Shown: piece by piece, positions 1 through 64,000 of the stretch | Numbering within the stretch: the first letter of the stretch is position 1 | How the letters are laid out: each line of letters starts with the position of its first letter | Assembly (NCBI GenBank): GCA_964350165.1 | Contig: CAYGJA010000004.1 | Span: 7,638-71,637, forward strand | Origin: an uncultured Candidatus Saccharibacteria bacterium | Lineage (GTDB): Bacteria; Patescibacteriota; Minisyncoccia; Phycocordibacterales; UBA1006 | Direction of reading: 5' to 3' | Length of the DNA: 64,000 bases | Translations under genes and position numbers: made by a program | Notes under the pieces: model-generated | Seen by the model: only the letters and a program-made list of their open reading frames with translations | The model's database searches: none | Told to the model about the DNA's origin: nothing

Positions 1-473
1 ACAGCCTCAGCAAAATTTTGTTGGATTTCCTGGGGATTGGTTTGGGCAGGTTGCCCCTCCAGGTTCACGCTAGTAGAGACAATCGGGCCGGTTTTTTCGA
101 GCAGGTGGATTAGATTTGGCTTGGTGATTGGTATGCGAATAGCAATATCTGATTCAAAAAAAGTACGCCCCGGGAAATTCAAAGCATCTTTTTTGATTTG
201 ATAAATAAAAGAAGTTGGCGTTGTGCTTGCTTCAATTATTTTTCTTTGAGTGTCAGTGATTGTAACCGGAAGATTTTTTATAATTTGTTCAAGTGAAGCA
301 GCCAGGACAATAAGTGGTTTTTTCTTGTTTCGTTTTTTTATTTCGTATATTTTTTCAATGCCAACAGTATTAGAGATTAGAGCACTCAGGCCATATATAG
401 TATCGGTCGGCAAAACCCCAACCGAGCCTTCTAGTAGTTTTTCCGCTGCTTTTTCCCAGTTGAGACTCTCCAT
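1..473 (-). CDS. L-threonylcarbamoyladenylate synthase, TsaC/YrdC/Sua5 family (N-terminal part; 3' end lies beyond the window start)
   Basis: My own translation of the minus strand from ATG at 473-471 gives MESLNWEKAAEKLLEGSVGVLPTDTIYGLSALISNTVGIEKIYEIKKRNKKKPLIVLAASLEQ..., matching the YrdC/Sua5 consensus (vGvlPTDTvYGL...kIyeiKxR...Pl.vl). This partial ORF is absent from the six-frame ORF track. Confidence 0.6.
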   Translation of the reverse strand, partial: MESLNWEKAAEKLLEGSVGVLPTDTIYGLSALISNTVGIEKIYEIKKRNKKKPLIVLAASLEQIIKNLPVTITDTQRKIIEASTTPTSFIYQIKKDALNFPGRTFFESDIAIRIPITKPNLIHLLEKTGPIVSTSVNLEGQPAQTNPQEIQQNFAEA

Positions 474-482
474 CTTTTAATT

Positions 483-1595
483 TTAGATTTTAAAAATAAT
501 AACTTCTCCGTCTTTTACAATATATTCTTTCCCTTCGAGGCGGAGCTTGCCTTCTGTTCTAGCCTGAGAGAAAGAGCCTGAATTTAGTAATTCCTGCCAG
601 TTGATAATTTCTGCTCGAATAAATTTGGTCTGAAAATCTGAATGAATAGCTGATCCAGCCACTGGTGCAGTTGAGTTTTTTTTGATTGTCCAAGCTCTCG
701 TCTCTTCTTTTCCGGTGGTAAAAAATGTGATAAGGCCCAATAATCGATAGGCGGCGGTGATTAGGTTATTGATACCATCATCGCTATGACCAAGGTCTTC
801 GCGCATCATGGTTTTTTCTTCTTGATCAAATTCAGATAACTCGTGTTCTGTTTTTGCGTCGATGACTACGTATTCAGCACCATGGCTAGTTATTTCCTCG
901 GTTATTTTTAGAAATTCTTCAGGGTTTGTTTCGTCGAGATTCTTTCCTCCTGTTTTTTTGTTTAAGCCAAACAACATTGGCTTCATGGTTAGCAAATTCA
1001 GTTGATCGGCGATTTTCTGATCTTCGTCACTAAGGTCAACACTATGGGCCAATCGCTCATTTTCAAGCGCCTCCTGAATACGGGAACACACACCATCGAT
1101 AGCCACAGCGTCTTTGTCTCCTCGTTTTACATCACGAACGAGCTTGGTTCTTCTGCTTTCAATTGTTTCGAGATCAGCCAAAATAAGCTCCATGTTGATT
1201 ACCTTGATGTCTCGCAAAGGGTCGATATCTCCGTATACGTGATGTTGCTTGGTTCCCGTTTCATCTTCTACGGCAAAAATTCTAATCAAGTGCAAAATAG
1301 CATCTACTTCTCTGATGTGAGTCAGAAACTTATTACCAAGACCTTCCCCCTTGGAAGCCCCTTCTACCAAGCCAGCAATATCCACAAATTCGATCACTGC
1401 TGGAATTATTTTTTCAGTTTTAGACATGTCCGAGAGTTTTTGCAATCTATCATCAGGGACACCAACAATACCCACCGAAGGGTCGATGGTACAAAAAGGG
1501 TAATTTTCAGCGGGAACACTTTTTTGCGTCAGGGCGTTAAAAAGTGTTGATTTGCCTACGTTGGGTAGGCCCACGATTCCAATCGAGAGTGACAT
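483..1595 (-). CDS. ychF: Ribosome-binding ATPase YchF (Obg-family GTPase)
   Basis: N-terminal G1 motif [19 protein letters not shown], about 370 aa, C-terminal TGS-like region; length and architecture typical of YchF. Confidence 0.9.
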
Positions 1596-1599
1596 GATG

Positions 1600-1881
1600 T
1601 TAGTTCATTGGAGGGCGCGGTGCGCCCTTGGTGTTCTGCAAAGCTCCCATGACGCCCTTGAGTTCGTCCTGATGTTCTTTGAAAACTTGCATCATGGCAG
1701 CTTGCTGGTTCATGCCTTGTTTGGTTTTTTGTTCAATTTTTTGACCTATTTTTTGAAATAGTTCCGGGTTCTCTAGTACTAGATTAACCAAGGCTTCTTC
1801 CTGATCTTTTGGAAGGTTCATGCCTTTTAGTTTGCTTTGAATAAGTTTTTTGACGACTTTATTTTTGAGATTCTTAAACAT
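1600..1881 (-). CDS. Hypothetical small Lys/Gln/Met-rich protein (93 aa)
   Basis: Clean ORF between the P-type ATPase gene and ychF on the same strand; no recognisable motif. Confidence 0.35.
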   Translation of the reverse strand: MFKNLKNKVVKKLIQSKLKGMNLPKDQEEALVNLVLENPELFQKIGQKIEQKTKQGMNQQAAMMQVFKEHQDELKGVMGALQNTKGAPRPPMN

Positions 1882-1924
1882 GCAGCTATCCTAACATACT
1901 TGGATAAAGTGAAAAAGCCCCTGT

Positions 1925-4606
1925 TTATTTTCTGAATAATGCTTTAGACAACGATTGGTGTAGATAATATGCAGTGGGGACCACCAGGCTTACTAGGATA
2001 GCGATTAGCCAATCCAGACCATCCACGCTGGTGGTTCGAAGGATCGTTTGAAGCCAGCCCGAATACACGGCTCCCATCTGGAACAAGAGCACGGCTAAAA
2101 CAGCAATCCAAAACCAGCGATTTGAAAAAGCTCCTCGAATTGTTTTTTTGTTTCGAAGCACATAGGCAATCCAAATTTGAGAAAACACAACCATGATGAG
2201 TGTAACCGTACTGAGGACTTCTTGGCTTTCGTGTTGATAGAGGCTTCGAATAATAATAGACCCGCCAAGCATGGCTAATGCAACAACCAATATCCTAGCT
2301 ACGTCATGTTTACTTACGAGTGATTTTGAATAGCTCCCTGCTGTTTGTTTTCCTTGTTGAGGTTCCATGGTCAAAGGAAAAACCAAAAAGCTGTCAGTCA
2401 AGAGATTGAGCCAGACAATTTGCGCAGGGTTCAAAGGAATAGTTGCTCCAATAATGAGAGCAAATGCAACCACAAGAACTTCTCCGATGTTAGTCGAAAG
2501 CAAATAAGTGACTACTTTTTTGATATTGAGGAAAATACGTTTTCCTTCCTCCACCGCTTTGGGTATGTTTCCAAAATCATCATCCAAAAGAATAATGTCG
2601 GCAGCAGCTTTAGCCGCTTCGGTACCTATTTCTCCCATTGCGACACCAAGGTCTGCGGCAACCAACGAGGGCACATCATTTACCCCGTCGCCAGTCATAG
2701 CTATGGTTTTTCCATTTTCTCGAAAGGCCTGAATGATGCGTAATTTATGTTCGGGAGTGACTCGAGCAAAAACACTTACAGTCGGGATAATTTGCTGCAA
2801 AGCTTGGTTGCTCATAGCTTCGATTTCGTTTCCAGACAATACTCGGTCTCCTGCTGTAAAAATTCCTGACTTCTCTGCAATTGTCTTGGCTGTGCTGGGA
2901 TAGTCTCCGGTAATCATGACCACTCGTATTTTTGCCTCACGGGCTTCTTTCATCGCAGCGGGGACCTCTTGACGAATCTGATCCTCCATAATAAAAATTC
3001 CAAAGAATACAAGTTCCTCTATGTCACCAAGCGTCAAAGTTTCTTTTGTTGTTTTTTTGTACGCCAAGGCTATCACGCGATGTCCTAGTGATGACTCCCT
3101 CGTGACTAGTTCCATAAATTCTTCTTTTTGTTTTTTTGCAAAAACAGTCTCGGTGTCCTTGCGTATCGTTGCGCACAAATCTAACACTACTTCTGGTGCG
3201 CCGGTAACAACCAAGACATTCCCATCTTTTTGTTTGTGAAGATTTGCATAATATTTTCTTTTGTAAGAAAAAGCGATTTCATCAAGCAGTCGCCCCTCTT
3301 TTAGGATTTGGGTTTTTTCGAGCCCCATTCTTTGGGCAAAAACCAACATGGCCGCTTCTGTTGGATCACCAGCAACCGTGACGGTACCTTTTTGTCTAAA
3401 AATTTCCGCATTAGCACTTAGGCCACTGAGCAAGGCAAAATACTCTAACTCCAACAAGGTCTCTTGTTCGTCAAGAATTGTCTTGTTGATAGTTAAGGTA
3501 CCGATTGGATCGTATCCTTCTCCGTGCATGGAGGCTTCAACTGTTGAAAGCATTACCTGCGTAACAGAAAGCTGATTACGGGTTAGGGTTCCTGTCTTGT
3601 CGACAGCAATAACATCTGCATTACCCAGTGCCTCTACTGCTTGCAGACGTTTTATCAAAACATTGTTTTGAGCCATTCTTTGTACTCCTTGTGCCAAAAC
3701 TAACGTCACTACAATAGGTAGTCCTTCTGGCATAACTGCAACCAAAAGCGACGCACTGGTTAAGAAGATTTCCCTGAGAGCATAACCTTGATAGAGGGCA
3801 ATACCAATCATTCCAGCCAAGGCAATTCCGATACCAAGCACTAGTTTATTGGTAAGAATTTTTATTTTGGTTTGAAGAGGGATTTCTGTCTCATAGAGGT
3901 CTACCTGACTTGATATCTTGCCGATTTCGGTGTGTTGTCCGGTTCCGACAACTACAGCCGTTGCTTTCCCTCGACTAGCATAAGTGCCTTTGAAAATCAT
4001 ATTGTGTCGATCTCCAGGAACAATACCCTGCTCTTTTATTGGATCGATGTCTTTTGGTTTGGTTTTTGATTCTCCGGTCAAGATTGCCTCGTCCACAGAA
4101 AGATCTTCATTTTTGATAAGTCGAGCATCTGCCGGGATTCTACTTCCTTCTAGGATGATAATAATATCACCAGGTACGATTTCGGCTGATTCAATCAGCT
4201 GTTCTCTTCCGTCTCTGCGCACAAGGGCCTTATCTTTTTCATATGAACGCAATGCAAGAATTGCGCTTTGAGCTTTACCCTCCTGATAAGCCCCAACGAT
4301 TGCATTTAAAATCAAAACAAAAGCAATAATGGAACCGTCTACAATTTCGCCAAGCACAAAGGTGATAATCACAACCAACAACAATATATAAACAAGCGGG
4401 CTGGCAAATTGGCGTAACGCCAATCGAAACCAGCTATCTGCTTTTTTGTTGGGCAGTTCGTTTCTGCCCTGAGTCTCTAGGCGATATCTGGCTTCATCAT
4501 CTGAAAGACCATCATCGTCTGTTTTTAATGCTTGTAATACTTCTTTTTTTTCTAGAGTATGCCAAACATACTCATTTTCTTTTTGTTCTTGGCTCATGGT
4601 AAGCAA
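1925..4606 (-). CDS. P-type cation-transporting ATPase (Ca2+/Mg2+ type, P2-like)
   Basis: Phosphorylation motif DKTGTLT, TGES actuator motif, hinge motif MTGDGVNDVPSL, multiple TM helices, 893 aa. Confidence 0.9.
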   Translation of the reverse strand: MLTMSQEQKENEYVWHTLEKKEVLQALKTDDDGLSDDEARYRLETQGRNELPNKKADSWFRLALRQFASPLVYILLLVVIITFVLGEIVDGSIIAFVLILNAIVGAYQEGKAQSAILALRSYEKDKALVRRDGREQLIESAEIVPGDIIIILEGSRIPADARLIKNEDLSVDEAILTGESKTKPKDIDPIKEQGIVPGDRHNMIFKGTYASRGKATAVVVGTGQHTEIGKISSQVDLYETEIPLQTKIKILTNKLVLGIGIALAGMIGIALYQGYALREIFLTSASLLVAVMPEGLPIVVTLVLAQGVQRMAQNNVLIKRLQAVEALGNADVIAVDKTGTLTRNQLSVTQVMLSTVEASMHGEGYDPIGTLTINKTILDEQETLLELEYFALLSGLSANAEIFRQKGTVTVAGDPTEAAMLVFAQRMGLEKTQILKEGRLLDEIAFSYKRKYYANLHKQKDGNVLVVTGAPEVVLDLCATIRKDTETVFAKKQKEEFMELVTRESSLGHRVIALAYKKTTKETLTLGDIEELVFFGIFIMEDQIRQEVPAAMKEAREAKIRVVMITGDYPSTAKTIAEKSGIFTAGDRVLSGNEIEAMSNQALQQIIPTVSVFARVTPEHKLRIIQAFRENGKTIAMTGDGVNDVPSLVAADLGVAMGEIGTEAAKAAADIILLDDDFGNIPKAVEEGKRIFLNIKKVVTYLLSTNIGEVLVVAFALIIGATIPLNPAQIVWLNLLTDSFLVFPLTMEPQQGKQTAGSYSKSLVSKHDVARILVVALAMLGGSIIIRSLYQHESQEVLSTVTLIMVVFSQIWIAYVLRNKKTIRGAFSNRWFWIAVLAVLLFQMGAVYSGWLQTILRTTSVDGLDWLIAILVSLVVPTAYYLHQSLSKALFRK

Positions 4607-4688
4607 TCTATATGAAGGAATGGTAATATATAAAGTGTACCACCTGGGGAGATTTGGTAATAAAACCCCTATTCACACGTCATAAACT

Positions 4689-5234
4689 ATGGACATGCCA
4701 AGCAAAAAGAAGTCAGAAAAAGTAAGGCAGCGCTTTTTGGCTGCGTATGATGCTCATGGCGATGACATTTTTGCTTTTGTAATGTCCCGAACAGGTAATC
4801 GAGACACGGCTCTTGATTTGACCCAAGATGTCTTTACTAGTACCTGGACGTACTTATCTCGAGGGAAACGCGTCAATAATTTGCGGGCTTTTTTGTTTCA
4901 AATTACAAGAAACAAAATCATAGATCACTATCGCAAGAAAAAGACAAATTCTCTGGATCATCTTATCGAGGCCGGCTTCGAAATGTCCGACTTGGGCAGA
5001 GCCATTGAGCAAATGCGATCACAAATTGATTCGGACTTTACGCTCCGATCCCTTTCTTCTTTGTCGCCCAGCCACTATCAGGTGATCCATATGCGTTTTG
5101 TAAAAGGTATGTCCGTGGATGATATGGCATTTGTGTTGGGTATTCAAAAAAACGCCGTTTCTGTGCGTCTCCATCGAGCTTTGGCTTATGCTCGTGAAAA
5201 TGTTATCGAAAAAGAAAATGAACAACGATTCTAA
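4689..5234 (+). CDS. ECF-subfamily RNA polymerase sigma-70 factor
   Basis: 181 aa; region 2 (DLTQDVFTSTWTYL) and region 4 HTH (MSVDDMAFVLGIQKNAVSVRLHRA) typical of sigma-24/ECF factors. Confidence 0.85.
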   Translation: MDMPSKKKSEKVRQRFLAAYDAHGDDIFAFVMSRTGNRDTALDLTQDVFTSTWTYLSRGKRVNNLRAFLFQITRNKIIDHYRKKKTNSLDHLIEAGFEMSDLGRAIEQMRSQIDSDFTLRSLSSLSPSHYQVIHMRFVKGMSVDDMAFVLGIQKNAVSVRLHRALAYARENVIEKENEQRF

Positions 5235-6471
5235 TTACAACAAAAAACTATCTCCAGAAGAAAAAGGAAAACTACGACAACAACTTGCTCGTACCACTTT
5301 TGATGTCCCCTATCAACCACGAAGTGGCTATCTTTTGCATGGTCTGGTAAAAAGCACCCTTTCAATTGCTCTCTTGGTGGCCTTTCCTGGCATAAGTATT
5401 TTATATGCAGCCGAAAAAGCCCTTCCCAATCAGGGGATTTTGTATGATTTGAAACGAGGAGGAGAAGAATTTATGATTAGTTTTTATACATCTCCAAATG
5501 ATCAAGTTGCTTTTCGCGAAACACAAATAAAACGAAGGGTTGAAGAAGCTACGCAGTTGGTGTTGCGTGGCTCTATGAACTCGGCACATGCTGACGTACT
5601 CAGCCGAGATATTGCTGCACATGTTGCTTCCGCTGAGGCCACTTTGCAGTACGCCCAAAACGATAAAGAAGAAGCCGTGCCAAAAGAATCAGTAAAACAA
5701 ATATTAGCAGTTCAACAAAAAGTACTAGCCGCTGTTGCTGAAACACAGCCCGAGGGGTCGAAAGATTCAATTACGGCCATTCAAGAAACTACCGCTGCTC
5801 TAGAAAATGGATTGCTTACAAAAAAAGACTTCTCCGAATCAACGGCCATGGGAGTAAAAAATGAAGCAAGTATTACAGAGCTGGAAATCGAAAAGTTGCT
5901 CGTTGTTGCCAGGCTAGAGGTAAAAAAAGCCATTCCAAAAACAAAAGAATTAGCTAGTTCGACCGAAGGTGTCGCTTCGGCTTCTCAAAAGGGTAAAGAA
6001 AAAAAGATCTTGGTGACTTCTGCTACTAACACTGCACCAATCTTGACGGTAACCACAGCAAGCTCCACCGCCACGAATAGTAGAATTATTTTGGGTGAAA
6101 CCAGAGAGCTGGCAGGCGCAGAAGAGGCTCTCGAGAATCTTCAAAATCGATTCGACATCCTCAAAACAAATGAAAAAGAAACAGCTTCTGATGATTCCCT
6201 CGGTTCCCTTTTGACCGATATCAAGGTATTTTTGGCGCTACTAGATTCAGACGTTTCTCTTGTGACTGGTTTTAGTTTTACTCAAACAGTCGACCCTGTG
6301 ACTCCTAACTCTCCGGTGGCTGCATCCAGTACAAATACCCAAGCAATCCTAGACCTACAAAAATCAGTACCGGCAACAACAACTTCCACCAAGGAAACCC
6401 TCCTGACTCCAAAGGAAGATTCACTTGTTGACTCATATTCGCCTGAGCCAATAGCGACTGATTTGAACTAG
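5218..6471 (+). CDS. Putative membrane-anchored anti-sigma factor / hypothetical Ala-Ser-Thr-rich protein
   Basis: ATG at 5218 overlaps the sigma stop codon by 17 nt. Short cytoplasmic N-terminus, one TM helix (LSIALLVAFPGISILYAA), then a long low-complexity extracytoplasmic region. Function inferred only from position downstream of an ECF sigma factor. Confidence 0.4.
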   Translation: MNNDSNYNKKLSPEEKGKLRQQLARTTFDVPYQPRSGYLLHGLVKSTLSIALLVAFPGISILYAAEKALPNQGILYDLKRGGEEFMISFYTSPNDQVAFRETQIKRRVEEATQLVLRGSMNSAHADVLSRDIAAHVASAEATLQYAQNDKEEAVPKESVKQILAVQQKVLAAVAETQPEGSKDSITAIQETTAALENGLLTKKDFSESTAMGVKNEASITELEIEKLLVVARLEVKKAIPKTKELASSTEGVASASQKGKEKKILVTSATNTAPILTVTTASSTATNSRIILGETRELAGAEEALENLQNRFDILKTNEKETASDDSLGSLLTDIKVFLALLDSDVSLVTGFSFTQTVDPVTPNSPVAASSTNTQAILDLQKSVPATTTSTKETLLTPKEDSLVDSYSPEPIATDLN

Positions 6472-7699
6472 TCGCCACTACTGTTAATTTCTCTGGAATC
6501 TCTATGGTTACCGCTCGTTTCGTTGTGGGTGCTTTCTTGGCCACAGAAACAATTACGGCAGAAGCAGGAACTGGTTCGTCTGGATTGATAGTGCTGGTTG
6601 CAATCTGATTATACTCGGCGCGTAATATCTGATTGTTGTCATAAAGCAACACTTGTTTGGGGGCTGATTCTGTTTTGAATGTAACTTGATTTTCACTTAA
6701 AAAAGAAAGTGGTGGTATCAATACAGAATTACCGTCGATATTCAACAGCCAATTAGATATATCGAGCATGAATTCTGTTTCTTGAGAAAGAAATATTTGA
6801 TCGGTTGTTGCCCTAATTGAAATCAAGGGCTCAACGACTTCGACTATTTGCGTTCCTTCGGCCAACAAGGCGTCGCTCCATGGATCTGATCGGAGCTCGT
6901 AGGCAATAAGATATTTTCCAGGATATTGGTATTGATGCGTTACGGGAGTAATTTTTCTTTCTGAATCATAAAAACGACCATCTCCAAAATTTATTCTAAG
7001 GTTTCCATAGAAAAGTCTTTGAGAACCTCGATAGAATTCCGGAAGTAAATTAATATTTTGACCTGTTATGACTTGTTCTGGCAGTGGTAGCTCAAATCTA
7101 TAGGGTGTTTGATTGATAATCGCAACGGGTTCTGTGCTTGCCTGAGTGGTCGTGGCCTGTTGAATTTCCGTTGTTGTAGTAGCAACTGGTTCCAGCGCTT
7201 CTGATTTAATAGGGCCAACATAGCTACCAGGCGTAGCTAGTTTGGTTATCCATACTGAGCCATTCCACTGGGCAGTTTCTTTGGTGTCGTTATCTCCGGA
7301 TGGCCAACCAGCGCTTCCACTAATGCTATCAACCGTCTGACTGCTGGCATCGAGAATGGTTAGTGTTTCCCCAGTATTTGCTAAGGCTCCCGAATAAATA
7401 AGAAAAGCTGTTCCCGCCGCGCTTTCATCGCTTGTTCGCTCGAGAACAACAGATTGGCCTGCCATAATAGTGCCTTCGAGGTCTATGGTTGGGCTGCCAT
7501 CAGTGGCTAGAATTTGCCAACCGGTTACGTCAACGCTGGCGGTACCAGTATTGGTAAGTTCTATCCATTCGTGGCTTGCTGAATCAGCGTCACCCATCCA
7601 GGCAATCTCGGTAAAGATAATTTTTGCTAGAGAAATATGGGGGAAAAGTATTCCCGTACAAATAAAAATTAAAAAAATGTAATCTCTAGTCTTCGTCAT
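6305..7699 (-). CDS. Lamin-tail-domain (LTD) surface protein with N-terminal signal peptide and C-terminal TM anchor
   Basis: Signal-like N-terminus MTKTRDYIFLIFICTGILFPHISLA; LTD-like block IIFTEIAWMGDADSASHEWIELTNTGTASVDVTGWQI; C-terminal WWKLLLPVLIFVGLGLLGYLYW helix. Start chosen at the internal Met (7699) to avoid overlap with the upstream gene. Confidence 0.55.
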   Translation of the reverse strand: MTKTRDYIFLIFICTGILFPHISLAKIIFTEIAWMGDADSASHEWIELTNTGTASVDVTGWQILATDGSPTIDLEGTIMAGQSVVLERTSDESAAGTAFLIYSGALANTGETLTILDASSQTVDSISGSAGWPSGDNDTKETAQWNGSVWITKLATPGSYVGPIKSEALEPVATTTTEIQQATTTQASTEPVAIINQTPYRFELPLPEQVITGQNINLLPEFYRGSQRLFYGNLRINFGDGRFYDSERKITPVTHQYQYPGKYLIAYELRSDPWSDALLAEGTQIVEVVEPLISIRATTDQIFLSQETEFMLDISNWLLNIDGNSVLIPPLSFLSENQVTFKTESAPKQVLLYDNNQILRAEYNQIATSTINPDEPVPASAVIVSVAKKAPTTKRAVTIEIPEKLTVVATSSNQSLLAQANMSQQVNLPLESGGFPWWKLLLPVLIFVGLGLLGYLYWMQPPES

Positions 7700-10076
7700 C
7701 AGCCAAAATTCGTTGGAGAAGGCCGGCGGGGACCTCTCGAGGTTTCCTTGGTTCTCTCTCTTCATTCGCTGCCACTCGTGTTTGTTCTTTTGGGGCGGTG
7801 GCCTCGATCGAGAGAGTGCTGGGAGTAGCTATTTTTTCAAGTTGATCTCCCCTGTTTTCGTTGTTCTTCTGTGTTGTTTCTGTGTCTGTGATTGTCTGAA
7901 CTGAATTTGCTTTTGCCAATGCTTGCCGCAAAGCAGACACCTTGTCTTGGCTGGCTTGTTTTTCTGGGTCAAATTTTGGTTTGTGTGGTTTTTTTGAAAT
8001 CAAAGATGCAGCTCTGGCTCGATAAGAGTCTTCGAGGTCAATAATCTCTTCTCTGGGGGCTTTGGCGGCAAGATCGGCCAACGAGATCGTTTTTTGAGGT
8101 TCTTTTTTTACTTGTGGTTGTTGTTCAGTTACAACCGACTCTTTTTTTGTAGAAAAATCAATATTACCCAAGGCGTCTTTTAAAAGCCCCTGAAGCCCCT
8201 CCCTGTCAGGCCCACTTCGAGTTTTTTCTTTTGGCGAAAAATCATTTCGAGGTGCTTGATTTTGCAAGGGTAAATCTTTTTTTACTTGTGGTTGTTGTTT
8301 GCTCACAAAATCTCGCTGGGGTGGTTTTTTTGAAATTTCTTTTGGTTTGTTAGCTGGTCTTGGTTTTTCTGTTGGTTTTGATTTTTCTACTAGTCTTTTT
8401 TTGAATTGAGAATGGTCCCCGGTTGGCTTTTGTGGGGAAGGCTCTTGTTTTTTCGGAATTTTTGCTGGCTTTGTGTCGCCCGCTGAAGGAGCAAATTCTA
8501 TTCCTAGAGCAGCCAGGTCTGCTTTGGATCCTTGTTTTATTTGCGGTTTGCCATTTTTATCATTATTCGTGATTGCTTTCTTTTCACCGCTTTTTATCTT
8601 TGCGATACAATCGTGGCAATAAACGGGGCGCCCGGGTTGCGGTTTGAAGGGTACCGTGGCGATATGCTCACAATCATCAAAAGAACAAGGCACCCTATAT
8701 TTGCCATCACTAGCCAATCCTTCGGCGTTAATCGGCGTTTTTGCGCTGCTTTCTCCCCCCTCTCCGGAACCATTACTCCATTTGGTAATTTCGGCTTCTA
8801 CGACAGCTCGAGGGCGGTGGTAGAGCTTGCGAGATCTCCCAATAATGTATTCTTCTACTTTTGGTTTTCGCTCTAGTTTTACAATGGCGGGAAGCGTTTT
8901 TGCAGAAAAAGGTCTGGTTGTCATACCATTAACCAGAAGCTTGAGGTATACGTGATAATTAGGAAGTGACACAAAATCGTCTGGCGTAAATTCTGGCATG
9001 AATTCTGTTTCGAGAAAGTCCGCATCTGCTGCGCCAACGCGACCGATGATCATGGTTCCCACGTTACCAAATACGGCATCGCGAACCACTGTATTATTCT
9101 CTGTCTCCAGCTGCGCCACGTATTGATGAGCAATGATTAGATTGAGACGATATTTGCGGGCCTCGGACAAAATAGTTGCAAAAGAGTCGGTGACAAAGTT
9201 TTGGAATTCATCCACGTACAGATAGAAATCCTTACGTAGGTGCTCGGCTATTTTTACACGCTCCATGGCGGCAAGCTGTAGTTTGGTAATCAACATAGCT
9301 CCAAGCAAGGCGGAGTTGTCTTCACCCACTCGCCCCTTGGACAAGTTCACCAAGAAAATCTTTTGCTTGTCCATTATGTCTGGAATATTGATAGTGCTGT
9401 TGGGTTGCCCCAGAATGTTTCTAATAATCGCACTAGAGAGAAATTGCCCGACCTTGTTCTGGATTGGAGCAATGGCTTCTTTTCGGTAGCGGTCTTCCCA
9501 GGCTTCGTATTCGTGAATCCAGAACGTACGCACCACCGGGTCTTTGATGTTGTTTACTATGGTTTGACGATAGTCCTTATCGACCAGTAAACGAGGAATT
9601 CCCAAAAGAGTCGTGCCCGGAGTGTCAATTAGGGCAAGGATGCAATTGTTCAGGATATATTCCATTCGAGAAGACCAGACGTTGGCCCAAATCTTGGTAA
9701 AAATTCCCATAATACCCGAAGCAACCAAGTGTTTGTAGCGGTCGTCATAGACTTCGAGAACATTAAAACCAACGTGATATTCGATATCCGAAGGATTAAA
9801 ATAAACTACATCGTCAAGGCGCTCTTTTGGAATCACACCCAATAAGTCTTCGACTAATTCTCCGTGCGGATCGACGATACAGACACCATCACCGTTTCTG
9901 ATATCCTGAAGAGCCATATTAGAAATCAGAGTAGATTTTCCCATCCCTGATTTTCCCAGGATATACATGTGTTGCCGGCGATCTTGTCGCTGGATACCAA
10001 AAATTTTTTCATTATTGCGATAGTGGGTCTTCGCAAAATAAATAATGTCTTTATTCTTTGGTAGCTCAACATTCAT
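7686..10076 (-). CDS. Soluble VirD4/TraD-like P-loop ATPase (type IV secretion system DNA-binding-domain family) with C-terminal zinc ribbon and Lys/Pro/Gln-rich disordered tail
   Basis: Walker A ILGKSGMGKST near residue 40, Walker B FYLYVDEFQNF, no N-terminal TM helices; CxxC...CxxC (CSFDDCEH...YCHDCIAK); about 330-aa low-complexity tail with QQPQVKK repeated twice. Confidence 0.5.
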   Translation of the reverse strand: MNVELPKNKDIIYFAKTHYRNNEKIFGIQRQDRRQHMYILGKSGMGKSTLISNMALQDIRNGDGVCIVDPHGELVEDLLGVIPKERLDDVVYFNPSDIEYHVGFNVLEVYDDRYKHLVASGIMGIFTKIWANVWSSRMEYILNNCILALIDTPGTTLLGIPRLLVDKDYRQTIVNNIKDPVVRTFWIHEYEAWEDRYRKEAIAPIQNKVGQFLSSAIIRNILGQPNSTINIPDIMDKQKIFLVNLSKGRVGEDNSALLGAMLITKLQLAAMERVKIAEHLRKDFYLYVDEFQNFVTDSFATILSEARKYRLNLIIAHQYVAQLETENNTVVRDAVFGNVGTMIIGRVGAADADFLETEFMPEFTPDDFVSLPNYHVYLKLLVNGMTTRPFSAKTLPAIVKLERKPKVEEYIIGRSRKLYHRPRAVVEAEITKWSNGSGEGGESSAKTPINAEGLASDGKYRVPCSFDDCEHIATVPFKPQPGRPVYCHDCIAKIKSGEKKAITNNDKNGKPQIKQGSKADLAALGIEFAPSAGDTKPAKIPKKQEPSPQKPTGDHSQFKKRLVEKSKPTEKPRPANKPKEISKKPPQRDFVSKQQPQVKKDLPLQNQAPRNDFSPKEKTRSGPDREGLQGLLKDALGNIDFSTKKESVVTEQQPQVKKEPQKTISLADLAAKAPREEIIDLEDSYRARAASLISKKPHKPKFDPEKQASQDKVSALRQALAKANSVQTITDTETTQKNNENRGDQLEKIATPSTLSIEATAPKEQTRVAANEEREPRKPREVPAGLLQRILADDED

Positions 10077-10111
10077 TACAAGTAGTATAGCTTATTTAAA
10101 ATGACACCCTG

Positions 10112-11461
10112 TTAGTAAATGTCAGATTCGGGTAGACCATATTGAGAATGCATGTATTCAACCAAATCTGAGCGTTCAATAGCATTGGGAACTGGTAAAA
10201 CCTCGAGGGTTTCGGCAGAAAAAGGAACGCTTAATTCTTCGTCGATCACAATACGACAGTACATTTGCCCGGGGCCAAGATTCTGTAAATCTCGAGAGTC
10301 AAAAACGGGTAGCATTTCGCTACGAAGTCGACTAGCGTCTTCACCAAATAGGCGAAAACAGAAAAAATTATCAGTACGAGCCAGCAATTGTTGAGTAGCA
10401 TCGCTGGTGATACTAAGGGTCGAATTCATAATAAGAGTAAAAGAAAGTCCGGTGGAGCGACTAGTACTAAGAAGTCCATGCAGAAGCTCGCTATCCAATC
10501 GAGGAAATTCATCAAGATAAAATGAGTAGTCTTTTCTCACTGCCTGAGTGTCTCGGGCGGGTCGGTTTTGGGCAAATTCCATAAAACGAGCCATGACCAA
10601 CGAGGCAAAAAAACCAGAAGCCGTCTCTCCCAAACGATCTGGCAAAAGTCTGATAAGAACTATTTTTTGTTCATCGATAAAAGATTCCATGGGCAAAGTA
10701 TCAAAAGTGTTTTGATAGATATCTTTGAGGCTCGGATGTGCAACCAAACTGCGAAGGATGTTTATTAGCGGCAGGATTGCGTCAGCTTCGTGTTTATTTT
10801 TCCAATTTGGATATTCTTCGCGCCAGAAATCAATCAGGGACTGGTCACTCAGTGTTTCGATCAGATCTGCGCGAATTTTTTCGTCTTTAAGAAATTCATA
10901 CGCCAGGTATAGACTGGGCTTGTCGCTATTCAGTATGGTTGCAAAAAGCGTGTGAGTCAGATGTTCTAATTGAGGATTCCATAAATTAGAATACATGCCC
11001 TGCAAGGTGCTTTCCATGATTCTAATCATGGGAAAAACAAAATCCTCAGAAATATCAGCCAGTGGATTGAGACGTATCCGAAGAGATGGATCCTGCGGGT
11101 CAAGAATAATTACATCTTTCAGTCTTGCTTCTGGAATATCTTTCATCAGTTCAGACACCAAGTCTCCTCGAAAATCAATCACACAAGCACCGTATCCATG
11201 AGCCAGGTCTTGACGAACCATGGCTTGGATAAATTTTGTCTTCCCCATACCAGGCCGACCAACAACCAAGGTGTTCCGACGACGGTCTCTGCGCCTGATA
11301 CCAAAGAGAAAGCGTTTTTGCTCGAGGGCCGCTTCGTAATTACTCCAAGCCACATACGAAACAAATTCTGGCTTTTCTCGACCGTACAGAGGCAGATTCT
11401 TGGGTGGTGGGGCCAGTTTTGAATCCTGAATTTTACTACTCTGGTCGCCCTGCTTATTCAT
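10112..11461 (-). CDS. Soluble VirD4/TraD-like P-loop ATPase, paralogue of the upstream gene
   Basis: Same domain order as 7686..10076: VVGRPGMGKTKF (Walker A), FYLDEFPRL (Walker B), conserved N-terminal RRxDRRxH/N motif (GIRRRDRRRNTLVVG vs GIQRQDRRQHMYILG). Confidence 0.5.
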   Translation of the reverse strand: MNKQGDQSSKIQDSKLAPPPKNLPLYGREKPEFVSYVAWSNYEAALEQKRFLFGIRRRDRRRNTLVVGRPGMGKTKFIQAMVRQDLAHGYGACVIDFRGDLVSELMKDIPEARLKDVIILDPQDPSLRIRLNPLADISEDFVFPMIRIMESTLQGMYSNLWNPQLEHLTHTLFATILNSDKPSLYLAYEFLKDEKIRADLIETLSDQSLIDFWREEYPNWKNKHEADAILPLINILRSLVAHPSLKDIYQNTFDTLPMESFIDEQKIVLIRLLPDRLGETASGFFASLVMARFMEFAQNRPARDTQAVRKDYSFYLDEFPRLDSELLHGLLSTSRSTGLSFTLIMNSTLSITSDATQQLLARTDNFFCFRLFGEDASRLRSEMLPVFDSRDLQNLGPGQMYCRIVIDEELSVPFSAETLEVLPVPNAIERSDLVEYMHSQYGLPESDIY

Positions 11462-12413
11462 TCGAGTCTGTTTTAGGGGTAGTAATTTGTCGCACCACTT
11501 GTTGTGGGAAAGGTATTTCTATCTCAGCCTCTTCGAAGGCAACTTTGATGCGGCGACGCAACTCTCCCGTTACTGACCATTGCTCTAGAGGTTTCGTCTC
11601 ACCCAGAATCTTTACGATAACAGCCGAATCTGCCAGCTCGTCAACACGCAAAAACTGAGGTGCCTGAATAATTTTGTCTTTCCATTCAGGGTCTTCAGCT
11701 AATTCAGTTCCTACACGATTGATTACTTTAATGGCTTCTTCCAGCTTTGTTTCGTAGCTTACGCCAACGTCTAAGTTTATCCTGGAGAAATCTTTGGACA
11801 TATTTGACGTGATTTTAATTTCTCCATTAGGAACATGGTGAACAACACCATCTAGATCCCGCAGAGTTGTGGCTCGCAGGTTGATGGCCTCAACAGCTCC
11901 GCAAGTTGCCCCAAAGCAAACCACGTCTCCTACGCGATACTGATTTTCAAAAACAATAAAAAATCCATTAATCAGGTCGCGAACCAGGTACTGTGCACCA
12001 AAGCCAAGCGCCACGCCAGCGATACCCGCTCCAGCCAAAAGGGGGCCTATGTTGATTGACAGTTCACCCAGAATCATGAGTCCGGCGACTACCCAGATCA
12101 CAACATTCAAGAGACCCTTAAAAAGCCCTATCAAAGTATCTTCTCTTTTTATCTCAGCGCTCTTGGTTAAAAAGATAGACCCAGGTACCGCACGCCTGAT
12201 GATTCGATCGATAAAACGTAGTGCGACGGTCTTTAGAAGTAGAGCCATCAAAAAAATAAAAAGAATCTTGAGTCCGTGTGTAAAGATCCAGGGCAAGATG
12301 GTTTCGGAAAGTAAATTATTTAAATCTTGGGTCGTAATAGCGATATTCATAACAAAACAAAAAGGTCTGTTACCGAGTAGTGCCTCTATTATACACTCCT
12401 TTGTCGACGCCAT
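11454..12413 (-). CDS. mscS: Small-conductance mechanosensitive channel (MscS family)
   Basis: TM helices followed by the conserved MscS pore/beta-domain region (GPLLAGAGIAGVALGFGAQYLVRDLINGFFIVFENQYRVGDVV). Alternative start at Met 12347 would remove the overlap with the upstream methyltransferase. Confidence 0.8.
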   Translation of the reverse strand: MASTKECIIEALLGNRPFCFVMNIAITTQDLNNLLSETILPWIFTHGLKILFIFLMALLLKTVALRFIDRIIRRAVPGSIFLTKSAEIKREDTLIGLFKGLLNVVIWVVAGLMILGELSINIGPLLAGAGIAGVALGFGAQYLVRDLINGFFIVFENQYRVGDVVCFGATCGAVEAINLRATTLRDLDGVVHHVPNGEIKITSNMSKDFSRINLDVGVSYETKLEEAIKVINRVGTELAEDPEWKDKIIQAPQFLRVDELADSAVIVKILGETKPLEQWSVTGELRRRIKVAFEEAEIEIPFPQQVVRQITTPKTDSNE

Positions 12414-13144
12414 TCGTACATGAGAAGGGCGGCACTTACCGAAGCATTCAACGACTCTACTTCTCGGTTCATCGGTATAGACAAAAGGAAATCACAAGCC
12501 TTCAGGGTGCTGTCTTTTAGTCCTACTCCTTCGTTGCCGACGATAAAGGCCATGGGGCTACCTGATAGTTGCGAATTACCTTCTATTGATTCTCCGTCCA
12601 TGGCTAGGCCAGCAATCCAATATTTTTGTTTTTTCAGAGCTTCGATGGTGTTGACGAGATTGCTCACCCGAGCAATGGGTACCCTTCCTACCGTACCAGC
12701 CGAAGTTTTGAATGAAGTGGCGTTCACTGGAGCCTGGCTGTGGTTAAGCATTACCAGGCCATCAACCCCAAGCGCGGTTGCACTTCGGATAATGGCTCCG
12801 ACATTGTGGGGATCCTCGATTTGTTCCATGATCAAAATAGCTGGATTCTCTGTTTTGATGTCGGCTAACATGTCGTCAAGACCAACATAATCAAAGGACT
12901 TCATTTTGATAACGACCCCCTGATGCTTTACTTGTCCCACATACTCACGCATGTTTTTTTCGGGCACTTGGCGAACGGTAACGCCTATTTTTCTGGCCAC
13001 GGTGGCTACTAGCGACAGATCTTCACTTTCGCCGGCTTTGCCCTGGAGAACATACATCTCGAGAATTCGTTCTGGTTGGTGAGTGAGGATTTCCTTGGCT
13101 ACGTTAATTCCGTAGACATAGAGTTTTGAATTTCTATTTTTCAT
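12389..13144 (-). CDS. SpoU/TrmH-family rRNA 2'-O-methyltransferase (RlmB-like)
   Basis: 251 aa; N-terminal L30e-like substrate-binding region plus SpoU methylase motifs (GNEGVGL, LSIPMNREVESLNASVSAALLMYE). Confidence 0.8.
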   Translation of the reverse strand: MKNRNSKLYVYGINVAKEILTHQPERILEMYVLQGKAGESEDLSLVATVARKIGVTVRQVPEKNMREYVGQVKHQGVVIKMKSFDYVGLDDMLADIKTENPAILIMEQIEDPHNVGAIIRSATALGVDGLVMLNHSQAPVNATSFKTSAGTVGRVPIARVSNLVNTIEALKKQKYWIAGLAMDGESIEGNSQLSGSPMAFIVGNEGVGLKDSTLKACDFLLSIPMNREVESLNASVSAALLMYEWRRQRSV

Positions 13145-13167
13145 ATTGACAGATTACGTTATTTATT

Positions 13168-13210
13168 CCAAAAAACAAGCGGAAATTGGTTTAGAAGAAC
13201 CAATTTCCGC
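13168..13210 (-). terminator. Rho-independent terminator of the 13221..13892 gene
   Basis: 11-bp perfect stem gcggaaattgg/ccaatttccgc with 8-nt loop, followed on the minus strand by TTGTTTTTTGG. Confidence 0.6.
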
Positions 13211-13220
13211 CGTCCAAGGC

Positions 13221-13892
13221 CTAGCATCCTTTTAACCACTCTTCATCAGAGCAGATTTGGATACGAGTGTCCCACCCTAGTGTTTGCTGTCCTCCCCCAA
13301 AGGGACCAGAGAGGTCGTGACAGCTTTTGTGTGAATAGCGCATGGTTTCCGCCGAAAAGATCTGGCCGGATTCTGGATCAAATACGCGCACGGCATAAAG
13401 CGATTTGGCTGCAACGATCACCGTCTCGTATGCTGTATCTAGCAAGACATCCAGATATCTGCCGTCTGGTGACACCAAGGGAATAATCTCATGACTGGGG
13501 CCACGATTGATATATGCGACCAGTCGCACCTCATGGTTCCCGTCTTGATCTAGATAGTTCTGCCACCCTAGTCGTACGGCTTGGGTGGGGCCATAACTTT
13601 TCCCCGCTCGGAAACCTTTGGTATCCACCAGACCCAGAACCTTGGAAACATCCATAAAGTCCTCGTGGCTGGCATCAATATCCGAGTATCGCAAGTCCGT
13701 TAGAAAAGTCACGGTTGCCCGAATGGAGTCCAGGCAGACCCTTGGTTTTTTCATACTGCTGCCGTGCGCGTTGGCCGCAATAGTCACTATTTGACATTTT
13801 TGGCCATGGCTAGGCAAAAGGCATTCTGGCTCGATCTTGTTGCAGGAGAGCGCTGGCACAAGGACCAAGACTAAAAAAAGAACTTTCATCAT
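13221..13892 (-). CDS. Secreted Cys-containing hypothetical protein (223 aa)
   Basis: Signal peptide MMKVLFLVLVLVPALSC; several Cys pairs; visibly GC-richer than its neighbours; own strong terminator. No family recognised. Confidence 0.4.
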   Translation of the reverse strand: MMKVLFLVLVLVPALSCNKIEPECLLPSHGQKCQIVTIAANAHGSSMKKPRVCLDSIRATVTFLTDLRYSDIDASHEDFMDVSKVLGLVDTKGFRAGKSYGPTQAVRLGWQNYLDQDGNHEVRLVAYINRGPSHEIIPLVSPDGRYLDVLLDTAYETVIVAAKSLYAVRVFDPESGQIFSAETMRYSHKSCHDLSGPFGGGQQTLGWDTRIQICSDEEWLKGC

Positions 13893-13978
13893 ATTGATAC
13901 AAATAACAAGGTTTCCTCTAGTCTACGAGAATCAACAGGCAAAAACTAGTATTTTTACGCTCGGTCTATACTGTCGAC

Positions 13979-14434
13979 ATGAAGAAAATAGAGAAAATCG
14001 ATCGCCAATTATTAGGAACCTTTCGAAAAATCAGCGAACCTTCGGCTCGAATCGCTTTGTTTGTCATATTTTTTTGGTTTGGCATCCTCAAGGTAATTGG
14101 CACCAGTCCGGCCTTGGGTCTTGTTCAGGAACTTTTCAATACCACGTTTCTCTCTCCGCTTCCCTTTGGTGTTTTCTTTGCAGTATTTGGTGCCTACGAA
14201 ATGATTATTGGTATTTTGTTTCTTTCGCGTCGCTCTGAACGTATTGCCATTGCGCTCCTTATTCCCCACATGATTATGACCATGATGCCCCTGTTTCTCA
14301 TGCCTGACGCTGCTTGGCAAAGTTTCCTTACCCCTACGCTAGAGGGTCAATATATTATAAAAAATCTCGCTCTGATTGCCCTGGCTTTTTTTACGACCAT
14401 CCACCTGCGTCCGATTCATATTCATAAAAAATAG
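13979..14434 (+). CDS. Small integral membrane protein (4 predicted TM helices; DoxX/DUF417-like)
   Basis: Hydrophobic helices IALFVIFFWFGILKVIG, FGVFFAVFGAYEMIIGILFL, ALLIPHMIMTMMPLFL, LALIALAFFTTI. Confidence 0.45.
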   Translation: MKKIEKIDRQLLGTFRKISEPSARIALFVIFFWFGILKVIGTSPALGLVQELFNTTFLSPLPFGVFFAVFGAYEMIIGILFLSRRSERIAIALLIPHMIMTMMPLFLMPDAAWQSFLTPTLEGQYIIKNLALIALAFFTTIHLRPIHIHKK

Positions 14435-14578
14435 AGTTCCGGTATTTGCCGTGGTTTTATTTCTTAGCAGGAGAAGGATTTTTATTGTTCATCTCAAGGA
14501 GACAGAGTTATCCCCGTTTTCCAGAGTCAGATCTCAGCAGAGTATTTATATCCAAAATAATATAATGAATACCAGTAA

Positions 14579-15584
14579 ATGAACAAACAAGATCCTAAAA
14601 AAATTGCTCAAGAATTTTTCTCAATCACAGGCACTTCTCTTGAGAAAATATCGATTGGTTTTACAAACAACACTTATCGATTGGTGGCAAAAAAAACAGA
14701 CGTACATTATACAGGGGTTATCCTCATTCATTACTCAACAAATGGTAGAAGATCAATACCTAATTGCTTCTGCCTTACTTAAAAAAGGCTTTTCTATACC
14801 TTCCTATCTACAGACCCAAAAAGGCACCCACTCGCACCAAGATCAGGGCGGTACCATATGGCGTTGTTATCCAGAAATCTCTGGAGATGTGGCAGAAATA
14901 AATACAAAAGAAATCCAACCTTTGGCTGCTTTTATTAGCGATATGCAAGAAATTTTAAAAACCATCGATTCCAAAACAATTGATTTTCGAAATCATACAA
15001 CCAAAAATACTTTTTGCCCACAAATAACTTTCGAAAATTTTATTCAAGCAAAAAACGACCTCAACTTTAAAAAAATAAAAAAAGAAACAAGAGACCTCTG
15101 CCTGTTGATAGAGAGAACATATCTTTCTTTTGCTTCAAAAAATCCAATAGAGAACATTCACTCGCTTCCAAAAATAATCGTTCACGGAGACTTAAAAAAT
15201 TCAAATATATTATGGAGTAAAAATAAAGTGGTGGGTGTAATTGATCTTGACACTCTTCAATTTAAGCCATTCATTTGGGAAATAGCCGAAGGCTGTAGGA
15301 ATTGGTTTCAAAATGGTGACGATGATAATCTGGGTAACACAAAATTCAAAAAAGAAGACTTCAAGACTTTTTTGTCTCTCTACCGGCCTCCTTTTGAAAT
15401 AAAAAATACAGAAGAAGTAATTATCACAGCTCTAAGGTATGTGGTGCTCCAAGCGGCCATGCGTTTCGCCAGAGACTCCGTTAAACAAAATTATTTTCAA
15501 TTATCTTCCAGATATCCAAACCTCGAAATTCAGAATAAAACACGAGCTCAAAAACAGTTGGATATTTTTTCTCAGCTCTTCTGA
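14579..15584 (+). pseudogene. Aminoglycoside/choline-kinase-fold phosphotransferase (APH-like) split by a +1 frameshift
   Basis: N-terminal nucleotide-binding segment (IGFTNNTYRLVAKKTD) is in frame 2 (ORF 14579..14782). Catalytic core HGDLKNSNIL...VIDLD is in frame 0 (ORF 14604..15584). The frames meet at an A8 run (14689-14696) or a G4 run (14714-14717). Confidence 0.5.
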
Positions 15585-15645
15585 AATAGAGTCATTTTTT
15601 GAAAAATATCCCAAAACAAAACCACCTGTAAGTAGGTGGTTTTGT

Positions 15646-15722
15646 TGGTGGACCCGACAGGAATCGAACCTGCGACCTCCTGAGTGCAAAACAGGTGCTC
15701 TAGCCAACTGAGCTACGGGCCC
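15646..15722 (-). tRNA. tRNA-Ala (anticodon TGC), CCA encoded
   Basis: Hand-folded cloverleaf: acceptor gggcccg/cgggtcc with the G3:U70 alanine identity pair, D-arm gctc-agttggcta-gagc, anticodon loop ttTGCac, T-loop ttcgatt, 3' ACCA. Confidence 0.9.
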
Positions 15723-15933
15723 ATTAGCCAGCCTTGCGGCCGACCATGTAAGCACAACTCTCTATACAATACGTATAACTTTATGCTTACGAATTGTATG
15801 TTCGAAGAACAACTGGGGAGATTGTAATAGAAACCCGCGTTTTTGCAAGTTATGGGTAGGGGTTAGTCTTGAATTTTTCTCATAGGTTTGGTGGTATAGC
15901 TCCAAAAAAATAATATATGAGAAAATTAGAAGT

Positions 15934-17250
15934 CTAGCCATCTATCCAATTGTTGTTGTTTTTTATAAGGGCTTCACCTATTAAATTTGTTTCACCAGCG
16001 CCAACCGTAAGTATTAAGCTATTTTTTTTAATATTAAGCCTTTCCAACAGATTCATGGTGTCATCGTGTGACTTTGTAGTGTGTACGACCAGATTGGGTA
16101 TGGCAAGGCGAATTTCTTCACAGAGCCTTTCGCTGGTAGTTGTTCCGTCCGGGATTTCTCGCGCTGGATAGATTGGCATTACTACAAGAGATTCGAGAGA
16201 TGGTATGTTTTTGAAGGATAAAATAAAATCATCAAACAAAGCTCTGGTGCGACTGTAAGTATGAGGCTGGAATATAAGTGTAATTTTCTTATTAGGAAAC
16301 ACCTTCACGACGCCGGCTAGAAGTGCTGAAATTTCTGTTGGGTGATGAGCGTAATCATCATACACTTTGGCGGCGCGGTATTTTCCTAAGTACTCAAAAC
16401 GTCGCCAAGTTCCGGTAAACTCTGATAGGGATTTGCGCGCTTTATTTTCGTCGATACCTAGTTGGTTTGCAATTGATAAGGCCAACTTTGCATTCGCCAA
16501 ATTGTAATCAGAAGGAAAGTGTAGTTTTGGATTAGTAAAATTATCATAAATATTTGCTTTTTTGACCCTAAGCTGATTTTTGGTAAAAATGTTCGTGAAT
16601 AATTTTCCATCAATTTGTAGTCTGGCTATAAACTCTTTAAAGGTATCTTCGAGATCCGTTAAGCTTTCGTAGCAATCAACATGATCGAGCTCTACATTGG
16701 TAATACCAATCATATAAGGCGAAAGAGATAGAAAATTACGCTTATATTCGTCGGCTTCCAGTAGTAAATACTGACTCTGTCCTTGAATGTAATTTGAGCC
16801 ATATTCGCGAATCAAGCTTCCCACGATTACCGTTGGGCTTAGACCAGCGTCAACCATTATTTTTGCCAACATAGCAGTTGTTGTTGTTTTACCGTGTGTG
16901 CCGGCAATGGCAATAGTCTTGTATTTTTTTGAAAGTTCCGTACGTACTTCTGGATAGGACATCAATTTTTCCTTATATCTTTGTTTTAAATCTGACAATA
17001 ATTTTGAAGCATAATTTTCAAGAGCAATTGTGTAAACCACTAAATCAACTTTGGCTGGAATTTGAGATATATCTTGCCCTTTTAAAAAACTAACTCCAAG
17101 GTATTCAAGTTCGCGTGTTATTCTTGATTCTGACAAATCAGAGCCAGAGACCCTTACTCCACGATTCAAGAACATCCGCGCAATTGCCGATACGCCAATT
17201 CCGCCAATTCCAAAAAAATGCACACTCTTAAGATTATCAAGATCTAGCAT
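15934..17250 (-). CDS. murC: UDP-N-acetylmuramate--L-alanine ligase
   Basis: N-terminal HFFGIGGIGVSAIARMFLNRGVRVSGSD and Mur-ligase P-loop AIAGTHGKTTTTAM; 438 aa. Confidence 0.9.
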   Translation of the reverse strand: MLDLDNLKSVHFFGIGGIGVSAIARMFLNRGVRVSGSDLSESRITRELEYLGVSFLKGQDISQIPAKVDLVVYTIALENYASKLLSDLKQRYKEKLMSYPEVRTELSKKYKTIAIAGTHGKTTTTAMLAKIMVDAGLSPTVIVGSLIREYGSNYIQGQSQYLLLEADEYKRNFLSLSPYMIGITNVELDHVDCYESLTDLEDTFKEFIARLQIDGKLFTNIFTKNQLRVKKANIYDNFTNPKLHFPSDYNLANAKLALSIANQLGIDENKARKSLSEFTGTWRRFEYLGKYRAAKVYDDYAHHPTEISALLAGVVKVFPNKKITLIFQPHTYSRTRALFDDFILSFKNIPSLESLVVMPIYPAREIPDGTTTSERLCEEIRLAIPNLVVHTTKSHDDTMNLLERLNIKKNSLILTVGAGETNLIGEALIKNNNNWIDG

Positions 17251-18586
17251 AAGTCTTGATTAAAGATATAAACTGGTCGTTTCGGTCGTATTCATTGGCA
17301 AACATTCCAAACGAAGCAAAAGCCGGACTGAATAATAGAGTGGATTGTTTCTGAATTGCCTCCGTAAGACCCAGCTGGACCGCTTGTGTAAATTCGGTAG
17401 CTAGAGTGTGGGAGATATTGGCTTTTTTTAGTAAGGGAAGCAGTTCGTCTGTTCCAGATCCAGGTATCAAGACTAGACCAGTTATATTGGTTGCTTGTTT
17501 TAGGTTATTAACCAGGCTATCAAGGCTTAGTTTTTTTGATGCACCGCCCAAGATAACAACTAATTTTTTCTCTGACAACGCCACTATCCCCGCTTCGGTA
17601 GCCGTCGGAGTAGTGGCGTTGTTGTCGTTATAAACAGGGCAAAGCAAGCCAGATATGGACATTTTTTCGAGTCGACCTTCAGGCCCGTGCAAATCCTTTA
17701 AAGCCTGCCTGGCAACACTATTTGATACTCCCAAGGATTTGGTTGCCAAAAGTGCACAGGCAGCATTTCTGCGGTTATGATCGCCAGGCATTCGAATTGT
17801 CCAATCGTTTGGCATTGTTTCGTTATTTGCTATCTGAGCATAATTAGGCAGAGGATAACCGTAATATCTAGCTAATTCTGGAATTGATTCTCCAACAATA
17901 AGGATATCTTTTTGTGTTTGATTTAAGTAAATAGAAGCTTTGTCTTTAAAGTAAAGCTGGCGATTGTTGCCGTAGTAATTTAAATGATCATCCATGAAGT
18001 TTGTAAAGACTGCGATGTGCGGACTCAAGCCACTATCTCGAAATCCTTGTAATTGCCATGAATCAAGTTCAAGAACAACATAATCGCCAGGCTTTACTAT
18101 GTCTAAAAGTGGCAAAGTGGCTGTTCCGCGAAGGTTGCCAGCAGTATAAACTTTTTTGCCAGCAGCTTTTAGTATTTCAGAAATCATTATCGTGGTTGTT
18201 GACTTTCCTCTTGTACCCGTGATTCCAATTATTATGACCCCTTCCGGTACAAGTTCCGCAAACCAGGAAGCATCCATTTTTATCGAGATTCCAGCTTGGT
18301 GAGAAAGTTTCAACAAAGGAGAATCAAGTGGCACTCCGGCTCCTTTTAAAATAAAATCAGTCTCTACAAAATCAACCTCTTTGTGCTCACCAAGTACAAA
18401 ATTTACCGGATGTAATCCTTCTGACTTATTGACAATTTCTATACTGTGACTCAATTCTAGCTGAGACTTTAGGTCTGTTATTGTTAGTTTGGCTCCTTTT
18501 TTCCTAATAAAGCAAGCGTCTTGTATGCCACGACCCAGTAATCCAAGACCCATTTGGGTTATTCTTTTGTTAAGAAAATGATTCAT
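17237..18586 (-). CDS. murD: UDP-N-acetylmuramoylalanine--D-glutamate ligase
   Basis: GITGTRGKSTTTIMISEIL P-loop; 449 aa; overlaps the murC start by 14 nt (operonic). Confidence 0.9.
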   Translation of the reverse strand: MNHFLNKRITQMGLGLLGRGIQDACFIRKKGAKLTITDLKSQLELSHSIEIVNKSEGLHPVNFVLGEHKEVDFVETDFILKGAGVPLDSPLLKLSHQAGISIKMDASWFAELVPEGVIIIGITGTRGKSTTTIMISEILKAAGKKVYTAGNLRGTATLPLLDIVKPGDYVVLELDSWQLQGFRDSGLSPHIAVFTNFMDDHLNYYGNNRQLYFKDKASIYLNQTQKDILIVGESIPELARYYGYPLPNYAQIANNETMPNDWTIRMPGDHNRRNAACALLATKSLGVSNSVARQALKDLHGPEGRLEKMSISGLLCPVYNDNNATTPTATEAGIVALSEKKLVVILGGASKKLSLDSLVNNLKQATNITGLVLIPGSGTDELLPLLKKANISHTLATEFTQAVQLGLTEAIQKQSTLLFSPAFASFGMFANEYDRNDQFISLIKTYARS

Positions 18587-18611
18587 GATTAGTTTGATAT
18601 TTATGCGAACC

Positions 18612-19772
18612 TTAATTCACAACAATGCGAGGTATTCGACTTGCCAGAGTAGATCCTATTCTGGTTGGAACCTCGTATGGAATTTTATCGGTCCAGCTTG
18701 CTATTTCTTCGGCTGTTATTTCACTGGCCCCTTGTCTACCCAATAACACAACCTCATCTTCTGGCCGGACTTGCCCACATTCGGTGCAATCAACCATTAT
18801 GTTATTCATACTAACCCTTCCAACCACTGGTGCAATTTTTCCATTAATAAGGACATGACCCACATTGCCAGCCCGACGATCAAAACCCTCGTAATAACCA
18901 ATGGGAATAATCGCCAGGCGTGTTTTGCGCCTGGCCGTAAAGGTCCGACCATAACCTACGCTTTCTCCTGGTTTTATCTCCTTTACCTGGGCAACAAGCG
19001 CCTTCCAGGTAAAAGCGGTCAAGAGAGTCAATTGAGGGTTTTTTAATCTAGCCTTGATGCGCGTAGTTATTGATGGCCAAATACCGTAGCAGGCAATACC
19101 AGGACGTACAAAATTAAGATGCATTTCTGGATATAATATTGTTGCAGCTGAATTGGCAATATGATAATAACTAGGCTTTATTCCAGATTGAACAAAAATC
19201 TCAAAGCATTCTTGGAATTTTTTAAATTGGAAATTTGCAAACTCTTTTGACGTCGTATCTTCAATATTAGCAAAATGTGATGTTATTCCTACTAACTTCA
19301 AAGCAGGGTGAGTGTCTGTAAATTTTGCTAATTTCACAACCTCGTCGATTGAGATTCCTTGACGATTAAGACCAGTCTCAAGTTTTATATGAACCCTTGC
19401 GACTGAATTATTTTTTTTAGCCAAATCAGCCAAGACCCGTAGTCGTAGAAGGTCATAGACGACAATATCAAATGAGTATTGAATAATATCGCCCAATCTG
19501 TCTTTTGGCACAAAACCTAGTATATATATTGGTGCGTTAATTCCAGCCTGCCTAATTTCTAAGGCTTCATCAATAGAGTGAACCGCTAGCCAGTCTGCTC
19601 CAGCCTCTAAAAATATCTGACTGGCCAGAACGGCGCCATGACCATAAGCATTAGCTTTAACGGTGGCACAGAGGATGGTTTTTGGTGAAATTAGACTACG
19701 TATAGTGGCAATATTATGAGAAAGAGCCATACGAGAAATCTCTATCCAAGTAGTGTGGTTTTTTGTTCTCAT
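18612..19772 (-). CDS. alr: Alanine racemase
   Basis: PLP-binding motif ATVKANAYGHG near the N-terminus; about 386 aa from Met at 19772 (MRTKNHTTWIEISR...). The longer ORF to 19943 would run into the tRNA. Confidence 0.85.
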   Translation of the reverse strand: MRTKNHTTWIEISRMALSHNIATIRSLISPKTILCATVKANAYGHGAVLASQIFLEAGADWLAVHSIDEALEIRQAGINAPIYILGFVPKDRLGDIIQYSFDIVVYDLLRLRVLADLAKKNNSVARVHIKLETGLNRQGISIDEVVKLAKFTDTHPALKLVGITSHFANIEDTTSKEFANFQFKKFQECFEIFVQSGIKPSYYHIANSAATILYPEMHLNFVRPGIACYGIWPSITTRIKARLKNPQLTLLTAFTWKALVAQVKEIKPGESVGYGRTFTARRKTRLAIIPIGYYEGFDRRAGNVGHVLINGKIAPVVGRVSMNNIMVDCTECGQVRPEDEVVLLGRQGASEITAEEIASWTDKIPYEVPTRIGSTLASRIPRIVVN

Positions 19773-19910
19773 GACAGCAAGAGTATAACAAGGGGCGACT
19801 TTATTTTTTCTAAAGAAAGTATCCTTTCGGCCTAGGCAACTTGTGGCAACCAGCAAACACCCAAAAGAGGCTCGCCAGCGTGCAGCCTGATGTGATAATA
19901 TTTCGATTAC

Positions 19911-19983
19911 GGGCCCGTAACTCAGCTGGTAGAGTGCTTCCATGGCATGGAAGAAGTCGTCGGTTCAAGTCCGATCGGGTCCA
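19911..19983 (+). tRNA. tRNA-Ala (anticodon GGC)
   Basis: Acceptor gggcccg/cgggtcc with G3:U70; anticodon stem cttcc/ggaag, loop atGGCat; T-loop ttcaagt; CCA not encoded. Confidence 0.9.
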
Positions 19984-19994
19984 CAATAGAAAAT

Positions 19995-20633
19995 ATGAAC
20001 AAACACACAAAAGCAAAGGAGATTAAAACATTGCACGCTAAGATGCATGATCTCGCCTCAATGACTCGCGGGATAGAAAAAAGCATTGCTATTTACTCCG
20101 GGTCTCTTTCTGAGTATCAAGTAAAATTTTATCAAGAGGAGCTTTCCTTTCTGCGAGGTCTTCTTGTCGCAAGCGGAGTGGCTGCGCCTTCAGCTTTAGC
20201 CCTTCTTACCTTAGGAGAAGGCTATGAAGTTGCTCCCCACATTTTACTCATTGGGTTTGTGATACTACTCATTAGTCTTATTAATTTTATAATTGCTATT
20301 GCCAAAATTCATCGACGCCTTCAGCTTTCTGTTTTTATCCTCGGAGCAAGAAGAGTCTTAGGATTTGAAGTCCTAGATGCTTTAGTTTCTGAAAAAAGCA
20401 TTAAAGAAGTCTGTGAGTCTGAAGATCTTGAAAAAATCAATTCATGGATTAAATCTGTAAAGCAATTAATAGATCAGTTAAGTAAAAAATTAACTCACTT
20501 GGAGGCAGAAGACTTTGCAAGTCCCTTCATAAATACACCAAGATATCACTTTTTTCTTATTGGTAATTTTATTCTAGGGATCCTCTTTGTGGCATTTTCA
20601 GTTTTGTGGCCAAAGCTCTCTACATTGATCTAG
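19995..20633 (+). CDS. Hypothetical integral membrane protein (212 aa)
   Basis: Start moved to the Met just 3' of the tRNA (MNKHTKAK...); three hydrophobic helices; no family recognised. Confidence 0.45.
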   Translation: MNKHTKAKEIKTLHAKMHDLASMTRGIEKSIAIYSGSLSEYQVKFYQEELSFLRGLLVASGVAAPSALALLTLGEGYEVAPHILLIGFVILLISLINFIIAIAKIHRRLQLSVFILGARRVLGFEVLDALVSEKSIKEVCESEDLEKINSWIKSVKQLIDQLSKKLTHLEAEDFASPFINTPRYHFFLIGNFILGILFVAFSVLWPKLSTLI

Positions 20634-20943
20634 CAGATTTACAGAAAACAACCTCCCTGCGTGTAATTCCCCAAACAAATATCTGTTATCTAGCAGGCTG
20701 CGGACGGGAGACGGTTTCTCTCCCTCGCTTTCTATAAAATCGTGCGTTTTTAGTCCAGAGCTTTAGAGAGTTAGTTTTTAGTTAGGTGCTGCAAGCAGCC
20801 CATGACCGCTGGGTCTACTTTGACGACCCAGAGGATCTGGAATACCAGGCCCACGAAGTCTACGAAAAAGAAATCAGGGGGTGGCTGATGCTGCCAGAAC
20901 CCTCCTTTTTTTGGAAAGAAATGAAATAATATGGCATCGTTTA

Positions 20944-20976
20944 GCCGCGCTTTTTTAAGGCGCGGCCATATTTTTA
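20944..20976 (+). terminator. GC-rich hairpin terminator (bidirectional)
   Basis: gccgcgc-ttttttaag-gcgcggc followed by catattttta; lies between convergent units, about 310 nt after the 19995..20633 gene. Confidence 0.45.
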
Positions 20977-21234
20977 GATGATTATTCTCCCCTCTTCAAC
21001 GAGGCGGAATGCTTTTTCTCTGTCTTTTCTCTTGTTTGCCAAAAACTTTTTTGCTCTCCTTCTCCCTCGAACCGGTTGAACCTGGTTCATTGCCTCGATT
21101 GCTAAAGACAATTGAGTTTTTCCATTTCTGTAGGGTTCGTTGCAAAAAGCAATAAAAGCGCGCTGCCTGAGGTCTGACAGTGTCTCGAATTGGTCCTGGT
21201 CAGGAGCCAAGAGACGGATGAAAAAGATGTTCAT
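20974..21234 (-). CDS. Hypothetical basic protein (86 aa) downstream of uvrC
   Basis: ORF with an Arg/Lys-rich C-terminus (RGRRRAKKFLANKRKDREKAFR); no motif recognised. Confidence 0.3.
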   Translation of the reverse strand: MNIFFIRLLAPDQDQFETLSDLRQRAFIAFCNEPYRNGKTQLSLAIEAMNQVQPVRGRRRAKKFLANKRKDREKAFRLVEEGRIII

Positions 21235-21266
21235 TTTCTTTTGTGTTTGCGTATAGAATCTAGTCT

Positions 21267-22493
21267 TTATTCTAAACTTTTCTTCCCACGAAGCAATTGG
21301 TGATAACGAATCCCAAAACGATGTGCTTCGTGATTGGCCAGGAGAATATCATCATGGTGTTCTGCGACAATCTTTCTTTGGCCTAAGACTTCCTTGGGGC
21401 GATGCTTCTCGTCTTTTTTTACGCTCACCACTGGTATCTGATAACCATACTCACGCAAAGCTTCTTCGATTACCCTTTTCTGAGCCTGACCACCATCAGC
21501 CACCATGATATTGGGCAGGCGCCATTCGGGATGAGCGAGGCGACGTGTGATTAATTCGCGCAATGCGTGCGTATCACTCCCAAAACGCTCGCTAGCGATG
21601 CGGAATTTGCGATACTGAGCCTTGTCTACTTCTCCATCCGTAAGCACCGTCATGACACCCACAGTGCTGGTTCCGGCGATATGGGCAATATCATAGGCTT
21701 CGATTCTGATGACTTTTCCTTTTTTTTCTTGCAAATCGTCCTTGATCAAGGCCACGTCTCGAATATGTTGCAGGGCAAATAATTGATTGCGAATTTTGGC
21801 AGCTTCTTCAAAGCGCTCATCTTTTGCCAGCTGGTGCATTGTTTTTTCCATGTTCTTGAGAAGGCTTTTTTTCTCACCTTTTAGGAATTGCTTGAGATGC
21901 TGAATATTGCGACCATAGGCTTCCAGGGCGTCATCGGTAGTTACATCAGGAGACAAGCCAAGTAGTCGGTAGAAATATTCATTGGCGCTTTGTTTAGATT
22001 TTCTGTCTCGAAAAGGAAAAATTTTGCGCAAAATCCGCAAAGCCTCGCGCAAAGTCATTCCATTGGGGAACGGTCCAAAAATTTCATCAATCGGAATCGC
22101 GTCTACCATTTCGGGGCTTTTTTCAATTTCGCGTTGGCGCAAAGTAAAAACCCGAGGGAAGGATTCTTTGGTAATGACAATATAATTGTAGCTTTTATTG
22201 TCTTTTTCCCGTGTGTTGTATTCGGGTTGATGCTTTTTGATCAGTCGAGATTCGAGGATAAGGGCCTCTAGAACAGAGTCAGTTTCTTCGTATCGAACAT
22301 CATCTGCCAGTTCGAGCATTTTTACAATCTTGGGACCGCGAGCCTCCATGATGTCTTGCGAAAAATAACTACGCACACGATCACGAAGCGAAGTTGCTTT
22401 ACCAATATAGAGAATTTTTTCTCCCGCAAGAAAGAAATACACTCCTGGTGTATCGGGAAGTTTTTTTATTTTTTCTTGGAGGTCATTCATCAC
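21267..22493 (-). CDS. uvrC: Excinuclease ABC subunit C, short form lacking the C-terminal (HhH)2 domain
   Basis: N-terminal GIY-YIG (PGVYFFLAGEKILYIGKATSLRDRV); C-terminal RNase-H-like endonuclease domain (IEAYDIAHIAGTSTVGVMTV...MVADGGQAQ...EAHRFGI); 408 aa. Confidence 0.8.
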   Translation of the reverse strand: MMNDLQEKIKKLPDTPGVYFFLAGEKILYIGKATSLRDRVRSYFSQDIMEARGPKIVKMLELADDVRYEETDSVLEALILESRLIKKHQPEYNTREKDNKSYNYIVITKESFPRVFTLRQREIEKSPEMVDAIPIDEIFGPFPNGMTLREALRILRKIFPFRDRKSKQSANEYFYRLLGLSPDVTTDDALEAYGRNIQHLKQFLKGEKKSLLKNMEKTMHQLAKDERFEEAAKIRNQLFALQHIRDVALIKDDLQEKKGKVIRIEAYDIAHIAGTSTVGVMTVLTDGEVDKAQYRKFRIASERFGSDTHALRELITRRLAHPEWRLPNIMVADGGQAQKRVIEEALREYGYQIPVVSVKKDEKHRPKEVLGQRKIVAEHHDDILLANHEAHRFGIRYHQLLRGKKSLE

Positions 22494-22517
22494 CCCAAAA
22501 GTATAACCTTTTGAGTT

Positions 22518-23606
22518 TTAAAGCAATTTGGCAACGTCAAATATCGTTACCGAAACCATTAGCAGAATAAGAATTCCAAAACCAGCCATGTTTACGATAC
22601 TGGCAACTTTGTGCGGAATGGGTCGTCTAATGATTCCTTCGATAAGAACAAATAGAATTTGCCCTCCATCCAGGGCTGGAAAAGGAATCAAATTGAGAAC
22701 AGCCAGGTTGATGGAGATAAGCGCTGTAAAGAACAGGAGATATGAGAACCCGTACGAAGCAGCGTCGCCAACCATACCGACAAGCCCCACTGGACCGGTT
22801 AAGGAGCTCACATCCGCCCTGCCACCCACAGCATCGGTAATCAGCCCCTGAAAGGCTTTCACTGTATCACGCACCATCTGTCGAGTGGTTGTGAGGCCTT
22901 GGCCAAGAGAAGCAAAGAATCCCAGCTCTCTATCGCCGACCGGCTCCACAGAAAGTCCGAGAAGTGGCCGTTCACTGCCAGAAGTAATTACGGGAACGAC
23001 GTCAGTCTCCAGAATTTCTCCAGATGCGTTTTTGAGAGAAAAAGAAAACACTCCCGACGAGTCAGATTGAACCAATGTAATGAGTTTTTCTGTAGAAGGA
23101 TTTTCAACGGCTTCTCCGTTAAAAGAAAGAGACAACACCTCGTCACCGACAGTCACCCCAGCCAGAGCACTTGCAGAATTAGGCTGAACGGCCAGAATGC
23201 GAGTGGCAATGTTGCTCAACTCGCTTTCATTTTGCGGAGTTACCACCTCGGGTGTCCCCATACCTAATGCTGCAGAGAGTAACAACCAGGCAAAAATAAG
23301 ATTGAACAGAATACCTCCTATCAGAATGCCCAGCTTGGCCCAGATTGGCTTGGCAAAATAAGCACGGTCTCGGTCTTCTGTCACTTCGCTAGGGTCATCC
23401 TGGCCATGGATACGAACATAGCCACCAAAAGGAATGAGATTGAGTTTGTAGGTGGTTTCTCCAATCTTCTTTTTGAATAGGGTTGGTTCAAAACCAATTG
23501 CAAAAGAATGAACCTTGGTGTTGGTCATTTTTGCAAAGAGGAAATGTCCCAGCTCATGAACAAACACCAGCACGCTGAGGACAATAATAAAGAGAATAAT
23601 ATTCAT
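22518..23606 (-). CDS. rseP: RIP zinc metalloprotease RseP (site-2 protease)
   Basis: HELGHF zinc motif at the N-terminus, PDZ region, C-terminal LDGG motif (FPALDGGQILF). Confidence 0.85.
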   Translation of the reverse strand: MNIILFIIVLSVLVFVHELGHFLFAKMTNTKVHSFAIGFEPTLFKKKIGETTYKLNLIPFGGYVRIHGQDDPSEVTEDRDRAYFAKPIWAKLGILIGGILFNLIFAWLLLSAALGMGTPEVVTPQNESELSNIATRILAVQPNSASALAGVTVGDEVLSLSFNGEAVENPSTEKLITLVQSDSSGVFSFSLKNASGEILETDVVPVITSGSERPLLGLSVEPVGDRELGFFASLGQGLTTTRQMVRDTVKAFQGLITDAVGGRADVSSLTGPVGLVGMVGDAASYGFSYLLFFTALISINLAVLNLIPFPALDGGQILFVLIEGIIRRPIPHKVASIVNMAGFGILILLMVSVTIFDVAKLL

Positions 23607-23608
23607 AA

Positions 23609-24145
23609 TTAAATAGTAGAAATTTCGGTTTCCTTGCGATCAAATACTTCTTGTAGTTCTTGGTTTCCCTTGTCGACAAGCTCCTGAATGTCCTCCTTGG
23701 CACTTCGAACTTCGTCTTCTGATAAACCAGCTGCGCCAAGCTCTTTGATTGCTTCTTCTCGAGCAGCTCTAATACGAACCCTCGCTTGTTCTAGTTTTTC
23801 CTTGAGTAGTTTTATTAAGGATTGTCTGGTTTCTTCGGTTAGGGCTGGTACGTGAACACGCAACCCCTGATCATCGGTAGACAGACTGACTGGCAAGCGA
23901 GCATCGGTGATGGCCTGCTCAATACTTTTTATCTGAGATTTGTCCCAAGGGCTAACACGCAATGTTCGAGCGTCTTCTATCATAGTAGAAGCAATAGCCT
24001 TGATTGGCTGACGAGCTCCGTATACTTCTATCTGAATACTGTCCAGCAGGGCCGGATTCGCACGACCGGTAGAAATTTGACCTAGCTCAGTCTGTAGCCA
24101 TACTTTTGCTTGTGTAATTTTTTCAATAATTTCTTTCGTTTCCAT
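23609..24145 (-). CDS. frr: Ribosome recycling factor
   Basis: 178 aa; matches the RRF family over its full length. Confidence 0.9.
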   Translation of the reverse strand: METKEIIEKITQAKVWLQTELGQISTGRANPALLDSIQIEVYGARQPIKAIASTMIEDARTLRVSPWDKSQIKSIEQAITDARLPVSLSTDDQGLRVHVPALTEETRQSLIKLLKEKLEQARVRIRAAREEAIKELGAAGLSEDEVRSAKEDIQELVDKGNQELQEVFDRKETEISTI

Positions 24146-24181
24146 AAATTAGATATTTCTTTAATTCTTTGTTCTTCTAGC

Positions 24182-24865
24182 CTACTTTGCCGGCAATGAT
24201 AACGCAAGGTATTCGAGAATATATTTGGGAGAAGCGCCTTGATTCTGAAGATAGTTTCGGAATTGAGCTAGGTCTTGGAACAATGGGGCCACAATCGCCA
24301 TGTTCTCTGCGTGCTTGTTATACAAAAATTGCTCCAAATGAACAATTCCCCGAAGAGTTTCTGCTCGCAATACGTTCGACGTCTGGTCTTTCTGGAATTG
24401 TTTAACTGTTTTTTCTACAAATTCCATTCGCTCCTTGATTGGCAACGATAGCCAAGCCACCAAATCGACAGCTCCAGCCGTCGCATCTTTAGCATTGTCT
24501 TGTCCGTGGACAATAGTTGAGCGAGAAATAATAGTCGGAAGTATTCCTTCCAGTGTTGGAAAACAGAGTATGATTTTGTGTCCAGCGGCTGGTTCTTCTA
24601 TTGTTTTGAGCAAAGCGTTCTGTGGTTCTATGCCGGCTGTAGTCGCACTGATAATCATTGCCCGAATCGGTGTTTCTGTGGGTAATTTTTGAGTCAATTC
24701 TTTACGCAATTCGCGCACATCATCAATCAGCAATCGTTCGTACGAATACCAAACATGATCAATGGTTTTGTTTTGCAAAAAATAACGTAAACCAGAGGTA
24801 TCGCCAACATAACAAATCGTCTGTGGCCATTCCGCAAAAGGTATCTCGAGTAGGGCATCAGTCAT
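24182..24865 (-). CDS. DNA polymerase III delta'-like clamp-loader subunit (HolB-like, degenerate ATPase)
   Basis: Clamp-loader sensor motifs ALLKTIEEPAAGHKIILCF...LPTIISRS; no Walker A; only 227 aa. Confidence 0.55.
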   Translation of the reverse strand: MTDALLEIPFAEWPQTICYVGDTSGLRYFLQNKTIDHVWYSYERLLIDDVRELRKELTQKLPTETPIRAMIISATTAGIEPQNALLKTIEEPAAGHKIILCFPTLEGILPTIISRSTIVHGQDNAKDATAGAVDLVAWLSLPIKERMEFVEKTVKQFQKDQTSNVLRAETLRGIVHLEQFLYNKHAENMAIVAPLFQDLAQFRNYLQNQGASPKYILEYLALSLPAK

Positions 24866-24868
24866 ATA

Positions 24869-25153
24869 CTAGAACAATATCACGACCAAGGCCCCCTCGC
24901 CGCCCTGATTCTGTTTGGCGTAGCGAAATTCATATCCATGAGCAAATAGCCATTCTTTTACTGCGCCCCTAATTGTCTTGGTGGGATCTTCAGAGTGAAG
25001 ACCTTTCCCGGTAATAATCCGCACGGAACGTAGACCTTTTTCTTCTGATACATCGAGAAAATCTTCGGTAATAGCCAAGGCTTCGGCAATGGTGTGTCCA
25101 TGCAGATCAATTTCTGCATTAATATTTTGTGGATACTTATTCCCAAAACCCAT
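24869..25153 (-). CDS. Smr-domain protein
   Basis: EIDLHGHTIAEALA...VRIITGKGLHS matches the Smr consensus (DLHG...v.iItGkG.hS). Confidence 0.7.
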   Translation of the reverse strand: MGFGNKYPQNINAEIDLHGHTIAEALAITEDFLDVSEEKGLRSVRIITGKGLHSEDPTKTIRGAVKEWLFAHGYEFRYAKQNQGGEGALVVILF

Positions 25154-25165
25154 ACAAATAAAAAA

Positions 25166-26182
25166 CTACTTTCGCTTGGTAATAATGGCTCTTTTGTAGG
25201 TATCCAGATGGTCGAGCATCAGTCCGGTTCCTCGCACAACACAATACAAGGGGTCTTCGGCCAGAGTGGCACGAACACCTGTTCGACGATAAATCAAATC
25301 AGCAAGATTCCGCAACTGCGCCGAGCCACCAGTAAGGGTAATACCATTGTCGATAATATCAGCCGCTAATTCTGGTGGTGTTTGTTGGAGCACATCTTTA
25401 ATTGCTTGGATAATTTGTCGCAGGTCGTCTTCGATAGCTTTGGCGATTTCGTTGCTCGTTATCTTTACCGCTCGTGGCAATCCGGTTACATAATCGCGTC
25501 CTTTTATCATGATTTTCATTTCATCTTCTATTTCAAGGGCACTGCCGATTTTCATTTTTACTTTTTCGGCGGTCTTATCACCGATGGCCAAATTAAATTT
25601 TCGCTTAATATAGTCAGCAATCGAGCGGTCGATTTGATTTCCCGCTACTTTTACAGATTTACTAGCGACAATTCCCCCTAGAGAAATTACCGCCACATCT
25701 GTGGTTCCGGCTCCAATGTCTACAATCATATGACCCTGTGGCTCATAGATAGGAACCCCGGCCCCAATAGCTGCCAGAATGGGTTCTTTAGATACATAAG
25801 CATTGCGTGCTCCCGCTTTGAGTGCTGCTTCGATGACAGCGCGACGCTCGGTAGACGTTACTCCAGCTGGTACCGAAATAAGCACATCGGGCTTAAAGAA
25901 AGACCACTTCCCTAGAGCTTTTTGAAAAAAATGCCGAAGCATGGCCTCGGTCACGCGGTAGTCAGCAATCACGCCATCGCGAAGCGGACGATAAGCAATA
26001 ATATCACCAGGAGTGCGTCCAATCATTTCTTTGGCATCGGTTCCAATGGCTAGAACCCTGTTTTCCTGTTCAGATATGGCTACCACCGAAGGTTCGTTCA
26101 GCACCACGCCTTGCCCTGGCACATACACCAAAGTATTTGCTGTTCCTAAATCAATTCCGAGTCGGCGCGTAATCAGTCTCAT
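25166..26182 (-). CDS. mreB: Rod-shape-determining protein MreB
   Basis: Actin-fold phosphate-1 motif IGIDLGTANTLVY, 338 aa. Confidence 0.9.
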   Translation of the reverse strand: MRLITRRLGIDLGTANTLVYVPGQGVVLNEPSVVAISEQENRVLAIGTDAKEMIGRTPGDIIAYRPLRDGVIADYRVTEAMLRHFFQKALGKWSFFKPDVLISVPAGVTSTERRAVIEAALKAGARNAYVSKEPILAAIGAGVPIYEPQGHMIVDIGAGTTDVAVISLGGIVASKSVKVAGNQIDRSIADYIKRKFNLAIGDKTAEKVKMKIGSALEIEDEMKIMIKGRDYVTGLPRAVKITSNEIAKAIEDDLRQIIQAIKDVLQQTPPELAADIIDNGITLTGGSAQLRNLADLIYRRTGVRATLAEDPLYCVVRGTGLMLDHLDTYKRAIITKRK

Positions 26183-26253
26183 GGTTTTGTGCCGCTAGTA
26201 TAATACAAAAACCATTTGCAATGAATGAGTTCTTGTTTTGCTATAATCTCGGC

Positions 26254-27267
26254 ATGATTCTAGAGCACGTGAATCTCACCAACAAAAACACCCTCCACAC
26301 CCCCGCCCAAACCCGCTGGTTCATTTCGGTTGGGCCTGAGGGTTTTTCTTCTGAAGAACTAGAAATAATACGAAACCATCCAAGACTCTGCTTGGGTAGT
26401 GGTAGCAATACTTGTTTTGTTGGAGATTTTGAAGGAGTCATCATTTCTTCTTCCGATACAAGTATCCAAGTCAATGACAATTTAGTTACAGCTGGAGCCG
26501 GCTTGGATTGGGACGCCTTTGTGGCCGACACCCTTGATCGGGAATTATTTGGACTCGAAAATCTTTCTCTTATTCCGGGCACTGTTGGAGCTGCTCCTGT
26601 TCAAAATATTGGCGCCTACGGTGTAGAAGTTTCCGAAATGATACACCTTGTTCATGGAATAAATCTCCTCACCGGAAAATCAGAAACCCTCTCTCCTTTG
26701 GAATGTCAGTTTTCTTATCGCAACAGTATTTTTAAAACAAAACTACGCAATATTTTTTTGATTACGCAGGTAACGTTCACCCTCTCCTCAGAGCCGAACG
26801 TCAACACGAATTACACCGCACTCAACCAAGAATTGACCTTGCAAAAAATAAAAAATCCAACCCCACAACAAATTCGAGATACCGTTATTGCTGTTAGACA
26901 ATCAAAGCTCCCTGACTGGAAAACAGTCCCTAATGCTGGAAGTTTTTTCAAAAATCCAATTATTTCAGACGAGCAACTACAAGGGCTATTGCTGATGCAC
27001 CCAAGTATGCCTCATTGGGACAACCCTGACAGCAGTACAAAAATCCCAGCCGCCTGGCTTCTAGAAACCGCTGGCTGGAAAGGACGCTGGATTGGCAATG
27101 TTGGTTGCTATGAAAAACAACCCCTTGTTCTGGTGACCAACGGCCAAGCAACGGGCAACGAAATCGTTAACTTTGCTCATGATATTATTAATTCCATTAA
27201 AGAAGGCTTTGGAATTATTCTGGAGCCAGAGGTTAACATCATCAACCATGCAACCAAAATCACTTAG
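26254..27267 (+). CDS. murB: UDP-N-acetylenolpyruvoylglucosamine reductase
   Basis: FAD-binding LGSGSNTCF motif and MurB C-terminal domain; start placed at MILEHVNLTNKNTLHTPA. Confidence 0.8.
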   Translation: MILEHVNLTNKNTLHTPAQTRWFISVGPEGFSSEELEIIRNHPRLCLGSGSNTCFVGDFEGVIISSSDTSIQVNDNLVTAGAGLDWDAFVADTLDRELFGLENLSLIPGTVGAAPVQNIGAYGVEVSEMIHLVHGINLLTGKSETLSPLECQFSYRNSIFKTKLRNIFLITQVTFTLSSEPNVNTNYTALNQELTLQKIKNPTPQQIRDTVIAVRQSKLPDWKTVPNAGSFFKNPIISDEQLQGLLLMHPSMPHWDNPDSSTKIPAAWLLETAGWKGRWIGNVGCYEKQPLVLVTNGQATGNEIVNFAHDIINSIKEGFGIILEPEVNIINHATKIT

Positions 27268-28705
27268 CTATCTCCTAGACGAAGACCTCATTATTGACAT
27301 GCGCGGTGACGATAATCACGTTCACTCTTCGCTTTGTGATGACTCTCGCACGGTGGGCGTGGGAAGCGCCTTTGTGGCCACTCGGGGTACCGCGGTTGAT
27401 GGCCACAAATACATCGAACACGCCATCGATCGCGGTGCTACGGGTATTGTTTGCGAAGAATTTCCGGAGAAACTCCATGAACACATTACATATGTCTTAG
27501 TAAAAAACAGCCGCCACGCTCTAGGTATTGCCGCTGCCAGATTCTACGACGACCCTTCTCACGATATGAAAATTGTCGGCGTTACAGGAACCAACGGCAA
27601 AACAACCATTGCCACTTTGCTGTATCAGATCCTGAGCATGTCTGGCCATAAAACAGGCCTCATTTCAACAGTCGAAACTCGTATCGGCAACAAAGAAATT
27701 ACCCGTGGTGGTGCGGCCACTACTCCTGGTCCAATCATCCTCCAGAAAACGCTTTACGACATGCGTGCAGCCGGCTGTACCCATGTCTGCATGGAAGTCT
27801 CTTCTCATGCCATGGACCAACAACGAGTCGCAGGGATAGAATTCACTGGTGGAATTTTTAGCAATATTACTCATGATCATTTGGATTATCATGGCACCTT
27901 CGAAAACTACATCACTGCCAAACAATCCTTTTTCGATATGTTACCCGCCACGGCTTTTGCCATTGCGAACATCGACGACGAAAACGGTGCTTTTATCCTC
28001 CAGAACACCAAAGCCGCTACTTATTTTTATGGGCTTCATGCTAAATCTGATTTTGATTTAGATATTCATGATACTGATATTTCAGGCAGCAATATTAGTA
28101 TCAACGACCAGAATATTCACATCCCTCTGCCTGGTGCCTACAACGCCTATAATGCCGCAGCTGTATTTGGAGCAGCGGAGCTTTTGGATATTCCAATCGA
28201 CCGCATCGCCAAGCTACTCAGCAAAATAGTCCCCCCACCTGGTCGATTCGAGGTTTTACCTCATCGGCGTGGAATTTTTGGTGTTCTCGATTACGCTCAC
28301 ACTCCGGACGCTTTGGAGAACCTGCTCCAGACGGTTCGAGATTTAGCTGGTGAAAGAAAAATAATCACCGTAGTGGGTGCTGGTGGTGGTCGAGATGTTT
28401 CCAAGCGCTCTAGTATGGGCCGTATCGTAGCCGAAAAATCAGATATCTCCATCTTCACTTCGGACAACCCTCGCAACGAAGAACCCCTGGCAATTATCAA
28501 TGACTTGCGCTCGGGGCTGTATTTGGTTCCCGAGGCACAGGTGCTGGTAACCCCCGACCGAGATGAAGCCATTCGCCAAGCGGTAGAATTAGCAAAGCCT
28601 GGTGACATTGTGGTCCTAGCTGGCAAAGGCCACGAGCAATACCAAGAAGCCAAAGGTCAAAAAATCCCTTTTAGTGACAAAGAGATATTCTTGCGGGCTA
28701 AGTAA
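27248..28705 (+). CDS. murE: UDP-N-acetylmuramoyl-L-alanyl-D-glutamate--2,6-diaminopimelate ligase
   Basis: VGVTGTNGKTTIATLL P-loop and the MurE-specific DNPR motif (TSDNPRNEEP) near the C-terminus. Confidence 0.85.
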   Translation: MQPKSLSYLLDEDLIIDMRGDDNHVHSSLCDDSRTVGVGSAFVATRGTAVDGHKYIEHAIDRGATGIVCEEFPEKLHEHITYVLVKNSRHALGIAAARFYDDPSHDMKIVGVTGTNGKTTIATLLYQILSMSGHKTGLISTVETRIGNKEITRGGAATTPGPIILQKTLYDMRAAGCTHVCMEVSSHAMDQQRVAGIEFTGGIFSNITHDHLDYHGTFENYITAKQSFFDMLPATAFAIANIDDENGAFILQNTKAATYFYGLHAKSDFDLDIHDTDISGSNISINDQNIHIPLPGAYNAYNAAAVFGAAELLDIPIDRIAKLLSKIVPPPGRFEVLPHRRGIFGVLDYAHTPDALENLLQTVRDLAGERKIITVVGAGGGRDVSKRSSMGRIVAEKSDISIFTSDNPRNEEPLAIINDLRSGLYLVPEAQVLVTPDRDEAIRQAVELAKPGDIVVLAGKGHEQYQEAKGQKIPFSDKEIFLRAK

Positions 28706-30140
28706 AAAATTCTGGAATTTTCTTGGTGAGGCCGCTCAAATCGCCAGAAGTAATTAGCAATATTGCGCTATTGTTCCGGTCAGAGGTCGTGATTGCCTCA
28801 AGGCAGGCCTCTGGCGATGTGTGGAACTGGAGGACCCCTGGCGCGTTCTCCCCTCCTCGAATTCGCCGCTCCATTTCTGCTGGGCTGGTTTGGCCAGATA
28901 CGTCTTTACCATGATCAACTGGCGGCATCAGAATATGGGCTTCGTCAGTATCAGCAAAAACATCATCATACCAATGTGCCATGGCTGGATCACGCCAGCT
29001 GAAAGTATGCGGTTCGAACACCGCTACTATTTTTTTATTAGGAAAATGCAATCGAATTGCGTCTATTCCCGCTCGAGCCTTGGCGTATGACGAGCCATAG
29101 GTTTCGTAGACGGGAGTAGTAACATCGGGACTGTTTGTCTGCTCTAGGCGTCTTTTTACTCCAGCAAAACTAGCCACCCCGACCTGAATTTGCTCCAAAG
29201 AAAGCTCTGAAATCTCGGACAAAAGCGCTACCACCCCTAGGATATTTTGTAAATTATGCCGCCCCAATAGGCTGGTCTGGAATTCGCCAAACAATTTGCC
29301 TTTTTTTAAAATTTCAAAATAAGTCTGTTGGCCGTATCGAACGTTGCTAATCGTATAATCAGCCGACGTCACGACGCCATACGTCGCTAAGATTTTTTTT
29401 GCAGGAACCATCTCGACCGTGTGAGGATTGTCAGCGCAGGCCACCACACCACCGCTGTCTGGAAGCAAATCAAATAAATCGCGGAAAGGCTGCAAATAGC
29501 TATCCAGAGTTGGAAAAACATTTACATGATCATGCTCCCCCGAAGTAAACAAAACATACCGAGGTCGATACCAGAGAAATTTGGAACGATCATCAAAATT
29601 AGACGAGGGATATTCGTCTCCTTCTAATACAAAATCCGAACCAGCGCCAAGCCTCGCATTGTGTTCCATATTTTTGGGAAAAGCTCCTACAAAATAACTA
29701 GGGTCCCGGCCTGCCGAAATCAAAATGTGTGCCAACAATGCACTACAGGTGGATTTGCCATAACTACCAGCCACCACCAAATTGTTGGTGTCAACCAAAA
29801 ACAGTGACAACATCTCTGGAAAAGACACGACTTGGGTTGGGCCAGCGTCACGCAGACGAAAAGCTTCAGCCACTTCGGAGTTAGTCTCTGGAACAAGCTT
29901 GGAATGCTTGCCAATAACGACCACATCGACCCCCTCTGGAATATTGGCTGAATCGTGCGCAGTAAAAAATTCTTGCCCGTTATTTTTTAGATAACTAGCA
30001 ACCGGATCAAAAAAACCAGCATCAGATCCGGTCACTTCCCAGCCGGCTTCTCGGAGCATAATAGCCAAGGCGCTCATGCCTTTGCCACAAATACCAATCA
30101 CATGCACCTTTTTTGCTTTCGAAATTCTAGAAATATCCAT
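28698..30140 (-). CDS. MurC/Mpl-family ligase (murein peptide ligase-like second copy)
   Basis: N-terminus HVIGICGKGMSALAIMLREAGWEVTGSD; central GDEYPSSNFDDRSKFLWYRP closely resembles the Mpl/MurC DEYDxxFFDKRSKF block; 480 aa. A canonical murC is present elsewhere in the window. Confidence 0.6.
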   Translation of the reverse strand: MDISRISKAKKVHVIGICGKGMSALAIMLREAGWEVTGSDAGFFDPVASYLKNNGQEFFTAHDSANIPEGVDVVVIGKHSKLVPETNSEVAEAFRLRDAGPTQVVSFPEMLSLFLVDTNNLVVAGSYGKSTCSALLAHILISAGRDPSYFVGAFPKNMEHNARLGAGSDFVLEGDEYPSSNFDDRSKFLWYRPRYVLFTSGEHDHVNVFPTLDSYLQPFRDLFDLLPDSGGVVACADNPHTVEMVPAKKILATYGVVTSADYTISNVRYGQQTYFEILKKGKLFGEFQTSLLGRHNLQNILGVVALLSEISELSLEQIQVGVASFAGVKRRLEQTNSPDVTTPVYETYGSSYAKARAGIDAIRLHFPNKKIVAVFEPHTFSWRDPAMAHWYDDVFADTDEAHILMPPVDHGKDVSGQTSPAEMERRIRGGENAPGVLQFHTSPEACLEAITTSDRNNSAILLITSGDLSGLTKKIPEFFT

Positions 30141-30183
30141 ATGCTAACGTTTATAACACGTAACTAGTTAATTTATTTCATAC

Positions 30184-31500
30184 ATGAGAGAGCTACAGAC
30201 GGATGATTTTATTATTGAAGGTGGACACCAGCTTTCTGGGAGTATTGACGTCAATACGTCAAAAAACGGCGCCCTGCATTTGATGTGCACCGCCCTTCTC
30301 AACAAGGGCGTATCTACTCTGCATGGTATCCCTCAGATAGCCGAAATAGATCGCATGTGCGAACTTTTCGACAGCATTGGCGTCAAAACAGAATGGATTA
30401 AAAAGAACACCCTTCGAATTACTCCACCAAAAAAAATCCGCATGGACAAAATAGACGTCGAAGCAGCCAGTCGTATGCGTTCGACCATCATGCTGATTGG
30501 GTCATTGATGCATACCATTCCAGAATTCAAGATTCCCCACGCTGGTGGTTGTAAAATGGGCGAACGCACGATTGCCGCTCATCGTTTTGGCCTCGAACCT
30601 TTTGGAGTAAAAATAAAAACCCTCGAAGACTCCTATCTGGTAACCTGCAAAAAACCTCGCCCTGCCGAAGTAACCCTGTACGAAGCCAGTGACACCGGCA
30701 CCACCAACTTGCTTCGCGCAGCCGCCCTCCAAACCAAACCATCCATTCTTCACTTTGCCACTCAAAACTACATGGTCCAAGATGTTATTGGCTATTTGCG
30801 CGCCCTTGGGGTTAGTATCGAACAAGACGGTCCAGCCAGTCTTCGGATTGTTGGACTGACGGAGATAAACCAAGATATCGAATACTGGAATAGCGAAGAC
30901 CCCATCGAAGCCATGGCCTTCATTACTGCTGGGATCATCACCAAATCCGAGCTCACCATCAAACGTTGCCCGATAGACTTTTTGCGTCTGGAACTCGCAA
31001 AACTGAAAAAAATGGGGGTAAAATTCACACTTTCTGCCGAATACACTAGCCATAATGGCTTTACCAAGCTCGTGGATATTACGGTCAAACCTAGCAAACT
31101 AGTCGCCCTGGCTGACAAAATCCACCCCTTGCCTTACCCTGGCATCAACGTCGACAACCTGCCTTTCTTTGTCCCTATTGCGGCTCTGGCCGAAGGGAGA
31201 ACCCTTATCCATGATTGGATGTGGGAAAACCGAGCGATTTATTTTACGTACCTCAATCAACTAGGAGCCAGTGTGACTTTGGCCGATCCTCATCGGGTTT
31301 TTGTAGATGGTGTTAATGGCTTGCGAGCCAATCAGATTGTCTGCCCACCAGCCCTCCGACCATCAATGATTATCCTCCTGGCCATGCTGGCGGCACCTGG
31401 CCAATCGATTCTACGCAATGTGTATTCCATCAAGCGTGGCTACGAAGACCTCCCTCAGCGCCTTGGAAAAATTGGCGCCAAAATAAAAGAGTTGAGTTAG
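30184..31500 (+). CDS. murA: UDP-N-acetylglucosamine 1-carboxyvinyltransferase
   Basis: 438 aa; EPSP-synthase fold, conserved MurA N-terminus (IEGGHQLSGSIDVNTSKNGALHLM). Confidence 0.9.
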   Translation: MRELQTDDFIIEGGHQLSGSIDVNTSKNGALHLMCTALLNKGVSTLHGIPQIAEIDRMCELFDSIGVKTEWIKKNTLRITPPKKIRMDKIDVEAASRMRSTIMLIGSLMHTIPEFKIPHAGGCKMGERTIAAHRFGLEPFGVKIKTLEDSYLVTCKKPRPAEVTLYEASDTGTTNLLRAAALQTKPSILHFATQNYMVQDVIGYLRALGVSIEQDGPASLRIVGLTEINQDIEYWNSEDPIEAMAFITAGIITKSELTIKRCPIDFLRLELAKLKKMGVKFTLSAEYTSHNGFTKLVDITVKPSKLVALADKIHPLPYPGINVDNLPFFVPIAALAEGRTLIHDWMWENRAIYFTYLNQLGASVTLADPHRVFVDGVNGLRANQIVCPPALRPSMIILLAMLAAPGQSILRNVYSIKRGYEDLPQRLGKIGAKIKELS

Positions 31501-31575
31501 GCCGGACTCCTTCATGATAATTAAAGCGACCCCAATCATCCCGATTGGTGTCGCTTTTTGTTATGATGGGCAGAC

Positions 31576-33225
31576 ATGAAAAGCATTTCTGTAATTCCTA
31601 TCACCAACGCTCCGCTACCCGAAACGTTGTCATACTTTGCTCGCGAAGACCTCCCTATTGGAGCCTTGATCCAAATTCCCGTTGGGAACAAAACCATGTT
31701 CGGAATCGTACAGAGCAGCGACCTTCTTTCCAAGACCAAAATCACGATCAAAAAGACTGATTTTGCCATGAAAAAACTAGAAAATCCGCTGATACTGCAT
31801 GATTTTGGCCCGGCTTTTCTGGAAACCCTAACTCAACTGTCTGTGCAATATTTGATACCTCTCCACCACACAGCGCACGTGCTATTTCCCAGCAGTGTTC
31901 TCGGTCATCTGACCGAAACAAAATCTCTTCCTATTTTTAAAAAAATAATAATCTGCCCCACCTGGCGCCAAGTGGAATTTGTCGCTAATGAAATAAAAGA
32001 GACAGGTGTCCGGCTTCACGGCCGGCAAACCCCAAAACAACAAGCCACAGTATTACTGGGTAGCGAAAATGACACGCTCATTACTACCCCGGCCTTTGCG
32101 CATTTTTTTATAACGACCGACAACACTGCAGTTATTTATTATTCAGATAGCGAACATTATTATCGATTCCGCAAACCTTTTTTTGATTATGTTGCCTTCC
32201 TGAATCTCCTGGTGAAAAACAAGAATCAAAAAATCAAAATTGCACCCGAGCCAAAACCCGACCCAAGCAAAATCTCCTACCACGTAAACAATCAAGACAT
32301 CAAATACACCTACACGCTGGTTATTCACACCGACATTCTGCTGCATATCAAGCGGCTTATCGAATCAGGTCAAAAAGTCTTGCTTCAGGTTCCTCGTCGT
32401 GGCTTTGCAGCTGGAGTAGTCTGCAAGGATTGCAAACAAGTAGCTATTGATGACGCCAGTGGCCTGCGAATGAAAGTAGTCGAGCGTGATGGTCAATTTT
32501 TTTATGAAAGCAAGACTAAGACAACCGACGCCAGGCACACTTGCCAATATTGCCGAAGCACCAGAATAGACATGTTCGGCTTTGGCACCGAAGCCATCAC
32601 CAAGGTCCTCAAGCGTAATTTCTCCCAATACCCCATCAGCGTCCTTGATCAAGACACGGGCAAAAAAGCCTTGCTCGCGGCTCGCAAGCAAGAGGGTGGT
32701 ATTGTATTGACTACCAATACCGGTATTTGGCACCTCGATTCTAATACCTATCACGCCGTTTTTCTGGGGCTGGAATTCATGCTGGCTATTCCCGGATTAT
32801 TCCAAATCCCCAAGGCGTTGCAGACACTTGCCGAACTATCTGCCAGAGCTCAGGCTGTTTGGATACCTCTCGACCGCGAACCGCACGGAATTGTGGCTGA
32901 TTTTGTTAACCAAAAATATGACAAAATTGAAAAAGAGAATAAAAACCTAGCAAAATCAATTCATCTTCCACCACACGGAACACTGGCGCAGTTATCTTTT
33001 GTGGCTGGGCGCGAGGCAGCTGCCCCGTTAATCATTGAACTGGAATCAATAGCTAAAAATCAAACAGATACAGAATTATTTACAGAAACCAGACCTCACG
33101 GAACTTATTCAACAGAAGTAATCCTCTCCGTAACAGCTAAGAACTCAGAAAATCTTTTTGTTTTTCTCCAAAAAACCAAAAAGACCATCCCTATAAGTAT
33201 TGTCAAGGTCAATTCACGGTCGTAG
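31576..33225 (+). CDS. Primosomal protein N' (PriA)-like protein with degenerate helicase motifs
   Basis: PriA N-terminal 3'-DNA-binding region (LSYFAREDLPIGALIQIPVGNKTMFGIV); Cys-rich zinc module CKDCKQ...CQYCRS followed by the PriA GFGTE motif. No GxGKT Walker A and no DEEH Walker B at the expected positions. Confidence 0.55.
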   Translation: MKSISVIPITNAPLPETLSYFAREDLPIGALIQIPVGNKTMFGIVQSSDLLSKTKITIKKTDFAMKKLENPLILHDFGPAFLETLTQLSVQYLIPLHHTAHVLFPSSVLGHLTETKSLPIFKKIIICPTWRQVEFVANEIKETGVRLHGRQTPKQQATVLLGSENDTLITTPAFAHFFITTDNTAVIYYSDSEHYYRFRKPFFDYVAFLNLLVKNKNQKIKIAPEPKPDPSKISYHVNNQDIKYTYTLVIHTDILLHIKRLIESGQKVLLQVPRRGFAAGVVCKDCKQVAIDDASGLRMKVVERDGQFFYESKTKTTDARHTCQYCRSTRIDMFGFGTEAITKVLKRNFSQYPISVLDQDTGKKALLAARKQEGGIVLTTNTGIWHLDSNTYHAVFLGLEFMLAIPGLFQIPKALQTLAELSARAQAVWIPLDREPHGIVADFVNQKYDKIEKENKNLAKSIHLPPHGTLAQLSFVAGREAAAPLIIELESIAKNQTDTELFTETRPHGTYSTEVILSVTAKNSENLFVFLQKTKKTIPISIVKVNSRS

Positions 33226-33269
33226 GTGATTGCCACAGGCAAAGCCCTGTGATAAAGTACACATCACGT

Positions 33270-33494
33270 ATGGCAATCAATGTTCGCGTAAACAAATCAA
33301 AGAAAGAGTCTGACTCAAGCGTGCTTCGACGTTTCTCTCGCGAGATGCGTGGCAATGGTGTGGTTAAAGCAACCAAGCTTAAGCGTTTTTTCACCCGCAA
33401 GGATTCAAAAAACAAGCGCAAAGACGAGGCTCTCGAGCGACTCAAGCGTACTGCTGAGTACGACAGACTTCGAAAATTGGGCCTTATTGGGTAG
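33270..33494 (+). CDS. rpsU: 30S ribosomal protein S21
   Basis: MAINVRVNKSKKESDSSVLRRFSREMRGNGV... resembles the S21 family (basic, VLRRF.R motif). Confidence 0.8.
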   Translation: MAINVRVNKSKKESDSSVLRRFSREMRGNGVVKATKLKRFFTRKDSKNKRKDEALERLKRTAEYDRLRKLGLIG

Positions 33495-33498
33495 CACC

Positions 33499-33897
33499 AT
33501 GGCTCGATATCTCGAGTATCCAGGACTTCAGATACGTCGGACAACCTCCGGCGATATTCCTGTGCTTGATTTTATTTCTCTCAAGAACCATGTTCTCGGC
33601 AAAAAATACGAACTCAGCCTCACTTTTACTGATCCCAAGACTTCTGCCGAACTTCATAAAAAATGGAAAGGCAAACCAGGGCCAGCCGACATCCTGTCTT
33701 TTCCTTTTTCCGAAACCGAGGGCGAGATTATTATGTCCCTCGATCAAGCGCGCAAAAAATGCCGCGATTATGATCGTTCGTATCACAATTTTATCCTCTT
33801 TTTATTTATCCACGGAATGGTTCATTTGAAAGGGCATCGACACGGTAGTACAATGGAAGCTATAGAAGAAAGTGTCCGCCAGAAATTCGGCGTCTAG
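33499..33897 (+). CDS. ybeY: rRNA maturation endoribonuclease YbeY
   Basis: Zinc motif HGMVHLKGHRHG (HxxxHxxGxxH) near the C-terminus; 133 aa. Confidence 0.8.
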   Translation: MARYLEYPGLQIRRTTSGDIPVLDFISLKNHVLGKKYELSLTFTDPKTSAELHKKWKGKPGPADILSFPFSETEGEIIMSLDQARKKCRDYDRSYHNFILFLFIHGMVHLKGHRHGSTMEAIEESVRQKFGV

Positions 33898-35116
33898 TTT
33901 TTCTTTTTCTTATCAATCAACGCACAACTCTCCCGTGTCATCACAGCCCAAACACATTTATGCTGGAATAGATATTGGCTCCGCTACTACACGGGTGGTT
34001 GTTTGTGAGTCTGATCAAAAAAACATCCTGAGAGTTATTGGTGTGGGCGAAGCTCCCACCCAGGGCCTCCGCCATGGATACGTCGTAAACAAATACGAAG
34101 CCCAAACCAGCCTGGCCGAAGCAGTCAAAGCTGCTGAACGAGCTTGTAATCGAAAAATCAAAAACGTCTCAGTTACTATTGGCGGTATCACACTATCCGG
34201 TCACACGCTTAATCGTACGTTTACCATCCAAAAACGCGATGGCCTCATCACAGAAAACGATCTCAACAAACTTCACAAAAGCACCGAAATAGCTGTCGTA
34301 GAAAAATACCCCAACAGACAAGTGCTCCACCTCAGCCCTATCGAATACCGCCTAGACGGACGATCTATTATGGGCACTCCTCCACACGGGCTCCATGGAC
34401 ACAAACTAGAAGCTCGTTACTTTGCTATTTCTTCGTTGACACATCATCTCGAAGACCTTACTGAAGTCGTGCAATCGGTGGGACTCAATGTTGAATATGT
34501 CTTCCCTTCACCGCTAGCAACGTATGAATTTGCCCTAAAACCACGCCAGCGCACTGCCGGATCAGTGCTTGTAGACCTTGGCTCCGAGACCACCACCGTC
34601 TCCGTAATAGAGAACAACGTCATGATATCTCTCGAGGTATTTCCGATTGGATCGAGTAATATCACTAATGACATTGCCTTGGGATTTCAGATTCCCCTCG
34701 AAGAAGCCGAGCTCGTAAAAATTGGCGATACCGAAGACATTAGGTTTACCAGAAAAAAAATAGACACCATCGTCGAAGCTCGACTCAACGATATTTTTGA
34801 ACTAATCCGCGAACATTTAAAAAAAATCCACAAAGACCGCACCCTTCCTGGCGGGGCCGTTATTATCGGAGGAGGATCAGGTATAGCCACCATCGAAGAT
34901 TTTTCGAGAGTTAGCCTCAAACTTCCTTCTCGAGTTTTTTCTCCAGACACGGTGGGTGGTTCACGGCGCTTCCTAGAAAATGCTTCATGGTTTTCTGCTT
35001 ATGGGGCCTGCCAGCTAACCGCTCGCGAACGCCGCACCGGCACCGAGGGAGGATCTTTTTCAATCAAAAACACCCTAGAGACCGTCAAGGGTTTTTTCAG
35101 TCAATTCCTTCCCTAG
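33872..35116 (+). CDS. ftsA: Cell division protein FtsA
   Basis: Actin-fold GIDIGSATTRVVV motif; 414 aa. The start overlaps ybeY by 26 nt; a GTG near 33938 is an alternative start. Confidence 0.85.
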   Translation: MSARNSASSFSFSYQSTHNSPVSSQPKHIYAGIDIGSATTRVVVCESDQKNILRVIGVGEAPTQGLRHGYVVNKYEAQTSLAEAVKAAERACNRKIKNVSVTIGGITLSGHTLNRTFTIQKRDGLITENDLNKLHKSTEIAVVEKYPNRQVLHLSPIEYRLDGRSIMGTPPHGLHGHKLEARYFAISSLTHHLEDLTEVVQSVGLNVEYVFPSPLATYEFALKPRQRTAGSVLVDLGSETTTVSVIENNVMISLEVFPIGSSNITNDIALGFQIPLEEAELVKIGDTEDIRFTRKKIDTIVEARLNDIFELIREHLKKIHKDRTLPGGAVIIGGGSGIATIEDFSRVSLKLPSRVFSPDTVGGSRRFLENASWFSAYGACQLTARERRTGTEGGSFSIKNTLETVKGFFSQFLP

Positions 35117-35207
35117 TAATTGTTTCGATATTTTGAGGGTGTATACTATACTTATGTGACGGAATTACAGCCGCGCCTTATTTTTTGTTAAAACAGATTT
35201 CTTATAT

Positions 35208-36383
35208 ATGCCTAAAGTAAACCCAGATATCGAAGCCTTCGCTCGCATAAAAGTCCTCGGAGTAGGTGGCTCCGGAGGCAATGCCTTGAACCACATGATT
35301 CAAGAAAAAGTAGGCAGTGTCGAATACATTTGCCTCAACACCGACACCCAGGACCTCCATTATTCAAAAGCCGATAAAAAAATCCACCTTGGCAAAAATC
35401 TAACCAAGGGTCTTGGTTCAGGGATGAATCCCGATATCGGAAGACAGGCGGCCGAAGAAACCAAAGCCGAAGTTCAAGAAGCAATCAAGGGCGCAGACAT
35501 GGTTTTTATTTCTTGTGGAATGGGTGGAGGCACCGGTACCGGCGCCTCTCCAATTGTGGCGCGCATCTCCAAAGAACAAAGCATCCTTACTGTGGCAGTG
35601 GTCACCAAACCATTCTTCTTTGAAGGTGACCAACGAGGCAAAATAGCCGAACAAGGCATCGAAGACCTCAGCAAAGAAGTCGATGCTATTATCGTGATTC
35701 CAAATGACAATATCTTGTCTGCTTCGAGTAAAGACACGAGCTTCAAAGAAGCCTTCGCCATGAGCGACGAAGTTTTGCGCCAAGCCGTCGAAGGTATTTC
35801 CGAACTCATCACCACCCCTGGTGTAATTAATATCGACTTTGCGGATATCAAAGCCATTATGACTGACGCCGGAGCGACCTTTATGGGTATTGGTGTAGCC
35901 GCTGGAGAAAACCGAGCCGAAGAAGCTGCCCTAAAAGCGATTAACTCTCCTCTACTAGATATCTCCATCAGCGGCGCCAAGGGTGTTTTGTTTGCCGTCA
36001 CCGGCAACGAAGACCTGACCATGCACGAAGTCCAAGAAGTAGCCAAAATCATAACCGAATCAATCAACAAAGACGCTCGGGTGATTTTTGGTAGTATCCG
36101 CGACGAAAACATGAAAAAAGGCGAGATGAAAGTCACTGTTATTGCTACCGGATTCAGTCCGAGCGAACAAAAGAAATCCCTCTTTGGCAAATCTTCCTCA
36201 ACCCCAGCCGAACAACCAGTAAGCCGAGTCTCTAGTCGCCCAAGCAATTCGACCCTCGAAAAACTAAAAAATCGCGAAGCAGAAGCCGAAGACATGTTTG
36301 AAGAAGAAACCTTAGACGAAATCAGTGACGATGACGAGAACTGGAGTGCCGTGCCCGCCTTTTTGCGTCGAGGCAAAAAATAG
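35208..36383 (+). CDS. ftsZ: Cell division GTPase FtsZ
   Basis: Tubulin signature GGGTGTGA, N-terminal VLGVGGSGGNALNHM, disordered C-terminal linker. Confidence 0.95.
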   Translation: MPKVNPDIEAFARIKVLGVGGSGGNALNHMIQEKVGSVEYICLNTDTQDLHYSKADKKIHLGKNLTKGLGSGMNPDIGRQAAEETKAEVQEAIKGADMVFISCGMGGGTGTGASPIVARISKEQSILTVAVVTKPFFFEGDQRGKIAEQGIEDLSKEVDAIIVIPNDNILSASSKDTSFKEAFAMSDEVLRQAVEGISELITTPGVINIDFADIKAIMTDAGATFMGIGVAAGENRAEEAALKAINSPLLDISISGAKGVLFAVTGNEDLTMHEVQEVAKIITESINKDARVIFGSIRDENMKKGEMKVTVIATGFSPSEQKKSLFGKSSSTPAEQPVSRVSSRPSNSTLEKLKNREAEAEDMFEEETLDEISDDDENWSAVPAFLRRGKK

Positions 36384-36446
36384 CCCTGCCTACTACAAGC
36401 TAACTGACATCTTTTTGAGATTCTTCTTTAAAAGACAAGCAATACT

Positions 36447-37373
36447 ATGTACGACCTTATTATCATTGGAGCTGGACCAGCTGGAACAGCGGCTGCCGTC
36501 TACGCAGCTCGCAAACAACTCAAAACCCTAATCATTGCCAAAGAAATTGGTGGCCAATCAACGGTGTCAGAAGACATTCATAACTGGATCGGAACACCTT
36601 CTATTTCCGGTGTAGACCTGGCCAAATCATTCAAGGAGCATCTGGGGGAATACATCGACAAAGGCTTCCTGACGGCCAACACAGGCAGTCTCGTGGCCAC
36701 ACTAACTCAAACAGAAGCTGGCTTTGAGGTAACAACCCAAAAAGGAGAATCATTTCAGGCCAAAGCCGTTCTGGTCGCCAGCGGTAGTCAGCGACGCAAA
36801 TTGACGGTTCCGGGAGCCGAAGAATTTGATAACAAAGGCATCGTATATTGCGCAAGCTGTGATGGGCCACTTTTTGCCGGACAAGACGTGGCAGTAATTG
36901 GTGGCGGAAACGCTGGATTCGAAACTGCTGCACAACTTTTGGCCTATGCCAAAAGCGTAACACTACTACACAGAAGCGACTCCTTCAAGGCAGACAAAAT
37001 AACTGTAGACAAAGTTCTCGGTCACGAAAACATGAAGGCCATTATGAACGCAGATACCAAAGAAATCCTCGGTGAAAAATTTGTCACCGGCCTTCGCTAT
37101 GTCGACCGTATCACAAACGAAGAAACAACCCTTTCGGTGACTGGTGTTTTTGTAGAAATTGGTCAAATCCCAAGTGTAGATTTCTTGGGAGACTTGGTCG
37201 AACAAGACGAATACCGACGCATCAGCATTGATCCCTGGACCCAGCGAACATCTGTCGAAGGAATTTGGGCGGCTGGCGATGCCACCAATGTGCGTTTTCA
37301 TCAAAATAATATTTCGGCTGGAGACGCAGTGAAAGCTCTCGAAGATATTTATATGTACTTGCACGCAAAATAA
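36447..37373 (+). CDS. trxB: Thioredoxin reductase
   Basis: FAD motif YDLIIIGAGPAGTAAA, redox-active CASCDG, NAD(P)H motif VIGGGNAG. Confidence 0.9.
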   Translation: MYDLIIIGAGPAGTAAAVYAARKQLKTLIIAKEIGGQSTVSEDIHNWIGTPSISGVDLAKSFKEHLGEYIDKGFLTANTGSLVATLTQTEAGFEVTTQKGESFQAKAVLVASGSQRRKLTVPGAEEFDNKGIVYCASCDGPLFAGQDVAVIGGGNAGFETAAQLLAYAKSVTLLHRSDSFKADKITVDKVLGHENMKAIMNADTKEILGEKFVTGLRYVDRITNEETTLSVTGVFVEIGQIPSVDFLGDLVEQDEYRRISIDPWTQRTSVEGIWAAGDATNVRFHQNNISAGDAVKALEDIYMYLHAK

Positions 37374-37424
37374 AACGCCTTGCTAAATTGAAAATATCAA
37401 AACACAAAGCGCTTTTTTTAGAAA

Positions 37425-37880
37425 CTACTGTTGATGAAGAAGGAGAGGTTTCAACACTGCAACTATGCGGTTGCAATTCTGGGTGCCAATCCAACCCAAG
37501 TAGGCACCACTACCCGATAAGCCCCCATCAACGCCTCCTTTCGGATCCCAACGGAACAAAGCTTTCTCTGTTCCTAAAAAAGGTATCCCCATGAAAGTTT
37601 TCTTTACATGGACGGTGTAAAGAAAACTTTCTGGCAATTCTGCCCCCGGAAGGACCAGCATAGTAGAAGGGCTAAAGCCCCCCACCGTAAAGACCGCCTG
37701 GTTTCTTCCATTCCAAGAATCTTTTGAAAGATTCCACATCTGAGGGGACCCTCCCCCCTGGAATTCAATAAAAATCCAGGCCTTCTTCTCACCAGCCTGG
37801 TTGGCTTTTTTTTGTGCGGAGATCGAGCCCATCGACAGGAGGGCGATCAGCATCGCACAATAATAATAATAATATTTCAT
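37425..37880 (-). CDS. Secreted hypothetical protein (151 aa) beginning with an MKYYYYY signal region
   Basis: Signal-peptide-like N-terminus; the 5' end is encoded by a (TAT)5 trinucleotide repeat. Confidence 0.4.
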   Translation of the reverse strand: MKYYYYYCAMLIALLSMGSISAQKKANQAGEKKAWIFIEFQGGGSPQMWNLSKDSWNGRNQAVFTVGGFSPSTMLVLPGAELPESFLYTVHVKKTFMGIPFLGTEKALFRWDPKGGVDGGLSGSGAYLGWIGTQNCNRIVAVLKPLLLHQQ

Positions 37881-37939
37881 TGCGTGCTTTTTATCGATGC
37901 TACTCTTTTTTAAGCCAGAGTCAAAAAACTTGGTGCTTT

Positions 37940-39088
37940 TTACATACTAGACCTTATCGCCTCAGCGACAACGCGACTTAGATTACTTTCAAAAGGATCT
38001 GGCAATATTTTTTCGGCCGTTGGATTTTCTACCATATCTGCCAAGGCTTGTGCAGTTGCTAGCTTCATCTGGTCGGTGATGCGCTCAACCCGATTATCCA
38101 AAGCACCTCGGAAAATACCAGGAAAAGCCAGGACATTGTTTACCTGATTTGGAAAATCACTTCTTCCAGTGGCAACCACGGCTGCACCGGCCTCACGGGC
38201 TAGATCAGGCATGATTTCTGGGTTAGGGTTTGCCATTGCAAAAATAATTGGATTAACAGCCATGCTTGTAATCATTTCTGACGAAACAGTATTGGGCGCA
38301 GAAACCCCAATAAAAACATCAGCCCCAACCAAAGCATCGGCCAAGTCTCCTTGGAGAGAATTTTTATTCGTACGTTTTGCTATCTCGGCCTTGTAAGTAT
38401 TCAAATCATCTCGTCCGGTATGGACAATTCCTTTGGAGTCACAGAGGATAATATCTAGAGGAGCCCCTTCTTTTGCTTGCAGCAATAGCTTGATGATAGC
38501 TATTCCAGCTGCGCCGGCACCAGCTACGACCACCTTGGAACGAGAGATATTTCGACCGGTTACCTTGGCAGCATTGATAAGGCCAGCCAACGTTACAATC
38601 GCTGTTCCGTGTTGATCATCATGAAAAACGGGAATTCCCAAATCCTGCAACGCCGACTCTATTTCGAAACATCGTGGAGCCGAAATATCTTCGAGGTTGA
38701 TTCCACCAAAAACAGGTGCAATCCGGCGAACCGTAGCAATAATCTCGGCCGTGTCTTGAGTGTCCAAAGCCAAAGGCCAAGCGTCTACACCAGCAAATTC
38801 CTTGAGTAGAGCGCATTTTCCTTCCATTACCGGAATTGAAGCCAAAGGGCCAATATTGCCTAGCCCCAGAACGGCACTACCATCAGTTATCACCGCCACG
38901 GTTCTTCCTTTGCCGGTATAAACATAGGCATCATCTGGATTTTTTGCTATTTCCAAACAAGGGGCTGCCACCCCCGGAGAATACACCGTAGCCAAATCAT
39001 CGCGAGAAGTGATTTTTGCGGTTACCTCTACCGTTAATTTACCTTTTGTTTTTTTGTGTAATTCCAAAGCCGCTTCGTTGTAGTTCAT
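37940..39088 (-). CDS. NAD(P)-dependent malic enzyme (short bacterial form)
   Basis: Conserved malic-enzyme blocks LATVYSPGVAAPC and ITDGSAVLGLGNIGPLASIPVMEGK, plus a Rossmann NAD domain. Confidence 0.8.
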   Translation of the reverse strand: MNYNEAALELHKKTKGKLTVEVTAKITSRDDLATVYSPGVAAPCLEIAKNPDDAYVYTGKGRTVAVITDGSAVLGLGNIGPLASIPVMEGKCALLKEFAGVDAWPLALDTQDTAEIIATVRRIAPVFGGINLEDISAPRCFEIESALQDLGIPVFHDDQHGTAIVTLAGLINAAKVTGRNISRSKVVVAGAGAAGIAIIKLLLQAKEGAPLDIILCDSKGIVHTGRDDLNTYKAEIAKRTNKNSLQGDLADALVGADVFIGVSAPNTVSSEMITSMAVNPIIFAMANPNPEIMPDLAREAGAAVVATGRSDFPNQVNNVLAFPGIFRGALDNRVERITDQMKLATAQALADMVENPTAEKILPDPFESNLSRVVAEAIRSSM

Positions 39089-39113
39089 ACACGAAGTATA
39101 TCACCAGGAGTGA

Positions 39114-40028
39114 CTAGTCAGTAGGGCGCTGTTTTCTTCCAACAGAGATTGGGGTTGTGCCCGCCAAATCACCAATAACATTCACCAACTCTCCGTCAGC
39201 TGGCAAGACCACCTTTGTGTTGTGGGCTAAGGCTTTTTCTACTGCCTCTAGTTTTCGTAATATCTGAGCATTCCCAACAAAATATTGCTCGGCTGCTTCG
39301 TTGACCAATTTGATAGCCATCGCTTCTCCTTCGGCGATAAGAATTTTTGATCGCTTTTCTCCTTCTGCCTGAAGCATTTTTGCCTGACTATCAGCTTCGG
39401 CTCGTTTTATTTCTGAACGCTTACGCCCGTCGGCCTCACGTTCAACAGCGTTGGCAAAATCAAGAGCAGCAATGTTCTCATTCTCGGCCTTTACCACCTT
39501 GTTCATGGTCTCCTGAACGTCCTGAGGAGGGTCTATTTGCTTTAATTCGGTGCGAACGATTTCCATTCCCCAATGAGCGGTTTCTTGACTCAAAATATTC
39601 AACAATTCAGTATTAATGCGACCTCGCTCACTATTGGCCGAACGCAAAGTCAAAGTACCGATAATATTACGCAATGTGGTCCGGGCGAGGTTAACGATCT
39701 GACGACGATAGTCCTGTACGTTGTATTGCGAAGCCTTTACCGATTCCTCATTGTCTCGAACCTTGAAATACACCTGAGCATCGACGGTGGCATTCAAATT
39801 ATCATTAGTGATGATTTCCTGTGGCTGAGCGTCAACCATTTCTTCGGTGATATTTATCTGCACCATGCGATCAATAATTGGAATAACCCAATTAAAACCT
39901 GGTTTTGCATAGGAATTGTATTTTCCAAAACGCTCCACCAAACCACGATGGGTTGGTCTAATGATTCGTATCCCCGAAAAGAATATAATAATGGCGATAA
40001 TTATTCCGATGATGGCAAATGGTGACAT
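39114..40028 (-). CDS. SPFH/Band-7 (stomatin/prohibitin-like) membrane protein
   Basis: N-terminal TM helix, SPFH core, Glu/Ala-rich coiled-coil C-terminus. Confidence 0.8.
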   Translation of the reverse strand: MSPFAIIGIIIAIIIFFSGIRIIRPTHRGLVERFGKYNSYAKPGFNWVIPIIDRMVQINITEEMVDAQPQEIITNDNLNATVDAQVYFKVRDNEESVKASQYNVQDYRRQIVNLARTTLRNIIGTLTLRSANSERGRINTELLNILSQETAHWGMEIVRTELKQIDPPQDVQETMNKVVKAENENIAALDFANAVEREADGRKRSEIKRAEADSQAKMLQAEGEKRSKILIAEGEAMAIKLVNEAAEQYFVGNAQILRKLEAVEKALAHNTKVVLPADGELVNVIGDLAGTTPISVGRKQRPTD

Positions 40029-40115
40029 ATGTCTATGATTCTATTACACACTCAGTAATACCTAAACTGTACCAGAATAAACCCCAAATACCAGGCTTTG
40101 TGGAGCCCGCAAACC

Positions 40116-40871
40116 CTAGAGACCTTCGCTCCCAAGTATCTCCAGCTCTACCAAAGTATTTGCACCCAAAACCTCCCTTGCATCAGTCTCCACTGACTGA
40201 ATTTTGTGACCCTGATCTGTTGCCAGGCGAGGTAGTTCCGTCAGATAGTATTCATTCGCTCCATTGCTGCTAGATAGCTTGTCAATATTCTCCAACAGCC
40301 ACCGATGGCTAAAAGCAAAATGAGCCGAGGTTACTTCGGTAGAGGCTAGCTGTTCTGGTGTGGCATCTTTTTTCTCAATAATTTTTTCAATTTCATTGTC
40401 ACGGTTCCTTACGACTCGCCCCCAATTATAAAAACCAACTCGCCAATCTTCAAAATCACTGACGGTACTGGTAAGCATGGTTACTGGACTGCTGGTTTGT
40501 TCTTGCACACGTATCAGCTTTTCTAATGTCTTCGAGGTCACCAACGGCATGTCTCCATACAAAACCACAATATTCCTGATGGTAGGGTCGACGGCAACCA
40601 AAGCCGTCTTTACCGCGTGCCCTGTTCCCAATTGCTCTTCCTGCTCCACATAGATAGCCGTGTCTTTTCCCAGAGTAGAAATAACCTGATTCTTGCCATA
40701 GCCAACTACAATAATCGGTTTGGGCATATTGGCCAGAGGTAACACAGACTGCTCCAACAAATAACCCAGCATGGTGCTTTCTCGAAAAGGCATGAGCACC
40801 TTGGGAACATCAGCCTCCATGCGAGTACCCTTTCCAGCTGCCAAAATAATTATTTGTGTATTTTCCATCAT
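40116..40871 (-). CDS. UDP-GlcNAc pyrophosphorylase domain protein (GlmU N-terminal uridyltransferase domain only)
   Basis: ILAAGKGTRMEADVPKVL, EQLGTGHA and EYYLTE blocks match the GlmU N-terminal domain; 251 aa with no left-handed beta-helix acetyltransferase domain. Confidence 0.75.
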   Translation of the reverse strand: MMENTQIIILAAGKGTRMEADVPKVLMPFRESTMLGYLLEQSVLPLANMPKPIIVVGYGKNQVISTLGKDTAIYVEQEEQLGTGHAVKTALVAVDPTIRNIVVLYGDMPLVTSKTLEKLIRVQEQTSSPVTMLTSTVSDFEDWRVGFYNWGRVVRNRDNEIEKIIEKKDATPEQLASTEVTSAHFAFSHRWLLENIDKLSSSNGANEYYLTELPRLATDQGHKIQSVETDAREVLGANTLVELEILGSEGL

Positions 40872-40929
40872 GCGCCAGAGTATACCAAAACAGTTCTAGT
40901 ATATTGCACTTTACACAAAAACCATTAGC

Positions 40930-41796
40930 ATGCATGATATGAAAACAGCCATTGCTTTCCAGGGAACCCTCGGAGCCTATAGTGAAGAAGCTATTTGGGA
41001 CTATTCCAAAACGCACGATATCTTGCTGGAACCTCTTCCAACCGAGAATTTTTCTGATCTTTTTGCTGTGATCGAGCGGGGCATCGGACTTGGCATGGTA
41101 CCTATCGAAAACTCAACCACAGGATCCGTGATTCAGTCCTATGATTTACTTTTAGAACACCCCAATCTCACAATTATTGGTGAACATACTCTGCCCATTC
41201 ATCACCATTTGCTAGCAAACAAAGGCGTATCCTTGTCGGACATCAAGCGCGTCTGGTCTCATCCCCAAGCAATTAGTCAGTGTCAGCCGTGGCTAGATCG
41301 GCACGGTCTGATAGCAGAACATCATTTTGACACCGCTGGCTCCGCCAAAGAATTATCCGAATCGCCTCAATCAGACCTGGCCTGCATTGCCAGCGTTCGT
41401 GCCGCCGAAACCTACGGCCTGGATATTTTGGCAGACACAATTCAAACAAACACCAACAACAAAACACGTTTTCTGCTAGTAAAAAACAAAGACAAAACTT
41501 TCTCTTGGGAAAAGGTGCTCCCGACGGCCAACAAAACTTCTCTTGTTTTTAGTGGCAAAAACGTACCCGCCAGCCTTTACAAATGTCTGGGTGGTTTTGC
41601 GACCAACGGCGTCGACTTGCTCAAGCTCGAAACCAGACCAAAACAAGGTCAAAATTGGGAATACGTGTCTTTTCTAGATTTTTCTGGTAATCCGAGCGAA
41701 ACATCGGTCCAAAATGCACTAGAAGAGCTTGCTTTTTATACCGACCACCTGACTATTCTTGGAACTTACCCCGCTTTTTCAGACGCTTCTGAATAA
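40930..41796 (+). CDS. pheA: Prephenate dehydratase
   Basis: PDT domain (IAFQGTLGAYSEEA ... TRFLLV) followed by a C-terminal ACT domain. Confidence 0.85.
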   Translation: MHDMKTAIAFQGTLGAYSEEAIWDYSKTHDILLEPLPTENFSDLFAVIERGIGLGMVPIENSTTGSVIQSYDLLLEHPNLTIIGEHTLPIHHHLLANKGVSLSDIKRVWSHPQAISQCQPWLDRHGLIAEHHFDTAGSAKELSESPQSDLACIASVRAAETYGLDILADTIQTNTNNKTRFLLVKNKDKTFSWEKVLPTANKTSLVFSGKNVPASLYKCLGGFATNGVDLLKLETRPKQGQNWEYVSFLDFSGNPSETSVQNALEELAFYTDHLTILGTYPAFSDASE

Positions 41797-41806
41797 AAGA
41801 GTCGTT

Positions 41807-42132
41807 TTACAACAACCACAAGCAGTCTTGAAAATCAGTCGCCATATGAAACAACAACCCAACAGCTATGATTCGCACGTATTTGTTTGGGTACAAAAGA
41901 AGCAAAAAATAAAAAGCAATAGCGTATCCAGAGTGCAATGGATGAAAACCAATACTACAGCGAGCAGGGTCAAATATTGGTCGAGCCAACAAATGATCCA
42001 GATCAACTAGCATGGTCCCAATCATAATCAGCCATCCTTTTTTCCAAATATCCCTAAATAAAAACCAGGCCAGAAGACCAGGTGCCAAAAAATGTAGACT
42101 GTAGTGCACCAGGCTTCTGGTAATTTCCATGA
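41807..42132 (-). CDS. Small membrane protein, hypothetical (about 108 aa)
   Basis: Start moved to the internal Met MEITRSLVHYSLHFLAPGLLAWFLF so it does not overlap the divergent gene; the longer ORF to 42376 is unlikely. Confidence 0.35.
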
Positions 42133-42155
42133 AAAAATCATAGCACAATCTATCT

Positions 42156-43103
42156 ATGCAGGATTTATGCAAGATTATAGCGGTCCTGGTGACACTACCG
42201 GCTATATTTTTGAAAATTTTCCTTCTGATATACTTTAGGCATATGCTTGAAAAAAACATTTTACATGAACAACTAAAGGCAACCTCCCCTAAGAACAAGG
42301 ATGATGATATGGAAAGAGGGTTTTTCCTTGAGGACTCAGAAAATGTCGACCAGAACCCCGAAGGCTTGACGCTCAAGAATAAGATTCACGCACTTCTCCA
42401 TTCATCGGTCGAAAAAGATCAGGAGGAAGGATTGACGCTGATGTCAGAATGGCTTCAAAAAATTCAGGTCACATATCAAAGTGTACTTAATCAAAAAAAG
42501 CGCAAGGAAATGATAAGGCAAATCACGCGAAGTGAGGACTTCGCAGAGGGCAACCTGATGGTTCATCAGGTTCAAATACAATATATTAAGGATCTTATAG
42601 ATGTGGTCGACAATGATTCTCTGAAGCAAAAACTCCAGAAGCAGCTTACCCTTATCGAATACAGTTTTGCGGCGCTTCAATATATCCGTGAATTCAACAT
42701 ACACACTCAGGCTCGTTACAGTTGGCGCAATCCAGCCCGCTGGATTGAGAAAATAGTTTGGACGAGTGCTTCTGGTATAGGTACTACTGGCCTTGGTGTC
42801 ACCATAGGTGCCGTGATGCAGATGGTTAATACCGGTAATTTCTACGAGGCCGCCGGCGTTCTTTTTGGGGCTGGCGTTGCTGCGCAGATGGTTTTTGGTG
42901 AAATAAACAAGTTTGACGCAACCTTGCGCTTTAATAAAAAAATTAAAGAGATGTTGGATTTGAGTAAAATAGCACCTGATGAAATTGAGGGTGACTTAGA
43001 GGATTGGCAAAAAGAATATGAATCAAAGATTCAGATACTGCTATCTCGCGTTAGTACTTTGCGATCGTATAACGATTTTGAAAATGCACCTCGAGAGCTT
43101 TAA
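42156..43103 (+). CDS. Hypothetical protein with N-terminal TM helix, central coiled-coil and Gly-zipper segment
   Basis: GIGTTGLGVTIGAVMQMVNTGNFYEAAGVLFGAGVAAQ is a GxxxG-rich amphipathic region; no family recognised. Confidence 0.35.
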   Translation: MQDLCKIIAVLVTLPAIFLKIFLLIYFRHMLEKNILHEQLKATSPKNKDDDMERGFFLEDSENVDQNPEGLTLKNKIHALLHSSVEKDQEEGLTLMSEWLQKIQVTYQSVLNQKKRKEMIRQITRSEDFAEGNLMVHQVQIQYIKDLIDVVDNDSLKQKLQKQLTLIEYSFAALQYIREFNIHTQARYSWRNPARWIEKIVWTSASGIGTTGLGVTIGAVMQMVNTGNFYEAAGVLFGAGVAAQMVFGEINKFDATLRFNKKIKEMLDLSKIAPDEIEGDLEDWQKEYESKIQILLSRVSTLRSYNDFENAPREL

Positions 43104-43109
43104 GGCTTC

Positions 43110-43619
43110 TTATTTTTTCTTGATTGAGATCAGATAATTAAAAATTTCTAACATCAAATCATTGTCTTCTCTTTCTTCTAGTGCCATCACCGCTTCTTTG
43201 ATTGTAAAAAACTTTCGCTCCGTCACCTCTAACTGCTCCCATTCATCATCTGAAAGCATTTTGATAATGGTTGAATACGTAAATGGTAGTACACTTTTGG
43301 GCGGATAGGGCGAGCTTTCGTCATTGTGCTCAATGGTCATATAGCCAAATAGCTTTGGTTCTGTTATTTCAACACCACCTTCTTCTTTGGCCTCTCTCTC
43401 CATGGCTTCAGGCCAAGTTTCTTCCCCTTCAATGTGTCCACCGAGCGGGTTCCACCAGCCATGTTTATCAAAAATTAACAAGACCTGGTTGTTTTCTGAA
43501 AAAGGAAATGTGAAAGGGGTGGTTATATTTACATCTTCAGGAATTTCGTTTGTTGCCCGAAAACCACAAATATAGTCAACGCCTTTTCTCTTGAATGTAT
43601 AGTAAGGAAATTTCTTCAT
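43110..43619 (-). CDS. NUDIX hydrolase
   Basis: Nudix box GGHIEGEETWPEAMEREAKEEGGV. Confidence 0.7.
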   Translation of the reverse strand: MKKFPYYTFKRKGVDYICGFRATNEIPEDVNITTPFTFPFSENNQVLLIFDKHGWWNPLGGHIEGEETWPEAMEREAKEEGGVEITEPKLFGYMTIEHNDESSPYPPKSVLPFTYSTIIKMLSDDEWEQLEVTERKFFTIKEAVMALEEREDNDLMLEIFNYLISIKKK

Positions 43620-43662
43620 GTAATTATTTAGAAAGATAACTTAAGGCACTTTTGATGCCACA

Positions 43663-44220
43663 CTACGAGCTCTTTGCTAGTAATCTTTTTTTGAGTTCAT
43701 GCCTCAGCACAAGGTGTGGATTTATTTTCTGTGTTTCAGTGATTACTTTTTCTAGTTTCAACATGCGCTTTTTTGTTCTACGGGCTGACGCAAGGAATGT
43801 CTGACCGTTTTCATTCGAGAAAACAATGTAATCTTTTTTGTTTATTTTAGGAAATAGTAGCTCAAGCATCCAAACAACGAGACCCAAAAGAAGCCCTTCG
43901 CTACCTCCTGAGTTTTGCTGGACGCTCTCAATCTCAATTTTAGTAATGCTGGAGAGTCGTATCATTTTGCCCCAAAATTCACTGCCAGAACTAAGTAGAC
44001 ATACTTTTCCATTCATCATAGATAACGTATTGATTGGAAGCACTGCCCCAATTACAAGAAATACCATAGCAGCGAATACCACAAAAACTCCCCACGGGCG
44101 ACTATGGTGCTCAGGAGTCCAATTACTGAAATTTATAATTAAATAAATACCAATCGGGACAAGTATGAGCCCGATGGAAACGAGCCAAGATTTTATTTTG
44201 TTTACTCTAATAAAGTCCAT
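43663..44220 (-). CDS. Hypothetical membrane protein (2 N-terminal TM helices)
   Basis: ORF only; lies immediately downstream of the OLD-family gene on the same strand, after a 126-bp gap. Confidence 0.35.
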   Translation of the reverse strand: MDFIRVNKIKSWLVSIGLILVPIGIYLIINFSNWTPEHHSRPWGVFVVFAAMVFLVIGAVLPINTLSMMNGKVCLLSSGSEFWGKMIRLSSITKIEIESVQQNSGGSEGLLLGLVVWMLELLFPKINKKDYIVFSNENGQTFLASARRTKKRMLKLEKVITETQKINPHLVLRHELKKRLLAKSS

Positions 44221-44346
44221 AATTTGATTATAACAATCTTAATGCAAACACCACTGTCTTTCTTTAGTTCGGAACACCCCTCAGGCGCCCTCCAAAACCC
44301 TTTGTTTACAACACTTTAAATTCTAGTGACCCCATTAAGTCCAATA

Positions 44347-46365
44347 TTAGAGAGTCCTTTTGTTTGAACCATCAATGAACTCATGTAAAGACATTAATAG
44401 TTTTTTTGTTATGTCTGGAAGCGATTCAAAGTTAATTTCTTCAGCTTTGTACATTTCAAGTAGTAACGTAGTAACCTCTAAGGCAATTGTTTTTTTTCTG
44501 ACTCCAGATGCAATACATTCAATACTATCCTTTTTATAGTATTCTAGTTTTCTTCGCTTGTCTTTTTGAGACAAAATATTGTTTTTTAGTAGAGTTCCAA
44601 TTTTTTCTTTATCAAGCCCATCATTAAAAGCTTTTTCATTTTTAAGGGCATCGCTTCTTATTTTGAGTCCTGATTTATCACTAATCTTACTATTCAAATA
44701 ACGGTACCAAACAGTGAATGGTATTAGGTTTTCTATTTCAACATGTCCGTCAAAGAAGCTCTTGCCTAACAACTTCTTCAAAGCTAGTAGCTTTTCTTTA
44801 TTTGTTTGGAGTCGTGCATCCCCTGCAGATTTACCTAGATAGCTCAAGTCGTTATCTGCTACTACAAAGTTACTTTTATGTAATGCCCCAACGTGAACAG
44901 AAGTATCTAAATGAATCACGTCTTCAGTTTCTTTAAAGTCAAAGTTATCTCTATTTATACCTCCATACTCACAGAATGCGTAGTGAGCGTCTTCTTTGTA
45001 TCTCCAATCTACCCCCTCAGAACCTTTATAAATTTCTAGTAGTGCTCGGAGGTATATTCGGTCTGTTACTCCCTCAACCCAAATGATTGAATTTGTTAGA
45101 AAGATTGAAGAGTTTCTGATTCCGAGCAAGTTTTCAATATTGCTTCTGGGGGTAACCTCATCAATCAAAAAATTTTTGTTGTTGTCTTCATCTCTAAAGG
45201 GTTCAAAAGAAAAGATGCTAATGTCTTCCTCATGGTCGAAAAGTAGGTCCAAAAAATGATTGGAATGGGTTGTTGCGAAAATAGTAGCGTTGGGAAAGCT
45301 GAGATAAGACTCAACAAGCCTCCTTTGCATTGATGGATGTAGGGTTAGTTCAGGCTCTTCAACGCACAAAATAACTGGTTCATCAGAATGCATAAACAAA
45401 GGAAATGTGGCACAGATAATAGTCTGAATACCGTCTCCTAATTCAAAAACCGGTTTTTCATCATCTCCAAGTTGAACCAATAAAGAGTCCTTTTTAATTT
45501 CTGGAATGAGGGTTATGCCTTCGGGGAAAAACTCTCGAGTTAGAAAGTCTTGAAATTCACCCACCTTATTCCGTTCTTCTTGTTTACCTAGAAGCATCCG
45601 TTTTATCTCGTTGAATATCCCAAGCCCTGTGAATATTGTTTTTGTAGGGTTATCTCCAAATATATTTACTGAGTCACGTGGTGCTGGATCATCGTCAGAT
45701 TTACTGAAATAATCTTTGACGGTCCGTTCCGCATAGCAATCATACTGAATACAGTTTGATGGAGGTACTCTATTTGATTCATGAAAGTCGTAAATATTGT
45801 TGTCATAGCTCTCTTTTACCAAAGGTCTAAGACCACGTAAAATAGGTATATAGATATGATGTGGATTCCAGTTTTTTTCTTTAAATCCAGAGTAAGGAAG
45901 CTCTGATTTTATCTTTCCAACCAACTCTTCACAAAACTGTTTATCATTAATTCCATAAGGAGCTAACTTATATGCGGGATTTTTTCGTGACTTCTCCTCC
46001 CATTCTTGGACTTTTTTTGATAGTGTTGTTGCCCAGCCATACCCGCCCTTCCAAGAGGTTAATTCAATCAACTGGTCTACGTAAGGAAAGTTTTTGTTGC
46101 TAATTGCTTCCGGGTACTTTTCTTTGTACTCACTTGTAATTCTAATAAGTGCTTGTAGATTTTTCTCGGATTTATCAAAAATAACATGGTCGCTTTTTTC
46201 AAAAACACCCCTTAAGAAGAAACTTTTCCCTGAGTTATTTTTACCAACAAAAATATTTATTCTTTTGCAGTTTTTCAGCACCTCAGGGTCATTACTTGAT
46301 GCCTGGGATACAGTGTAACGAGATTCTACTGTTTTTATGCCGATAACTGGGTTTTTCATATACAA
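44347..46365 (-). CDS. OLD-family ATP-dependent endonuclease (N-terminal ABC/AAA_21-type ATPase + C-terminal TOPRIM)
   Basis: Walker A FVGKNNSGKS; ABC-signature-like ELGDGIQ; Walker B VILCVEEPELTLHP; H-loop FATTHS; TOPRIM IIWVEGVTDRIYL and DxD (VVADNDLS). 672 aa; very AT-rich coding sequence. Confidence 0.75.
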   Translation of the reverse strand: MYMKNPVIGIKTVESRYTVSQASSNDPEVLKNCKRINIFVGKNNSGKSFFLRGVFEKSDHVIFDKSEKNLQALIRITSEYKEKYPEAISNKNFPYVDQLIELTSWKGGYGWATTLSKKVQEWEEKSRKNPAYKLAPYGINDKQFCEELVGKIKSELPYSGFKEKNWNPHHIYIPILRGLRPLVKESYDNNIYDFHESNRVPPSNCIQYDCYAERTVKDYFSKSDDDPAPRDSVNIFGDNPTKTIFTGLGIFNEIKRMLLGKQEERNKVGEFQDFLTREFFPEGITLIPEIKKDSLLVQLGDDEKPVFELGDGIQTIICATFPLFMHSDEPVILCVEEPELTLHPSMQRRLVESYLSFPNATIFATTHSNHFLDLLFDHEEDISIFSFEPFRDEDNNKNFLIDEVTPRSNIENLLGIRNSSIFLTNSIIWVEGVTDRIYLRALLEIYKGSEGVDWRYKEDAHYAFCEYGGINRDNFDFKETEDVIHLDTSVHVGALHKSNFVVADNDLSYLGKSAGDARLQTNKEKLLALKKLLGKSFFDGHVEIENLIPFTVWYRYLNSKISDKSGLKIRSDALKNEKAFNDGLDKEKIGTLLKNNILSQKDKRRKLEYYKKDSIECIASGVRKKTIALEVTTLLLEMYKAEEINFESLPDITKKLLMSLHEFIDGSNKRTL

Positions 46366-46615
46366 AGGGTATCTTTTTTTGATGTAGTAGTAAAACTTTC
46401 TCTAATCCATTAGGCAATCCTTCAAAACTCAAAATTGTTATAATCAAACTAATGACCAATACAGAACAACATGCATTAACACTATTACTCAAGGAAAACC
46501 ACCTTGGTGAGCCTTCTCGTGCTCGAACCAAGCAGACTCATTACAGAGTAAGGTTTTTTAAGTATCTAAATAGTATTGTAAACAACCCCTCTCGAGCGTC
46601 GTGAGAAGAATATTC

Positions 46616-47720
46616 TTATCGCAAGATTTTTTGGAAACTTTTTGTTTCTGGACTTACGAAAGAATTTCTCGGTGTATCTCTTTTTTCGAGAAAATTACCT
46701 ATATATTTTTTGAACTTATAGTCGTTGACGTCTTTTAATTGTTTCAATAAATCACAGTACTCACTATTGTGAGTACTAATATTTACCTGAATATGATCAC
46801 TATTGTGAGGCAATATATAATAGATTATAGCGGCATGATCTTCAAAGATGATTTTTTGTTTGAGTAAGTCTGTCTTAGGGTTTAAGATTCCTTGTGCAAA
46901 AAAAATATCTTTAGTTTTAACAACACGTGAAATCGTGATAAGTGAGTCATGATTACCATTTTTTATAATGGCCCAAATTTTCATTAGTAAATCATGTTTA
47001 AAAACATATCTTATATATCCATGTATAAAATGATCAAGTGATATTATATTATCTTTAGAATCTACTCCAGTATGTCTTATCCTCAATTTTGTTATGGATG
47101 GTGTTGCATAGATTATCTGCTGGGCCATTGCTAAATGTAAACGACTAAATTGATATTGATAAGCTGCTACACGGAAAAAATGTAGTAATACATTGTTTTG
47201 ATTGTTGATATTATGATGTACATCATCAATTGGCCTAAATAAATTATTATCGCATTCTTTACAGAATACATGATAGCCAATTTCATTATTGATTCCAGCT
47301 AATGATAATTTCTTACTACCCTCATCATCAATAATGTACCATCCGCACTTATTAGAATTAAAGTATTTTTTAAGTAAAGCTTCACCAAATATATGCGACC
47401 TTATTGTTTCTTTAGTACACCCAGGGGCTGCACAAAAACTAAATTTATTTTGAAAATCAGATTCCATCTTTGAGATAAAAGTCATTGGCACGTTTGCGAC
47501 ATTAAAATTCTTATTTTTTGAAAAATTAATCAAATGACTTAAGAATCCGTCATTAATCCAATAATTAGATTTAATTGAACAACAACTGCCGTATTTTTTT
47601 GTGCTACCGCAAAAGCATAAGTCTTCATCGCTGATACCGGTCCTCTTTTCTAGAATTTTATTTATTTTTTGTATATCAGAATCACCTATTTTCACACACT
47701 TAATTATAAACAAAATACAC
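46616..47720 (-). CDS. Cys-rich protein with SEC-C zinc-binding motif, partner of the OLD-family nuclease (function unknown)
   Basis: CFCGSTKKYGSCCS matches the SEC-C consensus (CPCGSGKKYKxCC). Additional Cys/His clusters: CAAPGC...SH and HVFCKECDNN. The ATG start of the long ORF (47800) falls inside a GC-rich tRNA-derived repeat, so a TTG/GTG start near 47700-47720 after the hairpin is more likely. Confidence 0.5.
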
Positions 47721-47741
47721 CTTATTACAGGTGTATTTTTG
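47711..47741. terminator. Hairpin (acacc-tgtaataa-ggtgt) flanked by A/T runs, bidirectional terminator-like
   Basis: Seen directly; separates the tRNA-Glu region from the AT-rich cassette. Confidence 0.4.
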
Positions 47742-47788
47742 CAAGAGGCCTTTTGACCCTTCTCGAGCGCTCGAACTAGCGCTCGTGT

Positions 47789-47809
47789 TGGTGATCCCAC
47801 GGAGAATCG
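47789..47809. repeat. 21-bp direct repeat of the tRNA-Glu 3' end (tggtgatcccacggagaatcg), att-like
   Basis: Identical to 47990..48010 inside tRNA-Glu, and ends with the CCA-bearing acceptor end. Confidence 0.7.
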
Positions 47810-47989
47810 GGGTCAAGTTTCTAAATTCATTTCCTCGCAAGCTCGTCATTCATTAAGAACTTCCTCCCCGGACTCGCTCCCCAATGGTCGGATTGCCATC
47901 CTCGCATTGGGGCCCCGCTCCGTCTTTCGATTCCCCGCATAATCAACACACGAAAAGCCCCCATGCGATGCATGAGGGCTTAACGTGTG

Positions 47990-48064
47990 TGGTGATCCCA
48001 CGGAGAATCGAACTCCGATTTCCAGGATGAAAACCTGGCGTCCTAACCGTTAGACGATGGGACC
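47990..48064 (-). tRNA. tRNA-Glu (anticodon TTC), CCA encoded
   Basis: Acceptor ggtccca/tgggatc, D-arm gtc-taacggttag-gac, anticodon stem ccagg/cctgg, loop ttTTCat, T-loop ttcgatt. Confidence 0.9.
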
Positions 48065-48111
48065 AAAATACTGGCTGAGTATACCGAACTCTCCAAAAAA
48101 TTCAATACCGA

Positions 48112-51100
48112 TTATTGTGATTCCGTTGATGTTGAGGTTTCTTCTACTGGAACGGTGCTTGCTTCTTGGGGAGGGGTTTCTGATACTTCTTCTACTGGTT
48201 CCTCTGCCGGCTCAACGATTGTTTCCTCTTCTGTGACTACCACCGGTTCCTCTGTTGCTGGCTCTTGGGTATCCAGGCCGTCATTAGTGCTGGTAGCTAG
48301 CGGTTCGGTCGATGTGGCGCCGGTTTCTACTGATGGTTCTTGTGTGGGGTTGCTTTCTTCTGAGGAGGAAGAATTATCTGTTGTTTCAACCGAACTTGCC
48401 CCCATAACCTGAGGCTCTGGTTCACCAAAGACTTCCCGGAAGTCATCTTCGGTGACACAAACATCACCAACACAAAGCTCGGTAGTGGCTACTTTTGGTG
48501 CCAGAATGCCTCGACTAAATTCAATCAAACCTTCATAAACACCGACGATATAGCTCCCCACCTGATCAGCGCTTTCACCGACCCTGCTACTCAACTCCTG
48601 AATTGCTCCAATCAAAGCAGGTACCAAATCAGCAAAACGAACCGAGATATAATCTTCGGGGTTATCAGTCTCTCTGATGTACTGAGGAGCAATGGTTTTT
48701 ACTTCCTGAGCGATCAAACCAAAAGGAATGGGTCCATAATCGTGCCTAGGATTGTCTGGAAGCCATTCAAAGGACTTGATATCAAATTGACCAAGAAAAG
48801 CCAAGGCGCTGTCTGTTGGAGTGGCGATGTTGGTCTTGAGGCGTTGATCAGAAACAGTGGTGTCAATCGTTTCGTTTCCAACATAAAGTGTCGCTGATCC
48901 AGCTCCATTAGAAGCATCATCAATAAGGTTGTTGGTAGAAGTGGCCCCAATGGTAATACCACCCGTTGTCTGAGTCTGGCCATTAATACGAACAATGTCA
49001 TTATCAAACTCTCCATAAAGCAAAGGAGTGGTGGAGGAGGAGTTATCTAAATAAAGTTTGTTGGAACCGGTTTCGGAGTAGCCGGCTTGGTAACCCAGAA
49101 AAAGATTGCTAGAACCAGTACTATTAGAATAACCTGCCTGATAGCCAAGAGCGGTGGTGCTAGCTCCGGTGGTGTTGTTGTAGCCAGAATGGTAACCAAT
49201 AAAAATGTTAGCATCAGCGATATTGTTTCTACCAGCGGAAGATCCAATCATTATATTACGATCCCCCTCTGTTCCGATTGAATTGACACGCTCTCCGATT
49301 AAAACGTTATCTGCTCCAGTAACATTAACAGCACCAGCCATTCTACCCAAAAAAACGTTTTGTGAAGCTAGATTATTTGCGCCAGCCGCCCAACCAAAAA
49401 AAGAATTTGCTGAGCTGGCAGAAGTAAGCCCGGCCCCTGCCGCCACACCAACCGCCAAATTAGAACCACTATTTGTACGAATAATGCTAGTTCCATTCAT
49501 GCTTAGCTCAGTTCCGCTGGCGTTTACGGTTGCGTACCCGCTCAAATCTAAAGCCTCAGACCAGAATAAGTTCCCTGTCGCATCAGAAGCCAGCAGTTGT
49601 CCAGACGTGGTAGCGTCTGTGTCTGGAAGGACCCAGATTTGGTTGCCACTCAAAGCGGGAGCTTCGAAACCAACGTAGTTGGAGCCTTCGTAGAAGCGAA
49701 GTTCGTTGTTGGAGCCGCCAAGGTTAAGGGTGCCGTTGATGGTGACTAGGTCATTATCAAACTCTCCATAAATCAAAGGAGTGGTGGAGGAGGAGTTATC
49801 TAAGTAGAGTTTGTTGGAACCGGTTTCGGAATATCCGGCTTGGTAACCAAGGAAGAGATTGTTGGAGCCGGCCGTATTAGTGAAACCAGACTGGTAGCCA
49901 AGGAAAAGGTTCGAGTTACCAGTAATATTGTTGACACCAGACTGGTTTCCAATAAAGAGGTTCAGGGTTCCGGAGGTATTGTCGTAACCGGAATAATATC
50001 CCAAGAAGATATTGTCATCAGCGTCGGTGCTGGCACCAGAAAGAGTACCCAGGAAAAGGTTTCGATCACCAGACACCCCAAGGACTCCGGCACCGGAACC
50101 ATGACCAAGCATTATGTTGTCATCTCCGTCACGATAATAAGAAACATTGTAGCCAACATAGAAGTTTCTGGATCCAGAATTATTTCCGTAACCAGTACAA
50201 GGACCAATGAAGATATTCTGTCCACCACTAATGTTTCCAGCTCCGGTACAGAGAGCACCAACGAAGGTGTTGTTGACACCAGTAGTGTTGACACGACCAG
50301 AGTCTTCACCGACAAAGGTGTTACCCCAACCAGTGGTGTTGAAGCCACCGGCATCATCACCAATGAAGGTATTATAACTACCAGCGTTACCAGTACCGTT
50401 GGCACCGCCGGCGTTTTTTCCGATAGCGGTAAATGAGCCCTTGGTGTTGCCTTTACCAGCTTGGTAGCCGATGGCTACGATGGAGCTGGCGGTGTTGCTT
50501 GCACCGGCGTTGTAGCCAAGAAAAGTGTTGTTGCTGGTAGAGGTGGCGCCGTTGCCGGCGTTGGTGCCAACATACGTATTATTAGAGCCTACTGTGTTGG
50601 CATATCCAGACTGATAACCCAGGAAAAGATTACTAGAACCAGTACTATTAGAATAACCTGCCTGATAGCCAAGAGCGGTGGTGCTAGTTCCAGTGGTATT
50701 ACTATAGCCAGCTTCATAGCCCAAAAAAGAAAGACCAGCTCCACTAGTGTTGGCGTCACCAGTACGATAACCAACGAAAATATTTCCATCACTAGTAGTC
50801 TTAGAACCAGCACGAGAACCGACGGCGACGTTTCTGTTGCCGTTTCCAGAACTGCCAGCCGCATACCCGATGAGGACATTGTCCCAACCAGTGGTGTTGG
50901 CACTACCAGAATTTGATCCCATAAATACATTTTGCCAACCGGTGTTACTGATTCCGGACCCATAACCAAAGAAGTTGTTGAGCGCTCCTCCGGTTCCAGA
51001 CAACGTACCAACAGAGGTTACTGATCCAGCGGAAGTGAGTGCTCTTACTCCATTCATGCTTAGCTCAGTTCCGCTGGCGTTTACTCCCGCATATCTACTC

Positions 51101-51540
51101 GAATCAAGACCATCAAAATAATCTGCTTCTCGAGCAGCAGGAACCATACCCAACGCGATAATACCAACTGGCGTACTATATGAAGGAGAGCCACCGGTAC
51201 CATCAACAGTAATACGCAGATAAAGTGTCTGATTGAGGTCAATCCCAACCAAAGTAACATCCGACCCAAGAGTTACGTTAAAAATACCGTTCGTAACAGT
51301 GGCTTGCCCTGCATTGGCGGTGTCGTGATATTCGGTCCAGATAACCGTGCTACAGTCGCTGGCAGAACAAAGTTCGAATTTGATATTGTAATTACCATTG
51401 GCGGTACTACCCGCGTCTTTGAGTTTTCCCTGAAAATTAAGAGTTTGAGAAAAATTGGAAGCCTGAAGGGAAAAAGCAGGAATCAAAAAGAAACCTATAA
51501 CAAGCAGGAACAGGCACCACTTTTTTTGGGCAGAATTCAT
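48112..51540 (-). CDS. Large secreted tail-fibre-like / adhesin-like protein with C-terminal peptidase-S74 intramolecular chaperone domain
   Basis: Signal peptide MNSAQKKWCLFLLVIGFFLIPAFSLQA. Hundreds of residues of about 14-aa Gly/Asn/Ser/Thr/Tyr repeats (NxxxGYxAGxxxTGSxN). Conserved SDQRLKTNI...FEW block of the S74 chaperone. Acidic Thr/Glu/Pro-rich C-terminal tail. 1142 aa. Confidence 0.7.
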   Translation of the reverse strand: MNSAQKKWCLFLLVIGFFLIPAFSLQASNFSQTLNFQGKLKDAGSTANGNYNIKFELCSASDCSTVIWTEYHDTANAGQATVTNGIFNVTLGSDVTLVGIDLNQTLYLRITVDGTGGSPSYSTPVGIIALGMVPAAREADYFDGLDSSRYAGVNASGTELSMNGVRALTSAGSVTSVGTLSGTGGALNNFFGYGSGISNTGWQNVFMGSNSGSANTTGWDNVLIGYAAGSSGNGNRNVAVGSRAGSKTTSDGNIFVGYRTGDANTSGAGLSFLGYEAGYSNTTGTSTTALGYQAGYSNSTGSSNLFLGYQSGYANTVGSNNTYVGTNAGNGATSTSNNTFLGYNAGASNTASSIVAIGYQAGKGNTKGSFTAIGKNAGGANGTGNAGSYNTFIGDDAGGFNTTGWGNTFVGEDSGRVNTTGVNNTFVGALCTGAGNISGGQNIFIGPCTGYGNNSGSRNFYVGYNVSYYRDGDDNIMLGHGSGAGVLGVSGDRNLFLGTLSGASTDADDNIFLGYYSGYDNTSGTLNLFIGNQSGVNNITGNSNLFLGYQSGFTNTAGSNNLFLGYQAGYSETGSNKLYLDNSSSTTPLIYGEFDNDLVTINGTLNLGGSNNELRFYEGSNYVGFEAPALSGNQIWVLPDTDATTSGQLLASDATGNLFWSEALDLSGYATVNASGTELSMNGTSIIRTNSGSNLAVGVAAGAGLTSASSANSFFGWAAGANNLASQNVFLGRMAGAVNVTGADNVLIGERVNSIGTEGDRNIMIGSSAGRNNIADANIFIGYHSGYNNTTGASTTALGYQAGYSNSTGSSNLFLGYQAGYSETGSNKLYLDNSSSTTPLLYGEFDNDIVRINGQTQTTGGITIGATSTNNLIDDASNGAGSATLYVGNETIDTTVSDQRLKTNIATPTDSALAFLGQFDIKSFEWLPDNPRHDYGPIPFGLIAQEVKTIAPQYIRETDNPEDYISVRFADLVPALIGAIQELSSRVGESADQVGSYIVGVYEGLIEFSRGILAPKVATTELCVGDVCVTEDDFREVFGEPEPQVMGASSVETTDNSSSSEESNPTQEPSVETGATSTEPLATSTNDGLDTQEPATEEPVVVTEEETIVEPAEEPVEEVSETPPQEASTVPVEETSTSTESQ

Positions 51541-51631
51541 ACCAGCATTGTACTACGAAAAACAATGCCTCATCTTTAAAAAGTGGATTCGGATTGTAAT
51601 CTTTTTCGGAATAAATTATGATGAAAATCTC

Positions 51632-51705
51632 GGGCGATTAGCTCAGTTGGCTAGAGCGCATCATTGACGTTGATGAGGTCACAGGTTCGAGCCCTGTATC
51701 GCCCA
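51632..51705 (+). tRNA. tRNA-Val (anticodon GAC)
   Basis: Acceptor gggcgat/atcgccc, D-arm gctc-agttggct-agagc, anticodon stem catca/tgatg, loop ttGACgt, T-loop ttcgagc. Confidence 0.9.
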
Positions 51706-51717
51706 CTTGCAACATGA

Positions 51718-51746
51718 GGCCCCATTCCAAAAGAATGGGGCTTTTT
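51718..51746 (+). terminator. Rho-independent terminator after tRNA-Val
   Basis: ggccccattc-caaaa-gaatggggc followed by TTTTT. Confidence 0.7.
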
Positions 51747-51846
51747 GTTACATAGGCGCACAGGGCTCGAACCGTAGGTTCCGATTTTTAAGGAGTTTGC
51801 GACTATAAAAATCGTGAATTTCGGAACAAGCGCAGCTTGTGAGAGG

Positions 51847-51865
51847 CGAGCCCTGTATCGCCCAC
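51847..51865. repeat. 19-bp direct repeat of the tRNA-Val 3' end (cgagccctgtatcgcccac), att-like
   Basis: Identical to 51688..51706 at the 3' end of tRNA-Val. Confidence 0.65.
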
Positions 51866-51910
51866 CCAAAAACCTTTGCAGAAAAGATTCTTTTCCTGCA
51901 TATTAAAAAA

Positions 51911-53071
51911 ATGAAAATCCTAGCCATTGAAACCAGTTGTGACGAAACCTCGATTGCGATCATCGAGGCTATTTCTGATACTTCGATTCGGGTTCTGTCC
52001 CACGTCGTCCTCTCTCAGGTGGCTATTCACGCCGAATATGGCGGTGTCTACCCCGCCCTAGCCAAACGCGAACATGCCAAAAACCTCGTCCCCGTTCTGG
52101 AACAAGCCCTCCGCGAAGCCAATCTCTACCAAGCAGGCCAGACTGCCATGCCGGCCAACATCGAACAAATCCTAGAACGAGAACCGGATTTGTTTGGGAA
52201 TTTTACGGCTTTTTTGAAAAAGACAGCGATGCCGGGTATCGATCAGATTGTGGTTACCCAAGGCCCGGGATTGGAGCCGGCCCTGTGGGTTGGTGTTAAT
52301 TTTGCCAAAGCTCTGGCGGCGGCTTGGAATGTTCCGCTGACCCCGGTCAACCATATGGAGGGGCATATTCTGTCTGTCCTCATCCAAGAAAAGACCGATT
52401 CGGAAATAACACTGGCAGATATCACCTACCCTGCCTTGGCCTTACTTGTCTCCGGCGGACACACCGAAATCGTCCTCATGGACGAACCAGGAAATTATCG
52501 CCTGATTGGCAAAACCCAAGACGATGCTGCCGGTGAAGCCTTTGACAAAGCCGCCCGCATCCTGGACCTCCCTTATCCTGGCGGGCCAGAAATCAGTCGC
52601 CTGGCCGAGCAGGGCCTCCCCAACGAAGCCATCAATCTCCCTCGCCCCATGATTGATTCGGGCACTTATGATTTTTCTTTTTCTGGGCTCAAGACAGCCG
52701 CGCTGTATCTGGTGCGAGACCTGGGCGGTATCGAAACATTGTCTGACCAAACCAAAGCCGATATTGCCCGAGAATTCCAAAATGCGGCCCTGGATGTACT
52801 TTCCAAAAAAACCTTGGCGGCTTTTACTGAATTTTCTTGCCAGACCCTGATTGTCGGTGGCGGAGTATCTGCTAATCGAGCCCTACGCAAGATGCTTCGA
52901 GAAAAACTAACAGCCATCGACCCTGCGGCCAAGTTACTATTGCCTGGCCCAGGACTTTCTACCGACAATGCCCTCATGATTGCGCTGGTTGGCCTGTTCC
53001 AGATTAAATCCGGCAAACTTCCGACAACTGATTTTGTTGCAGAGGGAAGGCTTTCTATTGCCAATAACTAA
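51911..53071 (+). CDS. tsaD: tRNA N6-adenosine threonylcarbamoyltransferase TsaD (Kae1/Gcp)
   Basis: N-terminal MKILAIETSCDETSIAII, His-rich metal site (VNHMEGH) and conserved C-terminal blocks; start placed at Met 51911 after the repeat. Confidence 0.9.
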   Translation: MKILAIETSCDETSIAIIEAISDTSIRVLSHVVLSQVAIHAEYGGVYPALAKREHAKNLVPVLEQALREANLYQAGQTAMPANIEQILEREPDLFGNFTAFLKKTAMPGIDQIVVTQGPGLEPALWVGVNFAKALAAAWNVPLTPVNHMEGHILSVLIQEKTDSEITLADITYPALALLVSGGHTEIVLMDEPGNYRLIGKTQDDAAGEAFDKAARILDLPYPGGPEISRLAEQGLPNEAINLPRPMIDSGTYDFSFSGLKTAALYLVRDLGGIETLSDQTKADIAREFQNAALDVLSKKTLAAFTEFSCQTLIVGGGVSANRALRKMLREKLTAIDPAAKLLLPGPGLSTDNALMIALVGLFQIKSGKLPTTDFVAEGRLSIANN

Positions 53072-53085
53072 TTCAAAATTACTAA

Positions 53086-54285
53086 ATGAAGAGCTCGAAC
53101 ATAAAGGGGAATATTTGGAAATTTGCAGTCCACTCCATCACAAACAAGAGGACCTATATGACCTTTTTAAGTATCTTCTTTTTAACCATGCCCGACGCGA
53201 CAACAAAGATGGTGGGACTGCTAACTCTAGCCGGGCAATTGGCTGGATTTATTTTCGAAGTACCGAGCGGGTATGTCTCGGACAGAATAGGACACAGAAA
53301 TGCTCTACTAATTGCTCGCATAGCTATGGTTCTTTCTACTGCTTGCTACATCTTTGCAGACAATACCGCCTGGTTTTTTGCTGGTTCAATACTACTTGCA
53401 ATTGGTTTAGCATTTGTCAGTGGTACCGGCAGCGCTCTCATGCATAACACACTTACCGCTATCAAAAGAGAAACCGAATATGCAAAAATTATGGGCCGCA
53501 TCAAATCGCTAGGTTTTGGGGTACCGGTTATCTTTATACTATTGCTCCCTGTTTTAGCCGAATCAAGTTTTCAGATTGCTTTTATTGTTGCGCTAGTTAT
53601 CGATATAATCGGCCTCCTTGCTGTTATTGCCATGGCAGAACCAGACTCAAAAAAATACGAAGTTGAAGAGGTGAAACCAGAAACCTTTTTACAAAATGCA
53701 AAGGAAATGAAAAAACTAGGCTGGCTTCCCTACGTTATTATTACTCAACTTATTTTTGCTCTTTCTTTTGGGGCAACAGCAGGTTTCAAAAATCCTTTTC
53801 AAGAGTCTCTCGGCTTCTCTATTTCGATGCTCGGAGTTTTGTGGGCAGCTTCAAGAGTTTTTATTTCTGCCCTCTTGCTCACAAACGGATGGGTCTACAA
53901 GACATTTACCTACAAGCAATACATTACTTTGCACAGCACAGTATATGCTCTGAGCTTTATGGGAATCCTATTCACTAACAACATGTGGATTGTAGCCAGC
54001 TTGTTCCTAATTGGAAATGTATTTGGCTGGGGGCTCACTGCCGCAAGTGATCAATATACCCTGGAATTCATTGGTAAAAGTAAATCAAAAGCAACCCTGA
54101 TATCAATCAGTCAACTTATCCAAAAAATATTCGCCGCCGGTACTGGCTTGCTAATGGGAATACTAGTCTTCAACTTAGGTTATAACAAAGCATACTTTGT
54201 TATCGGGCTTTTGATTCTTTTGACTGTTTTTACGGCAATAGTGCTTCTGCCTCGGTTTCATCCACAAGAACCAAAAACAGCATAA
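53086..54285 (+). CDS. MFS transporter
   Basis: About 12 predicted TM helices; MFS-like loop motif (GYVSDRIGHRNALLIA). Confidence 0.75.
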   Translation: MKSSNIKGNIWKFAVHSITNKRTYMTFLSIFFLTMPDATTKMVGLLTLAGQLAGFIFEVPSGYVSDRIGHRNALLIARIAMVLSTACYIFADNTAWFFAGSILLAIGLAFVSGTGSALMHNTLTAIKRETEYAKIMGRIKSLGFGVPVIFILLLPVLAESSFQIAFIVALVIDIIGLLAVIAMAEPDSKKYEVEEVKPETFLQNAKEMKKLGWLPYVIITQLIFALSFGATAGFKNPFQESLGFSISMLGVLWAASRVFISALLLTNGWVYKTFTYKQYITLHSTVYALSFMGILFTNNMWIVASLFLIGNVFGWGLTAASDQYTLEFIGKSKSKATLISISQLIQKIFAAGTGLLMGILVFNLGYNKAYFVIGLLILLTVFTAIVLLPRFHPQEPKTA

Positions 54286-54411
54286 TTTTCTTCGTACGAG
54301 TCATCGTAGCCCTGCCCCATTTCGCACAGCAAGCTTCTTTTTAACGACGACAAAATCAAACCCGCGAAAAACGGGTTTTATTTTTACAAGAATTCGTCTA
54401 AACTAATCACC

Positions 54412-56622
54412 ATGAACAACCTTCCAGAAAAATTCACCAAACCATACGACGCGGCTACCACCGAGGACCGTATTTACACAATGTGGGAAGAGTCCGGCTA
54501 TTTTAACCCTGATATATGCATCGAAAAAGGTGTCTGTGCAGCTGATGCCGAACATTTTTCAATTGTCTTGCCTCCTCCAAACGTAACTGGAGAGCTCCAC
54601 CTGGGGCACTCGTTTGAGGGGGCGACTCAGGATGCCATGATTCGCTTTGAGCGTATGCGGGGCAAGCGCGCGCTCTGGATACCGGGTACCGACCATGCCG
54701 CCATTGCAACCCAGTCAAAATTTGAAAAAGAGCTCTACAAAAAAGAAAAGAAATCTCGTCATGATTTTTCTCGAGAAGAATTCTTTGACATGGTTCAGGA
54801 ATTTGCTTTCGCCAATCAGGCAACCATCCTAGGCCAGCTCCGCAAAATGGGGTCTTCGCTAGATTGGAGCCGTCTCGCCTTTACCTTGGACAAAGAACGT
54901 GAAAAAGCGGTATTTGAGGCTTTCAAACGGATGCACGAAGCCGGTCTTGTCTACCAAAAAGACCGCGTAGTGAACTGGGACCCCAAAGGCCAAACCACTG
55001 TTTCTGATGACGAAGTAGAGCGAGAAGAAAGAAAGGCAACCATGTATACCTTTAAATACAGCCACGACTTCCCATTCGCCATTGCCACCACTCGCCCCGA
55101 AACTAAAGTCGGCGACACCGCCGTGGCTGTACACCCAGATGATGCTCGTTACCAGCAATACATCGGTCAAGAATATTCCTTTGAATTTGCTGGCGAACCA
55201 GTAACTGTAAAAATAATTGCAGACGAAGTAGTCGAGCCAGAGTTTGGCGTCGGCGCACTTGGAGTTACCCCCGCCCATTCTGTTACAGACTGGGAAATAG
55301 CCGAACGACACGGCCTTCCACTAAAACAGGTCATTAATGAATACGGCAAAATGACCGTCGGCATGGAAGGGGTAGTGGGAGAAAAAACAGCTGTTGCCCG
55401 CGAAGCTGTGGCCGAATGGTTGCGCAGCGAAGGTCTGATGATCCAAGAAGAAGAAATCGAACAAAGCATCGGTGTCGCCGAACGTACCGGTGGAATCATC
55501 GAACCGTTGCCAAAATTACAATGGTGGATCAAGGTGAACAAGACGTTCCCCTACCCTCACGACACCTTGACTGGCATAAAGAAAAACCAAGAAGTATCCC
55601 TCAAAGACCTAATGCTCCATGTCGTAGAATCGGGTCAAACCGAGATTGTCCCAGAGCGTTTTGCCAAAACCTATCGCCACTGGATAACAAATCTTCGTGA
55701 CTGGAACATTAGCCGCCAAATAATGTACGGCCACCAAGTCCCTGCTTGGTACAAGGATTCTGAAATAAAAATATCAGCAGAGTCTCCAGGAGAAGGCTGG
55801 ATTCAAGACTCTGACACTTTGGACACTTGGTTTTCTTCTGGATTATGGACCTTTTCAACTCTAGGCTGGCCAAACTCAGACAACGAATTAGCTAATTTCC
55901 ACCCTACTAATGTAGTGAATCCTGGTTACGAAATACTCCCCCTTTGGGTTTCTCGTATGATTATGATGAGCACTTTTCTGGTAGGACAAGTGCCTTTCAA
56001 GACGGCATTCATTCACGGAATCTTGCGTAATAAAAATGGCCAAAAGTTCAGCAAATCTCTGAATAATGGTATTAACCCGCTCGAGGTGATTGAAAAATAC
56101 GGCACCGACGCCTTGCGTATGTCGCTTATTATTGGGACAACACCTGGTCAGGATGTTACTTTTGATGAACAAAAAGTAAAAGCCTATCGGAAATTCGCCA
56201 ACAAGCTTTGGAACATTACTCGTTTTGTGCTGGAAAACACAGCAGATTATGACCATGCCGGACATGTGCCAGAAATCATTGGTAAGTTTGTGAACCATAG
56301 CAAAACCTTGGAAAATTTAACCAAGGAAATCACTGACGAAATGTCTGATTACAAATATTATCTCGTCGGAGAAAAGCTCTATCATTATGTCTGGCACACT
56401 CTAGCAGACGAAGTCTTAGAAGAACTAAAATCTATCGTCCAAGACGAATCACACCCCGATCGGCTGGCCGCCCAAGCTACATTGTGGGAACTGCTGACCA
56501 CCAGCCTCAAGCTCCTCCATCCTTTTATGCCTTTTGTGACCGAAGAAATCTGGCAGTCTCTCCCAGCGCGTCCAGGCCGAGAGCAACTGATGATCACCAG
56601 CTGGCCAACCAAACAAAAATAA
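54412..56622 (+). CDS. valS: Valine--tRNA ligase, C-terminally shortened form
   Basis: PPPNVTGELHLGHS (HIGH), editing-domain block TTRPETKVGDTAVAVHPDDARY, KFSKS (KMSKS), LLHPFMPFVTEEIWQ; 736 aa with no C-terminal coiled-coil. Confidence 0.85.
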   Translation: MNNLPEKFTKPYDAATTEDRIYTMWEESGYFNPDICIEKGVCAADAEHFSIVLPPPNVTGELHLGHSFEGATQDAMIRFERMRGKRALWIPGTDHAAIATQSKFEKELYKKEKKSRHDFSREEFFDMVQEFAFANQATILGQLRKMGSSLDWSRLAFTLDKEREKAVFEAFKRMHEAGLVYQKDRVVNWDPKGQTTVSDDEVEREERKATMYTFKYSHDFPFAIATTRPETKVGDTAVAVHPDDARYQQYIGQEYSFEFAGEPVTVKIIADEVVEPEFGVGALGVTPAHSVTDWEIAERHGLPLKQVINEYGKMTVGMEGVVGEKTAVAREAVAEWLRSEGLMIQEEEIEQSIGVAERTGGIIEPLPKLQWWIKVNKTFPYPHDTLTGIKKNQEVSLKDLMLHVVESGQTEIVPERFAKTYRHWITNLRDWNISRQIMYGHQVPAWYKDSEIKISAESPGEGWIQDSDTLDTWFSSGLWTFSTLGWPNSDNELANFHPTNVVNPGYEILPLWVSRMIMMSTFLVGQVPFKTAFIHGILRNKNGQKFSKSLNNGINPLEVIEKYGTDALRMSLIIGTTPGQDVTFDEQKVKAYRKFANKLWNITRFVLENTADYDHAGHVPEIIGKFVNHSKTLENLTKEITDEMSDYKYYLVGEKLYHYVWHTLADEVLEELKSIVQDESHPDRLAAQATLWELLTTSLKLLHPFMPFVTEEIWQSLPARPGREQLMITSWPTKQK

Positions 56623-56643
56623 CTTCGGTTATACTACAGGGAC

Positions 56644-57333
56644 ATGTCGATCCCTCCCCAAGAAATAGTAGTGGCTATCATCGCCGGCGTCGTACCCACC
56701 GGACTTTGGTTGTGGTTTTGGCTTTCCGAAGACCATCAACATCCGGAGCCCAGAACCATGCTGATTGCTAGTTTTTTGATTGGCGCCTTAGCGATAGTCT
56801 TAACCCTGCCACCTCAAGAAATCGCCAACACTCTGGTTGGAAACCAGACCTCGTTTCATTTTTTCCTAATTAATTCCGGCATCGAAGAAATAATAAAATT
56901 CGGCCTAGTGTTCCTTTTTATCGCTTTCACTCCCTTTGTTGACGAACCTATCGACTATGCCATCTATCTCATCACCGGAGCCCTAGGGTTTGCAGCGCTA
57001 GAGAACACACTCTATCTTATCGACCCAGTCCGGTCTGTTTTTTCGGATTCAAGTCTTCGAATCATGAGTCTGCGTTTTTTGGGATCAACCCTGCTTCATG
57101 CAGCCATGGCAGCGTTGCTAGGATTAGGTCTGGGCTTAACCTGGCACAAAAAAAAGCGATATCGCTTTTTGGTTTTTGTAGCCACTCTTATCCTCGTTGT
57201 GACTTTGCATGCTGCCTTTAACTTTTTTATAATTAATGGCACAGATAGTTATGTGCTGTTATCTTTGGTGGTTCTCTGGGTCATTGCTATACTAACTATG
57301 TATTTTTTTGAACACGTAAAACATATCAGATAA
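56644..57333 (+). CDS. PrsW-family intramembrane metalloprotease
   Basis: Motifs GIEEIIKFG (EExxK), GFAALEN, HAAFNF in successive TM helices. Confidence 0.65.
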   Translation: MSIPPQEIVVAIIAGVVPTGLWLWFWLSEDHQHPEPRTMLIASFLIGALAIVLTLPPQEIANTLVGNQTSFHFFLINSGIEEIIKFGLVFLFIAFTPFVDEPIDYAIYLITGALGFAALENTLYLIDPVRSVFSDSSLRIMSLRFLGSTLLHAAMAALLGLGLGLTWHKKKRYRFLVFVATLILVVTLHAAFNFFIINGTDSYVLLSLVVLWVIAILTMYFFEHVKHIR

Positions 57334-57348
57334 TCGTACCTTTCGACC

Positions 57349-57855
57349 ATGTATAAAACCCCTCGCCGCAAATCATTATTCCTTCGTATTTTTGATACTG
57401 TTCGGCTGCGCGAAGATGACGATTTGGATAATGATATTTATGACGAAGAAGACGAGGACCTGGACCTTGCTCCTGATCACCTAGTAGAAGACACCACAGA
57501 AGATGACTATGTCGAAGAAGACCCCGAAGGAGAACTCGGCATTGACATGTACCAAACCCACAACGCCATTGTAATTCAGGCTATTACTGCGGGCGTCAAG
57601 CTGAGTGATATTGATATTGATTTGACCCGAGAACACGTAACCATTCGCGGCACCCGAACCCCTACCCACCGCGTAAGCGAAGAAGATTTTTTCAATCAAG
57701 AAATCTATTGGGGTGCTTTTTCTCGCAGTGTTCAGTTGCCGTTCGAAGTAGACATCGACCAAGCCGAAGCCATCGAAGACCACGGCCTACTCACCATCAC
57801 CCTGCCAAAACTCAACAAAGACCGTCGAGCAGCCCTCAAAGTAAAATCAATCTAA
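57349..57855 (+). CDS. Hsp20/alpha-crystallin small heat-shock protein with acidic N-terminal extension
   Basis: Alpha-crystallin domain (VDMYQT...ITLPK) after an Asp/Glu-rich 60-aa N-terminus. Confidence 0.8.
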   Translation: MYKTPRRKSLFLRIFDTVRLREDDDLDNDIYDEEDEDLDLAPDHLVEDTTEDDYVEEDPEGELGIDMYQTHNAIVIQAITAGVKLSDIDIDLTREHVTIRGTRTPTHRVSEEDFFNQEIYWGAFSRSVQLPFEVDIDQAEAIEDHGLLTITLPKLNKDRRAALKVKSI

Positions 57856-57868
57856 GTAAACCTATTTG

Positions 57869-57912
57869 ATCCAAAACAAAAACCTCACAGATGTGAGGTT
57901 TTTGTTTTGGAT
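57869..57912. terminator. Perfect 20-bp-arm inverted repeat (atccaaaacaaaaacctcaca-gatg-tgtgaggtttttgttttggat), bidirectional terminator
   Basis: Seen directly between the convergent Hsp20 gene and the 57945..58550 gene. Confidence 0.7.
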
Positions 57913-57944
57913 TTACGGCAAAACATCAAAGAGCAAAGCCCTCG

Positions 57945-58550
57945 CTAAACAGCATAGTTTTTCTTGAGTTCCTCAAGCGCCTCCGCTACGTATACTTCGC
58001 TCTCCCCCGTCGGTTTGACCTGCAGAAGTGCGACAGCCAACTCAAGAGCGGTTCTAACAAGTTCCGGTTTGAAGTTATTCTTTGTACAAAGACGAGCATC
58101 CAGACTGTTGCTTAGGCGCGCCCACAGCGCAAGAATTTTTTCCGGGCTTTCTTGAGCTTCAAGCAGTTGATGCATTATCATTTGTCCAACACTCTGACCG
58201 GCGGCATCTGCTTTTTCAACCACCTCTGGCCCAAATTTTTTCAGAAGTTCCTCCCGAAGTTCAGCAGATCCCTCCTGTGTTATTTTATGCCACTGATTCT
58301 TGTCTACCCACTTTGCCAAAAGCTCCATATCTGCGTTCGACGCCTCATTACGACCAAGGCGCCATTCTGCAGCAGCAATCTCTTGATATTCTTCCGAAGT
58401 CAAAAACCCCTTTTCCTGCTGCGCATATGCAAAACCTAGGGCTTTGGCAATATTTCTTTTGGAATATCGTTGTTCTTGTTCTAGTGGGTTACCACCGTCT
58501 GACTCAACAACAGGTTTATTAGCACCAAATGGATCGAATTCTTCATTCAT
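57945..58550 (-). CDS. Hypothetical protein (about 200 aa, helical)
   Basis: ORF only; start chosen at MNEEFDPFG. Confidence 0.35.
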   Translation of the reverse strand: MNEEFDPFGANKPVVESDGGNPLEQEQRYSKRNIAKALGFAYAQQEKGFLTSEEYQEIAAAEWRLGRNEASNADMELLAKWVDKNQWHKITQEGSAELREELLKKFGPEVVEKADAAGQSVGQMIMHQLLEAQESPEKILALWARLSNSLDARLCTKNNFKPELVRTALELAVALLQVKPTGESEVYVAEALEELKKNYAV

Positions 58551-58742
58551 GTTGATATTTAACGTAATTATTAATAAACACATTAATTATGTTAACACAT
58601 GGCCGTTTATCGAAAAGATCACTTCACCCTAGATTAAGAACAGAGTAAGGCGCACTGCGATACCCTATTCACCAAGAATTGTTAGTGAAACGGTCTTTGG
58701 AGGGCGGACTTGCCCACATGTTCTCAAGAAATATATTCCTTT

Positions 58743-58816
58743 GTGCTTGGGGGCGGACTCGAACCGCCGACCCTTCGCTCTTCAGGCGAATGCTCTAACC
58801 AACTGAGCTACCCAAG
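58743..58816 (-). tRNA. tRNA-Phe (anticodon GAA)
   Basis: Acceptor gcttggg/cccaagc, anticodon stem ttcgc/gcgaa, loop ctGAAga, T-loop ttcgagt. Confidence 0.9.
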
Positions 58817-58820
58817 CATG

Positions 58821-59084
58821 TTATTCGTTATTTTTATCAAACAGACCATTTACCGAATCAATTCCCCCCTGGATGCCTTGGTAGGTGTCTTGGATATCGT
58901 TCAAATACGGCTGTGCCGCCAAATACCCAAACACACTGAGCCCGATAATCAAAATCCAGTAGAAAATCTTGAAAGCACGCCCCCAAGCCATTCGGCTGTC
59001 TATTTTTTTCAAAATAACACGGTTCTCGTCGACCATATCCTGGAGTTCATCCAGTTGCTTTTGCAGATCGCGATACTCCGTCAT
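58821..59084 (-). CDS. Small membrane protein, hypothetical (87 aa)
   Basis: One TM helix (AFKIFYWILIIGLSVFGYLAA) after a coiled N-terminus. Confidence 0.35.
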   Translation of the reverse strand: MTEYRDLQKQLDELQDMVDENRVILKKIDSRMAWGRAFKIFYWILIIGLSVFGYLAAQPYLNDIQDTYQGIQGGIDSVNGLFDKNNE

Positions 59085-59139
59085 GTGTTATATCATAGCA
59101 AGGAAAGTATTTTTTTTCCAGCAAAAATAGCCAAATAGG

Positions 59140-59211
59140 TGCCCTCGTCAGGAATCGAACCTGAATCTAGAACTTAGGAGGTTCTTGTTCTATCCATTGA
59201 ACTACGGGGGC
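59140..59211 (-). tRNA. tRNA-Arg (anticodon CCT)
   Basis: Acceptor gcccccg/cgagggc (one C-A mismatch), D-arm gttc-aatggat-agaac, anticodon stem agaac/gttct, loop ctCCTaa, T-loop ttcgatt. Confidence 0.8.
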
Positions 59212-59216
59212 CAGAC

Positions 59217-59246
59217 AAAAAGCACCGTAACGGTGCTTTTTGTAGA
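59217..59246. terminator. Hairpin terminator (agcaccg-taa-cggtgct flanked by A4/T5)
   Basis: Lies between the glutaredoxin-like gene and tRNA-Arg. Confidence 0.6.
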
Positions 59247-59272
59247 GTAGCGCAGAATTACCCTGGTGACAA

Positions 59273-59530
59273 TTACAGACTCAGAAGCTCGCGCATCTTG
59301 TCTTCGTTGAAACCAATCAGCATCTCTTCTCCAATCATAATCACAGGAACACCCATTTGGCCGCTTTTTTCAATCATTTCGGCTCGTTTGTCAGTGTCTT
59401 CGGCTACATTATAATCGGTATATTCGACGTTGTTTTCCTTCAAAAACTCCTTGGTCATATTGCAATAATGACAAGTCGGGGTTGAGTAGATAACAATTCC
59501 AGCTCCATTATCGTTTTTGTTTTCTTCCAT
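59273..59530 (-). CDS. Glutaredoxin-like protein (NrdH/Grx family)
   Basis: CHYC active site after beta-1 (VIYSTPTCHYCNMTKEFL); 85 aa. Confidence 0.75.
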   Translation of the reverse strand: MEENKNDNGAGIVIYSTPTCHYCNMTKEFLKENNVEYTDYNVAEDTDKRAEMIEKSGQMGVPVIMIGEEMLIGFNEDKMRELLSL

Positions 59531-59607
59531 AAACCAATACTACCCAATTGGGTGCTAATTCTAAATGTGGAGCCAGTATACCATGAGGTGTTTTTATTTT
59601 CTCACTT

Positions 59608-59907
59608 CTATTCGTCGTCAACAATAATGATTAATCGTTCTCCAGGCTCGGCTACTCGATAATGATCTCGCACAAAATAATCAATGCCATCCTCGGAAAC
59701 AAGCGAATCAAGCTCTCCTTCTAGATAGCCCTTTTGTTTGTTCAAATCCCCCAATTCGCTTGCGTACACTGATTGCACTTTTCTTGCCTGGAGATATTTA
59801 GAGCCCATAGTTACCGTGCCACGCACCAATACAAAAGAGGCCACCAACAGCAGTCCGATTACAGTTACTCGACGAATTATCTTGAGTTTGGCTGGTGCGG
59901 TTTCCAT
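59608..59907 (-). CDS. Septum-formation initiator (FtsB/DivIC-like) protein
   Basis: N-terminal TM helix followed by a short coiled-coil (ELGDLNKQKGYLEGELDSL); 99 aa. Confidence 0.5.
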   Translation of the reverse strand: METAPAKLKIIRRVTVIGLLLVASFVLVRGTVTMGSKYLQARKVQSVYASELGDLNKQKGYLEGELDSLVSEDGIDYFVRDHYRVAEPGERLIIIVDDE

Positions 59908-60081
59908 AACGTGCTATTATTTTAGCATAACGTTTTTCGCCATGAACATTTTCCGAGCCAAACATCGAAAAAAAGTACAACGAATCTGGGGCTTTATCTC
60001 TGCCCTAGTTATCATTAGTATGATGATTCTCTATTCTGGTTTTGCCACTGGTGGTGGTCTTTTCTAGACCAAGACAACTGA

Positions 60082-61893
60082 CTATTTTTTCATCATTTTT
60101 AGAAAAACATCCTGCGGGATATTTACACTTCCCTGGGCAGCCATTTTCTTTTTGCCTTTTTTCTGTTTTTCACGCAGTTTCATTTTTCGGGTAATATCCC
60201 CTCCATATAATTTTGCGGTCACGTCCTTGCGAAGTGCTTTTATCGTTCGAGAAGCAATGACTCGTCCAAGAGCAGCTGCCTGAATTTTTATCACAAACAT
60301 CTGTCGTGGCAACAAGCCGTATAATTTTTCTACCGCTTCTTCAGCTTCTATTTCGGCACGCGCCCTTGACACCACCTTGGTAAAAGCGGGCACAGGCTCT
60401 CCACCGACCATTACATCTAACCGAGTAACATCTGCTGTTCGAGAGCCAATTGCTGAATACGAAATGGAGGCAAACCCCGAAGAAACGCTCTTTAATTCAT
60501 CAAAAAAATTCCGCATTAATTCTCGCAAAGGCATATCCACGACCAGCTGTGTTCGCTGATCACCAAAAGTCTCTGAATCAATAATTTCCCCCTCATGATC
60601 GTGCAATATCTGCATCAGACCGCTAAAATATTCGCCAGGTGAAATTATTTTCAATCGCACCCAAGGTTCTTTTATCTCATCAACGGTCCCATGATCAGGA
60701 AAAGCCATGGGCGAGTACACGGTCTCCCAATCTCCCCCCCTAGATTTCACCTCGTAGATAACACTGGGCGACGTAATAATTAAATCCAAATCAAATTCTC
60801 TTCGCAATCGCTCCGTAACAATTTCCAGGTGAAGCATTCCCAAAAAACCAACCCGAAAACCTCGCCCCAAACTACCAGAAGATTCTTCTTCATAAGTAAA
60901 AGAAGAATCAGACAAGCGTAACCTTCCCAATCCAGTGCGCAATTCAACAAAATCATCCTGACTCTCTGGATATATTGAAGCCCATACGACAGGCGTCGGA
61001 ACCTGATATCCGCTCAATGGGCTGGCCGGGGTTTTTTGGAGTGTTACGGTATCACCCACCGAAGCAATACCCGCTTCTTTGATTCCCGTTACAATATAGC
61101 CAATCTCTCCCGGCCCGAGACTTTCGGTCGCAATCGCCCCCGGAGAAAACACTCCGGTCTCAAGGCATTGAAATTTTTTACCCGATACCGCAAACAGCAA
61201 TGTGTCTCCTTTTTTAAAAATACCGTCTTTTACTCGCACATACACAATAACCCCACGATGATCAGAGTACTCGAAATCAAATACCAGGGCTCGATTAACC
61301 TTGTCTTCGGCGTCAATTCTGGGAGCCGGCACTCGAGCGATTACTTCTTGGAGCAACTCCTCTACCCCTTGTCCGGTTTTTCCAGAGGTTTCCAATATGT
61401 CATCCAGTTCGCAATCTAAAAGCTCGGCAATTTCTAGCTTTACATCGTCCACTCGGGCATGAGGTGCATCAACCTTTGATAAAACAGGAATAATAACCAG
61501 CCCCTGCTCTCTCGCCATTCCCAAAGTAGTAAAAGTCTGCGCTTGCACTCCTTGTGTTGCATCTACAAGCAAAATAGAGCCTTCTACGGCCTGCAGGGCC
61601 CGAGACACTTCGTATGAAAAATCAATATGCCCAGGAGTATCAATAAGGTTCAGGACATACTCCTCGCCTGCATTTTGATATTTCATTCGCACTGGTTGCA
61701 TCTTGATCGTAATGCCTCGTTCACGCTCTAGCTCCATATTGTCGAGCACTTGGGCTTGCATTTTTCGAGCCTCGATTGTTTTTGTTTTTTCCAGCATTCT
61801 ATCAGCCAAGGTTGATTTGCCGTGGTCAATATGGGCGATAATGCTAAAATTTCTAATCTGCTGACTCTTCATGATGTTATGCATACTACCCAA
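60082..61893 (-). CDS. lepA: Elongation factor 4 (LepA)
   Basis: IRNFSIIAHIDHGKSTLADR G1 motif; 603 aa; LepA-specific C-terminal domain. Confidence 0.95.
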   Translation of the reverse strand: MGSMHNIMKSQQIRNFSIIAHIDHGKSTLADRMLEKTKTIEARKMQAQVLDNMELERERGITIKMQPVRMKYQNAGEEYVLNLIDTPGHIDFSYEVSRALQAVEGSILLVDATQGVQAQTFTTLGMAREQGLVIIPVLSKVDAPHARVDDVKLEIAELLDCELDDILETSGKTGQGVEELLQEVIARVPAPRIDAEDKVNRALVFDFEYSDHRGVIVYVRVKDGIFKKGDTLLFAVSGKKFQCLETGVFSPGAIATESLGPGEIGYIVTGIKEAGIASVGDTVTLQKTPASPLSGYQVPTPVVWASIYPESQDDFVELRTGLGRLRLSDSSFTYEEESSGSLGRGFRVGFLGMLHLEIVTERLRREFDLDLIITSPSVIYEVKSRGGDWETVYSPMAFPDHGTVDEIKEPWVRLKIISPGEYFSGLMQILHDHEGEIIDSETFGDQRTQLVVDMPLRELMRNFFDELKSVSSGFASISYSAIGSRTADVTRLDVMVGGEPVPAFTKVVSRARAEIEAEEAVEKLYGLLPRQMFVIKIQAAALGRVIASRTIKALRKDVTAKLYGGDITRKMKLREKQKKGKKKMAAQGSVNIPQDVFLKMMKK

Positions 61894-61917
61894 CCAAACA
61901 GGGAAAGTATAGAGGGG

Positions 61918-63603
61918 CTAGGATAAATCAGTATCGACTCCGCCAATTTTTTGTTTCCAAAATTTTTTCTTGAGTGCGGCCAAGATCTGCAAGAATTCTT
62001 GATTTCCAATCGCCCAAAAGAGCCAAGCTCCAACCAAGGTCGCCAGCCCTCCAGCCAAAATACCCTGAAGCAAAACGCCGGACAAGACTGCTTGATCAAA
62101 CCATACCGCGCCCAATTGAAGTCCAGAATAAGCCACCGCCCCCATCAATATAGATACTGACAAGCTCTGCAGACCACTTCGGAATATTCCGCTTTGATTT
62201 TCTTTCAAAAACTCTCTTCGAAACAACAACCACATGACAACCGCATTCAGAATAGACCCAGCCGCAAACGCAAAAGCCAACACCAGCACCCTTGTGCCCT
62301 CGACTCCTTCAACCCTCATAAGATGTTCCACAAAAGATGCAAGCTGAGGTGCATGTTCGTATACTCGATACAATAAAAAACCAAGCCCGATGGCAAACAA
62401 AGAAGACACCAGGTTCACAGAAAAAGGACGCCAGGTTTTACCAGCTGCATAATAACCACGCACAAAGAGCAGAACTGCACTTTGTGCAACGACAGCCAAT
62501 ACCAATAACGCAAAAATAGCCGCTGTGAGCCTGGTGTCATCCCAATTAAATTCCCCAGAACCCAAAATCACACGAACAATCTGAGCACGAAGCACAATAA
62601 ACAACACCATGACCGGGAAAGACCAAAACAAAATCTGTTGCAAGGGAGAAATAACATGCTCAACAAAACGCTTCATATCTTTTTTTGCAAACGTTTCCAC
62701 CAAAGTAGGAAAAGCCGCCACAGAAAAAGTCATGCCGATCAAGGCCAAAGGCACTGATTGGATATTTTTAGCAAAAGAAAAAACAGAAACCGCTCCCTCC
62801 CCAACCAAAGAAGCAATCGCGAGCAATACTGCCAGAGTGATTTGAGTTAATGCCAAAGTCAGCGTGCGTGGGATAGATATACCGACCACTCGAGACAGTC
62901 GCTCGCGATTAAAAACAAAACGCAAGCTTGGAATTGTTTTGTATTTTATTAAAACAGGAAGCTGAATAGCTGCGTGCATCATAGCGCCAATCACAACCCC
63001 GGCCACCAAACCGTCAAGACCAAATGCAGGGTACAACACGATTACCCCCAAAATTATTCCAATATTGTATAGAACAGGAGAAAGTCCAAAGGCAACAAAA
63101 GCTCTTCGACTCTGAGTAACTACACCAAAAATATTAGAAATACCTAGAAAAATAGGAGACAAGAGCAATATACGACTAGCTCTAAGTAATTGATCATGCA
63201 TATCTGGAGAAAAGCCAGGTGCAATCAACGTCACCAACGAAGGCATCAAGAAAAATAACACCACCGACAAAACAACCATAAACACAAGAAAAGCCGTGAG
63301 TATTTCTGACAAAAACTTTTTGGCTTCAGCATGATTTTCCGATTCCTTGGTCCACAAATCAGTAAAAAACGGCATGAGTATTGTTACCGAAACTAGAGCT
63401 GCCGCTATGGCGTACAGCAAGTCAGGAATTCGAAAAGAAGCATAGTAGATATCCAATATTTCTCCTGGGCCAAGCTGACTGGCCAAAGTACGATCACGCA
63501 CAAGACCCAATACTTGCGAACCCAGCAGTGTTATTCCCAGCAAAAGAGCCGCCTGATTAATGCTGGCCACGTCTTTATTCAGAAGGGCAAAGATTTTTTT
63601 CAC
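61918..63603 (-). CDS. murJ: Lipid II flippase MurJ (MviN)
   Basis: 14-TM MOP-superfamily protein with the conserved MurJ N-terminus (LLGSQVLGLVRDRTLASQLG...DIYYASFRIPDLLY). Confidence 0.85.
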   Translation of the reverse strand: MKKIFALLNKDVASINQAALLLGITLLGSQVLGLVRDRTLASQLGPGEILDIYYASFRIPDLLYAIAAALVSVTILMPFFTDLWTKESENHAEAKKFLSEILTAFLVFMVVLSVVLFFLMPSLVTLIAPGFSPDMHDQLLRASRILLLSPIFLGISNIFGVVTQSRRAFVAFGLSPVLYNIGIILGVIVLYPAFGLDGLVAGVVIGAMMHAAIQLPVLIKYKTIPSLRFVFNRERLSRVVGISIPRTLTLALTQITLAVLLAIASLVGEGAVSVFSFAKNIQSVPLALIGMTFSVAAFPTLVETFAKKDMKRFVEHVISPLQQILFWSFPVMVLFIVLRAQIVRVILGSGEFNWDDTRLTAAIFALLVLAVVAQSAVLLFVRGYYAAGKTWRPFSVNLVSSLFAIGLGFLLYRVYEHAPQLASFVEHLMRVEGVEGTRVLVLAFAFAAGSILNAVVMWLLFRREFLKENQSGIFRSGLQSLSVSILMGAVAYSGLQLGAVWFDQAVLSGVLLQGILAGGLATLVGAWLFWAIGNQEFLQILAALKKKFWKQKIGGVDTDLS

Positions 63604-63611
63604 AAAAATAA

Positions 63612-64000
63612 TTATTCCAAAGATTCATCTAGGCTAACAGGAATAGGAACTTCTACGGCCGTATCTGGGTCTACGACTTCGGTGGTGTCGGCTGTTTCTG
63701 CAATAGTAGAAACAGGGCTTGTATCTTCTCGAGAATCAAGCTGTTCCGGTCGATTATCCGCTGTTTCATTAGGCTGAAGAACCCCAGAAGCGATGAGGTT
63801 ATCTATAATTTGTTGGGAAGACTCTTTTTCACCAGCCGCATCAAGTGTATAGGCAAGGGCCAAGGCCGCATCTACAGAAGATGGATTGGCGGCAATGGCC
63901 AATTCAAAAATCTGCCGAGAAAGCTCAAAACGACCCTCATTGTAAGCATAAACACCTATCTGCATAATCGAACCAAAGTCTTCGGCAACCCTAATCGCAT
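63612..64000 (-). CDS. Hypothetical TPR-like protein (C-terminal part; start beyond the window end)
   Basis: Partial ORF; weak TPR-like helical signature. Confidence 0.3.
   Translation of the reverse strand, partial: AIRVAEDFGSIMQIGVYAYNEGRFELSRQIFELAIAANPSSVDAALALAYTLDAAGEKESSQQIIDNLIASGVLQPNETADNRPEQLDSREDTSPVSTIAETADTTEVVDPDTAVEVPIPVSLDESLE

Follow-up and report, generated by a model that had tools for sequence, protein, structure and literature searches.

Soluble VirD4/TrwB-Type ATPase Paralogues from a Patescibacteria Chromosome and Their Possible Role Outside Conjugation

Two neighbouring genes in the window, the 64,000-nucleotide stretch of DNA analysed here, encode ATPases A and B, which are this genome's copies of a chromosomal pair found, apart from conjugation and virB4 loci, in nearly all Patescibacteria. 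Comparisons of sequence and of a predicted structure support their placement among the P-loop ATPases of the VirD4/TraD/TrwB type (T4CP-like), as paralogues that lack a membrane anchor. The reading we favour is that of a cytoplasmic translocase of T4CP lineage, exapted from conjugation to a housekeeping job, with the adjacent lamin-tail domain (LTD) surface protein and MscS channel not being parts of a machine. It is put forward tentatively, with somewhat less than even confidence. The features of the locus are listed in Table 1.

Table 1. Positions of the genes, motifs and other features of the locus in the window
Feature	Position	Strand	Basis or remark
Surface protein: LTD, Thr-rich linker, PKD-like middle region	6305..7699	-	LTD Pfam 47.3 bits, E 3e-12
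LTD protein, C-terminal anchor	6320-6400	-
LTD protein, lamin-tail domain	about 7319-7627	-
LTD protein, signal peptide	7622-7699	-
Gene B, 796-aa soluble T4CP-like ATPase, zinc ribbon and long tail predicted disordered	7686..10076	-	Pfam
B C-terminal conserved island REVPAGLLQRILADDED	7689-7739	-	20-homologue alignment
B tail (aa 501-796), K/A/P/Q/E-rich, predicted disordered	7689..8576	-	composition; 20-homologue alignment
B tail island ASxxKxSALRxALAKA	7908-7955	-	20-homologue alignment
B tail island ISLxxL	8061-8090	-	20-homologue alignment
B tail island LGIEF	8493-8516	-	20-homologue alignment
B zinc ribbon CSFDDC-x17-CHDC	8607..8687	-	zf_Tbcl_2 / TIGR04272 CxxC-x17-CxxC
B ATPase core (about aa 26-435), RecA-like nucleotide-binding domain	8772..10001	-	AF2 pLDDT 91.5, Foldseek
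B EARKYRLNLIIAHQY motif, conserved Arg and His-Gln	9120..9164	-	aligns to TrwB RKAGLRVVAGLQ
B Walker B, FYLYVDEF	9204..9227	-	E290 invariant, D289 nearly invariant
B Walker A, GKSGMGKS (aa 41-48)	9933..9956	-	G41, G46, K47 invariant in alignment A2
Gene A, 449-aa soluble T4CP-like P-loop protein	10112..11461	-	Pfam TrwB_AAD_bind 27.7 bits
A degenerate segment TSRSTGLSFTLIMNST	10418..10465	-	in place of family EARKY(R/G)...AHQY motif
A Walker B, SFYLDEF, Asp-Glu retained	10505..10525	-	motif mapping
A Walker A, GRPGMGKT, intact (aa 68-75)	11237..11260	-	motif mapping
A N-terminal KLAPPPKNLP	11390..11419	-	common to 'a' family consensus KyaPPPpeLP
MscS-type mechanosensitive channel	11454..12413	-	three MscS Pfam domains
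SpoU-type RNA 2'-O-methyltransferase	12389..13144	-	Pfam; MscS overlap 25 nt
Terminator-like hairpin, 14-bp stem and T run	13178..13211	-	just upstream of spoU

The ATPase Paralogues

A and B are 25% identical over 388 aa (BLASTP, E 6e-50), which is far beyond chance, and Walker A and B motifs were located in both, so the first-pass annotation was right in describing two adjacent paralogues. Both exceed the Pfam gathering cut-off of 20.5 bits for TrwB_AAD_bind (A 27.7 bits, B 39.0 bits) rather than falling in an unrelated family, and B is also above the cut-offs for zf_Tbcl_2, DUF87 (32 bits) and TraG-D_C. The family profile finds TrwB (4e-12) and DotL (1.6e-8) among PDB sequences. Structure prediction was applied to the B core, and the best Foldseek matches of the AF2 model are the TrwB entries 1e9s, 1e9r and 1gki (E 1e-13). 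In the model an all-alpha domain, with helices at aa 112-236, is inserted in the nucleotide-binding domain. The coupling-protein-like core proposed earlier is upheld by Pfam and NCBIfam, the PDB profile search, and AF2 with Foldseek. The absence of a membrane anchor also holds, as no hydrophobic segment (19-residue Kyte-Doolittle window, >= 1.6) was found in A, in B or in any of 80/80 B homologues. A basic motif preceding the P-loop, with the family consensus [KR]RxDRR, had been given as RRxDRR in both proteins. The literal motif suits A only, because A has FGIRRRDRRRN and B has FGIQRQDRRQH, which reads RQDRR.

The zinc ribbon of B scores 35.7 bits in Pfam (cut-off 27) and 37.5 bits in NCBIfam (cut-off 36). 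Its first Cys pair is Cx4C in the window lineage, and all four Cys residues are conserved. Zinc is bound by small M. mazei proteins with a domain of the zf_Tbcl_2 type (PMC12704099). The tail that follows ends in an acidic-hydrophobic C-terminus and is fast-evolving (dN 0.378) except in its islands; the dN of the core is 0.030.

Judged by its sequence, A is a copy of a short paralogue, 'a', that has diverged strongly in the window lineage. It is 33% identical to canonical 'a', whereas 60-72% is normal between clades. Motif mapping indicates that the nucleotide-binding motifs (Walker A and B) have been kept and the Arg...His-Gln motif lost. Where B, canonical 'a' and a distant actinobacterial homologue all retain the family His-Gln, A has Met-Asn. 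The Arg is missing in other members of the A clade too (P0123-P0127), and A also lacks DPHG and GNxG. A remains under purifying selection, because its dN relative to the L083 orthologue (0.082, in a comparison where synonymous sites are saturated) is close to that of MscS and SpoU and far under that of the LTD protein (0.376). By likeness to RecA-like ATPases, the lost motifs suggest that A would bind nucleotide but hydrolyse it poorly. Rather than being a second motor, A may partner B non-catalytically or regulate it.

The Locus and Its Neighbours

The MscS, A, B and LTD protein ORFs are all present as first described and all lie on the minus strand. The 8-nt overlap of the MscS gene with the start of A was confirmed; A and B are 35 nt apart, and B overlaps the LTD gene by 14 nt. 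It is likely that spoU is the first gene of a transcription unit shared with MscS, A, B and LTD and that the hairpin marks the start of this unit. The 64 kb hold no further T4CP-like copy besides A and B, and among the other ORFs of the window the ten largest include no VirB4.

Pfam and two hydrophobic segments, N-terminal (aa 6-30) and C-terminal (aa 434-460), bear out the earlier description of an LTD protein with signal peptide, lamin-tail domain and C-terminal transmembrane anchor. Its longest ORF is 6305-7765. The start at 7699 gives a 464-aa form with an n-region and a hydrophobic signal peptide, which is identical to a called protein in a public collection, and this is almost certainly the correct start. 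PKD matches occur in LTD homologues, and a Pfam search of the LTD protein found no enzymatic domain, nuclease included.

The earlier proposal was of a dedicated apparatus at the envelope, taking up or exporting DNA, in which the ATPase pair works together with the LTD protein and MscS. The packing of spoU-mscS-A-B-LTD after a terminator, with genes overlapping or 35 nt apart, is consistent with this, as is the tight B-LTD junction (3-49 nt) in all 12 loci having LTD. LTD domains also occur with membrane-associated hydrolases (Pfam family description). However, genes in these genomes are as a rule tightly joined, whichever pair is considered. Of the 80 loci, 12 have the LTD gene next after B, and these fall in a single cluster of the B tree; the window lineage and a further relative, L082 (B 68% identical), have it too. 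Outside the LTD clade B is followed by 'a', a c1 gene, efp (opposite strand) or trmD. The expected linkage between the ATPases and LTD is therefore largely lacking. No MscS homologue was found near B in the 80 related loci; MscS is adjacent only in L081 and L083, the two closest relatives examined (B 83-95% identical), in which synteny extends over the whole neighbourhood, and it is a neighbour through gene packing, not a conserved partner. The LTD protein, which has no catalytic domain, is 55% identical to an orthologue where the B core is 95% identical and evolves about twelve times faster by dN. Synteny largely refutes the envelope apparatus, which we regard as hardly tenable. The LTD protein and MscS would instead be co-transcribed neighbours in a compact genome. 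DNA handling by A and B is possible by analogy with their relatives.

Conservation and Genomic Context

B is a member of a very large family in Patescibacteria, with more than 8000 homologous proteins at 66-70% identity and more than 588 species. In the same 14 species the mean pairwise identity is 89.2% for the B core, 86.0% for 'a', 85.3% for DnaK, 77.0% for DnaJ, 74.0% for S9, 73.0% for GrpE and 70.8% for L13, which puts the B core on a par with DnaK. In 50/80 loci a copy of the short paralogue 'a' is encoded no more than 8 kb from B; all three genomic contexts are represented, and 43/45 full-length copies share B's strand. The pairing of B and 'a' is real. The neighbours of B across the 80 loci are housekeeping genes, and tandem arrays of c1, an uncharacterised zinc-ribbon family, often adjoin the ATPase pair.

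In the largest clade the gene order is grpE, a PaaX-like gene, dnaK, B, c1 in varying number, a and dnaJ. The pair lies between dnaK and dnaJ in 19-28 loci of one clade, a position that could indicate a protein substrate instead of a nucleic acid. In 19 loci dnaK immediately precedes B, at a median gap of 79 nt, and in 19 loci dnaJ immediately follows 'a', at a median gap of 36 nt. Unfolded proteins are among the known substrates of T4CPs, and a chaperone-linked protein unfoldase or remodeller acting alongside DnaK, DnaJ and GrpE would also fit the equal conservation of B and DnaK. Such a role is nevertheless quite improbable: the dnaK context occurs in only one cluster of the B tree and is seen neither in the window nor in the other two contexts, and CPR housekeeping genes are often syntenic without a functional link.

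The pair could also be the true coupling proteins of a Patescibacteria type IV secretion system (T4SS) encoded elsewhere on the chromosome, passing protein or DNA substrates to VirB4/VirB6 while separate proteins tether them to the membrane. The T4CP-type sequence and fold of A and B point this way. Quinonero-Coronel et al. 2025 (PMC12102498) count 5,713 VirD4-like genes in 2,918/3,035 Patescibacteria genomes, about two each, and near-universal VirB4 (2,417/3,035 genomes), and T4CP genes are frequently unlinked from virB4. The conservation and chromosomal location of the pair are compatible with service to such a near-universal chromosomal T4SS. In 15 loci of one clade, the membrane proteins c9 and c24 are encoded directly upstream of 'a' (median gaps 3-8 nt), which would fit a membrane-tethered classical coupling role, and the c1 arrays could encode substrates or adaptors. 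In S. epibionticum ML1, SEML1_0142 (1019 aa) is essential, like the T4SS, and SEML1_0293 (921 aa) is non-essential (Wang et al. 2023, PMC10633639). A sigma/HARE-HTH gene precedes SEML1_0293, as c13 precedes c9-c24-a in one Paceibacteria-type clade, and this parallel suggests a fused membrane or N-terminal module.

Several observations argue against a coupling role and make it rather unlikely. B and its homologues have no membrane segment, c9 and c24 are limited to one clade of the sample, and the neighbour families that recur in the 80 loci, as far as examined, did not include virB4. No conjugative T4CP is known to be conserved at the DnaK level. SEML1_0293 is non-essential whereas the T4SS is essential. 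By the same published counts only 148/5,713 VirD4-like genes are near virB4, and exaptation has been raised there (PMC12102498).

Possible Functions of the Pair

The exapted translocase remains the favoured reading. By analogy, B would act as a cytoplasmic ring ATPase like TrwB and its relatives and would thread or remodel a polymer. Both family precedent and the zinc ribbon favour nucleic acid over protein as the substrate. Recruitment of partners or substrate may fall to the zinc ribbon and the tail motifs, as it does to the C-terminal tails of TraD and DotL. We infer ring formation, the substrate and any contact between A and B. The job of the pair would be a housekeeping one, taken from conjugation and now independent of it.

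T4CP, FtsK and HerA relatives are DNA-dependent translocases, and this kinship would also suit a cytoplasmic motor of natural transformation that pulls ssDNA through ComEC, as ComFA does in Firmicutes. This idea retains the DNA uptake of the first-pass annotation minus LTD and MscS. A zinc ribbon is common to B and ComFA. The CPR competence core is listed as ComEC, ComFC and DprA without ComFA, and the S. epibionticum gene tables list 'ComF' just as a ComF-family protein (PMC10633639). SEML1_0293 is non-essential like the com genes, and in 17/80 loci comEC is found no more than 8 kb from B. However, comEC is never adjacent to B; efp (opposite strand) and mnmA, housekeeping genes of one clade, lie between them, and comEC was not found in the window. 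B has no sequence kinship with ComFA, a DEAD-box helicase, and Hsp70-level conservation is unexpected in a competence accessory. We consider a transformation motor improbable.

Comparison with Known Systems

TrwB of plasmid R388 (PDB 1e9r, 1e9s, 1gki) is the structural prototype of type IV coupling proteins and the best match of B among solved structures in both the profile and the Foldseek searches. The TM-score is 0.54 on B and 0.65 on TrwB over about 420 columns, with about 14% identity. Both have the Walker A, Walker B and Arg...Gln motifs and the inserted all-alpha domain. TrwB carries a transmembrane domain at its N-terminus (the crystallised form is without the first 70 residues) but A and B have none, and B has the zinc ribbon and a tail of 300 aa in addition. 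TrwB is encoded on a plasmid, in linkage with a relaxase and a T4SS, whereas A and B are chromosomal and lie amid housekeeping genes.

DotL/IcmO (Legionella Dot/Icm) and TraD (F plasmid) resemble B in having a T4CP core followed by a long C-terminal extension, which in DotL and TraD recruits adaptors or the relaxosome. The tails are not homologous, however, and there are no known adaptor homologues near B. B is soluble, and its tail has the CxxC-x17-CxxC zinc ribbon.

HerA, an archaeal/bacterial DNA translocase (PDB 4d2i, 9x1m), is a soluble hexamer of the same FtsK-HerA superfamily. It is the second-best fold match to B (E 7e-13, TM 0.44-0.47, lower than TrwB). B differs in having the TrwB-type all-alpha domain and no NurA-like partner gene, and it has no room for the HerA N-terminal barrel domain because its Walker A starts at aa 41.

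A and B almost certainly belong to the VirD4-like homologues counted by Quinonero-Coronel et al. The accessible part of that paper is limited to counts and says nothing of a division into a long zinc-ribbon and a short paralogue, of the missing membrane anchor, of conservation matching DnaK, of the dnaK-dnaJ and c1 contexts or of the degenerate A. The two S. epibionticum ML1 proteins, possible counterparts of the pair, are T4CP-like/TraG-D_C P-loop proteins away from the T4SS locus. Unlike B, both are extended at the N-terminus, by about 380-400 aa ahead of the ATPase domain.

The top profile match in all libraries is phrog_5156, an unannotated family of SPO1-like Bacillus phages, CP-51 and phage G (B 1.6e-58, A 1.9e-29). 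In 41 phage records it is 22-26% identical over about 80-90% of the B core. These proteins, of about 820 aa, have about 380 extra N-terminal residues and are without the zinc-ribbon tail. They are another non-conjugative use of the ATPase branch to which A and B belong.

Organization of the locus

A and B, two soluble ATPases resembling type IV coupling proteins (T4CPs; VirD4/TraD/TrwB), lie in a run of five genes that also encodes a SpoU-type methyltransferase, an MscS channel and a lamin-tail-domain (LTD) protein. The genes are arranged head-to-tail. Three of their junctions overlap, by 25, 8 and 14 nt, and the fourth is a gap of 35 nt; the 8-nt overlap is that between mscS and A reported in the first-pass annotation. 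Given these tight junctions and a strong terminator-like hairpin immediately before spoU, the five genes probably form a single transcription unit. A promoter scan gave no enrichment over shuffled sequences. The coordinates of these and other features are collected in the table.

Features of the window and of related loci
Feature	Position	Strand	Remark
spoU (SpoU-type methyltransferase)	12389-13144	-	six-frame ORF listing
MscS channel gene	11454-12413	-	six-frame ORF listing
A, 449 aa	10112-11461	-	six-frame ORF listing
B, 796 aa	7686-10076	-	six-frame ORF listing
LTD protein gene	6305-7699	-	six-frame ORF listing, amended start
Terminator-like hairpin	13178-13211		
Four-cysteine ribbon of B	aa 464-490		after the core
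First cysteine pair of the ribbon	8607-8624		
ECF sigma factor	4689-5234	+	
DUF5667 membrane protein	5119-6471	+	overlap with LTD gene 6305-6471
Mur-ligase-family genes, first pair	15934-18586		
Mur-ligase-family genes, second pair	27173-30140		
Low-GC stretch	42000-51700		
AAA_15/AAA_21 ATPase, 672 aa	44347-46365		
tRNA-Glu	47990-48064		
Peptidase_S74 protein, 1142 aa	48112-51540		
tRNA-Val	51632-51706		
c1 (neighbour family)	L001-L082, e.g. L082:5210-6961; L023:14610-16331		array in L013 between B and a
c9 (neighbour family)	L053:1276-2649		
c24 (neighbour family)	L048:2135-2674		

Elsewhere the 64-kb window is ordinary chromosome with Mur ligases, a LeuRS-type synthetase, LepA, MurJ and six tRNAs, and the GC content around A and B is unremarkable. 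No VirB4 or relaxase was found among the ten largest other ORFs of the window, and no comEC, dnaK or further T4CP-like gene was found in its 64 kb. The four Mur-ligase-family genes lie as two pairs within 15 kb, which is notable in a reduced genome. A separate stretch of low GC content (0.35-0.40 versus about 0.45) contains an AAA_15/AAA_21 ATPase and a protein with a Peptidase_S74 (endosialidase/tail-fibre chaperone) domain, with a tRNA-Glu between the two genes and a tRNA-Val just past the latter. This stretch may be an integrated element or a defence/phage-derived island.

Relationship of A and B to coupling proteins

A and B are correctly placed in the T4CP lineage and the feature is real. 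Their paralogy is clear from 25% identity over 388 aa (E 6e-50), and both exceed the gathering score of PF10412 (TrwB_AAD_bind), A with 27.7 bits and B with 39.0 bits. PF02534 is at or above its cut-off in both proteins and PF12696 in B, which additionally matches TraG-D_C, DUF87 and the zf_Tbcl_2 zinc finger that corresponds to the NCBIfam CxxC-x17-CxxC domain. The best solved relatives of the B family profile in the PDB are TrwB (4e-12) and DotL (1.6e-8). An AlphaFold (AF2) model of B residues 1-500, built from a 50-sequence alignment, has a mean pLDDT of 91.5, and in Foldseek TrwB chains take all of the top 8 places (E 1e-13, with a TM of about 0.65 when normalised on TrwB); HerA, Cag-beta, DotL, VirB4 and the DndH C-domain come next. 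In the B model a helical bundle (aa 112-236) occupies the place of the all-alpha domain of TrwB, and the sequence of A aligns to B in this region. The paralogy, the VirD4/TraD/TrwB resemblance and the sequence motifs described in the first-pass annotation are thus confirmed, with the consensus of the basic motif amended to [KR]RxDRR.

Membership of a HerA/FtsK-type family, which had been named as a finding that would speak against a DNA-translocation role, was rejected. The family-specific domains are absent, the HerA fold matches of the B model are weaker than those to TrwB, and the position of Walker A at aa 41 of B leaves no room for the HerA N-terminal barrel. Replacement of FtsK is also unlikely, as no FtsK model matches above threshold (FtsK_SpoIIIE reaches E 0.088 in A and gives no match for B). 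The supplementary tables for S. epibionticum list a true essential FtsK, so a replacement is not needed there, along with a ComF-family protein and no ComFA (PMC10633639).

Two attributes that define coupling proteins are missing from A and B. The first is the N-terminal transmembrane domain. The lack of a membrane anchor had been noted before and holds throughout, since no hydrophobic segment (19-residue window, Kyte-Doolittle >=1.6) was found in A, in B or in 80 of 80 B homologues; such a segment is present in 7 of 45 homologues of a, the canonical short paralogue found near B in related loci. A few soluble T4CPs use a separate membrane partner, for example TraJ of pIP501, therefore the absent anchor weakens T4CP membership without excluding a similar mode of action. 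The second is linkage to a type IV secretion system (T4SS; virB4) or a relaxase, which was found neither among the ten largest other ORFs of the window nor among the recurrent neighbour families examined in 80 related loci, these being housekeeping or unannotated. For these two reasons A and B are termed T4CP-like and not coupling proteins.

The short paralogue and the tail of B

The full catalytic motif set (Walker A, Walker B, and an Arg and a Gln after the Walker B strand) is present in B and in canonical a but not in the window's A. The window's A and its six closest relatives were aligned with 45 a and 40 B sequences. All seven keep Walker A (GRPGMGKT) and Walker B (DE) and are without the motifs EARKY(R/G)...AHQY, DPHG and GNxG, which are kept in canonical a and B and partly in an actinobacterial homologue. 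The first of these motifs reads TSRSTG...MNST in the window's A, so that Arg...His-Gln is replaced by SRSTG...MN; it is lost entirely in the A clade, and the Arg is also gone in homologues P0123-P0127. Judging from the roles of these residues in RecA-like ATPases, A has probably given up efficient hydrolysis.

Between A and the a proteins identity is only 33%, whichever clade is compared, against 60-72% between a proteins from different clades. At 67-69% identity, the window's B has diverged no more than expected for a separate clade. A decaying pseudogene was considered for A and rejected, as the ORF is intact in seven lineage members and its dN relative to the orthologue in the close relative L083 (0.082) is comparable to that of MscS (0.068) and SpoU (0.052) and far below that of the LTD protein and the B tail (0.38); synonymous sites are saturated in this comparison and dN/dS values are rough. 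These dN values argue that A is maintained by selection.

The core of B is followed by a four-cysteine ribbon and a tail of about 300 aa with a high content of K, A, P, Q and E. In this tail four islands are kept across distant homologues, namely LGIEF, ISLxxL, ASxExxSxLKxxIxKA and a C-terminal (K/R)EVPxxxLxxILE. For small archaeal proteins that have a CxxC-x17-CxxC domain, zinc binding has been shown experimentally (PMC12704099). In the lineage of the window the first cysteine pair of the ribbon is Cx4C (CSFDDC) instead of the CxxC of the family, and this two-residue insertion is common to the window's B and homologues P0004 and P0006.

Genomic context in related loci

The short paralogue a (about 440-540 aa) is found within 8 kb of B in 50 of the 80 loci. 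Of 45 full-length copies, 43 lie on the strand of B, and the distance is below 100 nt in 9. Three genomic contexts match three parts of the B tree. The first has the order grpE, a PaaX-like gene, dnaK, B, variable genes, a, dnaJ, in which B directly follows dnaK in 19 loci and dnaJ directly follows a in 19. The second has secDF, a sigma-r4/HARE-HTH gene, c9, c24, a and B, then efp, mnmA and comEC. The third, a, other genes, B and LTD, occurs in 12 loci that form one cluster of the B tree, and by synteny the window groups with it.

Only a and c1 are common to all three contexts. A DnaK-linked remodeller, suggested by the first context, is placed third among the rival explanations. The c1 protein (about 570 aa) has a cysteine-rich repeat core, an N-terminal CxxC...CPxCR ribbon and a C-terminal CxxC-x17-CxxC ribbon like that of B. 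Its 117 copies in 45 of the 80 loci lie immediately next to B or a, in tandem arrays that reach six copies, and the median gap between B and c1 is 7 nt. It has more than 7000 homologues, every one annotated as hypothetical. Its AF2 model (pLDDT 80) matched no PDB fold better than E 2.6, and no family beyond the zinc ribbon was found in Pfam, NCBIfam, PADLOC or PHROG. The window itself has no c1.

The families c9 (about 457 aa, N-terminal TM) and c24 (about 180 aa) are unannotated membrane proteins located directly before a in 15 loci, and the c9-c24-a run is preceded by the sigma-r4/HARE-HTH gene (L048-L079 group). Proteins of this kind could act as separate membrane tethers for a true coupling protein serving a chromosomal T4SS. 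This is the foremost of the rival explanations; against it stands that no virB4 was found among the recurrent neighbour families examined. The second is a DNA-import motor associated with ComEC, an idea tied to the phylum having ComEC, ComFC and DprA and no listed ComFA. comEC lies within 8 kb of B in 17 of the 80 loci, is never adjacent and is confined to one clade, and neither A nor B matched a DEAD-box or ComFA model in Pfam or NCBIfam.

The LTD protein and the MscS channel

In the first-pass annotation it was proposed that the ATPase pair, the LTD protein and the MscS channel form an envelope machine for DNA uptake or export. The components themselves are confirmed. The LTD domain scores 47.3 bits against a cut-off of 34.3, and the protein has a signal-like N-terminus and a C-terminal anchor. 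Its gene starts at 7699 and not at 7765, as the resulting 464-aa form exactly matches an entry in the public protein collection, and this form opens with a typical signal peptide. It gave no hit to a hydrolase or nuclease domain, and so qualifies as an LTD protein without being an LTD nuclease. The mscS product has three MscS domains and is therefore an MscS channel.

It is the synteny data that largely refute the apparatus, which ranks last among the rivals. A phmmer search with the window's MscS found no homologue near B in any of the 80 loci. The order spoU-mscS-A-B-LTD-DUF5667-sigma-P-type ATPase is kept where the B of the relative is 83% or 95% identical, and a relative with a 68%-identical B has a ... 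cutA-c1-B-LTD and no MscS. Linkage to LTD stands for the 12-locus cluster and the relatives of the window just named and is not conserved across the other contexts. The LTD link is thus clade-specific and the MscS link very recent, seen only within near-identical neighbourhoods, so that MscS was rejected as a partner and LTD as a universal one. For annotation, the adjoining LTD and MscS genes should not be taken as parts of the system. An ECF sigma factor and a DUF5667 membrane protein are encoded convergently to the LTD gene, and the DUF5667 ORF covers the last 167 nt of that gene on the other strand. L081, L082 and L083 retain the order sigma-DUF5667-LTD, and compared with the ATPases the sigma-DUF5667 pair may be the better candidate for regulating the LTD surface protein.

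Distribution and conservation

Database homologues of B number more than 8000. Among the best 120, identity to B is 66-100%, and annotations, where given, name Nomurabacteria, Paceibacteria, Minisyncoccia and similar Patescibacteria. In species-representative genomes, a pattern scan detected B in more than 588 species. A has just 31 detectable homologues, and their identity falls off fast. A defence system or mobile element was also considered and rejected. PADLOC matched only distant P-loop proteins (mad8 at 1.8e-15, and weakly DndH and HerA) and partner genes were missing from the vicinity, the GC content is unremarkable, and the vertical, near-universal distribution counts against a defence island.

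Across a set of 14 species with dnaK, B, a and dnaJ together, the mean pairwise identity is 89.2% for the B core and 86.0% for a, compared with 85.3% for DnaK, 77.0% for DnaJ, 73.0% for GrpE, 74.0% for S9 and 70.8% for L13. To our knowledge conjugative coupling proteins are typically far less conserved, and the constraint on B is unlike theirs. Since the pair is present in almost every member and is as conserved as Hsp70, it should do something central.

Proposed role and comparison with known systems

We tentatively suggest, as one possibility, that B, a and c1 form a Patescibacteria-wide cytoplasmic machine that does not depend on a T4SS, in which a coupling-protein ATPase has become a housekeeping translocase of essential grade and, in the window's lineage, the short subunit is a non-catalytic partner. 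On the reading favoured here, B would assemble into a cytoplasmic ring whose ATPase activity drives the threading or remodelling of a polymer, and its ribbon and tail would recruit partners. A would be a poorly hydrolysing partner or regulator, and the role of the two would now be independent of conjugation. A nucleic acid is favoured as the substrate over a protein because of the family precedent and the ribbon. Such a machine could be the missing DNA-import motor or a nucleic-acid/protein remodeller co-expressed with DnaK and DnaJ.

A large part of bacterial diversity belongs to the Patescibacteria, whose genomes are very small. If the pair is an exapted soluble coupling-protein motor, a conjugation ATPase would have been recruited into core cell biology, and it could fill a gap in the handling of DNA or protein by nucleotide-dependent epibionts. 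Because Saccharibacteria are genetically manipulable, the role of the pair can now be tested.

The gene family has already been counted in the literature. A survey of the phylum from 2025 reports 5,713 VirD4-like genes in 2,918 of 3,035 Patescibacteria genomes, of which only 148 are near virB4, together with VirB4 in 2,417 genomes and 109 relaxases in total across the phylum (PMC12102498). No description was found of the division into two paralogues, the soluble architecture with a zinc-ribbon tail, the extreme degree of conservation, the genomic contexts or the degenerate A; a literature search, with many subscription papers outside it, returned no paper on the long/short split or on a CxxC-x17-CxxC-tailed T4CP-like protein.

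The strongest profile match to B is phrog_5156 (1.6e-58), a family of unannotated phage proteins of about 820 aa from 41 phage records, 36 of them Bacillus, for example NC_023719.1 (Bacillus phage G gp156), NC_025423.1 (CP-51) and MW001214.1 (SP8). This match suggests that the T4CP-like branch is also non-conjugative in large Bacillus phages.

The survey proposed that the T4CP homologue may be exapted, as it is non-essential in S. epibionticum, and in the parts considered here it names only this homologue (PMC12102498), whereas the Tn-seq tables list two such genes (Wang et al. 2023, supplementary tables, PMC10633639). SEML1_0142 (1019 aa, TraM-recognition domain) was scored essential and SEML1_0293 (921 aa) non-essential. 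SEML1_0293 is located directly after a sigma/HARE-HTH gene, as is c9-c24-a in the second context, which suggests that a membrane module was fused to the ATPase or split from it; a supporting sequence similarity was not found. The idea, taken from synteny, that c9 is an N-terminal domain split off from longer T4CP-like proteins was rejected, as BLAST of c9 against 700-aa homologues gave no similarity. Both SEML1 proteins have about 380-400 additional residues at the N-terminus.

Follow-up and report, generated by a model that had tools for sequence, protein, structure and literature searches.

A Patescibacteria genome probably carries two independent, adjoining single-gene antiphage modules in an AT-rich variable island that begins right after a tRNA-Glu gene on its downstream side: a distantly related Rugutis-family gene at 46616-47695 and a stand-alone OLD-family enzyme at 44347-46359 (Table 1). 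Positions are those of the window, the whole 64-kb stretch of DNA that was analyzed. The host genome belongs to Patescibacteria (CPR, Parcubacteria-like); named relatives of its LepA, at 66–70% identity, were all Patescibacteria or Parcubacteria. The reading builds on homology, motifs, gene contexts, and repeats, from which we infer defense activity, trigger, catalytic residues, and cassette history in this organism. The initial annotation had proposed an OLD system with a noncanonical partner: the OLD nuclease part of this holds but the partner part does not, since the partner belongs to the Rugutis family. As the cassette resolves into two known kinds of single-gene defense, it does not constitute a new OLD class.

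Table 1. Features of the tRNA-Glu-linked island, in window coordinates
Feature	Position	Strand	Details
Rugutis-like gene	46616..47695	-	359 aa; start set by alignment to homologues
OLD-family nuclease, stand-alone (Class-1-type)	44347..46359	-	670 aa; Pfam, PADLOC, 6p74, conserved motifs
Orphan membrane protein, downstream of OLD	43663..44220	-	185 aa; two predicted transmembrane segments (hydropathy)
tRNA-Glu(ttc)	47990..48064	-	ARAGORN; Rfam tRNA 62.5 bits
att-like repeat copy 1, last 21 nt of tRNA-Glu	47990-48010	-	
att-like repeat copy 2, perfect 21-nt copy of tRNA-Glu 3' end	47789..47809	-	0 expected by chance
Conserved ~145-nt noncoding element between the two genes	46473..46617	-	
Direct repeat GTTCGAG(N1-4)CGAGAAGG, left copy	47758..47776	-	
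Direct repeat GTTCGAG(N1-4)CGAGAAGG, right copy, inside 145-nt element	46512..46528	-	

Both open reading frames reported initially, 44347..46365 (672 aa) and 46616..47800 (394 aa) on the minus strand, are present, and all motifs quoted for them (GKNNSGKS, ELGDGIQ, VEEPELTLHP, TTHS, IIWVEGVTDRIY, ADND, CFCGSTKKYGSCCS, CAAPGC..SH, and FCKECD) occur in the translations. Their low GC was likewise reproduced, at 0.29 for the Rugutis-like gene and 0.36 for OLD vs. 0.44 for the window, and the AT-rich, tRNA-linked region is plausibly horizontally acquired defense DNA, as had been suggested.

The mechanical start of the 394-aa frame at 47800 falls within the att-like repeat, and the frame runs over a hairpin. 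As the alignments of all homologues begin at its V36, the start of the Rugutis-like gene is most likely the GTG at 47695. The protein has an N-terminal SEC-C zinc knuckle, CFCGSTKKYGSCC, at residues 27–39 (C27, C29, C38, C39). This motif, noted initially, is present in the sequence, but the Pfam SEC-C match of the window protein is below threshold (E 0.012) and the assignment rests on family-level matches: Pfam SEC-C matches seven of nine family members, with a best E of 6.5e-6, and the family profile matches the SecA zinc domain with E 7e-6. We collected 214 representatives of the family at E ≤ 1e-3. C88, C93, H101, C145, D149, and F153 are family-invariant, and position 148 is either C or H. 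The conservation points to a putative second zinc site formed by C88, C93, C145, and C/H148, which may hold an active or binding site containing the invariant H101 and D149.

Identification of the family relies on its likeness to Rugutis, a protein of 359 aa encoded on a lactococcal plasmid, which experiments have established as a single-gene antiphage system of the abortive-infection type (Grafakou et al. 2024, PMC11381338). In a tblastn search of 7.3 Gb, Rugutis WP_137016746.1 of pUCCL633A was found at 21.6% identity over 95% of the query (E 6e-4), the matches being this protein on pUCCL633A and on three sister plasmids. The BLASTP alignment is collinear from end to end over 335 residues (22% identity, E 7e-11), and hhalign of the 47-sequence family profile A3 against WP_137016746.1 gave a probability of 99.9 and E 5.2e-37 over 327 columns. 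We equate WP_137016746.1 with Rugutis and pUCCL633_059 from the agreement in plasmid name, length (359 aa), and SEC-C annotation; it is also the only 359-aa SEC-C CDS found on pUCCL633A. At the level of sequence, the window protein is thus a full-length distant homologue of Rugutis.

The two proteins share their length, the N-terminal SEC-C, full-length collinear homology (hhalign 99.9%), the core C..C..SH...FC-x2-[H/C]D-x3-F-x2-I[D/E], and an apparently stand-alone organization in mobile or defense-rich DNA. Rugutis has been described as having an N-terminal SEC-C and a confident predicted fold lacking a PDB neighbor, and the description was reproduced for the window protein. An AF2 model built from 47 diverse sequences of a profile search reached pLDDT 92.8, vs. 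only 42.8 with a six-sequence input, and its comparison with PDB and viral structures gave no significant neighbor. The HNH-like fold suggested for the partner therefore fell away, the beta-beta-alpha-metal fold of an HNH or His-Me finger nuclease not being recovered. The proteins differ in that their identity is only ~22%, in that position 148 is Cys in the window protein and His in Rugutis, and in their hosts, the window gene being next to tRNA-Glu on a Patescibacteria chromosome and the Rugutis gene between IS elements on a dairy plasmid of a Firmicute. Given the low identity, the function may have drifted; antiphage activity, terminase trigger, and toxicity of the Patescibacteria protein are proposed by analogy with lactococcal Rugutis.

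Searches of PADLOC 2.0 (2023), Pfam, NCBIfam, and PHROGs gave no match to the Rugutis-like protein besides SEC-C; this PADLOC release is older than Rugutis. The PADLOC "E2" matches of family members were disregarded because they span only the ~30-aa SEC-C stretch. No relatives were found in viral contigs or phage genomes.

The second gene encodes a divergent OLD-family ATPase/TOPRIM nuclease, as judged from profiles and motifs. Its start is most likely the ATG at 46359, two residues into the mechanical 672-aa frame. The N-terminal ABC-type ATPase contains Walker A GKNNSGKS, signature ELGDGIQ, Walker B VEEPE, and H-loop THS, at least 90% conserved in 47 relatives, and matches Pfam AAA_15 (6.6e-18, 65.9 bits) and AAA_21 (3.3e-15, 57.4 bits) above the cut-offs. 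The profile searches were thus passed by the ATPase families, whereas OLD-like_TOPRIM, like SEC-C in the neighboring protein, stayed below threshold (E 0.08, 13.9 bits vs. 23.2). As that match is subthreshold, we assigned the fused C-terminal TOPRIM (WVEG.TD, DND, EIENL) from conservation in the 47 relatives, which retain WVEG.TD, GG, DND, and EIENL, and from the alignment of WVEGVTDR with LVEGYGDR of the Thermus scotoductus OLD structure 6p74. Residues E429 and D501-N-D503 and the EIENL motif are conserved in the subfamily, which is ~600 aa long and consists mostly of metagenomic sequences. We found 1,226 homologues, the closest outside the window's own genome being 39% identical. PADLOC matches were to AriA, GajA, the retron ATPase-Toprim, and Old, all of them partial. 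On these grounds the OLD-family identity given in the initial annotation is retained.

Class 1 OLDs are defined by their single-gene context, and no helicase, reverse transcriptase, or DUF4435 gene was found between 41 and 51 kb of the window. Lacking a helicase, a reverse transcriptase, or a separate TOPRIM partner, the enzyme is of Class 1 type and stands in a single-gene context with no dedicated partner. Like P2 Old, T. scotoductus OLD (6P74), Vibrio cholerae Class 1 OLD, and Escherichia coli YbjD, it combines an ABC-type ATPase and a TOPRIM in one polypeptide, and a dedicated helicase, reverse transcriptase, or AriB partner is lacking. A Vibrio Class 1 OLD nicks DNA and defends against phage (PMC12392090). 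The T. scotoductus OLD is the best PDB sequence match, although a very divergent one: E is 0.003, just the ATPase end and the TOPRIM start align, and the window protein is longer, 670 vs. 528 aa for the 6p74 chain. Another difference is the location of the window gene in a defense-type island, whereas the first descriptions of Class 1 were of isolated genes. Its closest relatives are found in three unrelated contexts: one with Dcm/HNH/Vsr, one beside pyruvate kinase, and one within a type I R-M operon.

Other OLD classes fit less well. GajA profiles of Gabija (GajA/GajB; Class 2) match the ATPase C terminus and the TOPRIM N terminus partially (E ~1e-14), but no UvrD-like helicase gene is nearby; none of the neighbors (the Rugutis-like gene, the membrane protein, a NUDIX protein, and a 315-aa orphan) matched helicase families. 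AriA of PARIS and the retron ATPase-Toprim (retron Eco8) gave the best PADLOC/NCBIfam scores for the ATPase part. We rejected PARIS (Class 4), as the TOPRIM is fused, DUF4435 has no match, and the AriA matches cover the ATPase part only. A type I-B retron (Class 3) was rejected with no RVT domain in the scanned neighbor ORFs and no msr/msd RNA; Rfam detected only the tRNA over 44200-48200, and the NCBIfam Eco8 effector scored 37.5 bits against a cut-off of 250. A 26-nt inverted repeat (44215-44240/46431-46456) flanks OLD, with ~0.5 pairs expected by chance on a rough estimate; both of its arms resemble a TATAAT box followed by ATG.

The membrane-protein gene mentioned initially is present as a 185-aa ORF with two hydrophobic segments. 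It has no family matches, forms a single-member cluster, and has no homologue in any OLD or Rugutis-like locus; as it is an orphan absent from all related loci, a role as a third component is unsupported.

The pairing of the two genes is poorly conserved. Among 12 informative loci with a Rugutis-like gene, OLD lies downstream in 2, the two OLDs being barely related, and no OLD gene was found in the other 10 within the available flanks. Conversely, none of the three loci of the closest OLD relatives contains a Rugutis-like gene. A convergent gene follows the Rugutis-like gene in 6 of the 12 loci, among them the syntenic relative L001, where it is a different gene. The neighbors are variable and include serine recombinases and IS elements as well as Avs2, a DNA methylase, a HamA-like protein, and an NTase. 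In some subclades a small gene is retained alongside, of 162/163 aa in L004 and L008 and of 197 aa in L021 and L022. Both a partner matching a named system and a lack of co-occurrence in related genomes speak against a two-gene OLD system, and both were found, at least in part: the partner alone matches the named and tested single-gene system Rugutis.

A genuine two-component system, in which a Rugutis-like sensor or adaptor (e.g., for the phage terminase) hands over to an exchangeable OLD nuclease effector, is an unlikely explanation. Its best argument is L014, where a Rugutis-like gene is likewise followed by an OLD on the same strand: the gaps are 246–250 bp (~246 bp in L014), the intergenic sequence is conserved between the two loci over its first ~125 nt, and the OLD is of an unrelated lineage, just 27% identical to that of the window over 131 aa. 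Exchangeable effectors are common among defense systems, and as the recurrence exceeds the naive base rate, functional coupling may exist at these loci. Against this stand, besides the counts above, the observations that lactococcal Rugutis protects when cloned alone and has no OLD neighbor, and that the noncoding element between the genes also occurs away from any OLD (L013, L004, and L016) and resembles a cassette boundary. Both families frequent defense islands, so their adjacency could come from co-location.

Two copies of a motif, GCTCGAGAGGGGT and GCACGAGAAGGCT, lie in the noncoding element together with TTGGTTCGAGCACGAGAAGGCTCACCA, a stretch resembling a tRNA 3' end. The element aligns in register with tRNA-Glu 3' ends; the likeness is modest, ~15 of 23 aligned positions (~65%) by our own count. 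Copies were found by nhmmer in L013, L014, L004, and L016: the element comes after the Rugutis-like gene in the window and L014, before it in L013, and behind further cargo genes in L004 and L016. We rejected it as a structured RNA, since RNAalifold gave -2.4 kcal/mol with a covariation penalty and the single-sequence fold had z = -1.0; it has no Rfam match. The direct repeat flanking the Rugutis-like gene occurs nowhere else in the 64-kb window (two matches vs. 0 expected by chance), and the exact 10-mer CACGAGAAGG occurs six times over four distinct loci (window, L001, L004, and L014), always on the strand of the Rugutis-like gene and at most 1.1 kb from it. The att-like repeat reported at tRNA-Glu is indeed a perfect 21-nt copy, but it does not bracket the cassette: the copies are 201 bp apart and enclose a GC-richer remnant of only 180 bp (47810-47989).

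Rugutis-like genes lie directly downstream of, and co-oriented with, tRNA-Glu in the window, L001, L003, and L005, with both isoacceptors involved and L003 and L005 being nonsyntenic; adjacent tRNA-Glu is absent from 8 of the 12 loci. Together with the element between the genes, this recurrence suggests an integration hotspot at which the cassettes were acquired separately. The direct repeat around the Rugutis-like gene and the uniformly low GC of that gene across hosts (0.29–0.34; flanks 0.32 to 0.44) also favor separate cassettes. The same pattern could arise if the Rugutis-like gene and its tRNA-3'-end-like repeats made up a small mobile cassette targeting tRNA-Glu, the protein serving its own mobility or maintenance (homing-type or recombination-associated) instead of or besides defense. 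The flanking direct repeat and the recurrent 10-mer would fit this, as would the uniformly low GC, the serine recombinases or LAGLIDADG gene nearby in L001 and L004, and the tRNA-adjacent position itself, which is often occupied by integrases. We nevertheless hold it to be very improbable: neither in sequence nor in structure is the protein similar to a known recombinase, transposase, or nuclease, lactococcal Rugutis has a demonstrated antiphage phenotype and sits between IS elements and not at a tRNA, two-thirds of the loci lack the adjacent tRNA-Glu, and the link to the tRNA would be accounted for just as well by site-specific islands that are mobilized in trans.

Defense may also have been lost or never been the role of one or both genes here, OLD being, e.g., a housekeeping DNA-maintenance ATPase, or the genes decaying remnants of an old island. 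No integrase is left in the island and the att repeat encloses a mere remnant. The Rugutis-like protein is 51% identical to its syntenic orthologue in L001, where housekeeping genes show 30–65%, so vertical inheritance of a resident gene fits as well as mobility. A precedent for OLD exists too, as not every OLD-family protein is defensive: archaeal Cran1 acts in the cell cycle (PMC12796447). With both ORFs intact, all catalytic and metal-binding motifs conserved, and the neighbors of the homologues being overwhelmingly defense or mobile genes, a nondefensive role appears quite unlikely.

Under the preferred reading of two independent modules, the Rugutis-like protein would sense a late phage function. 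The trigger of Rugutis is the phage large terminase, in Lactococcus its ATPase domain (escape and trigger study, PMC12184496), and by analogy sensing would turn the Patescibacteria protein toxic to the cell, leading to abortive infection, with the N-terminal SEC-C knuckle possibly serving as an interaction module. In OLD, a two-metal TOPRIM nuclease controlled by the ABC-type ATPase head would nick or break down DNA that is invading or being replicated, which is the activity described for Class 1 OLD proteins. The repeat-bearing, tRNA-3'-end-like element would lie between the two cassettes, with related copies flanking the Rugutis-like gene. We give a low probability to the more novel options, that either a terminase-sensing Rugutis-like protein gates the OLD nuclease in the window and L014, or Rugutis-like genes are self-contained cassettes homing to tRNA-Glu via tRNA-3'-end-like flanking repeats. 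If true, a two-component system would represent a new OLD class, and homing would make this a structurally novel protein family tied to site-specific mobility.

The finding adds the reduced genomes of Patescibacteria to the range of the Rugutis family, beyond dairy plasmids, and provides a conservation map in which the putative second zinc site and the invariant H101 and D149 are targets for mutagenesis. It also documents a divergent stand-alone OLD subfamily in very different defense contexts. The recurrence of Rugutis-like genes at tRNA-Glu with a conserved repeat element gives a handle on the movement of small defense cassettes in CPR bacteria.

The best explanation of the AT-rich cassette is a single-gene abortive-infection module of the Rugutis family beside a Class-1-type OLD nuclease, both genes lying in an island that is linked to tRNA-Glu in the genome of a CPR bacterium. 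The initial annotation was largely right in what it observed and only partly so in its interpretation. Both of its open reading frames, at 44347..46365(-) with 672 aa (the OLD ATPase/TOPRIM gene) and at 46616..47800(-) with 394 aa (the SEC-C partner), were recovered, all motifs that it named were found in the two translations, and the GC content is indeed low, at 0.29 for the partner and 0.36 for OLD in comparison with 0.44 for the whole window; the AT-rich stretch spans about 42000 to 47700. As all homologues of the partner begin at window V36 in the homologue alignment, its most likely start is GTG 47695, giving a predicted product of 359 aa. The mechanical start at 47800 falls within the att-like repeat, and the extension from there overlaps a hairpin and then a TATAAT box. 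For OLD, the start is most likely ATG 46359, with a product of 670 aa. Also within the AT-rich stretch are a NUDIX hydrolase gene (Pfam E 4.9e-10; weak PADLOC PDC-S07 match, E 2.4e-5) and, on the opposite strand, a 315-aa orphan.

Apart from its SEC-C motif and Cys/His clusters the partner had been deemed unrecognisable, which turned out not to be so. A word-indexed search of 5.8 billion proteins found only eight relatives, and a full profile search gave 214 representatives, in which no Pfam domains beyond SEC-C were detected. Using the partner as the query in a plasmid tblastn search, we found that four dairy plasmids of Lactococcus encode a "SEC-C domain-containing protein" of 359 aa; one of them is pUCCL633A, the source of Rugutis (WP_137016746.1). 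The partner-family profile aligned with the pUCCL633A protein over 327 columns (probability 99.9, E 5e-37), and the pairwise alignment with the window protein was collinear end to end (E 7e-11). Phage c2 mutants escaping Rugutis have their mutations in the large-terminase ATPase domain, and expression of the c2 large terminase is toxic to Rugutis-carrying cells (PMC12184496); a 2026 review gives the same picture (PMC13064643). From the homology and the published work together, the partner is a remote member of a family already named and tested. Within the family, residues C88, C93, H101, C145, D149 and F153 are invariant and position 148 is C or H, from which we infer a second zinc site beside a His/Asp pair.

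The OLD-family ATPase/TOPRIM identity of the 670-aa protein was confirmed, with Pfam AAA_15 and AAA_21 above thresholds and the TOPRIM motifs conserved, while OLD-like_TOPRIM stayed below threshold (E 0.08). Its top PDB sequence match was 6p74, the Class 1 OLD of Thermus scotoductus, whose LVEGYGDR pairs with WVEGVTDR in the alignment. Among 47 OLD relatives, the Walker A, signature, Walker B and H-loop motifs were at least 90% conserved, as were the TOPRIM motifs WVEG.TD, GG, DND and EIENL. Matches to the AriA, GajA, retron OLD and P2 Old profiles of PADLOC and NCBIfam were only partial, with scores far under the curated cut-offs where such exist. The family comprises 1226 homologues, the nearest beyond the protein's own genome being 39% identical. 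We compared the neighbourhoods of three loci of the closest relatives and found them mutually unrelated: the gene is flanked by Dcm/HNH/Vsr and an HD protein in the first, follows pyruvate kinase in the second and lies within a type I restriction-modification operon in the third. No helicase, reverse transcriptase or DUF4435 genes were found near the window OLD and, as OLD classes are set by genetic context (PMC10568477), it is a stand-alone, Class-1-type OLD-family nuclease. An imperfect inverted repeat of 26 nt with 85% complementarity flanks the gene. Its arms each read TTGTTATAATCAAAyTAATG, a -10-like box with an ATG close behind; the 185-aa membrane gene begins at one of these ATGs and a plus-strand ORF of 50 aa at the other. 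This repeat may be due to chance or represent a shared promoter of leaderless type.

Coordinates of the features discussed; L-numbers denote contigs or loci with relatives of the partner or other window genes
Feature	Locus	Coordinates	Strand
Partner (Rugutis-like SEC-C gene)	window	46616..47695	-
OLD gene	window	44347..46359	-
NUDIX hydrolase gene	window	43110-43619	-
315-aa orphan	window	42156-43103	+
1142-aa protein gene	window	48112-51540	-
Inverted repeat, arms	window	44215-44240; 46431-46456	
tRNA-Glu(ttc)	window	47990-48064	-
tRNA-Glu	L001	9894-9966	
tRNA-Glu	L003	648-720	
tRNA-Glu	L005	1444-1516	
21-mer, two copies	window	47789-47809; 47990-48010	
Segment between 21-mers	window	47810-47989	
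~145-nt element	window	46473-46617	-
~145-nt element	L014	2095-2239	
~145-nt element	L013	2-157	
~145-nt element	L004	12039-12160	
~145-nt element	L016	4955-5078	
~90-nt GC-rich element	L006	~440-560	
~90-nt GC-rich element	L015	~260-380	
Partner-OLD pair	L014	994-4109	
Island	L001	13692-20230	
162/163-aa ORF	L004	9520-10011	
162/163-aa ORF	L008	6068-6556	
197-aa gene	L021	2341-2934	
197-aa gene	L022	2751-3344	

That OLD and the partner form a conserved pair is contradicted by the comparison of partner loci: in 10 of the 12 with an informative downstream flank, no OLD was detected by tblastn or Pfam, and the same holds for L020, L021/L022 and Lactococcus, whose proteins are more remote members of the family. 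Half of the loci (6/12) have a convergent gene next, and the neighbours are of typical defence or mobile kinds, namely Avs2, an N6/N4 methylase, a HamA-like protein, a nucleotidyltransferase, serine recombinases and a diversity-generating retroelement. L001 is syntenic with the window for LepA, tRNAs, PrsW, an aminoacyl-tRNA synthetase, TsaD, tRNA-Glu and the partner, in that order; it has no OLD beyond the partner and instead a 787-aa gene in convergent orientation plus a serine recombinase. The exception is L014, in which a partner of 50% identity has, 246 bp downstream and on the same strand, a gene for a 592-aa OLD (OLD-like_TOPRIM E 3.5e-7). This OLD is remote from the window OLD, with 27% identity over 131 aa. 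As adjacency in 2 of 12 loci exceeds the naive base rate, we retain functional coupling of the two proteins as an alternative, albeit an improbable one.

Other associations were seen at single loci or in subclades. A CfrBI-type restriction enzyme gene adjoins the L014 pair. In one subclade, the beginning of the Rugutis-like gene is overlapped by homologous ORFs of 162/163 aa (38% identity), which may be a lineage-specific accessory gene; in L004, the block of this ORF and the Rugutis-like gene lies downstream of Avs2. A distant SEC-C subfamily (395 aa) has a 197-aa gene 30 nt downstream, the upstream flanks of the pair differing between L021 and L022.

At four loci, Rugutis-like genes lie directly downstream of a tRNA-Glu gene on the same strand, 35-295 nt away; both TTC and CTC isoacceptors occur, and L003 and L005 share no synteny. 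Partner GC content is uniform across hosts (0.29-0.34), with flanking DNA from 0.32 to 0.44. In the simplest reading, tRNA-Glu would be an integration hotspot with decayed att copies at the borders of the cassettes, and OLD would have arrived independently of the Rugutis-like gene. The att-like repeat reported at the window tRNA-Glu is real, a perfect 21-mer with none expected by chance, but it brackets 180 bp and not the cassette. This segment between the tRNA-Glu 3'-end copies is GC-richer, rich in hairpins and without a homologue among the other loci. In L012, where the same genome was assembled independently, the contig breaks inside the tRNA-Glu gene. Immediately beyond the window tRNA-Glu, on its other side, a gene encodes a repeat-rich, secreted-looking 1142-aa protein with a Peptidase_S74 domain (an endosialidase- or tail-fibre-type intramolecular chaperone) at its C-terminus. 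Two tRNA-Glu genes occur inside 4 kb in L015. In L001, a LAGLIDADG gene lies just upstream of tRNA-Glu, and the island past the Rugutis-like gene holds a serine recombinase, a diversity-generating retroelement (RVT_1 + bAvd) and a LOOT RNA (Rfam 88.7 bits).

A conserved non-coding element of ~145 nt is associated with Rugutis-like genes. Between the window and L014, the first ~125 nt past the partner stop codon are conserved; in L013 the element immediately precedes the partner, in L004 it lies some 1 kb downstream, and in L016 it comes past an extra 330-aa gene. It bears repeated CACGAGAAGG-type motifs, the exact 10-mer occurring in six copies at four distinct loci (window, L001, L004 and L014), all on the partner strand and at most 1.1 kb from the partner. 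GTTCGAG(N1-4)CGAGAAGG has exactly two copies in the window, one on each side of the partner, with none expected by chance. One stretch of the element can be aligned with tRNA-Glu 3' ends in the same register, from the T-loop GGTTCGA through ...TCACC, the likeness being modest at about 15/23 aligned positions (~65%) by our count from the alignment. The element has no convincing RNA fold and no match in Rfam; it may represent a decayed att site or serve to bind a protein. In L006 and L015, another conserved element of ~90 nt lies upstream of the Rugutis-like gene; GC-rich and without an Rfam match, it contains ...CTCGCATArGC.CrCTCACATyCGTTC..GCCTGCTCGGT.C....GGGTGTTCGCTTA.

Named relatives of the window LepA (66-70% identity) are all from Patescibacteria or Parcubacteria, their groups being Pacebacteria, Nomurabacteria, Wolfebacteria and Minisyncoccia, and a metagenome-assembled Saccharibacteria genome is the source of one partner locus. 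What is left as novel is the chemistry of the Rugutis fold, the link of Rugutis to tRNA-Glu and the repeat element, and the second case of partner-OLD adjacency.

Follow-up and report, generated by a model that had tools for sequence, protein, structure and literature searches.

The gene described here is probably a resident accessory gene on the chromosome of an ultrasmall CPR bacterium, and its product a secreted, presumably trimeric surface adhesin built on the S74/MAT (mosaic adhesive trimer) plan, with a fast-evolving shaft. That the fibre is a fast-changing surface adhesin rather than a prophage remnant is the most likely interpretation. A domesticated fibre-type adhesin was one of two origins put forward in the first-pass annotation, and it fits with the signal peptide, the cell-type N-terminal domain, the host-like GC content, the housekeeping neighbourhood, the syntenic orthologue and the thousands of cellular family members discussed below. 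Judged from the relatives of its ValS, the host is a Patescibacteria (CPR) bacterium. The gene is single-copy within the window, by which we mean the whole 64-kb stretch of DNA that was analysed, and the 1142-aa fibre is identical to a protein in the public collection (P0001) carried on an 81-kb NCBI contig. From the N-terminus, its parts are as follows.

48112..51540 (-): whole fibre gene (open reading frame list; ATG start; 1142 codons and stop)
51460..51540 (-): signal peptide, aa 1-27 (MNSAQKK, hydrophobic core, SLQA↓S; sequence inspection)
51124..51459 (-): N-terminal beta-sandwich domain, aa 28-139, MAT_N-like, presumed cell-surface anchor (NCBIfam match, AF2)
49810..50979 (-): repeat array 1, aa 188-577, 23 units of 16-18 aa (autocorrelation, PSSM scan)
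49720..49821 (-): cap motif 1, aa 574-607, ETGSNKLYLDNSSSTTPLIYGEFDNDLVTINGTL (family-wide consensus; part of DNA repeat R2)
49552..49719 (-): junction module, aa 608-663, ELRFYEGSNYVGFEAP...WVLPDTDATTSGQLLASDATGNLFW (gap in the alignment with the orthologue P0002)
49057..49461 (-): repeat array 2, aa 694-828, 8 units (PSSM scan; pLDDT 78-90)
48967..49068 (-): cap motif 2, aa 825-858, second cap copy (family consensus; DNA repeats)
48853..48966 (-): short tip, aa 859-896, the mature C-terminus if cleaved (74-82% identity to P0002; low pLDDT in the monomer model)
48496..48852 (-): S74 intramolecular chaperone/autoprotease domain, aa 897-~1015, with S897 and K902 (Pfam PF13884)
48406..48495 (-): conserved post-chaperone extension, aa 1016-1045, ILAPKVATTELCVGDVCVTEDDFREVFG (kept in P0002 and the relative P0003)
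48115..48405 (-): polyacidic Thr/Glu/Ser/Pro-rich tail, aa 1046-1142 (composition)

The suggestion that the protein is secreted is supported by inspection of its N-terminus, where a basic n-region and a 16-residue hydrophobic core lead to the SLQA↓S site. The signal peptide of P0002 ends in a canonical AQA↓S, a hydrophobic segment is found at the N-terminus of 86 of 120 family members, and the structure model of the fibre has a helix at residues 3-22. The domain that follows has Bdello_MAT_N as its only NCBIfam match (E 2.2e-6; 27.5 bits, below the 60-bit cut-off), spanning only positions 5-79 of the 162 in the profile. Six further N-terminal fragments, taken from CPR and FCB relatives, were tested, and all of them likewise match this model alone (E 5e-5 to 1e-11). 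The domain is about 85% identical between the fibre and P0002 and is present in approximately 40 of the 120 top relatives; its AF2 model contains seven strands (pLDDT 80.6, pTM 0.73) and gave no match to viral structures at E<=1e-3. Phage and viral relatives align with the fibre from aa 95 on, nearly all of them from about aa 120 or later, and do so without this domain. By analogy, the N-terminal domain appears to be of a cell type related to that of the MATs, and it is presumed to act as a surface anchor.

A released, unanchored fibre or spike would be secreted just as an adhesin is, and the evidence for secretion supports both equally well. Such a protein could be a tailspike-like factor that binds or degrades polysaccharide and so conditions the host surface or biofilm matrix, or a decoy that soaks up phages. 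Although the fibre sequence shows no membrane anchor, sortase signal or lipobox, and endosialidases and other enzymatic tailspikes are among the S74 proteins (PMC10769870), its conserved N-domain is similar to the MAT domain thought to be used in surface attachment, and the arrays of 17-aa repeats have the look of a shaft, not the body of an enzyme. In addition, no catalytic domain was detected, S74 being the sole domain in a Pfam search and no solved structure being matched by sequence. We consider a released fibre unlikely, although it deserves some weight.

The chaperone domain proposed in the first-pass annotation was recovered by HMM search, with Pfam PF13884 (Peptidase_S74) matching aa 897-954 well above its cut-off (E 2.4e-11; 44.2 bits against 22). 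The SDQRLK motif begins at aa 897, and the S897/K902 dyad is invariant across a 61-sequence family alignment. The best PDB matches of the domain in Foldseek are the MyRF ICA (7dc3) and the phage chaperones 3gw6 and 3gud, and its model includes a long helix (969-1009). Analogy with the K1F endosialidase, T5 pb1 and Bd3182 suggests that the fibre would cleave itself at S897. The extension beyond the chaperone is lacking in canonical members and is modelled as a small hairpin and a helix. The acidic tail, also anticipated earlier, measures 97 aa with 25 D/E and no K/R, is predicted by the model to be disordered, and shares its last eight residues, ETSTSTES, with P0002. The extension is found in 25 of the 150 top representatives and acidic tails recur across the subfamily; together these two features mark a subfamily that comprises 25 clusters or more, whose only named member is likewise from CPR.

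Between these ends lies the repeat shaft. A period of about 14 aa had been proposed for it, but autocorrelation peaks at lag 17 and the actual period is 16-17 aa, with approximately 31 units, called by PSSM scan against shuffles, in two arrays. The unit consensus of array 1, N-x-F-x-G-Y-x-A-G-x-x-N-T-x-G-x-x, agrees with that of the family, and its units are each modelled as one short strand (pLDDT 80-90); the linkers and the tip are of low confidence in the monomer model. The reported duplication of NKLYLDNSSSTTPLIYGEFDND stands in that there are two copies, but it is not merely local, the motif being a family-wide capping motif. The junction module is missing from P0002 and has low model confidence. 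It recurs in 11 of 268 relatives, sometimes in multiple copies, and gave no tblastn match against phage.

Comparison with P0002, the nearest homologue, was informative about how the fibre evolves. It is intact and full-length and occupies the same tRNA-Glu/tRNA-Val/tsaD slot in a different species, where the flanking genes are 79-95% identical and the fibre only 44%. Identity is about 85% at the N-terminus and about 75-82% at the C-terminus but 14-55% along the shaft, and cap positions, unit counts and unit order all differ between the two proteins. The ends of the fibre are thus conserved, and the repeat shaft is the fast-evolving, rearranged part. In phage S74 proteins the receptor is usually bound by the tip just before the cleavage site. 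The tip of the fibre is short, at 38 aa, and conserved between the orthologues, so that variation falls in the shaft rather than at the canonical binding site, a point against the adhesin reading. This combination of a variable shaft and a conserved tip might also be expected of a structural or protective surface coat, varying in order to evade phages, host defences or grazers and not for host recognition. The gene adjoins a defence-type island with an OLD/GajA-like ATPase, and in the relative L082 the same slot carries defence cargo, both of which are in keeping with a coat; however, the architecture is that of fibres shown to act in prey handling, and a single-copy gene is unlike a main coat component, a weak point given that only 64 kb were seen. 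A coat function is improbable, to much the same degree as release of the fibre.

The surroundings of the gene bear on its origin. Its isolation between two tRNAs, as first described, was confirmed with ARAGORN, and these form the boundaries of the variable slot.

47990..48064 (-): tRNA-Glu(ttc), same strand as the fibre gene and 48 nt past its stop
51632..51706 (+): tRNA-Val(gac), adjoining tsaD and transcribed divergently to the fibre

The tRNA-Glu also follows the orthologue (97.9% over 143 nt) and occurs at the equivalent place in L083, and the tRNA-Val/tsaD arrangement is repeated in L001, L002 and L003. Three other relatives, with ValS 70-81% identical, have the same slot without the fibre gene. 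The fibre gene lies beside a low-GC island and a 21-nt, att-like duplicate of the tRNA-Glu 3' end. Slot absence in relatives, the island and the att-like repeat make horizontal arrival of the gene possible.

The other proposed origin was a prophage remnant, or in a wider form a prophage or tailocin remnant in which a phage tail fibre integrated at a tRNA and its neighbours were lost. The position between two tRNAs beside the island and the tRNA-Glu duplicate, and the patchy presence across related genomes, are consistent with this, as is the homology that links the repeats and S74 domain to tail fibres and virion proteins of phages (PHROG 4636 at 7e-37; 136 phage records, 115 viral structures and 71 IMG/VR loci). 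Every phage match, however, is below 60% identity, and phages share the repeats and chaperone only, the cellular-type N-domain being absent from every phage or viral relative. The wider family comprises 2695 hits, and its 418 loci in reference genomes include numerous paralogues per genome; a T9SS sorting domain is present in some members, and the relatives P0003, P0005 and P0246 are in cellular contexts. A Sec-type signal peptide is not expected on a virion protein assembled in the cytoplasm; the gene has a GC of 0.47, matching the surrounding genome, where the island has 0.35; and the intact syntenic orthologue in a different species also argues against a remnant. The neighbours are housekeeping genes, and no phage structural, integrase, capsid, tail, lysis or other virion gene is found within approximately 15 kb, in agreement with the earlier statement that no phage structural gene is nearby. 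We regard a prophage origin as very unlikely.

A surface adhesin with a rapidly changing shaft is in accord with the DNA of the gene, for which long, near-identical internal repeats had been claimed. Three were confirmed, at positions some 10-15 nt away from those first given.

50575..50739 (-): R1 copy a, aa 268-322 (pairs with 49051-49215; 55-nt exact run)
49051..49215 (-): R1 copy b, aa 776-830 (pairs with 50575-50739)
49711..49908 (-): R2 copy a, aa 545-610 (pairs with 48958-49155; 30-nt exact run)
48958..49155 (-): R2 copy b, aa 796-861 (pairs with 49711-49908)
51025..51123 (-): R3 copy a, aa 140-172, VNASGTELSMNG start motif (36-nt exact core 51049-51084)
49468..49566 (-): R3 copy b, aa 659-691 (core 49492-49527)

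These repeats exceed chance. The same codon is used at 68-75% of identical residues, far above the expectation of about 36% (25 of 37 in R1, against 36%; 35 of 49 in R2), and ordinary short repeats score 29-43%. Such codon sharing supports the view that R1-R3 are recent duplication or conversion tracts, and module 2 looks like module 1 with some 250 aa deleted between repeats. The claim that the gene varies by repeat recombination gains indirect support from the conversion tracts, the deletion pattern of module 2 and the different units of the orthologue, but no within-population variant of the fibre gene was demonstrated. It is scarcely credible that the repeats are assembly artefacts of collapsed or duplicated reads and the true gene shorter or rearranged: short-read assemblies do break at this gene, and every P0002 contig stops just beyond it, but the copies are in frame and only 73-84% identical over the tracts, with synonymous differences, the frame is open over 1142 codons, the two-module, two-cap layout was assembled identically for the orthologue in at least three runs, and an independent assembly (L088, run ERR3534985), 100% identical to 51055-58788 of the window, ends exactly 30 nt into the 36-nt R3 core, that is k-1 nt, as expected of a genuine repeat in a k=31 graph.

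As an adhesin, the fibre would be exported by the Sec system and, from its sequence, would have its signal peptide cut after residue 27. The S74 chaperone would nucleate folding of the shaft trimer and then, through the S897/K902 dyad, cut itself off, freeing a 246-aa fragment of chaperone, conserved extension and polyacidic tail. The mature fibre (aa 28-896) may be held at the cell surface by the N-terminal beta-sandwich domain, from which it would project the two arrays of 17-aa beta-repeats (23 and 8 units), each ending in a cap motif and separated by the junction module. Adhesion itself is proposed by analogy; the target would be a structure on the surface of some other cell, and the host of the episymbiont is the most plausible candidate. 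Recombination between repeats could duplicate, delete and convert units and modules while the anchor and chaperone ends stay conserved.

Among known systems, the S74 subgroup of MATs, prey-recognition fibres of Bdellovibrio bacteriovorus such as Bd3182, has the same order of parts. MATs are defined by a signal peptide, a beta-rich N-domain of about 130 aa, a fibre and an SDxxxK S74 domain (PMC10769870), and self-cleavage of Bd3182 has been demonstrated (Caulton et al. 2024, PMC10769870). The MAT N-domain model is, below cut-off, the sole NCBIfam match of the CPR domain; both fibres are mosaic, with conserved ends and swapped middles, and both organisms live by attachment to other cells. However, the CPR host is presumably monoderm and Bdellovibrio a diderm predator, and the CPR shaft is made up of N-x-F-x-G units of 17 aa together with cap motifs. 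Inspection of the sequence ahead of S897 did not reveal the capping-loop motif published for MATs, V-G-G/N-pi-x-x-P-x-x-x-L; the chaperone fragment continues into an additional conserved stretch and some 100 aa of polyacidic tail, and there is one fibre in the 64-kb window against 21 paralogues in Bdellovibrio.

Phage fibres and spikes (K1F endosialidase, 3GW6; GP12, 3GUD; the T5 L-shaped fibre pb1, 4UW8) have the S74 Ser-Lys dyad and fold in common with the CPR fibre, and homologues of its shaft occur in many fibre proteins of phages and giant viruses. Unlike these, the CPR fibre has a signal peptide and cellular N-domain instead of a virion-attachment N-terminus, no virion gene context, no distinct receptor-binding or enzymatic domain before the cleavage site, and a post-cleavage fragment of 246 aa where phage fibres have about 120. 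The 'tail fiber domain-containing proteins' (NCBI annotation) of the FCB group (Bacteroidota, Chlorobiota, Cloacimonadota) share the 17-aa repeat, cap motif and S74, and about one third carry the same N-domain. They differ in their diderm hosts, often many paralogues and, in some, a T9SS sorting domain, and they end about 120 aa past the catalytic Ser with a short coiled coil, where the CPR fibre adds its extension and acidic tail.

Trimeric autotransporter adhesins with YadA-like head repeats resemble the CPR fibre in their short Gly/Asn-rich beta repeats and array-neck-array layout, and two relatives of the fibre are labelled 'trimeric autotransporter adhesin' by JGI. CPR bacteria presumably have no outer membrane. 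Pfam at E<=1 finds neither Hep_Hag nor a YadA head in the fibre, which also lacks a YadA-type membrane anchor; its period is 17 aa and not about 14, and it would trimerise through S74, whereas YadA-like adhesins use an outer-membrane barrel. The best structural match of the S74 domain (7DC3; probability 1.00, target-normalised TM-score 0.63) is to MyRF, a membrane-bound eukaryotic transcription factor that works in an entirely different biological setting and has only the self-cleaving trimerisation module in common with the CPR fibre.

The gene considered here encodes a protein of 1142 aa and lies, as the first-pass annotation had placed it, between two tRNA genes. The features of the locus and of the protein on which the discussion depends are as follows.

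48112-51540, minus strand: fibre gene, ATG start, 1142 aa (ORF list)
47990-48064, same strand as the fibre gene: tRNA-Glu(ttc), 48 nt downstream of the fibre gene
51632-51706, divergent from the fibre gene: tRNA-Val(gac)
aa 608-663: junction module of 56 aa, between the two repeat arrays
aa 1046-1142: acidic tail with 25 acidic and 0 basic residues, predicted to be disordered

Pfam recognises a single family in the protein, Peptidase_S74 (PF13884, aa 897-954, E 2.4e-11). Its score of 44.2 bits against a curated cut-off of 22 confirms by HMM the S74 domain that had been read from the sequence. SDQRLK at aa 897-902 is the catalytic S-D-x-x-x-K motif with its Ser-Lys dyad; when 61 family members are aligned, no more than nine columns are invariant, and S897 and K902 are two of them. 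Against PHROGs, the repeats and C-terminus match families of tail spikes and of virion structural proteins, the strongest at 7e-37. The full-length AlphaFold2 model has a mean pLDDT of 66.8, with a confident chaperone region, and Foldseek against the PDB ranks the MyRF ICA domain first (7dc3, probability 1.00, target TM 0.63), together with the phage chaperones 3gw6 and 3gud. Probabilities for these three structures are 0.9-1.0 and their E-values just 7e-3 to 0.35, the latter being weak because all 1142 aa of the model were used as query. Searching PDB sequences with the whole protein, and with the N-domain profile, gave no match.

At the other end, inspection of the sequence agrees with the earlier proposal of a signal peptide. 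It has Sec-type features and a putative cleavage site between SLQA and S, the corresponding site in the syntenic orthologue P0002 being between AQA and S. The N-domain that follows (aa 28-139) is predicted with confidence to be a 7-strand beta-sandwich (pLDDT 80.6, pTM 0.73), and of the 120 best relatives about 40 have a domain of this type, placed straight behind the signal peptide. A scan for promoters and terminators near the gene found nothing exceeding chance.

The long region between these two ends is repetitive. Autocorrelation of the protein peaks at lag 17 (0.287), so that the period is 16-17 aa rather than the approximately 14 aa first described. A PSSM scan, judged against shuffled sequence, located 31 units, 23 in one array (aa 188-577) and 8 in another (aa 694-828), with the consensus N-x-F-x-G-x-x-A-G-x-x-N-T-x-G-x-x, which is also that of the family. 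Each array is closed by a cap, ETGSNKLYLDNSSSTTPL(I/L)YGEFDND. Two copies of this cap had been noted earlier and both are present, although the motif is family-wide and not a peculiarity of this gene. The junction module between the arrays occurs in 11 of 268 related proteins, at times in several copies, and tblastn of the phage collection returned no match to it.

At the DNA level the three long internal repeats previously reported do exist, each as two copies.

R1: copy a 50575-50739, copy b 49051-49215, longest exact run 55 nt
R2: copy a 49711-49908, copy b 48958-49155, longest exact run 30 nt
R3: copy a 51025-51123, copy b 49468-49566, longest exact run 36 nt

Residues shared by the copies use the same codon in 68-75% of cases, whereas codon usage predicts about 36%; the ordinary 17-aa repeats give 29-43%. 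R1 to R3 are therefore tracts of recent duplication or gene conversion, superimposed on a repeat array that is itself old. Their arrangement shows that the fibre consists of two homologous modules, each with a start motif VNASGTELSMNG, an array and a cap. The second looks like the first less about 250 aa, as though these had been deleted through recombination between SNLFLGYQxGY units.

The first-pass annotation had allowed that the repeats might be assembly artefacts, and this is unlikely. An independent assembly of the locus (L088, run ERR3534985) is 100% identical to window positions 51055-58788 and stops 30 nt inside the 36-nt exact core of R3 (51049-51084). That distance is k-1 in a k=31 graph, and the break is therefore what a genuine repeat does to such an assembly. 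In addition, the copies differ at synonymous sites with the reading frame kept, and P0002, whose assembly is identical in at least three runs, likewise has two caps; the order of the modules itself is provable by long reads only. Mutagenesis by a diversity-generating retroelement (DGR) was rejected as the origin of the near-identical repeats, the mismatches being mainly C<->T (25 of 58) without adenine specificity, and a tblastn search of the window with one reverse transcriptase query, from the related locus L082, having found nothing. Scans of reference genomes and metagenomes returned only distant relatives (at most 51% identity over segments) and no population alleles of the fibre locus.

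The C-terminus extends well past the chaperone. In canonical family members about 120 aa follow the catalytic Ser, and the protein finishes with a short coiled coil; the fibre, P0002 and two other relatives (P0003 and P0005) have 245-280 aa beyond it. Behind the chaperone comes first a conserved segment, ELCVGDxCV, which has diverged in P0005, and then a tail that is 97-131 aa long and contains 25-45 acidic but just 0-3 basic residues. The tail of this protein has the acidic character originally assigned to it. An exhaustive phmmer search with aa 866-1051 returned 9899 proteins at E<=1e-3, and 25 of the best 150 representatives have the extension, nearly all 25 with an acidic tail. Extension-bearing proteins range from 300 to 4169 aa, most are missing an N-domain like that of the mosaic adhesive trimer (MAT) fibres of Bdellovibrio, and the lone named member belongs to Candidatus Pacebacteria/Paceibacterota. 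The longest, P0351, a giant protein of 4169 aa encoded on an NCBI contig of 568 kb, has both a MAT-like N-domain and the same module of chaperone, extension and acidic tail, with its Ser at 3948, and so the C-terminal module is joined to shafts of very different length. Since the tail lies downstream of the cleavage site, it would depart with the chaperone.

Two loci of these relatives deserve mention. Upstream of P0003 (L086 1-10001), seven large unassigned genes (145-946 aa) follow one another on the same strand, with a faint Big_13 match and a Calx-beta match, and these may be a surface-protein gene cluster. About 7 kb from another acidic-tail fibre, P0246, and amid a cluster of large unassigned proteins, L089 11853-12230 encodes a 125-aa protein with 23S_rRNA_IVP and weak bAvd (DGR accessory) matches; no reverse transcriptase was seen in the fetched stretch of L089.

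The surroundings of the fibre gene are cellular. Pfam and PHROG scans of the genes up to about 15 kb away returned housekeeping functions and one defence-type ATPase. The genes there encode FtsA, FtsZ, an oxidoreductase, malic enzyme, an SPFH protein, a nucleotidyltransferase, prephenate dehydratase, a NUDIX protein, TsaD, an MFS transporter, ValS, PrsW, HSP20, LepA and MurJ. All named relatives of the neighbouring ValS are from Patescibacteria (CPR) or Pacebacteria, which places the window in a CPR bacterium. The GC content of the fibre gene (0.47) is that of the genome; that of the adjoining 43-48 kb stretch is 0.35. The listed tsaD (51839-53071, plus strand, GTG start, 410 aa) is 386 aa on the identical contig L088 and in its orthologue; its real start is probably near 51911, the listed ORF being 24 codons longer than these.

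The low-GC stretch itself (43100-47990, 0.35 against 0.44-0.47) lies directly downstream of tRNA-Glu and looks like a small defence island. It contains a 672-aa AAA_15/AAA_21 ATPase (44347-46365, minus strand), for which the best PADLOC matches are AriA, GajA, ATPase-Toprim and OLD, and two ORFs of 394 aa and 185 aa, the latter hydrophobic, neither with a family match. The 394-aa ORF (46616-47800, minus strand), which has no Pfam, PADLOC or PHROG match, includes a Cys cluster, CFCGSTKKYGSCC, that we take to resemble the SEC-C metal-binding motif. The 3' end of tRNA-Glu is repeated exactly over 21 nt in direct orientation (47789-47809 and 47990-48010; 0 expected by chance), the copy lying 201 nt from the tRNA on the edge of the island, an arrangement suggestive of an att-like scar left by site-specific integration. 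A third copy, sought to bound the island, was not found. The listed GTG start of the 394-aa ORF overlaps the repeat copy, and its true start is therefore probably further in.

P0002, the nearest homologue (1047 aa, 44% identity), occupies the same slot, with tRNA-Val and tsaD-valS-prsW-hsp20 on one side and tRNA-Glu on the other (97.9% over 143 nt), and the proteins flanking the two genes are 79-95% identical. Divergence between the two fibres is mosaic. Identity is about 85% over aa 1-150 and about 75-82% over aa 860-1045, and falls to 14-55%, with large indels, in the shaft (aa 150-860); the tails are about 40% identical with the final eight residues conserved. The first cap is at aa 576 in the window fibre and at aa 295 in P0002, and the junction module is present in the former and absent from the latter. 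The shaft has thus been remodelled, and the two ends have changed no faster or slower than the genome around them.

In three more relatives (ValS 70-81% identical) the space between tRNA-Glu or the upstream genes and tsaD is taken by other cargo, either small ORFs or an island with RT, methylase and GmrSD genes. This makes the slot a hotspot of variable cargo and, with the synteny of P0002, marks the fibre gene as an accessory occupant of it; the two lineages that share the gene were sequenced under adjacent run accessions. The island in L082 (762-5167, ValS 81% identical) lies a few kb upstream of tsaD and encodes a 636-aa reverse transcriptase, an HTH protein, an EcoRI-type methylase and a GmrSD/HNH protein; L082 has no fibre gene at this place. 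Every short-read contig of the locus breaks at or just beyond the fibre gene (3' ends of L001, L002 and L003, 5' end of L088), those with P0002 within tRNA-Glu and L088 within R3, which suggests strain-variable sequence past tRNA-Glu as well as the internal repeat.

A prophage remnant was one of the two alternatives offered by the first-pass annotation. The fibre does have phage and viral relatives, with matches in 136 phage records, at 71 IMG/VR loci and, at E<=1e-3, to 115 viral structures. These share repeats and chaperone only, at less than 60% identity, the IMG/VR matches being confined to the repeat region; none of the 136 phage records covers aa 1-187, and the N-domain has no viral structural match at E<=1e-3. 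The earlier remark that no phage structural gene lies nearby also holds, as Pfam and PHROG scans found no virion, integrase or lysis gene within about 15 kb, and a prophage remnant is accordingly unlikely. A full-length search gave 2695 matches at E<=1e-5, and the 418 relatives in reference genomes are nearly all from Bacteroidota, Chlorobiota, Cloacimonadota (FCB) and their allies, a single one coming from a Patescibacteria MAG; in NCBI annotation proteins of this kind go by the name 'tail fiber domain-containing protein'. The precomputed Pfam annotation places PF26696 on many FCB relatives, and a local Pfam scan of those proteins did not return it.

Some FCB relatives, for example P0008 and P0029, end in a type IX sorting domain (Por_Secre_tail); Pfam finds none at the C-terminus of the fibre, which was thus rejected as type IX secretion cargo. 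A trimeric autotransporter adhesin was likewise rejected, since Pfam gave no YadA-type anchor or YadA/Hep_Hag head repeats at E<=1 and the C-terminus is S74 plus acidic tail. PADLOC had no match for the fibre, and an anti-phage defence protein was discarded.

An adhesin is the best-supported reading. By analogy with S74 proteins and MAT fibres, the fibre would be exported by the Sec pathway, its C-terminal chaperone would nucleate folding of the trimer, and self-cleavage at S897 would release the C-terminal fragment once the trimer had folded. The N-domain would keep the fibre on the cell surface, and the fibre could then adhere to another cell. It is the shaft that varies, the 38 residues ahead of the cleavage site being conserved, so any ligand binding of variable specificity is probably along the arrays and not at the tip. 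A broader reading, which we regard as possible but doubtful, is that CPR episymbionts use MAT-like, S74-processed fibres as host-recognition adhesins, with reach or specificity set by a recombining shaft of 17-aa repeats; this shaft would vary among sister species that occur together, at a single conserved slot bounded by tRNAs. The chaperone fragment, with its conserved Cys-containing segment and polyacidic tail of about 100 aa, would on this broader reading be an innovation so far seen in CPR and may have a role of its own, such as keeping the pro-fibre soluble and non-adhesive, or tethering it to the wall until cleavage.

How ultrasmall CPR bacteria find and hold their hosts is little understood. 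In those parts of the CPR literature that our search returned, the attachment system addressed experimentally is the type IV pilus and no paper links S74 fibres to CPR; the fibre gene is a concrete candidate for a second system. The sister lineages from adjacent runs, with very different shafts and conserved ends at the same locus, suggest a natural experiment in specificity or evasion. It also follows that the label 'tail fiber domain-containing protein' should not be taken as a prophage marker in CPR or FCB genomes.

A cell-encoded, S74-processed fibre is an already known kind of protein, and its plan is that of Bdellovibrio prey recognition and phage host recognition. MAT fibres are trimeric with exchangeable tips (Caulton et al., PMC10769870). 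They have a signal peptide followed by a beta-rich N-domain, conserved and about 130 aa long, which is presumed to attach to the surface of the predator itself; 13 of the 21 MAT proteins end in S74 with SDxxxK, which is self-cleaving in Bd3182, and related fibres occur in other bacteria, predatory or not (PMC10769870). One Saprospiraceae MAG (SRP135972_co1_130) has at least nine relative loci (L005, L006, L009, L015, L025, L041, L055, L065 and L074), a paralogous repertoire reminiscent of the 21 MAT genes. Bdello_MAT_N (NF053851) is the only NCBIfam match of the fibre N-domain, and the best or sole one for 7 of 7 N-terminal fragments (E 5e-5 to 1e-11, all below 60 bits). The fibre differs in that its N-domain reaches 22.3-27.5 bits (profile positions 5-79 of 162), short of the curated cut-off of 60, and the protein is therefore classed as MAT-like, outside the Bdellovibrio MAT family proper. 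What it shares with MAT fibres is a remotely homologous beta-rich domain of about 110-130 aa right after the signal peptide, and the order of signal peptide, N-domain, long fibre, variable region and optional S74. What is new here is the CPR setting, the tRNA-bounded variable slot with its remodelled shaft and the acidic-tailed chaperone fragment, an undescribed trait of a well-studied self-cleaving module.
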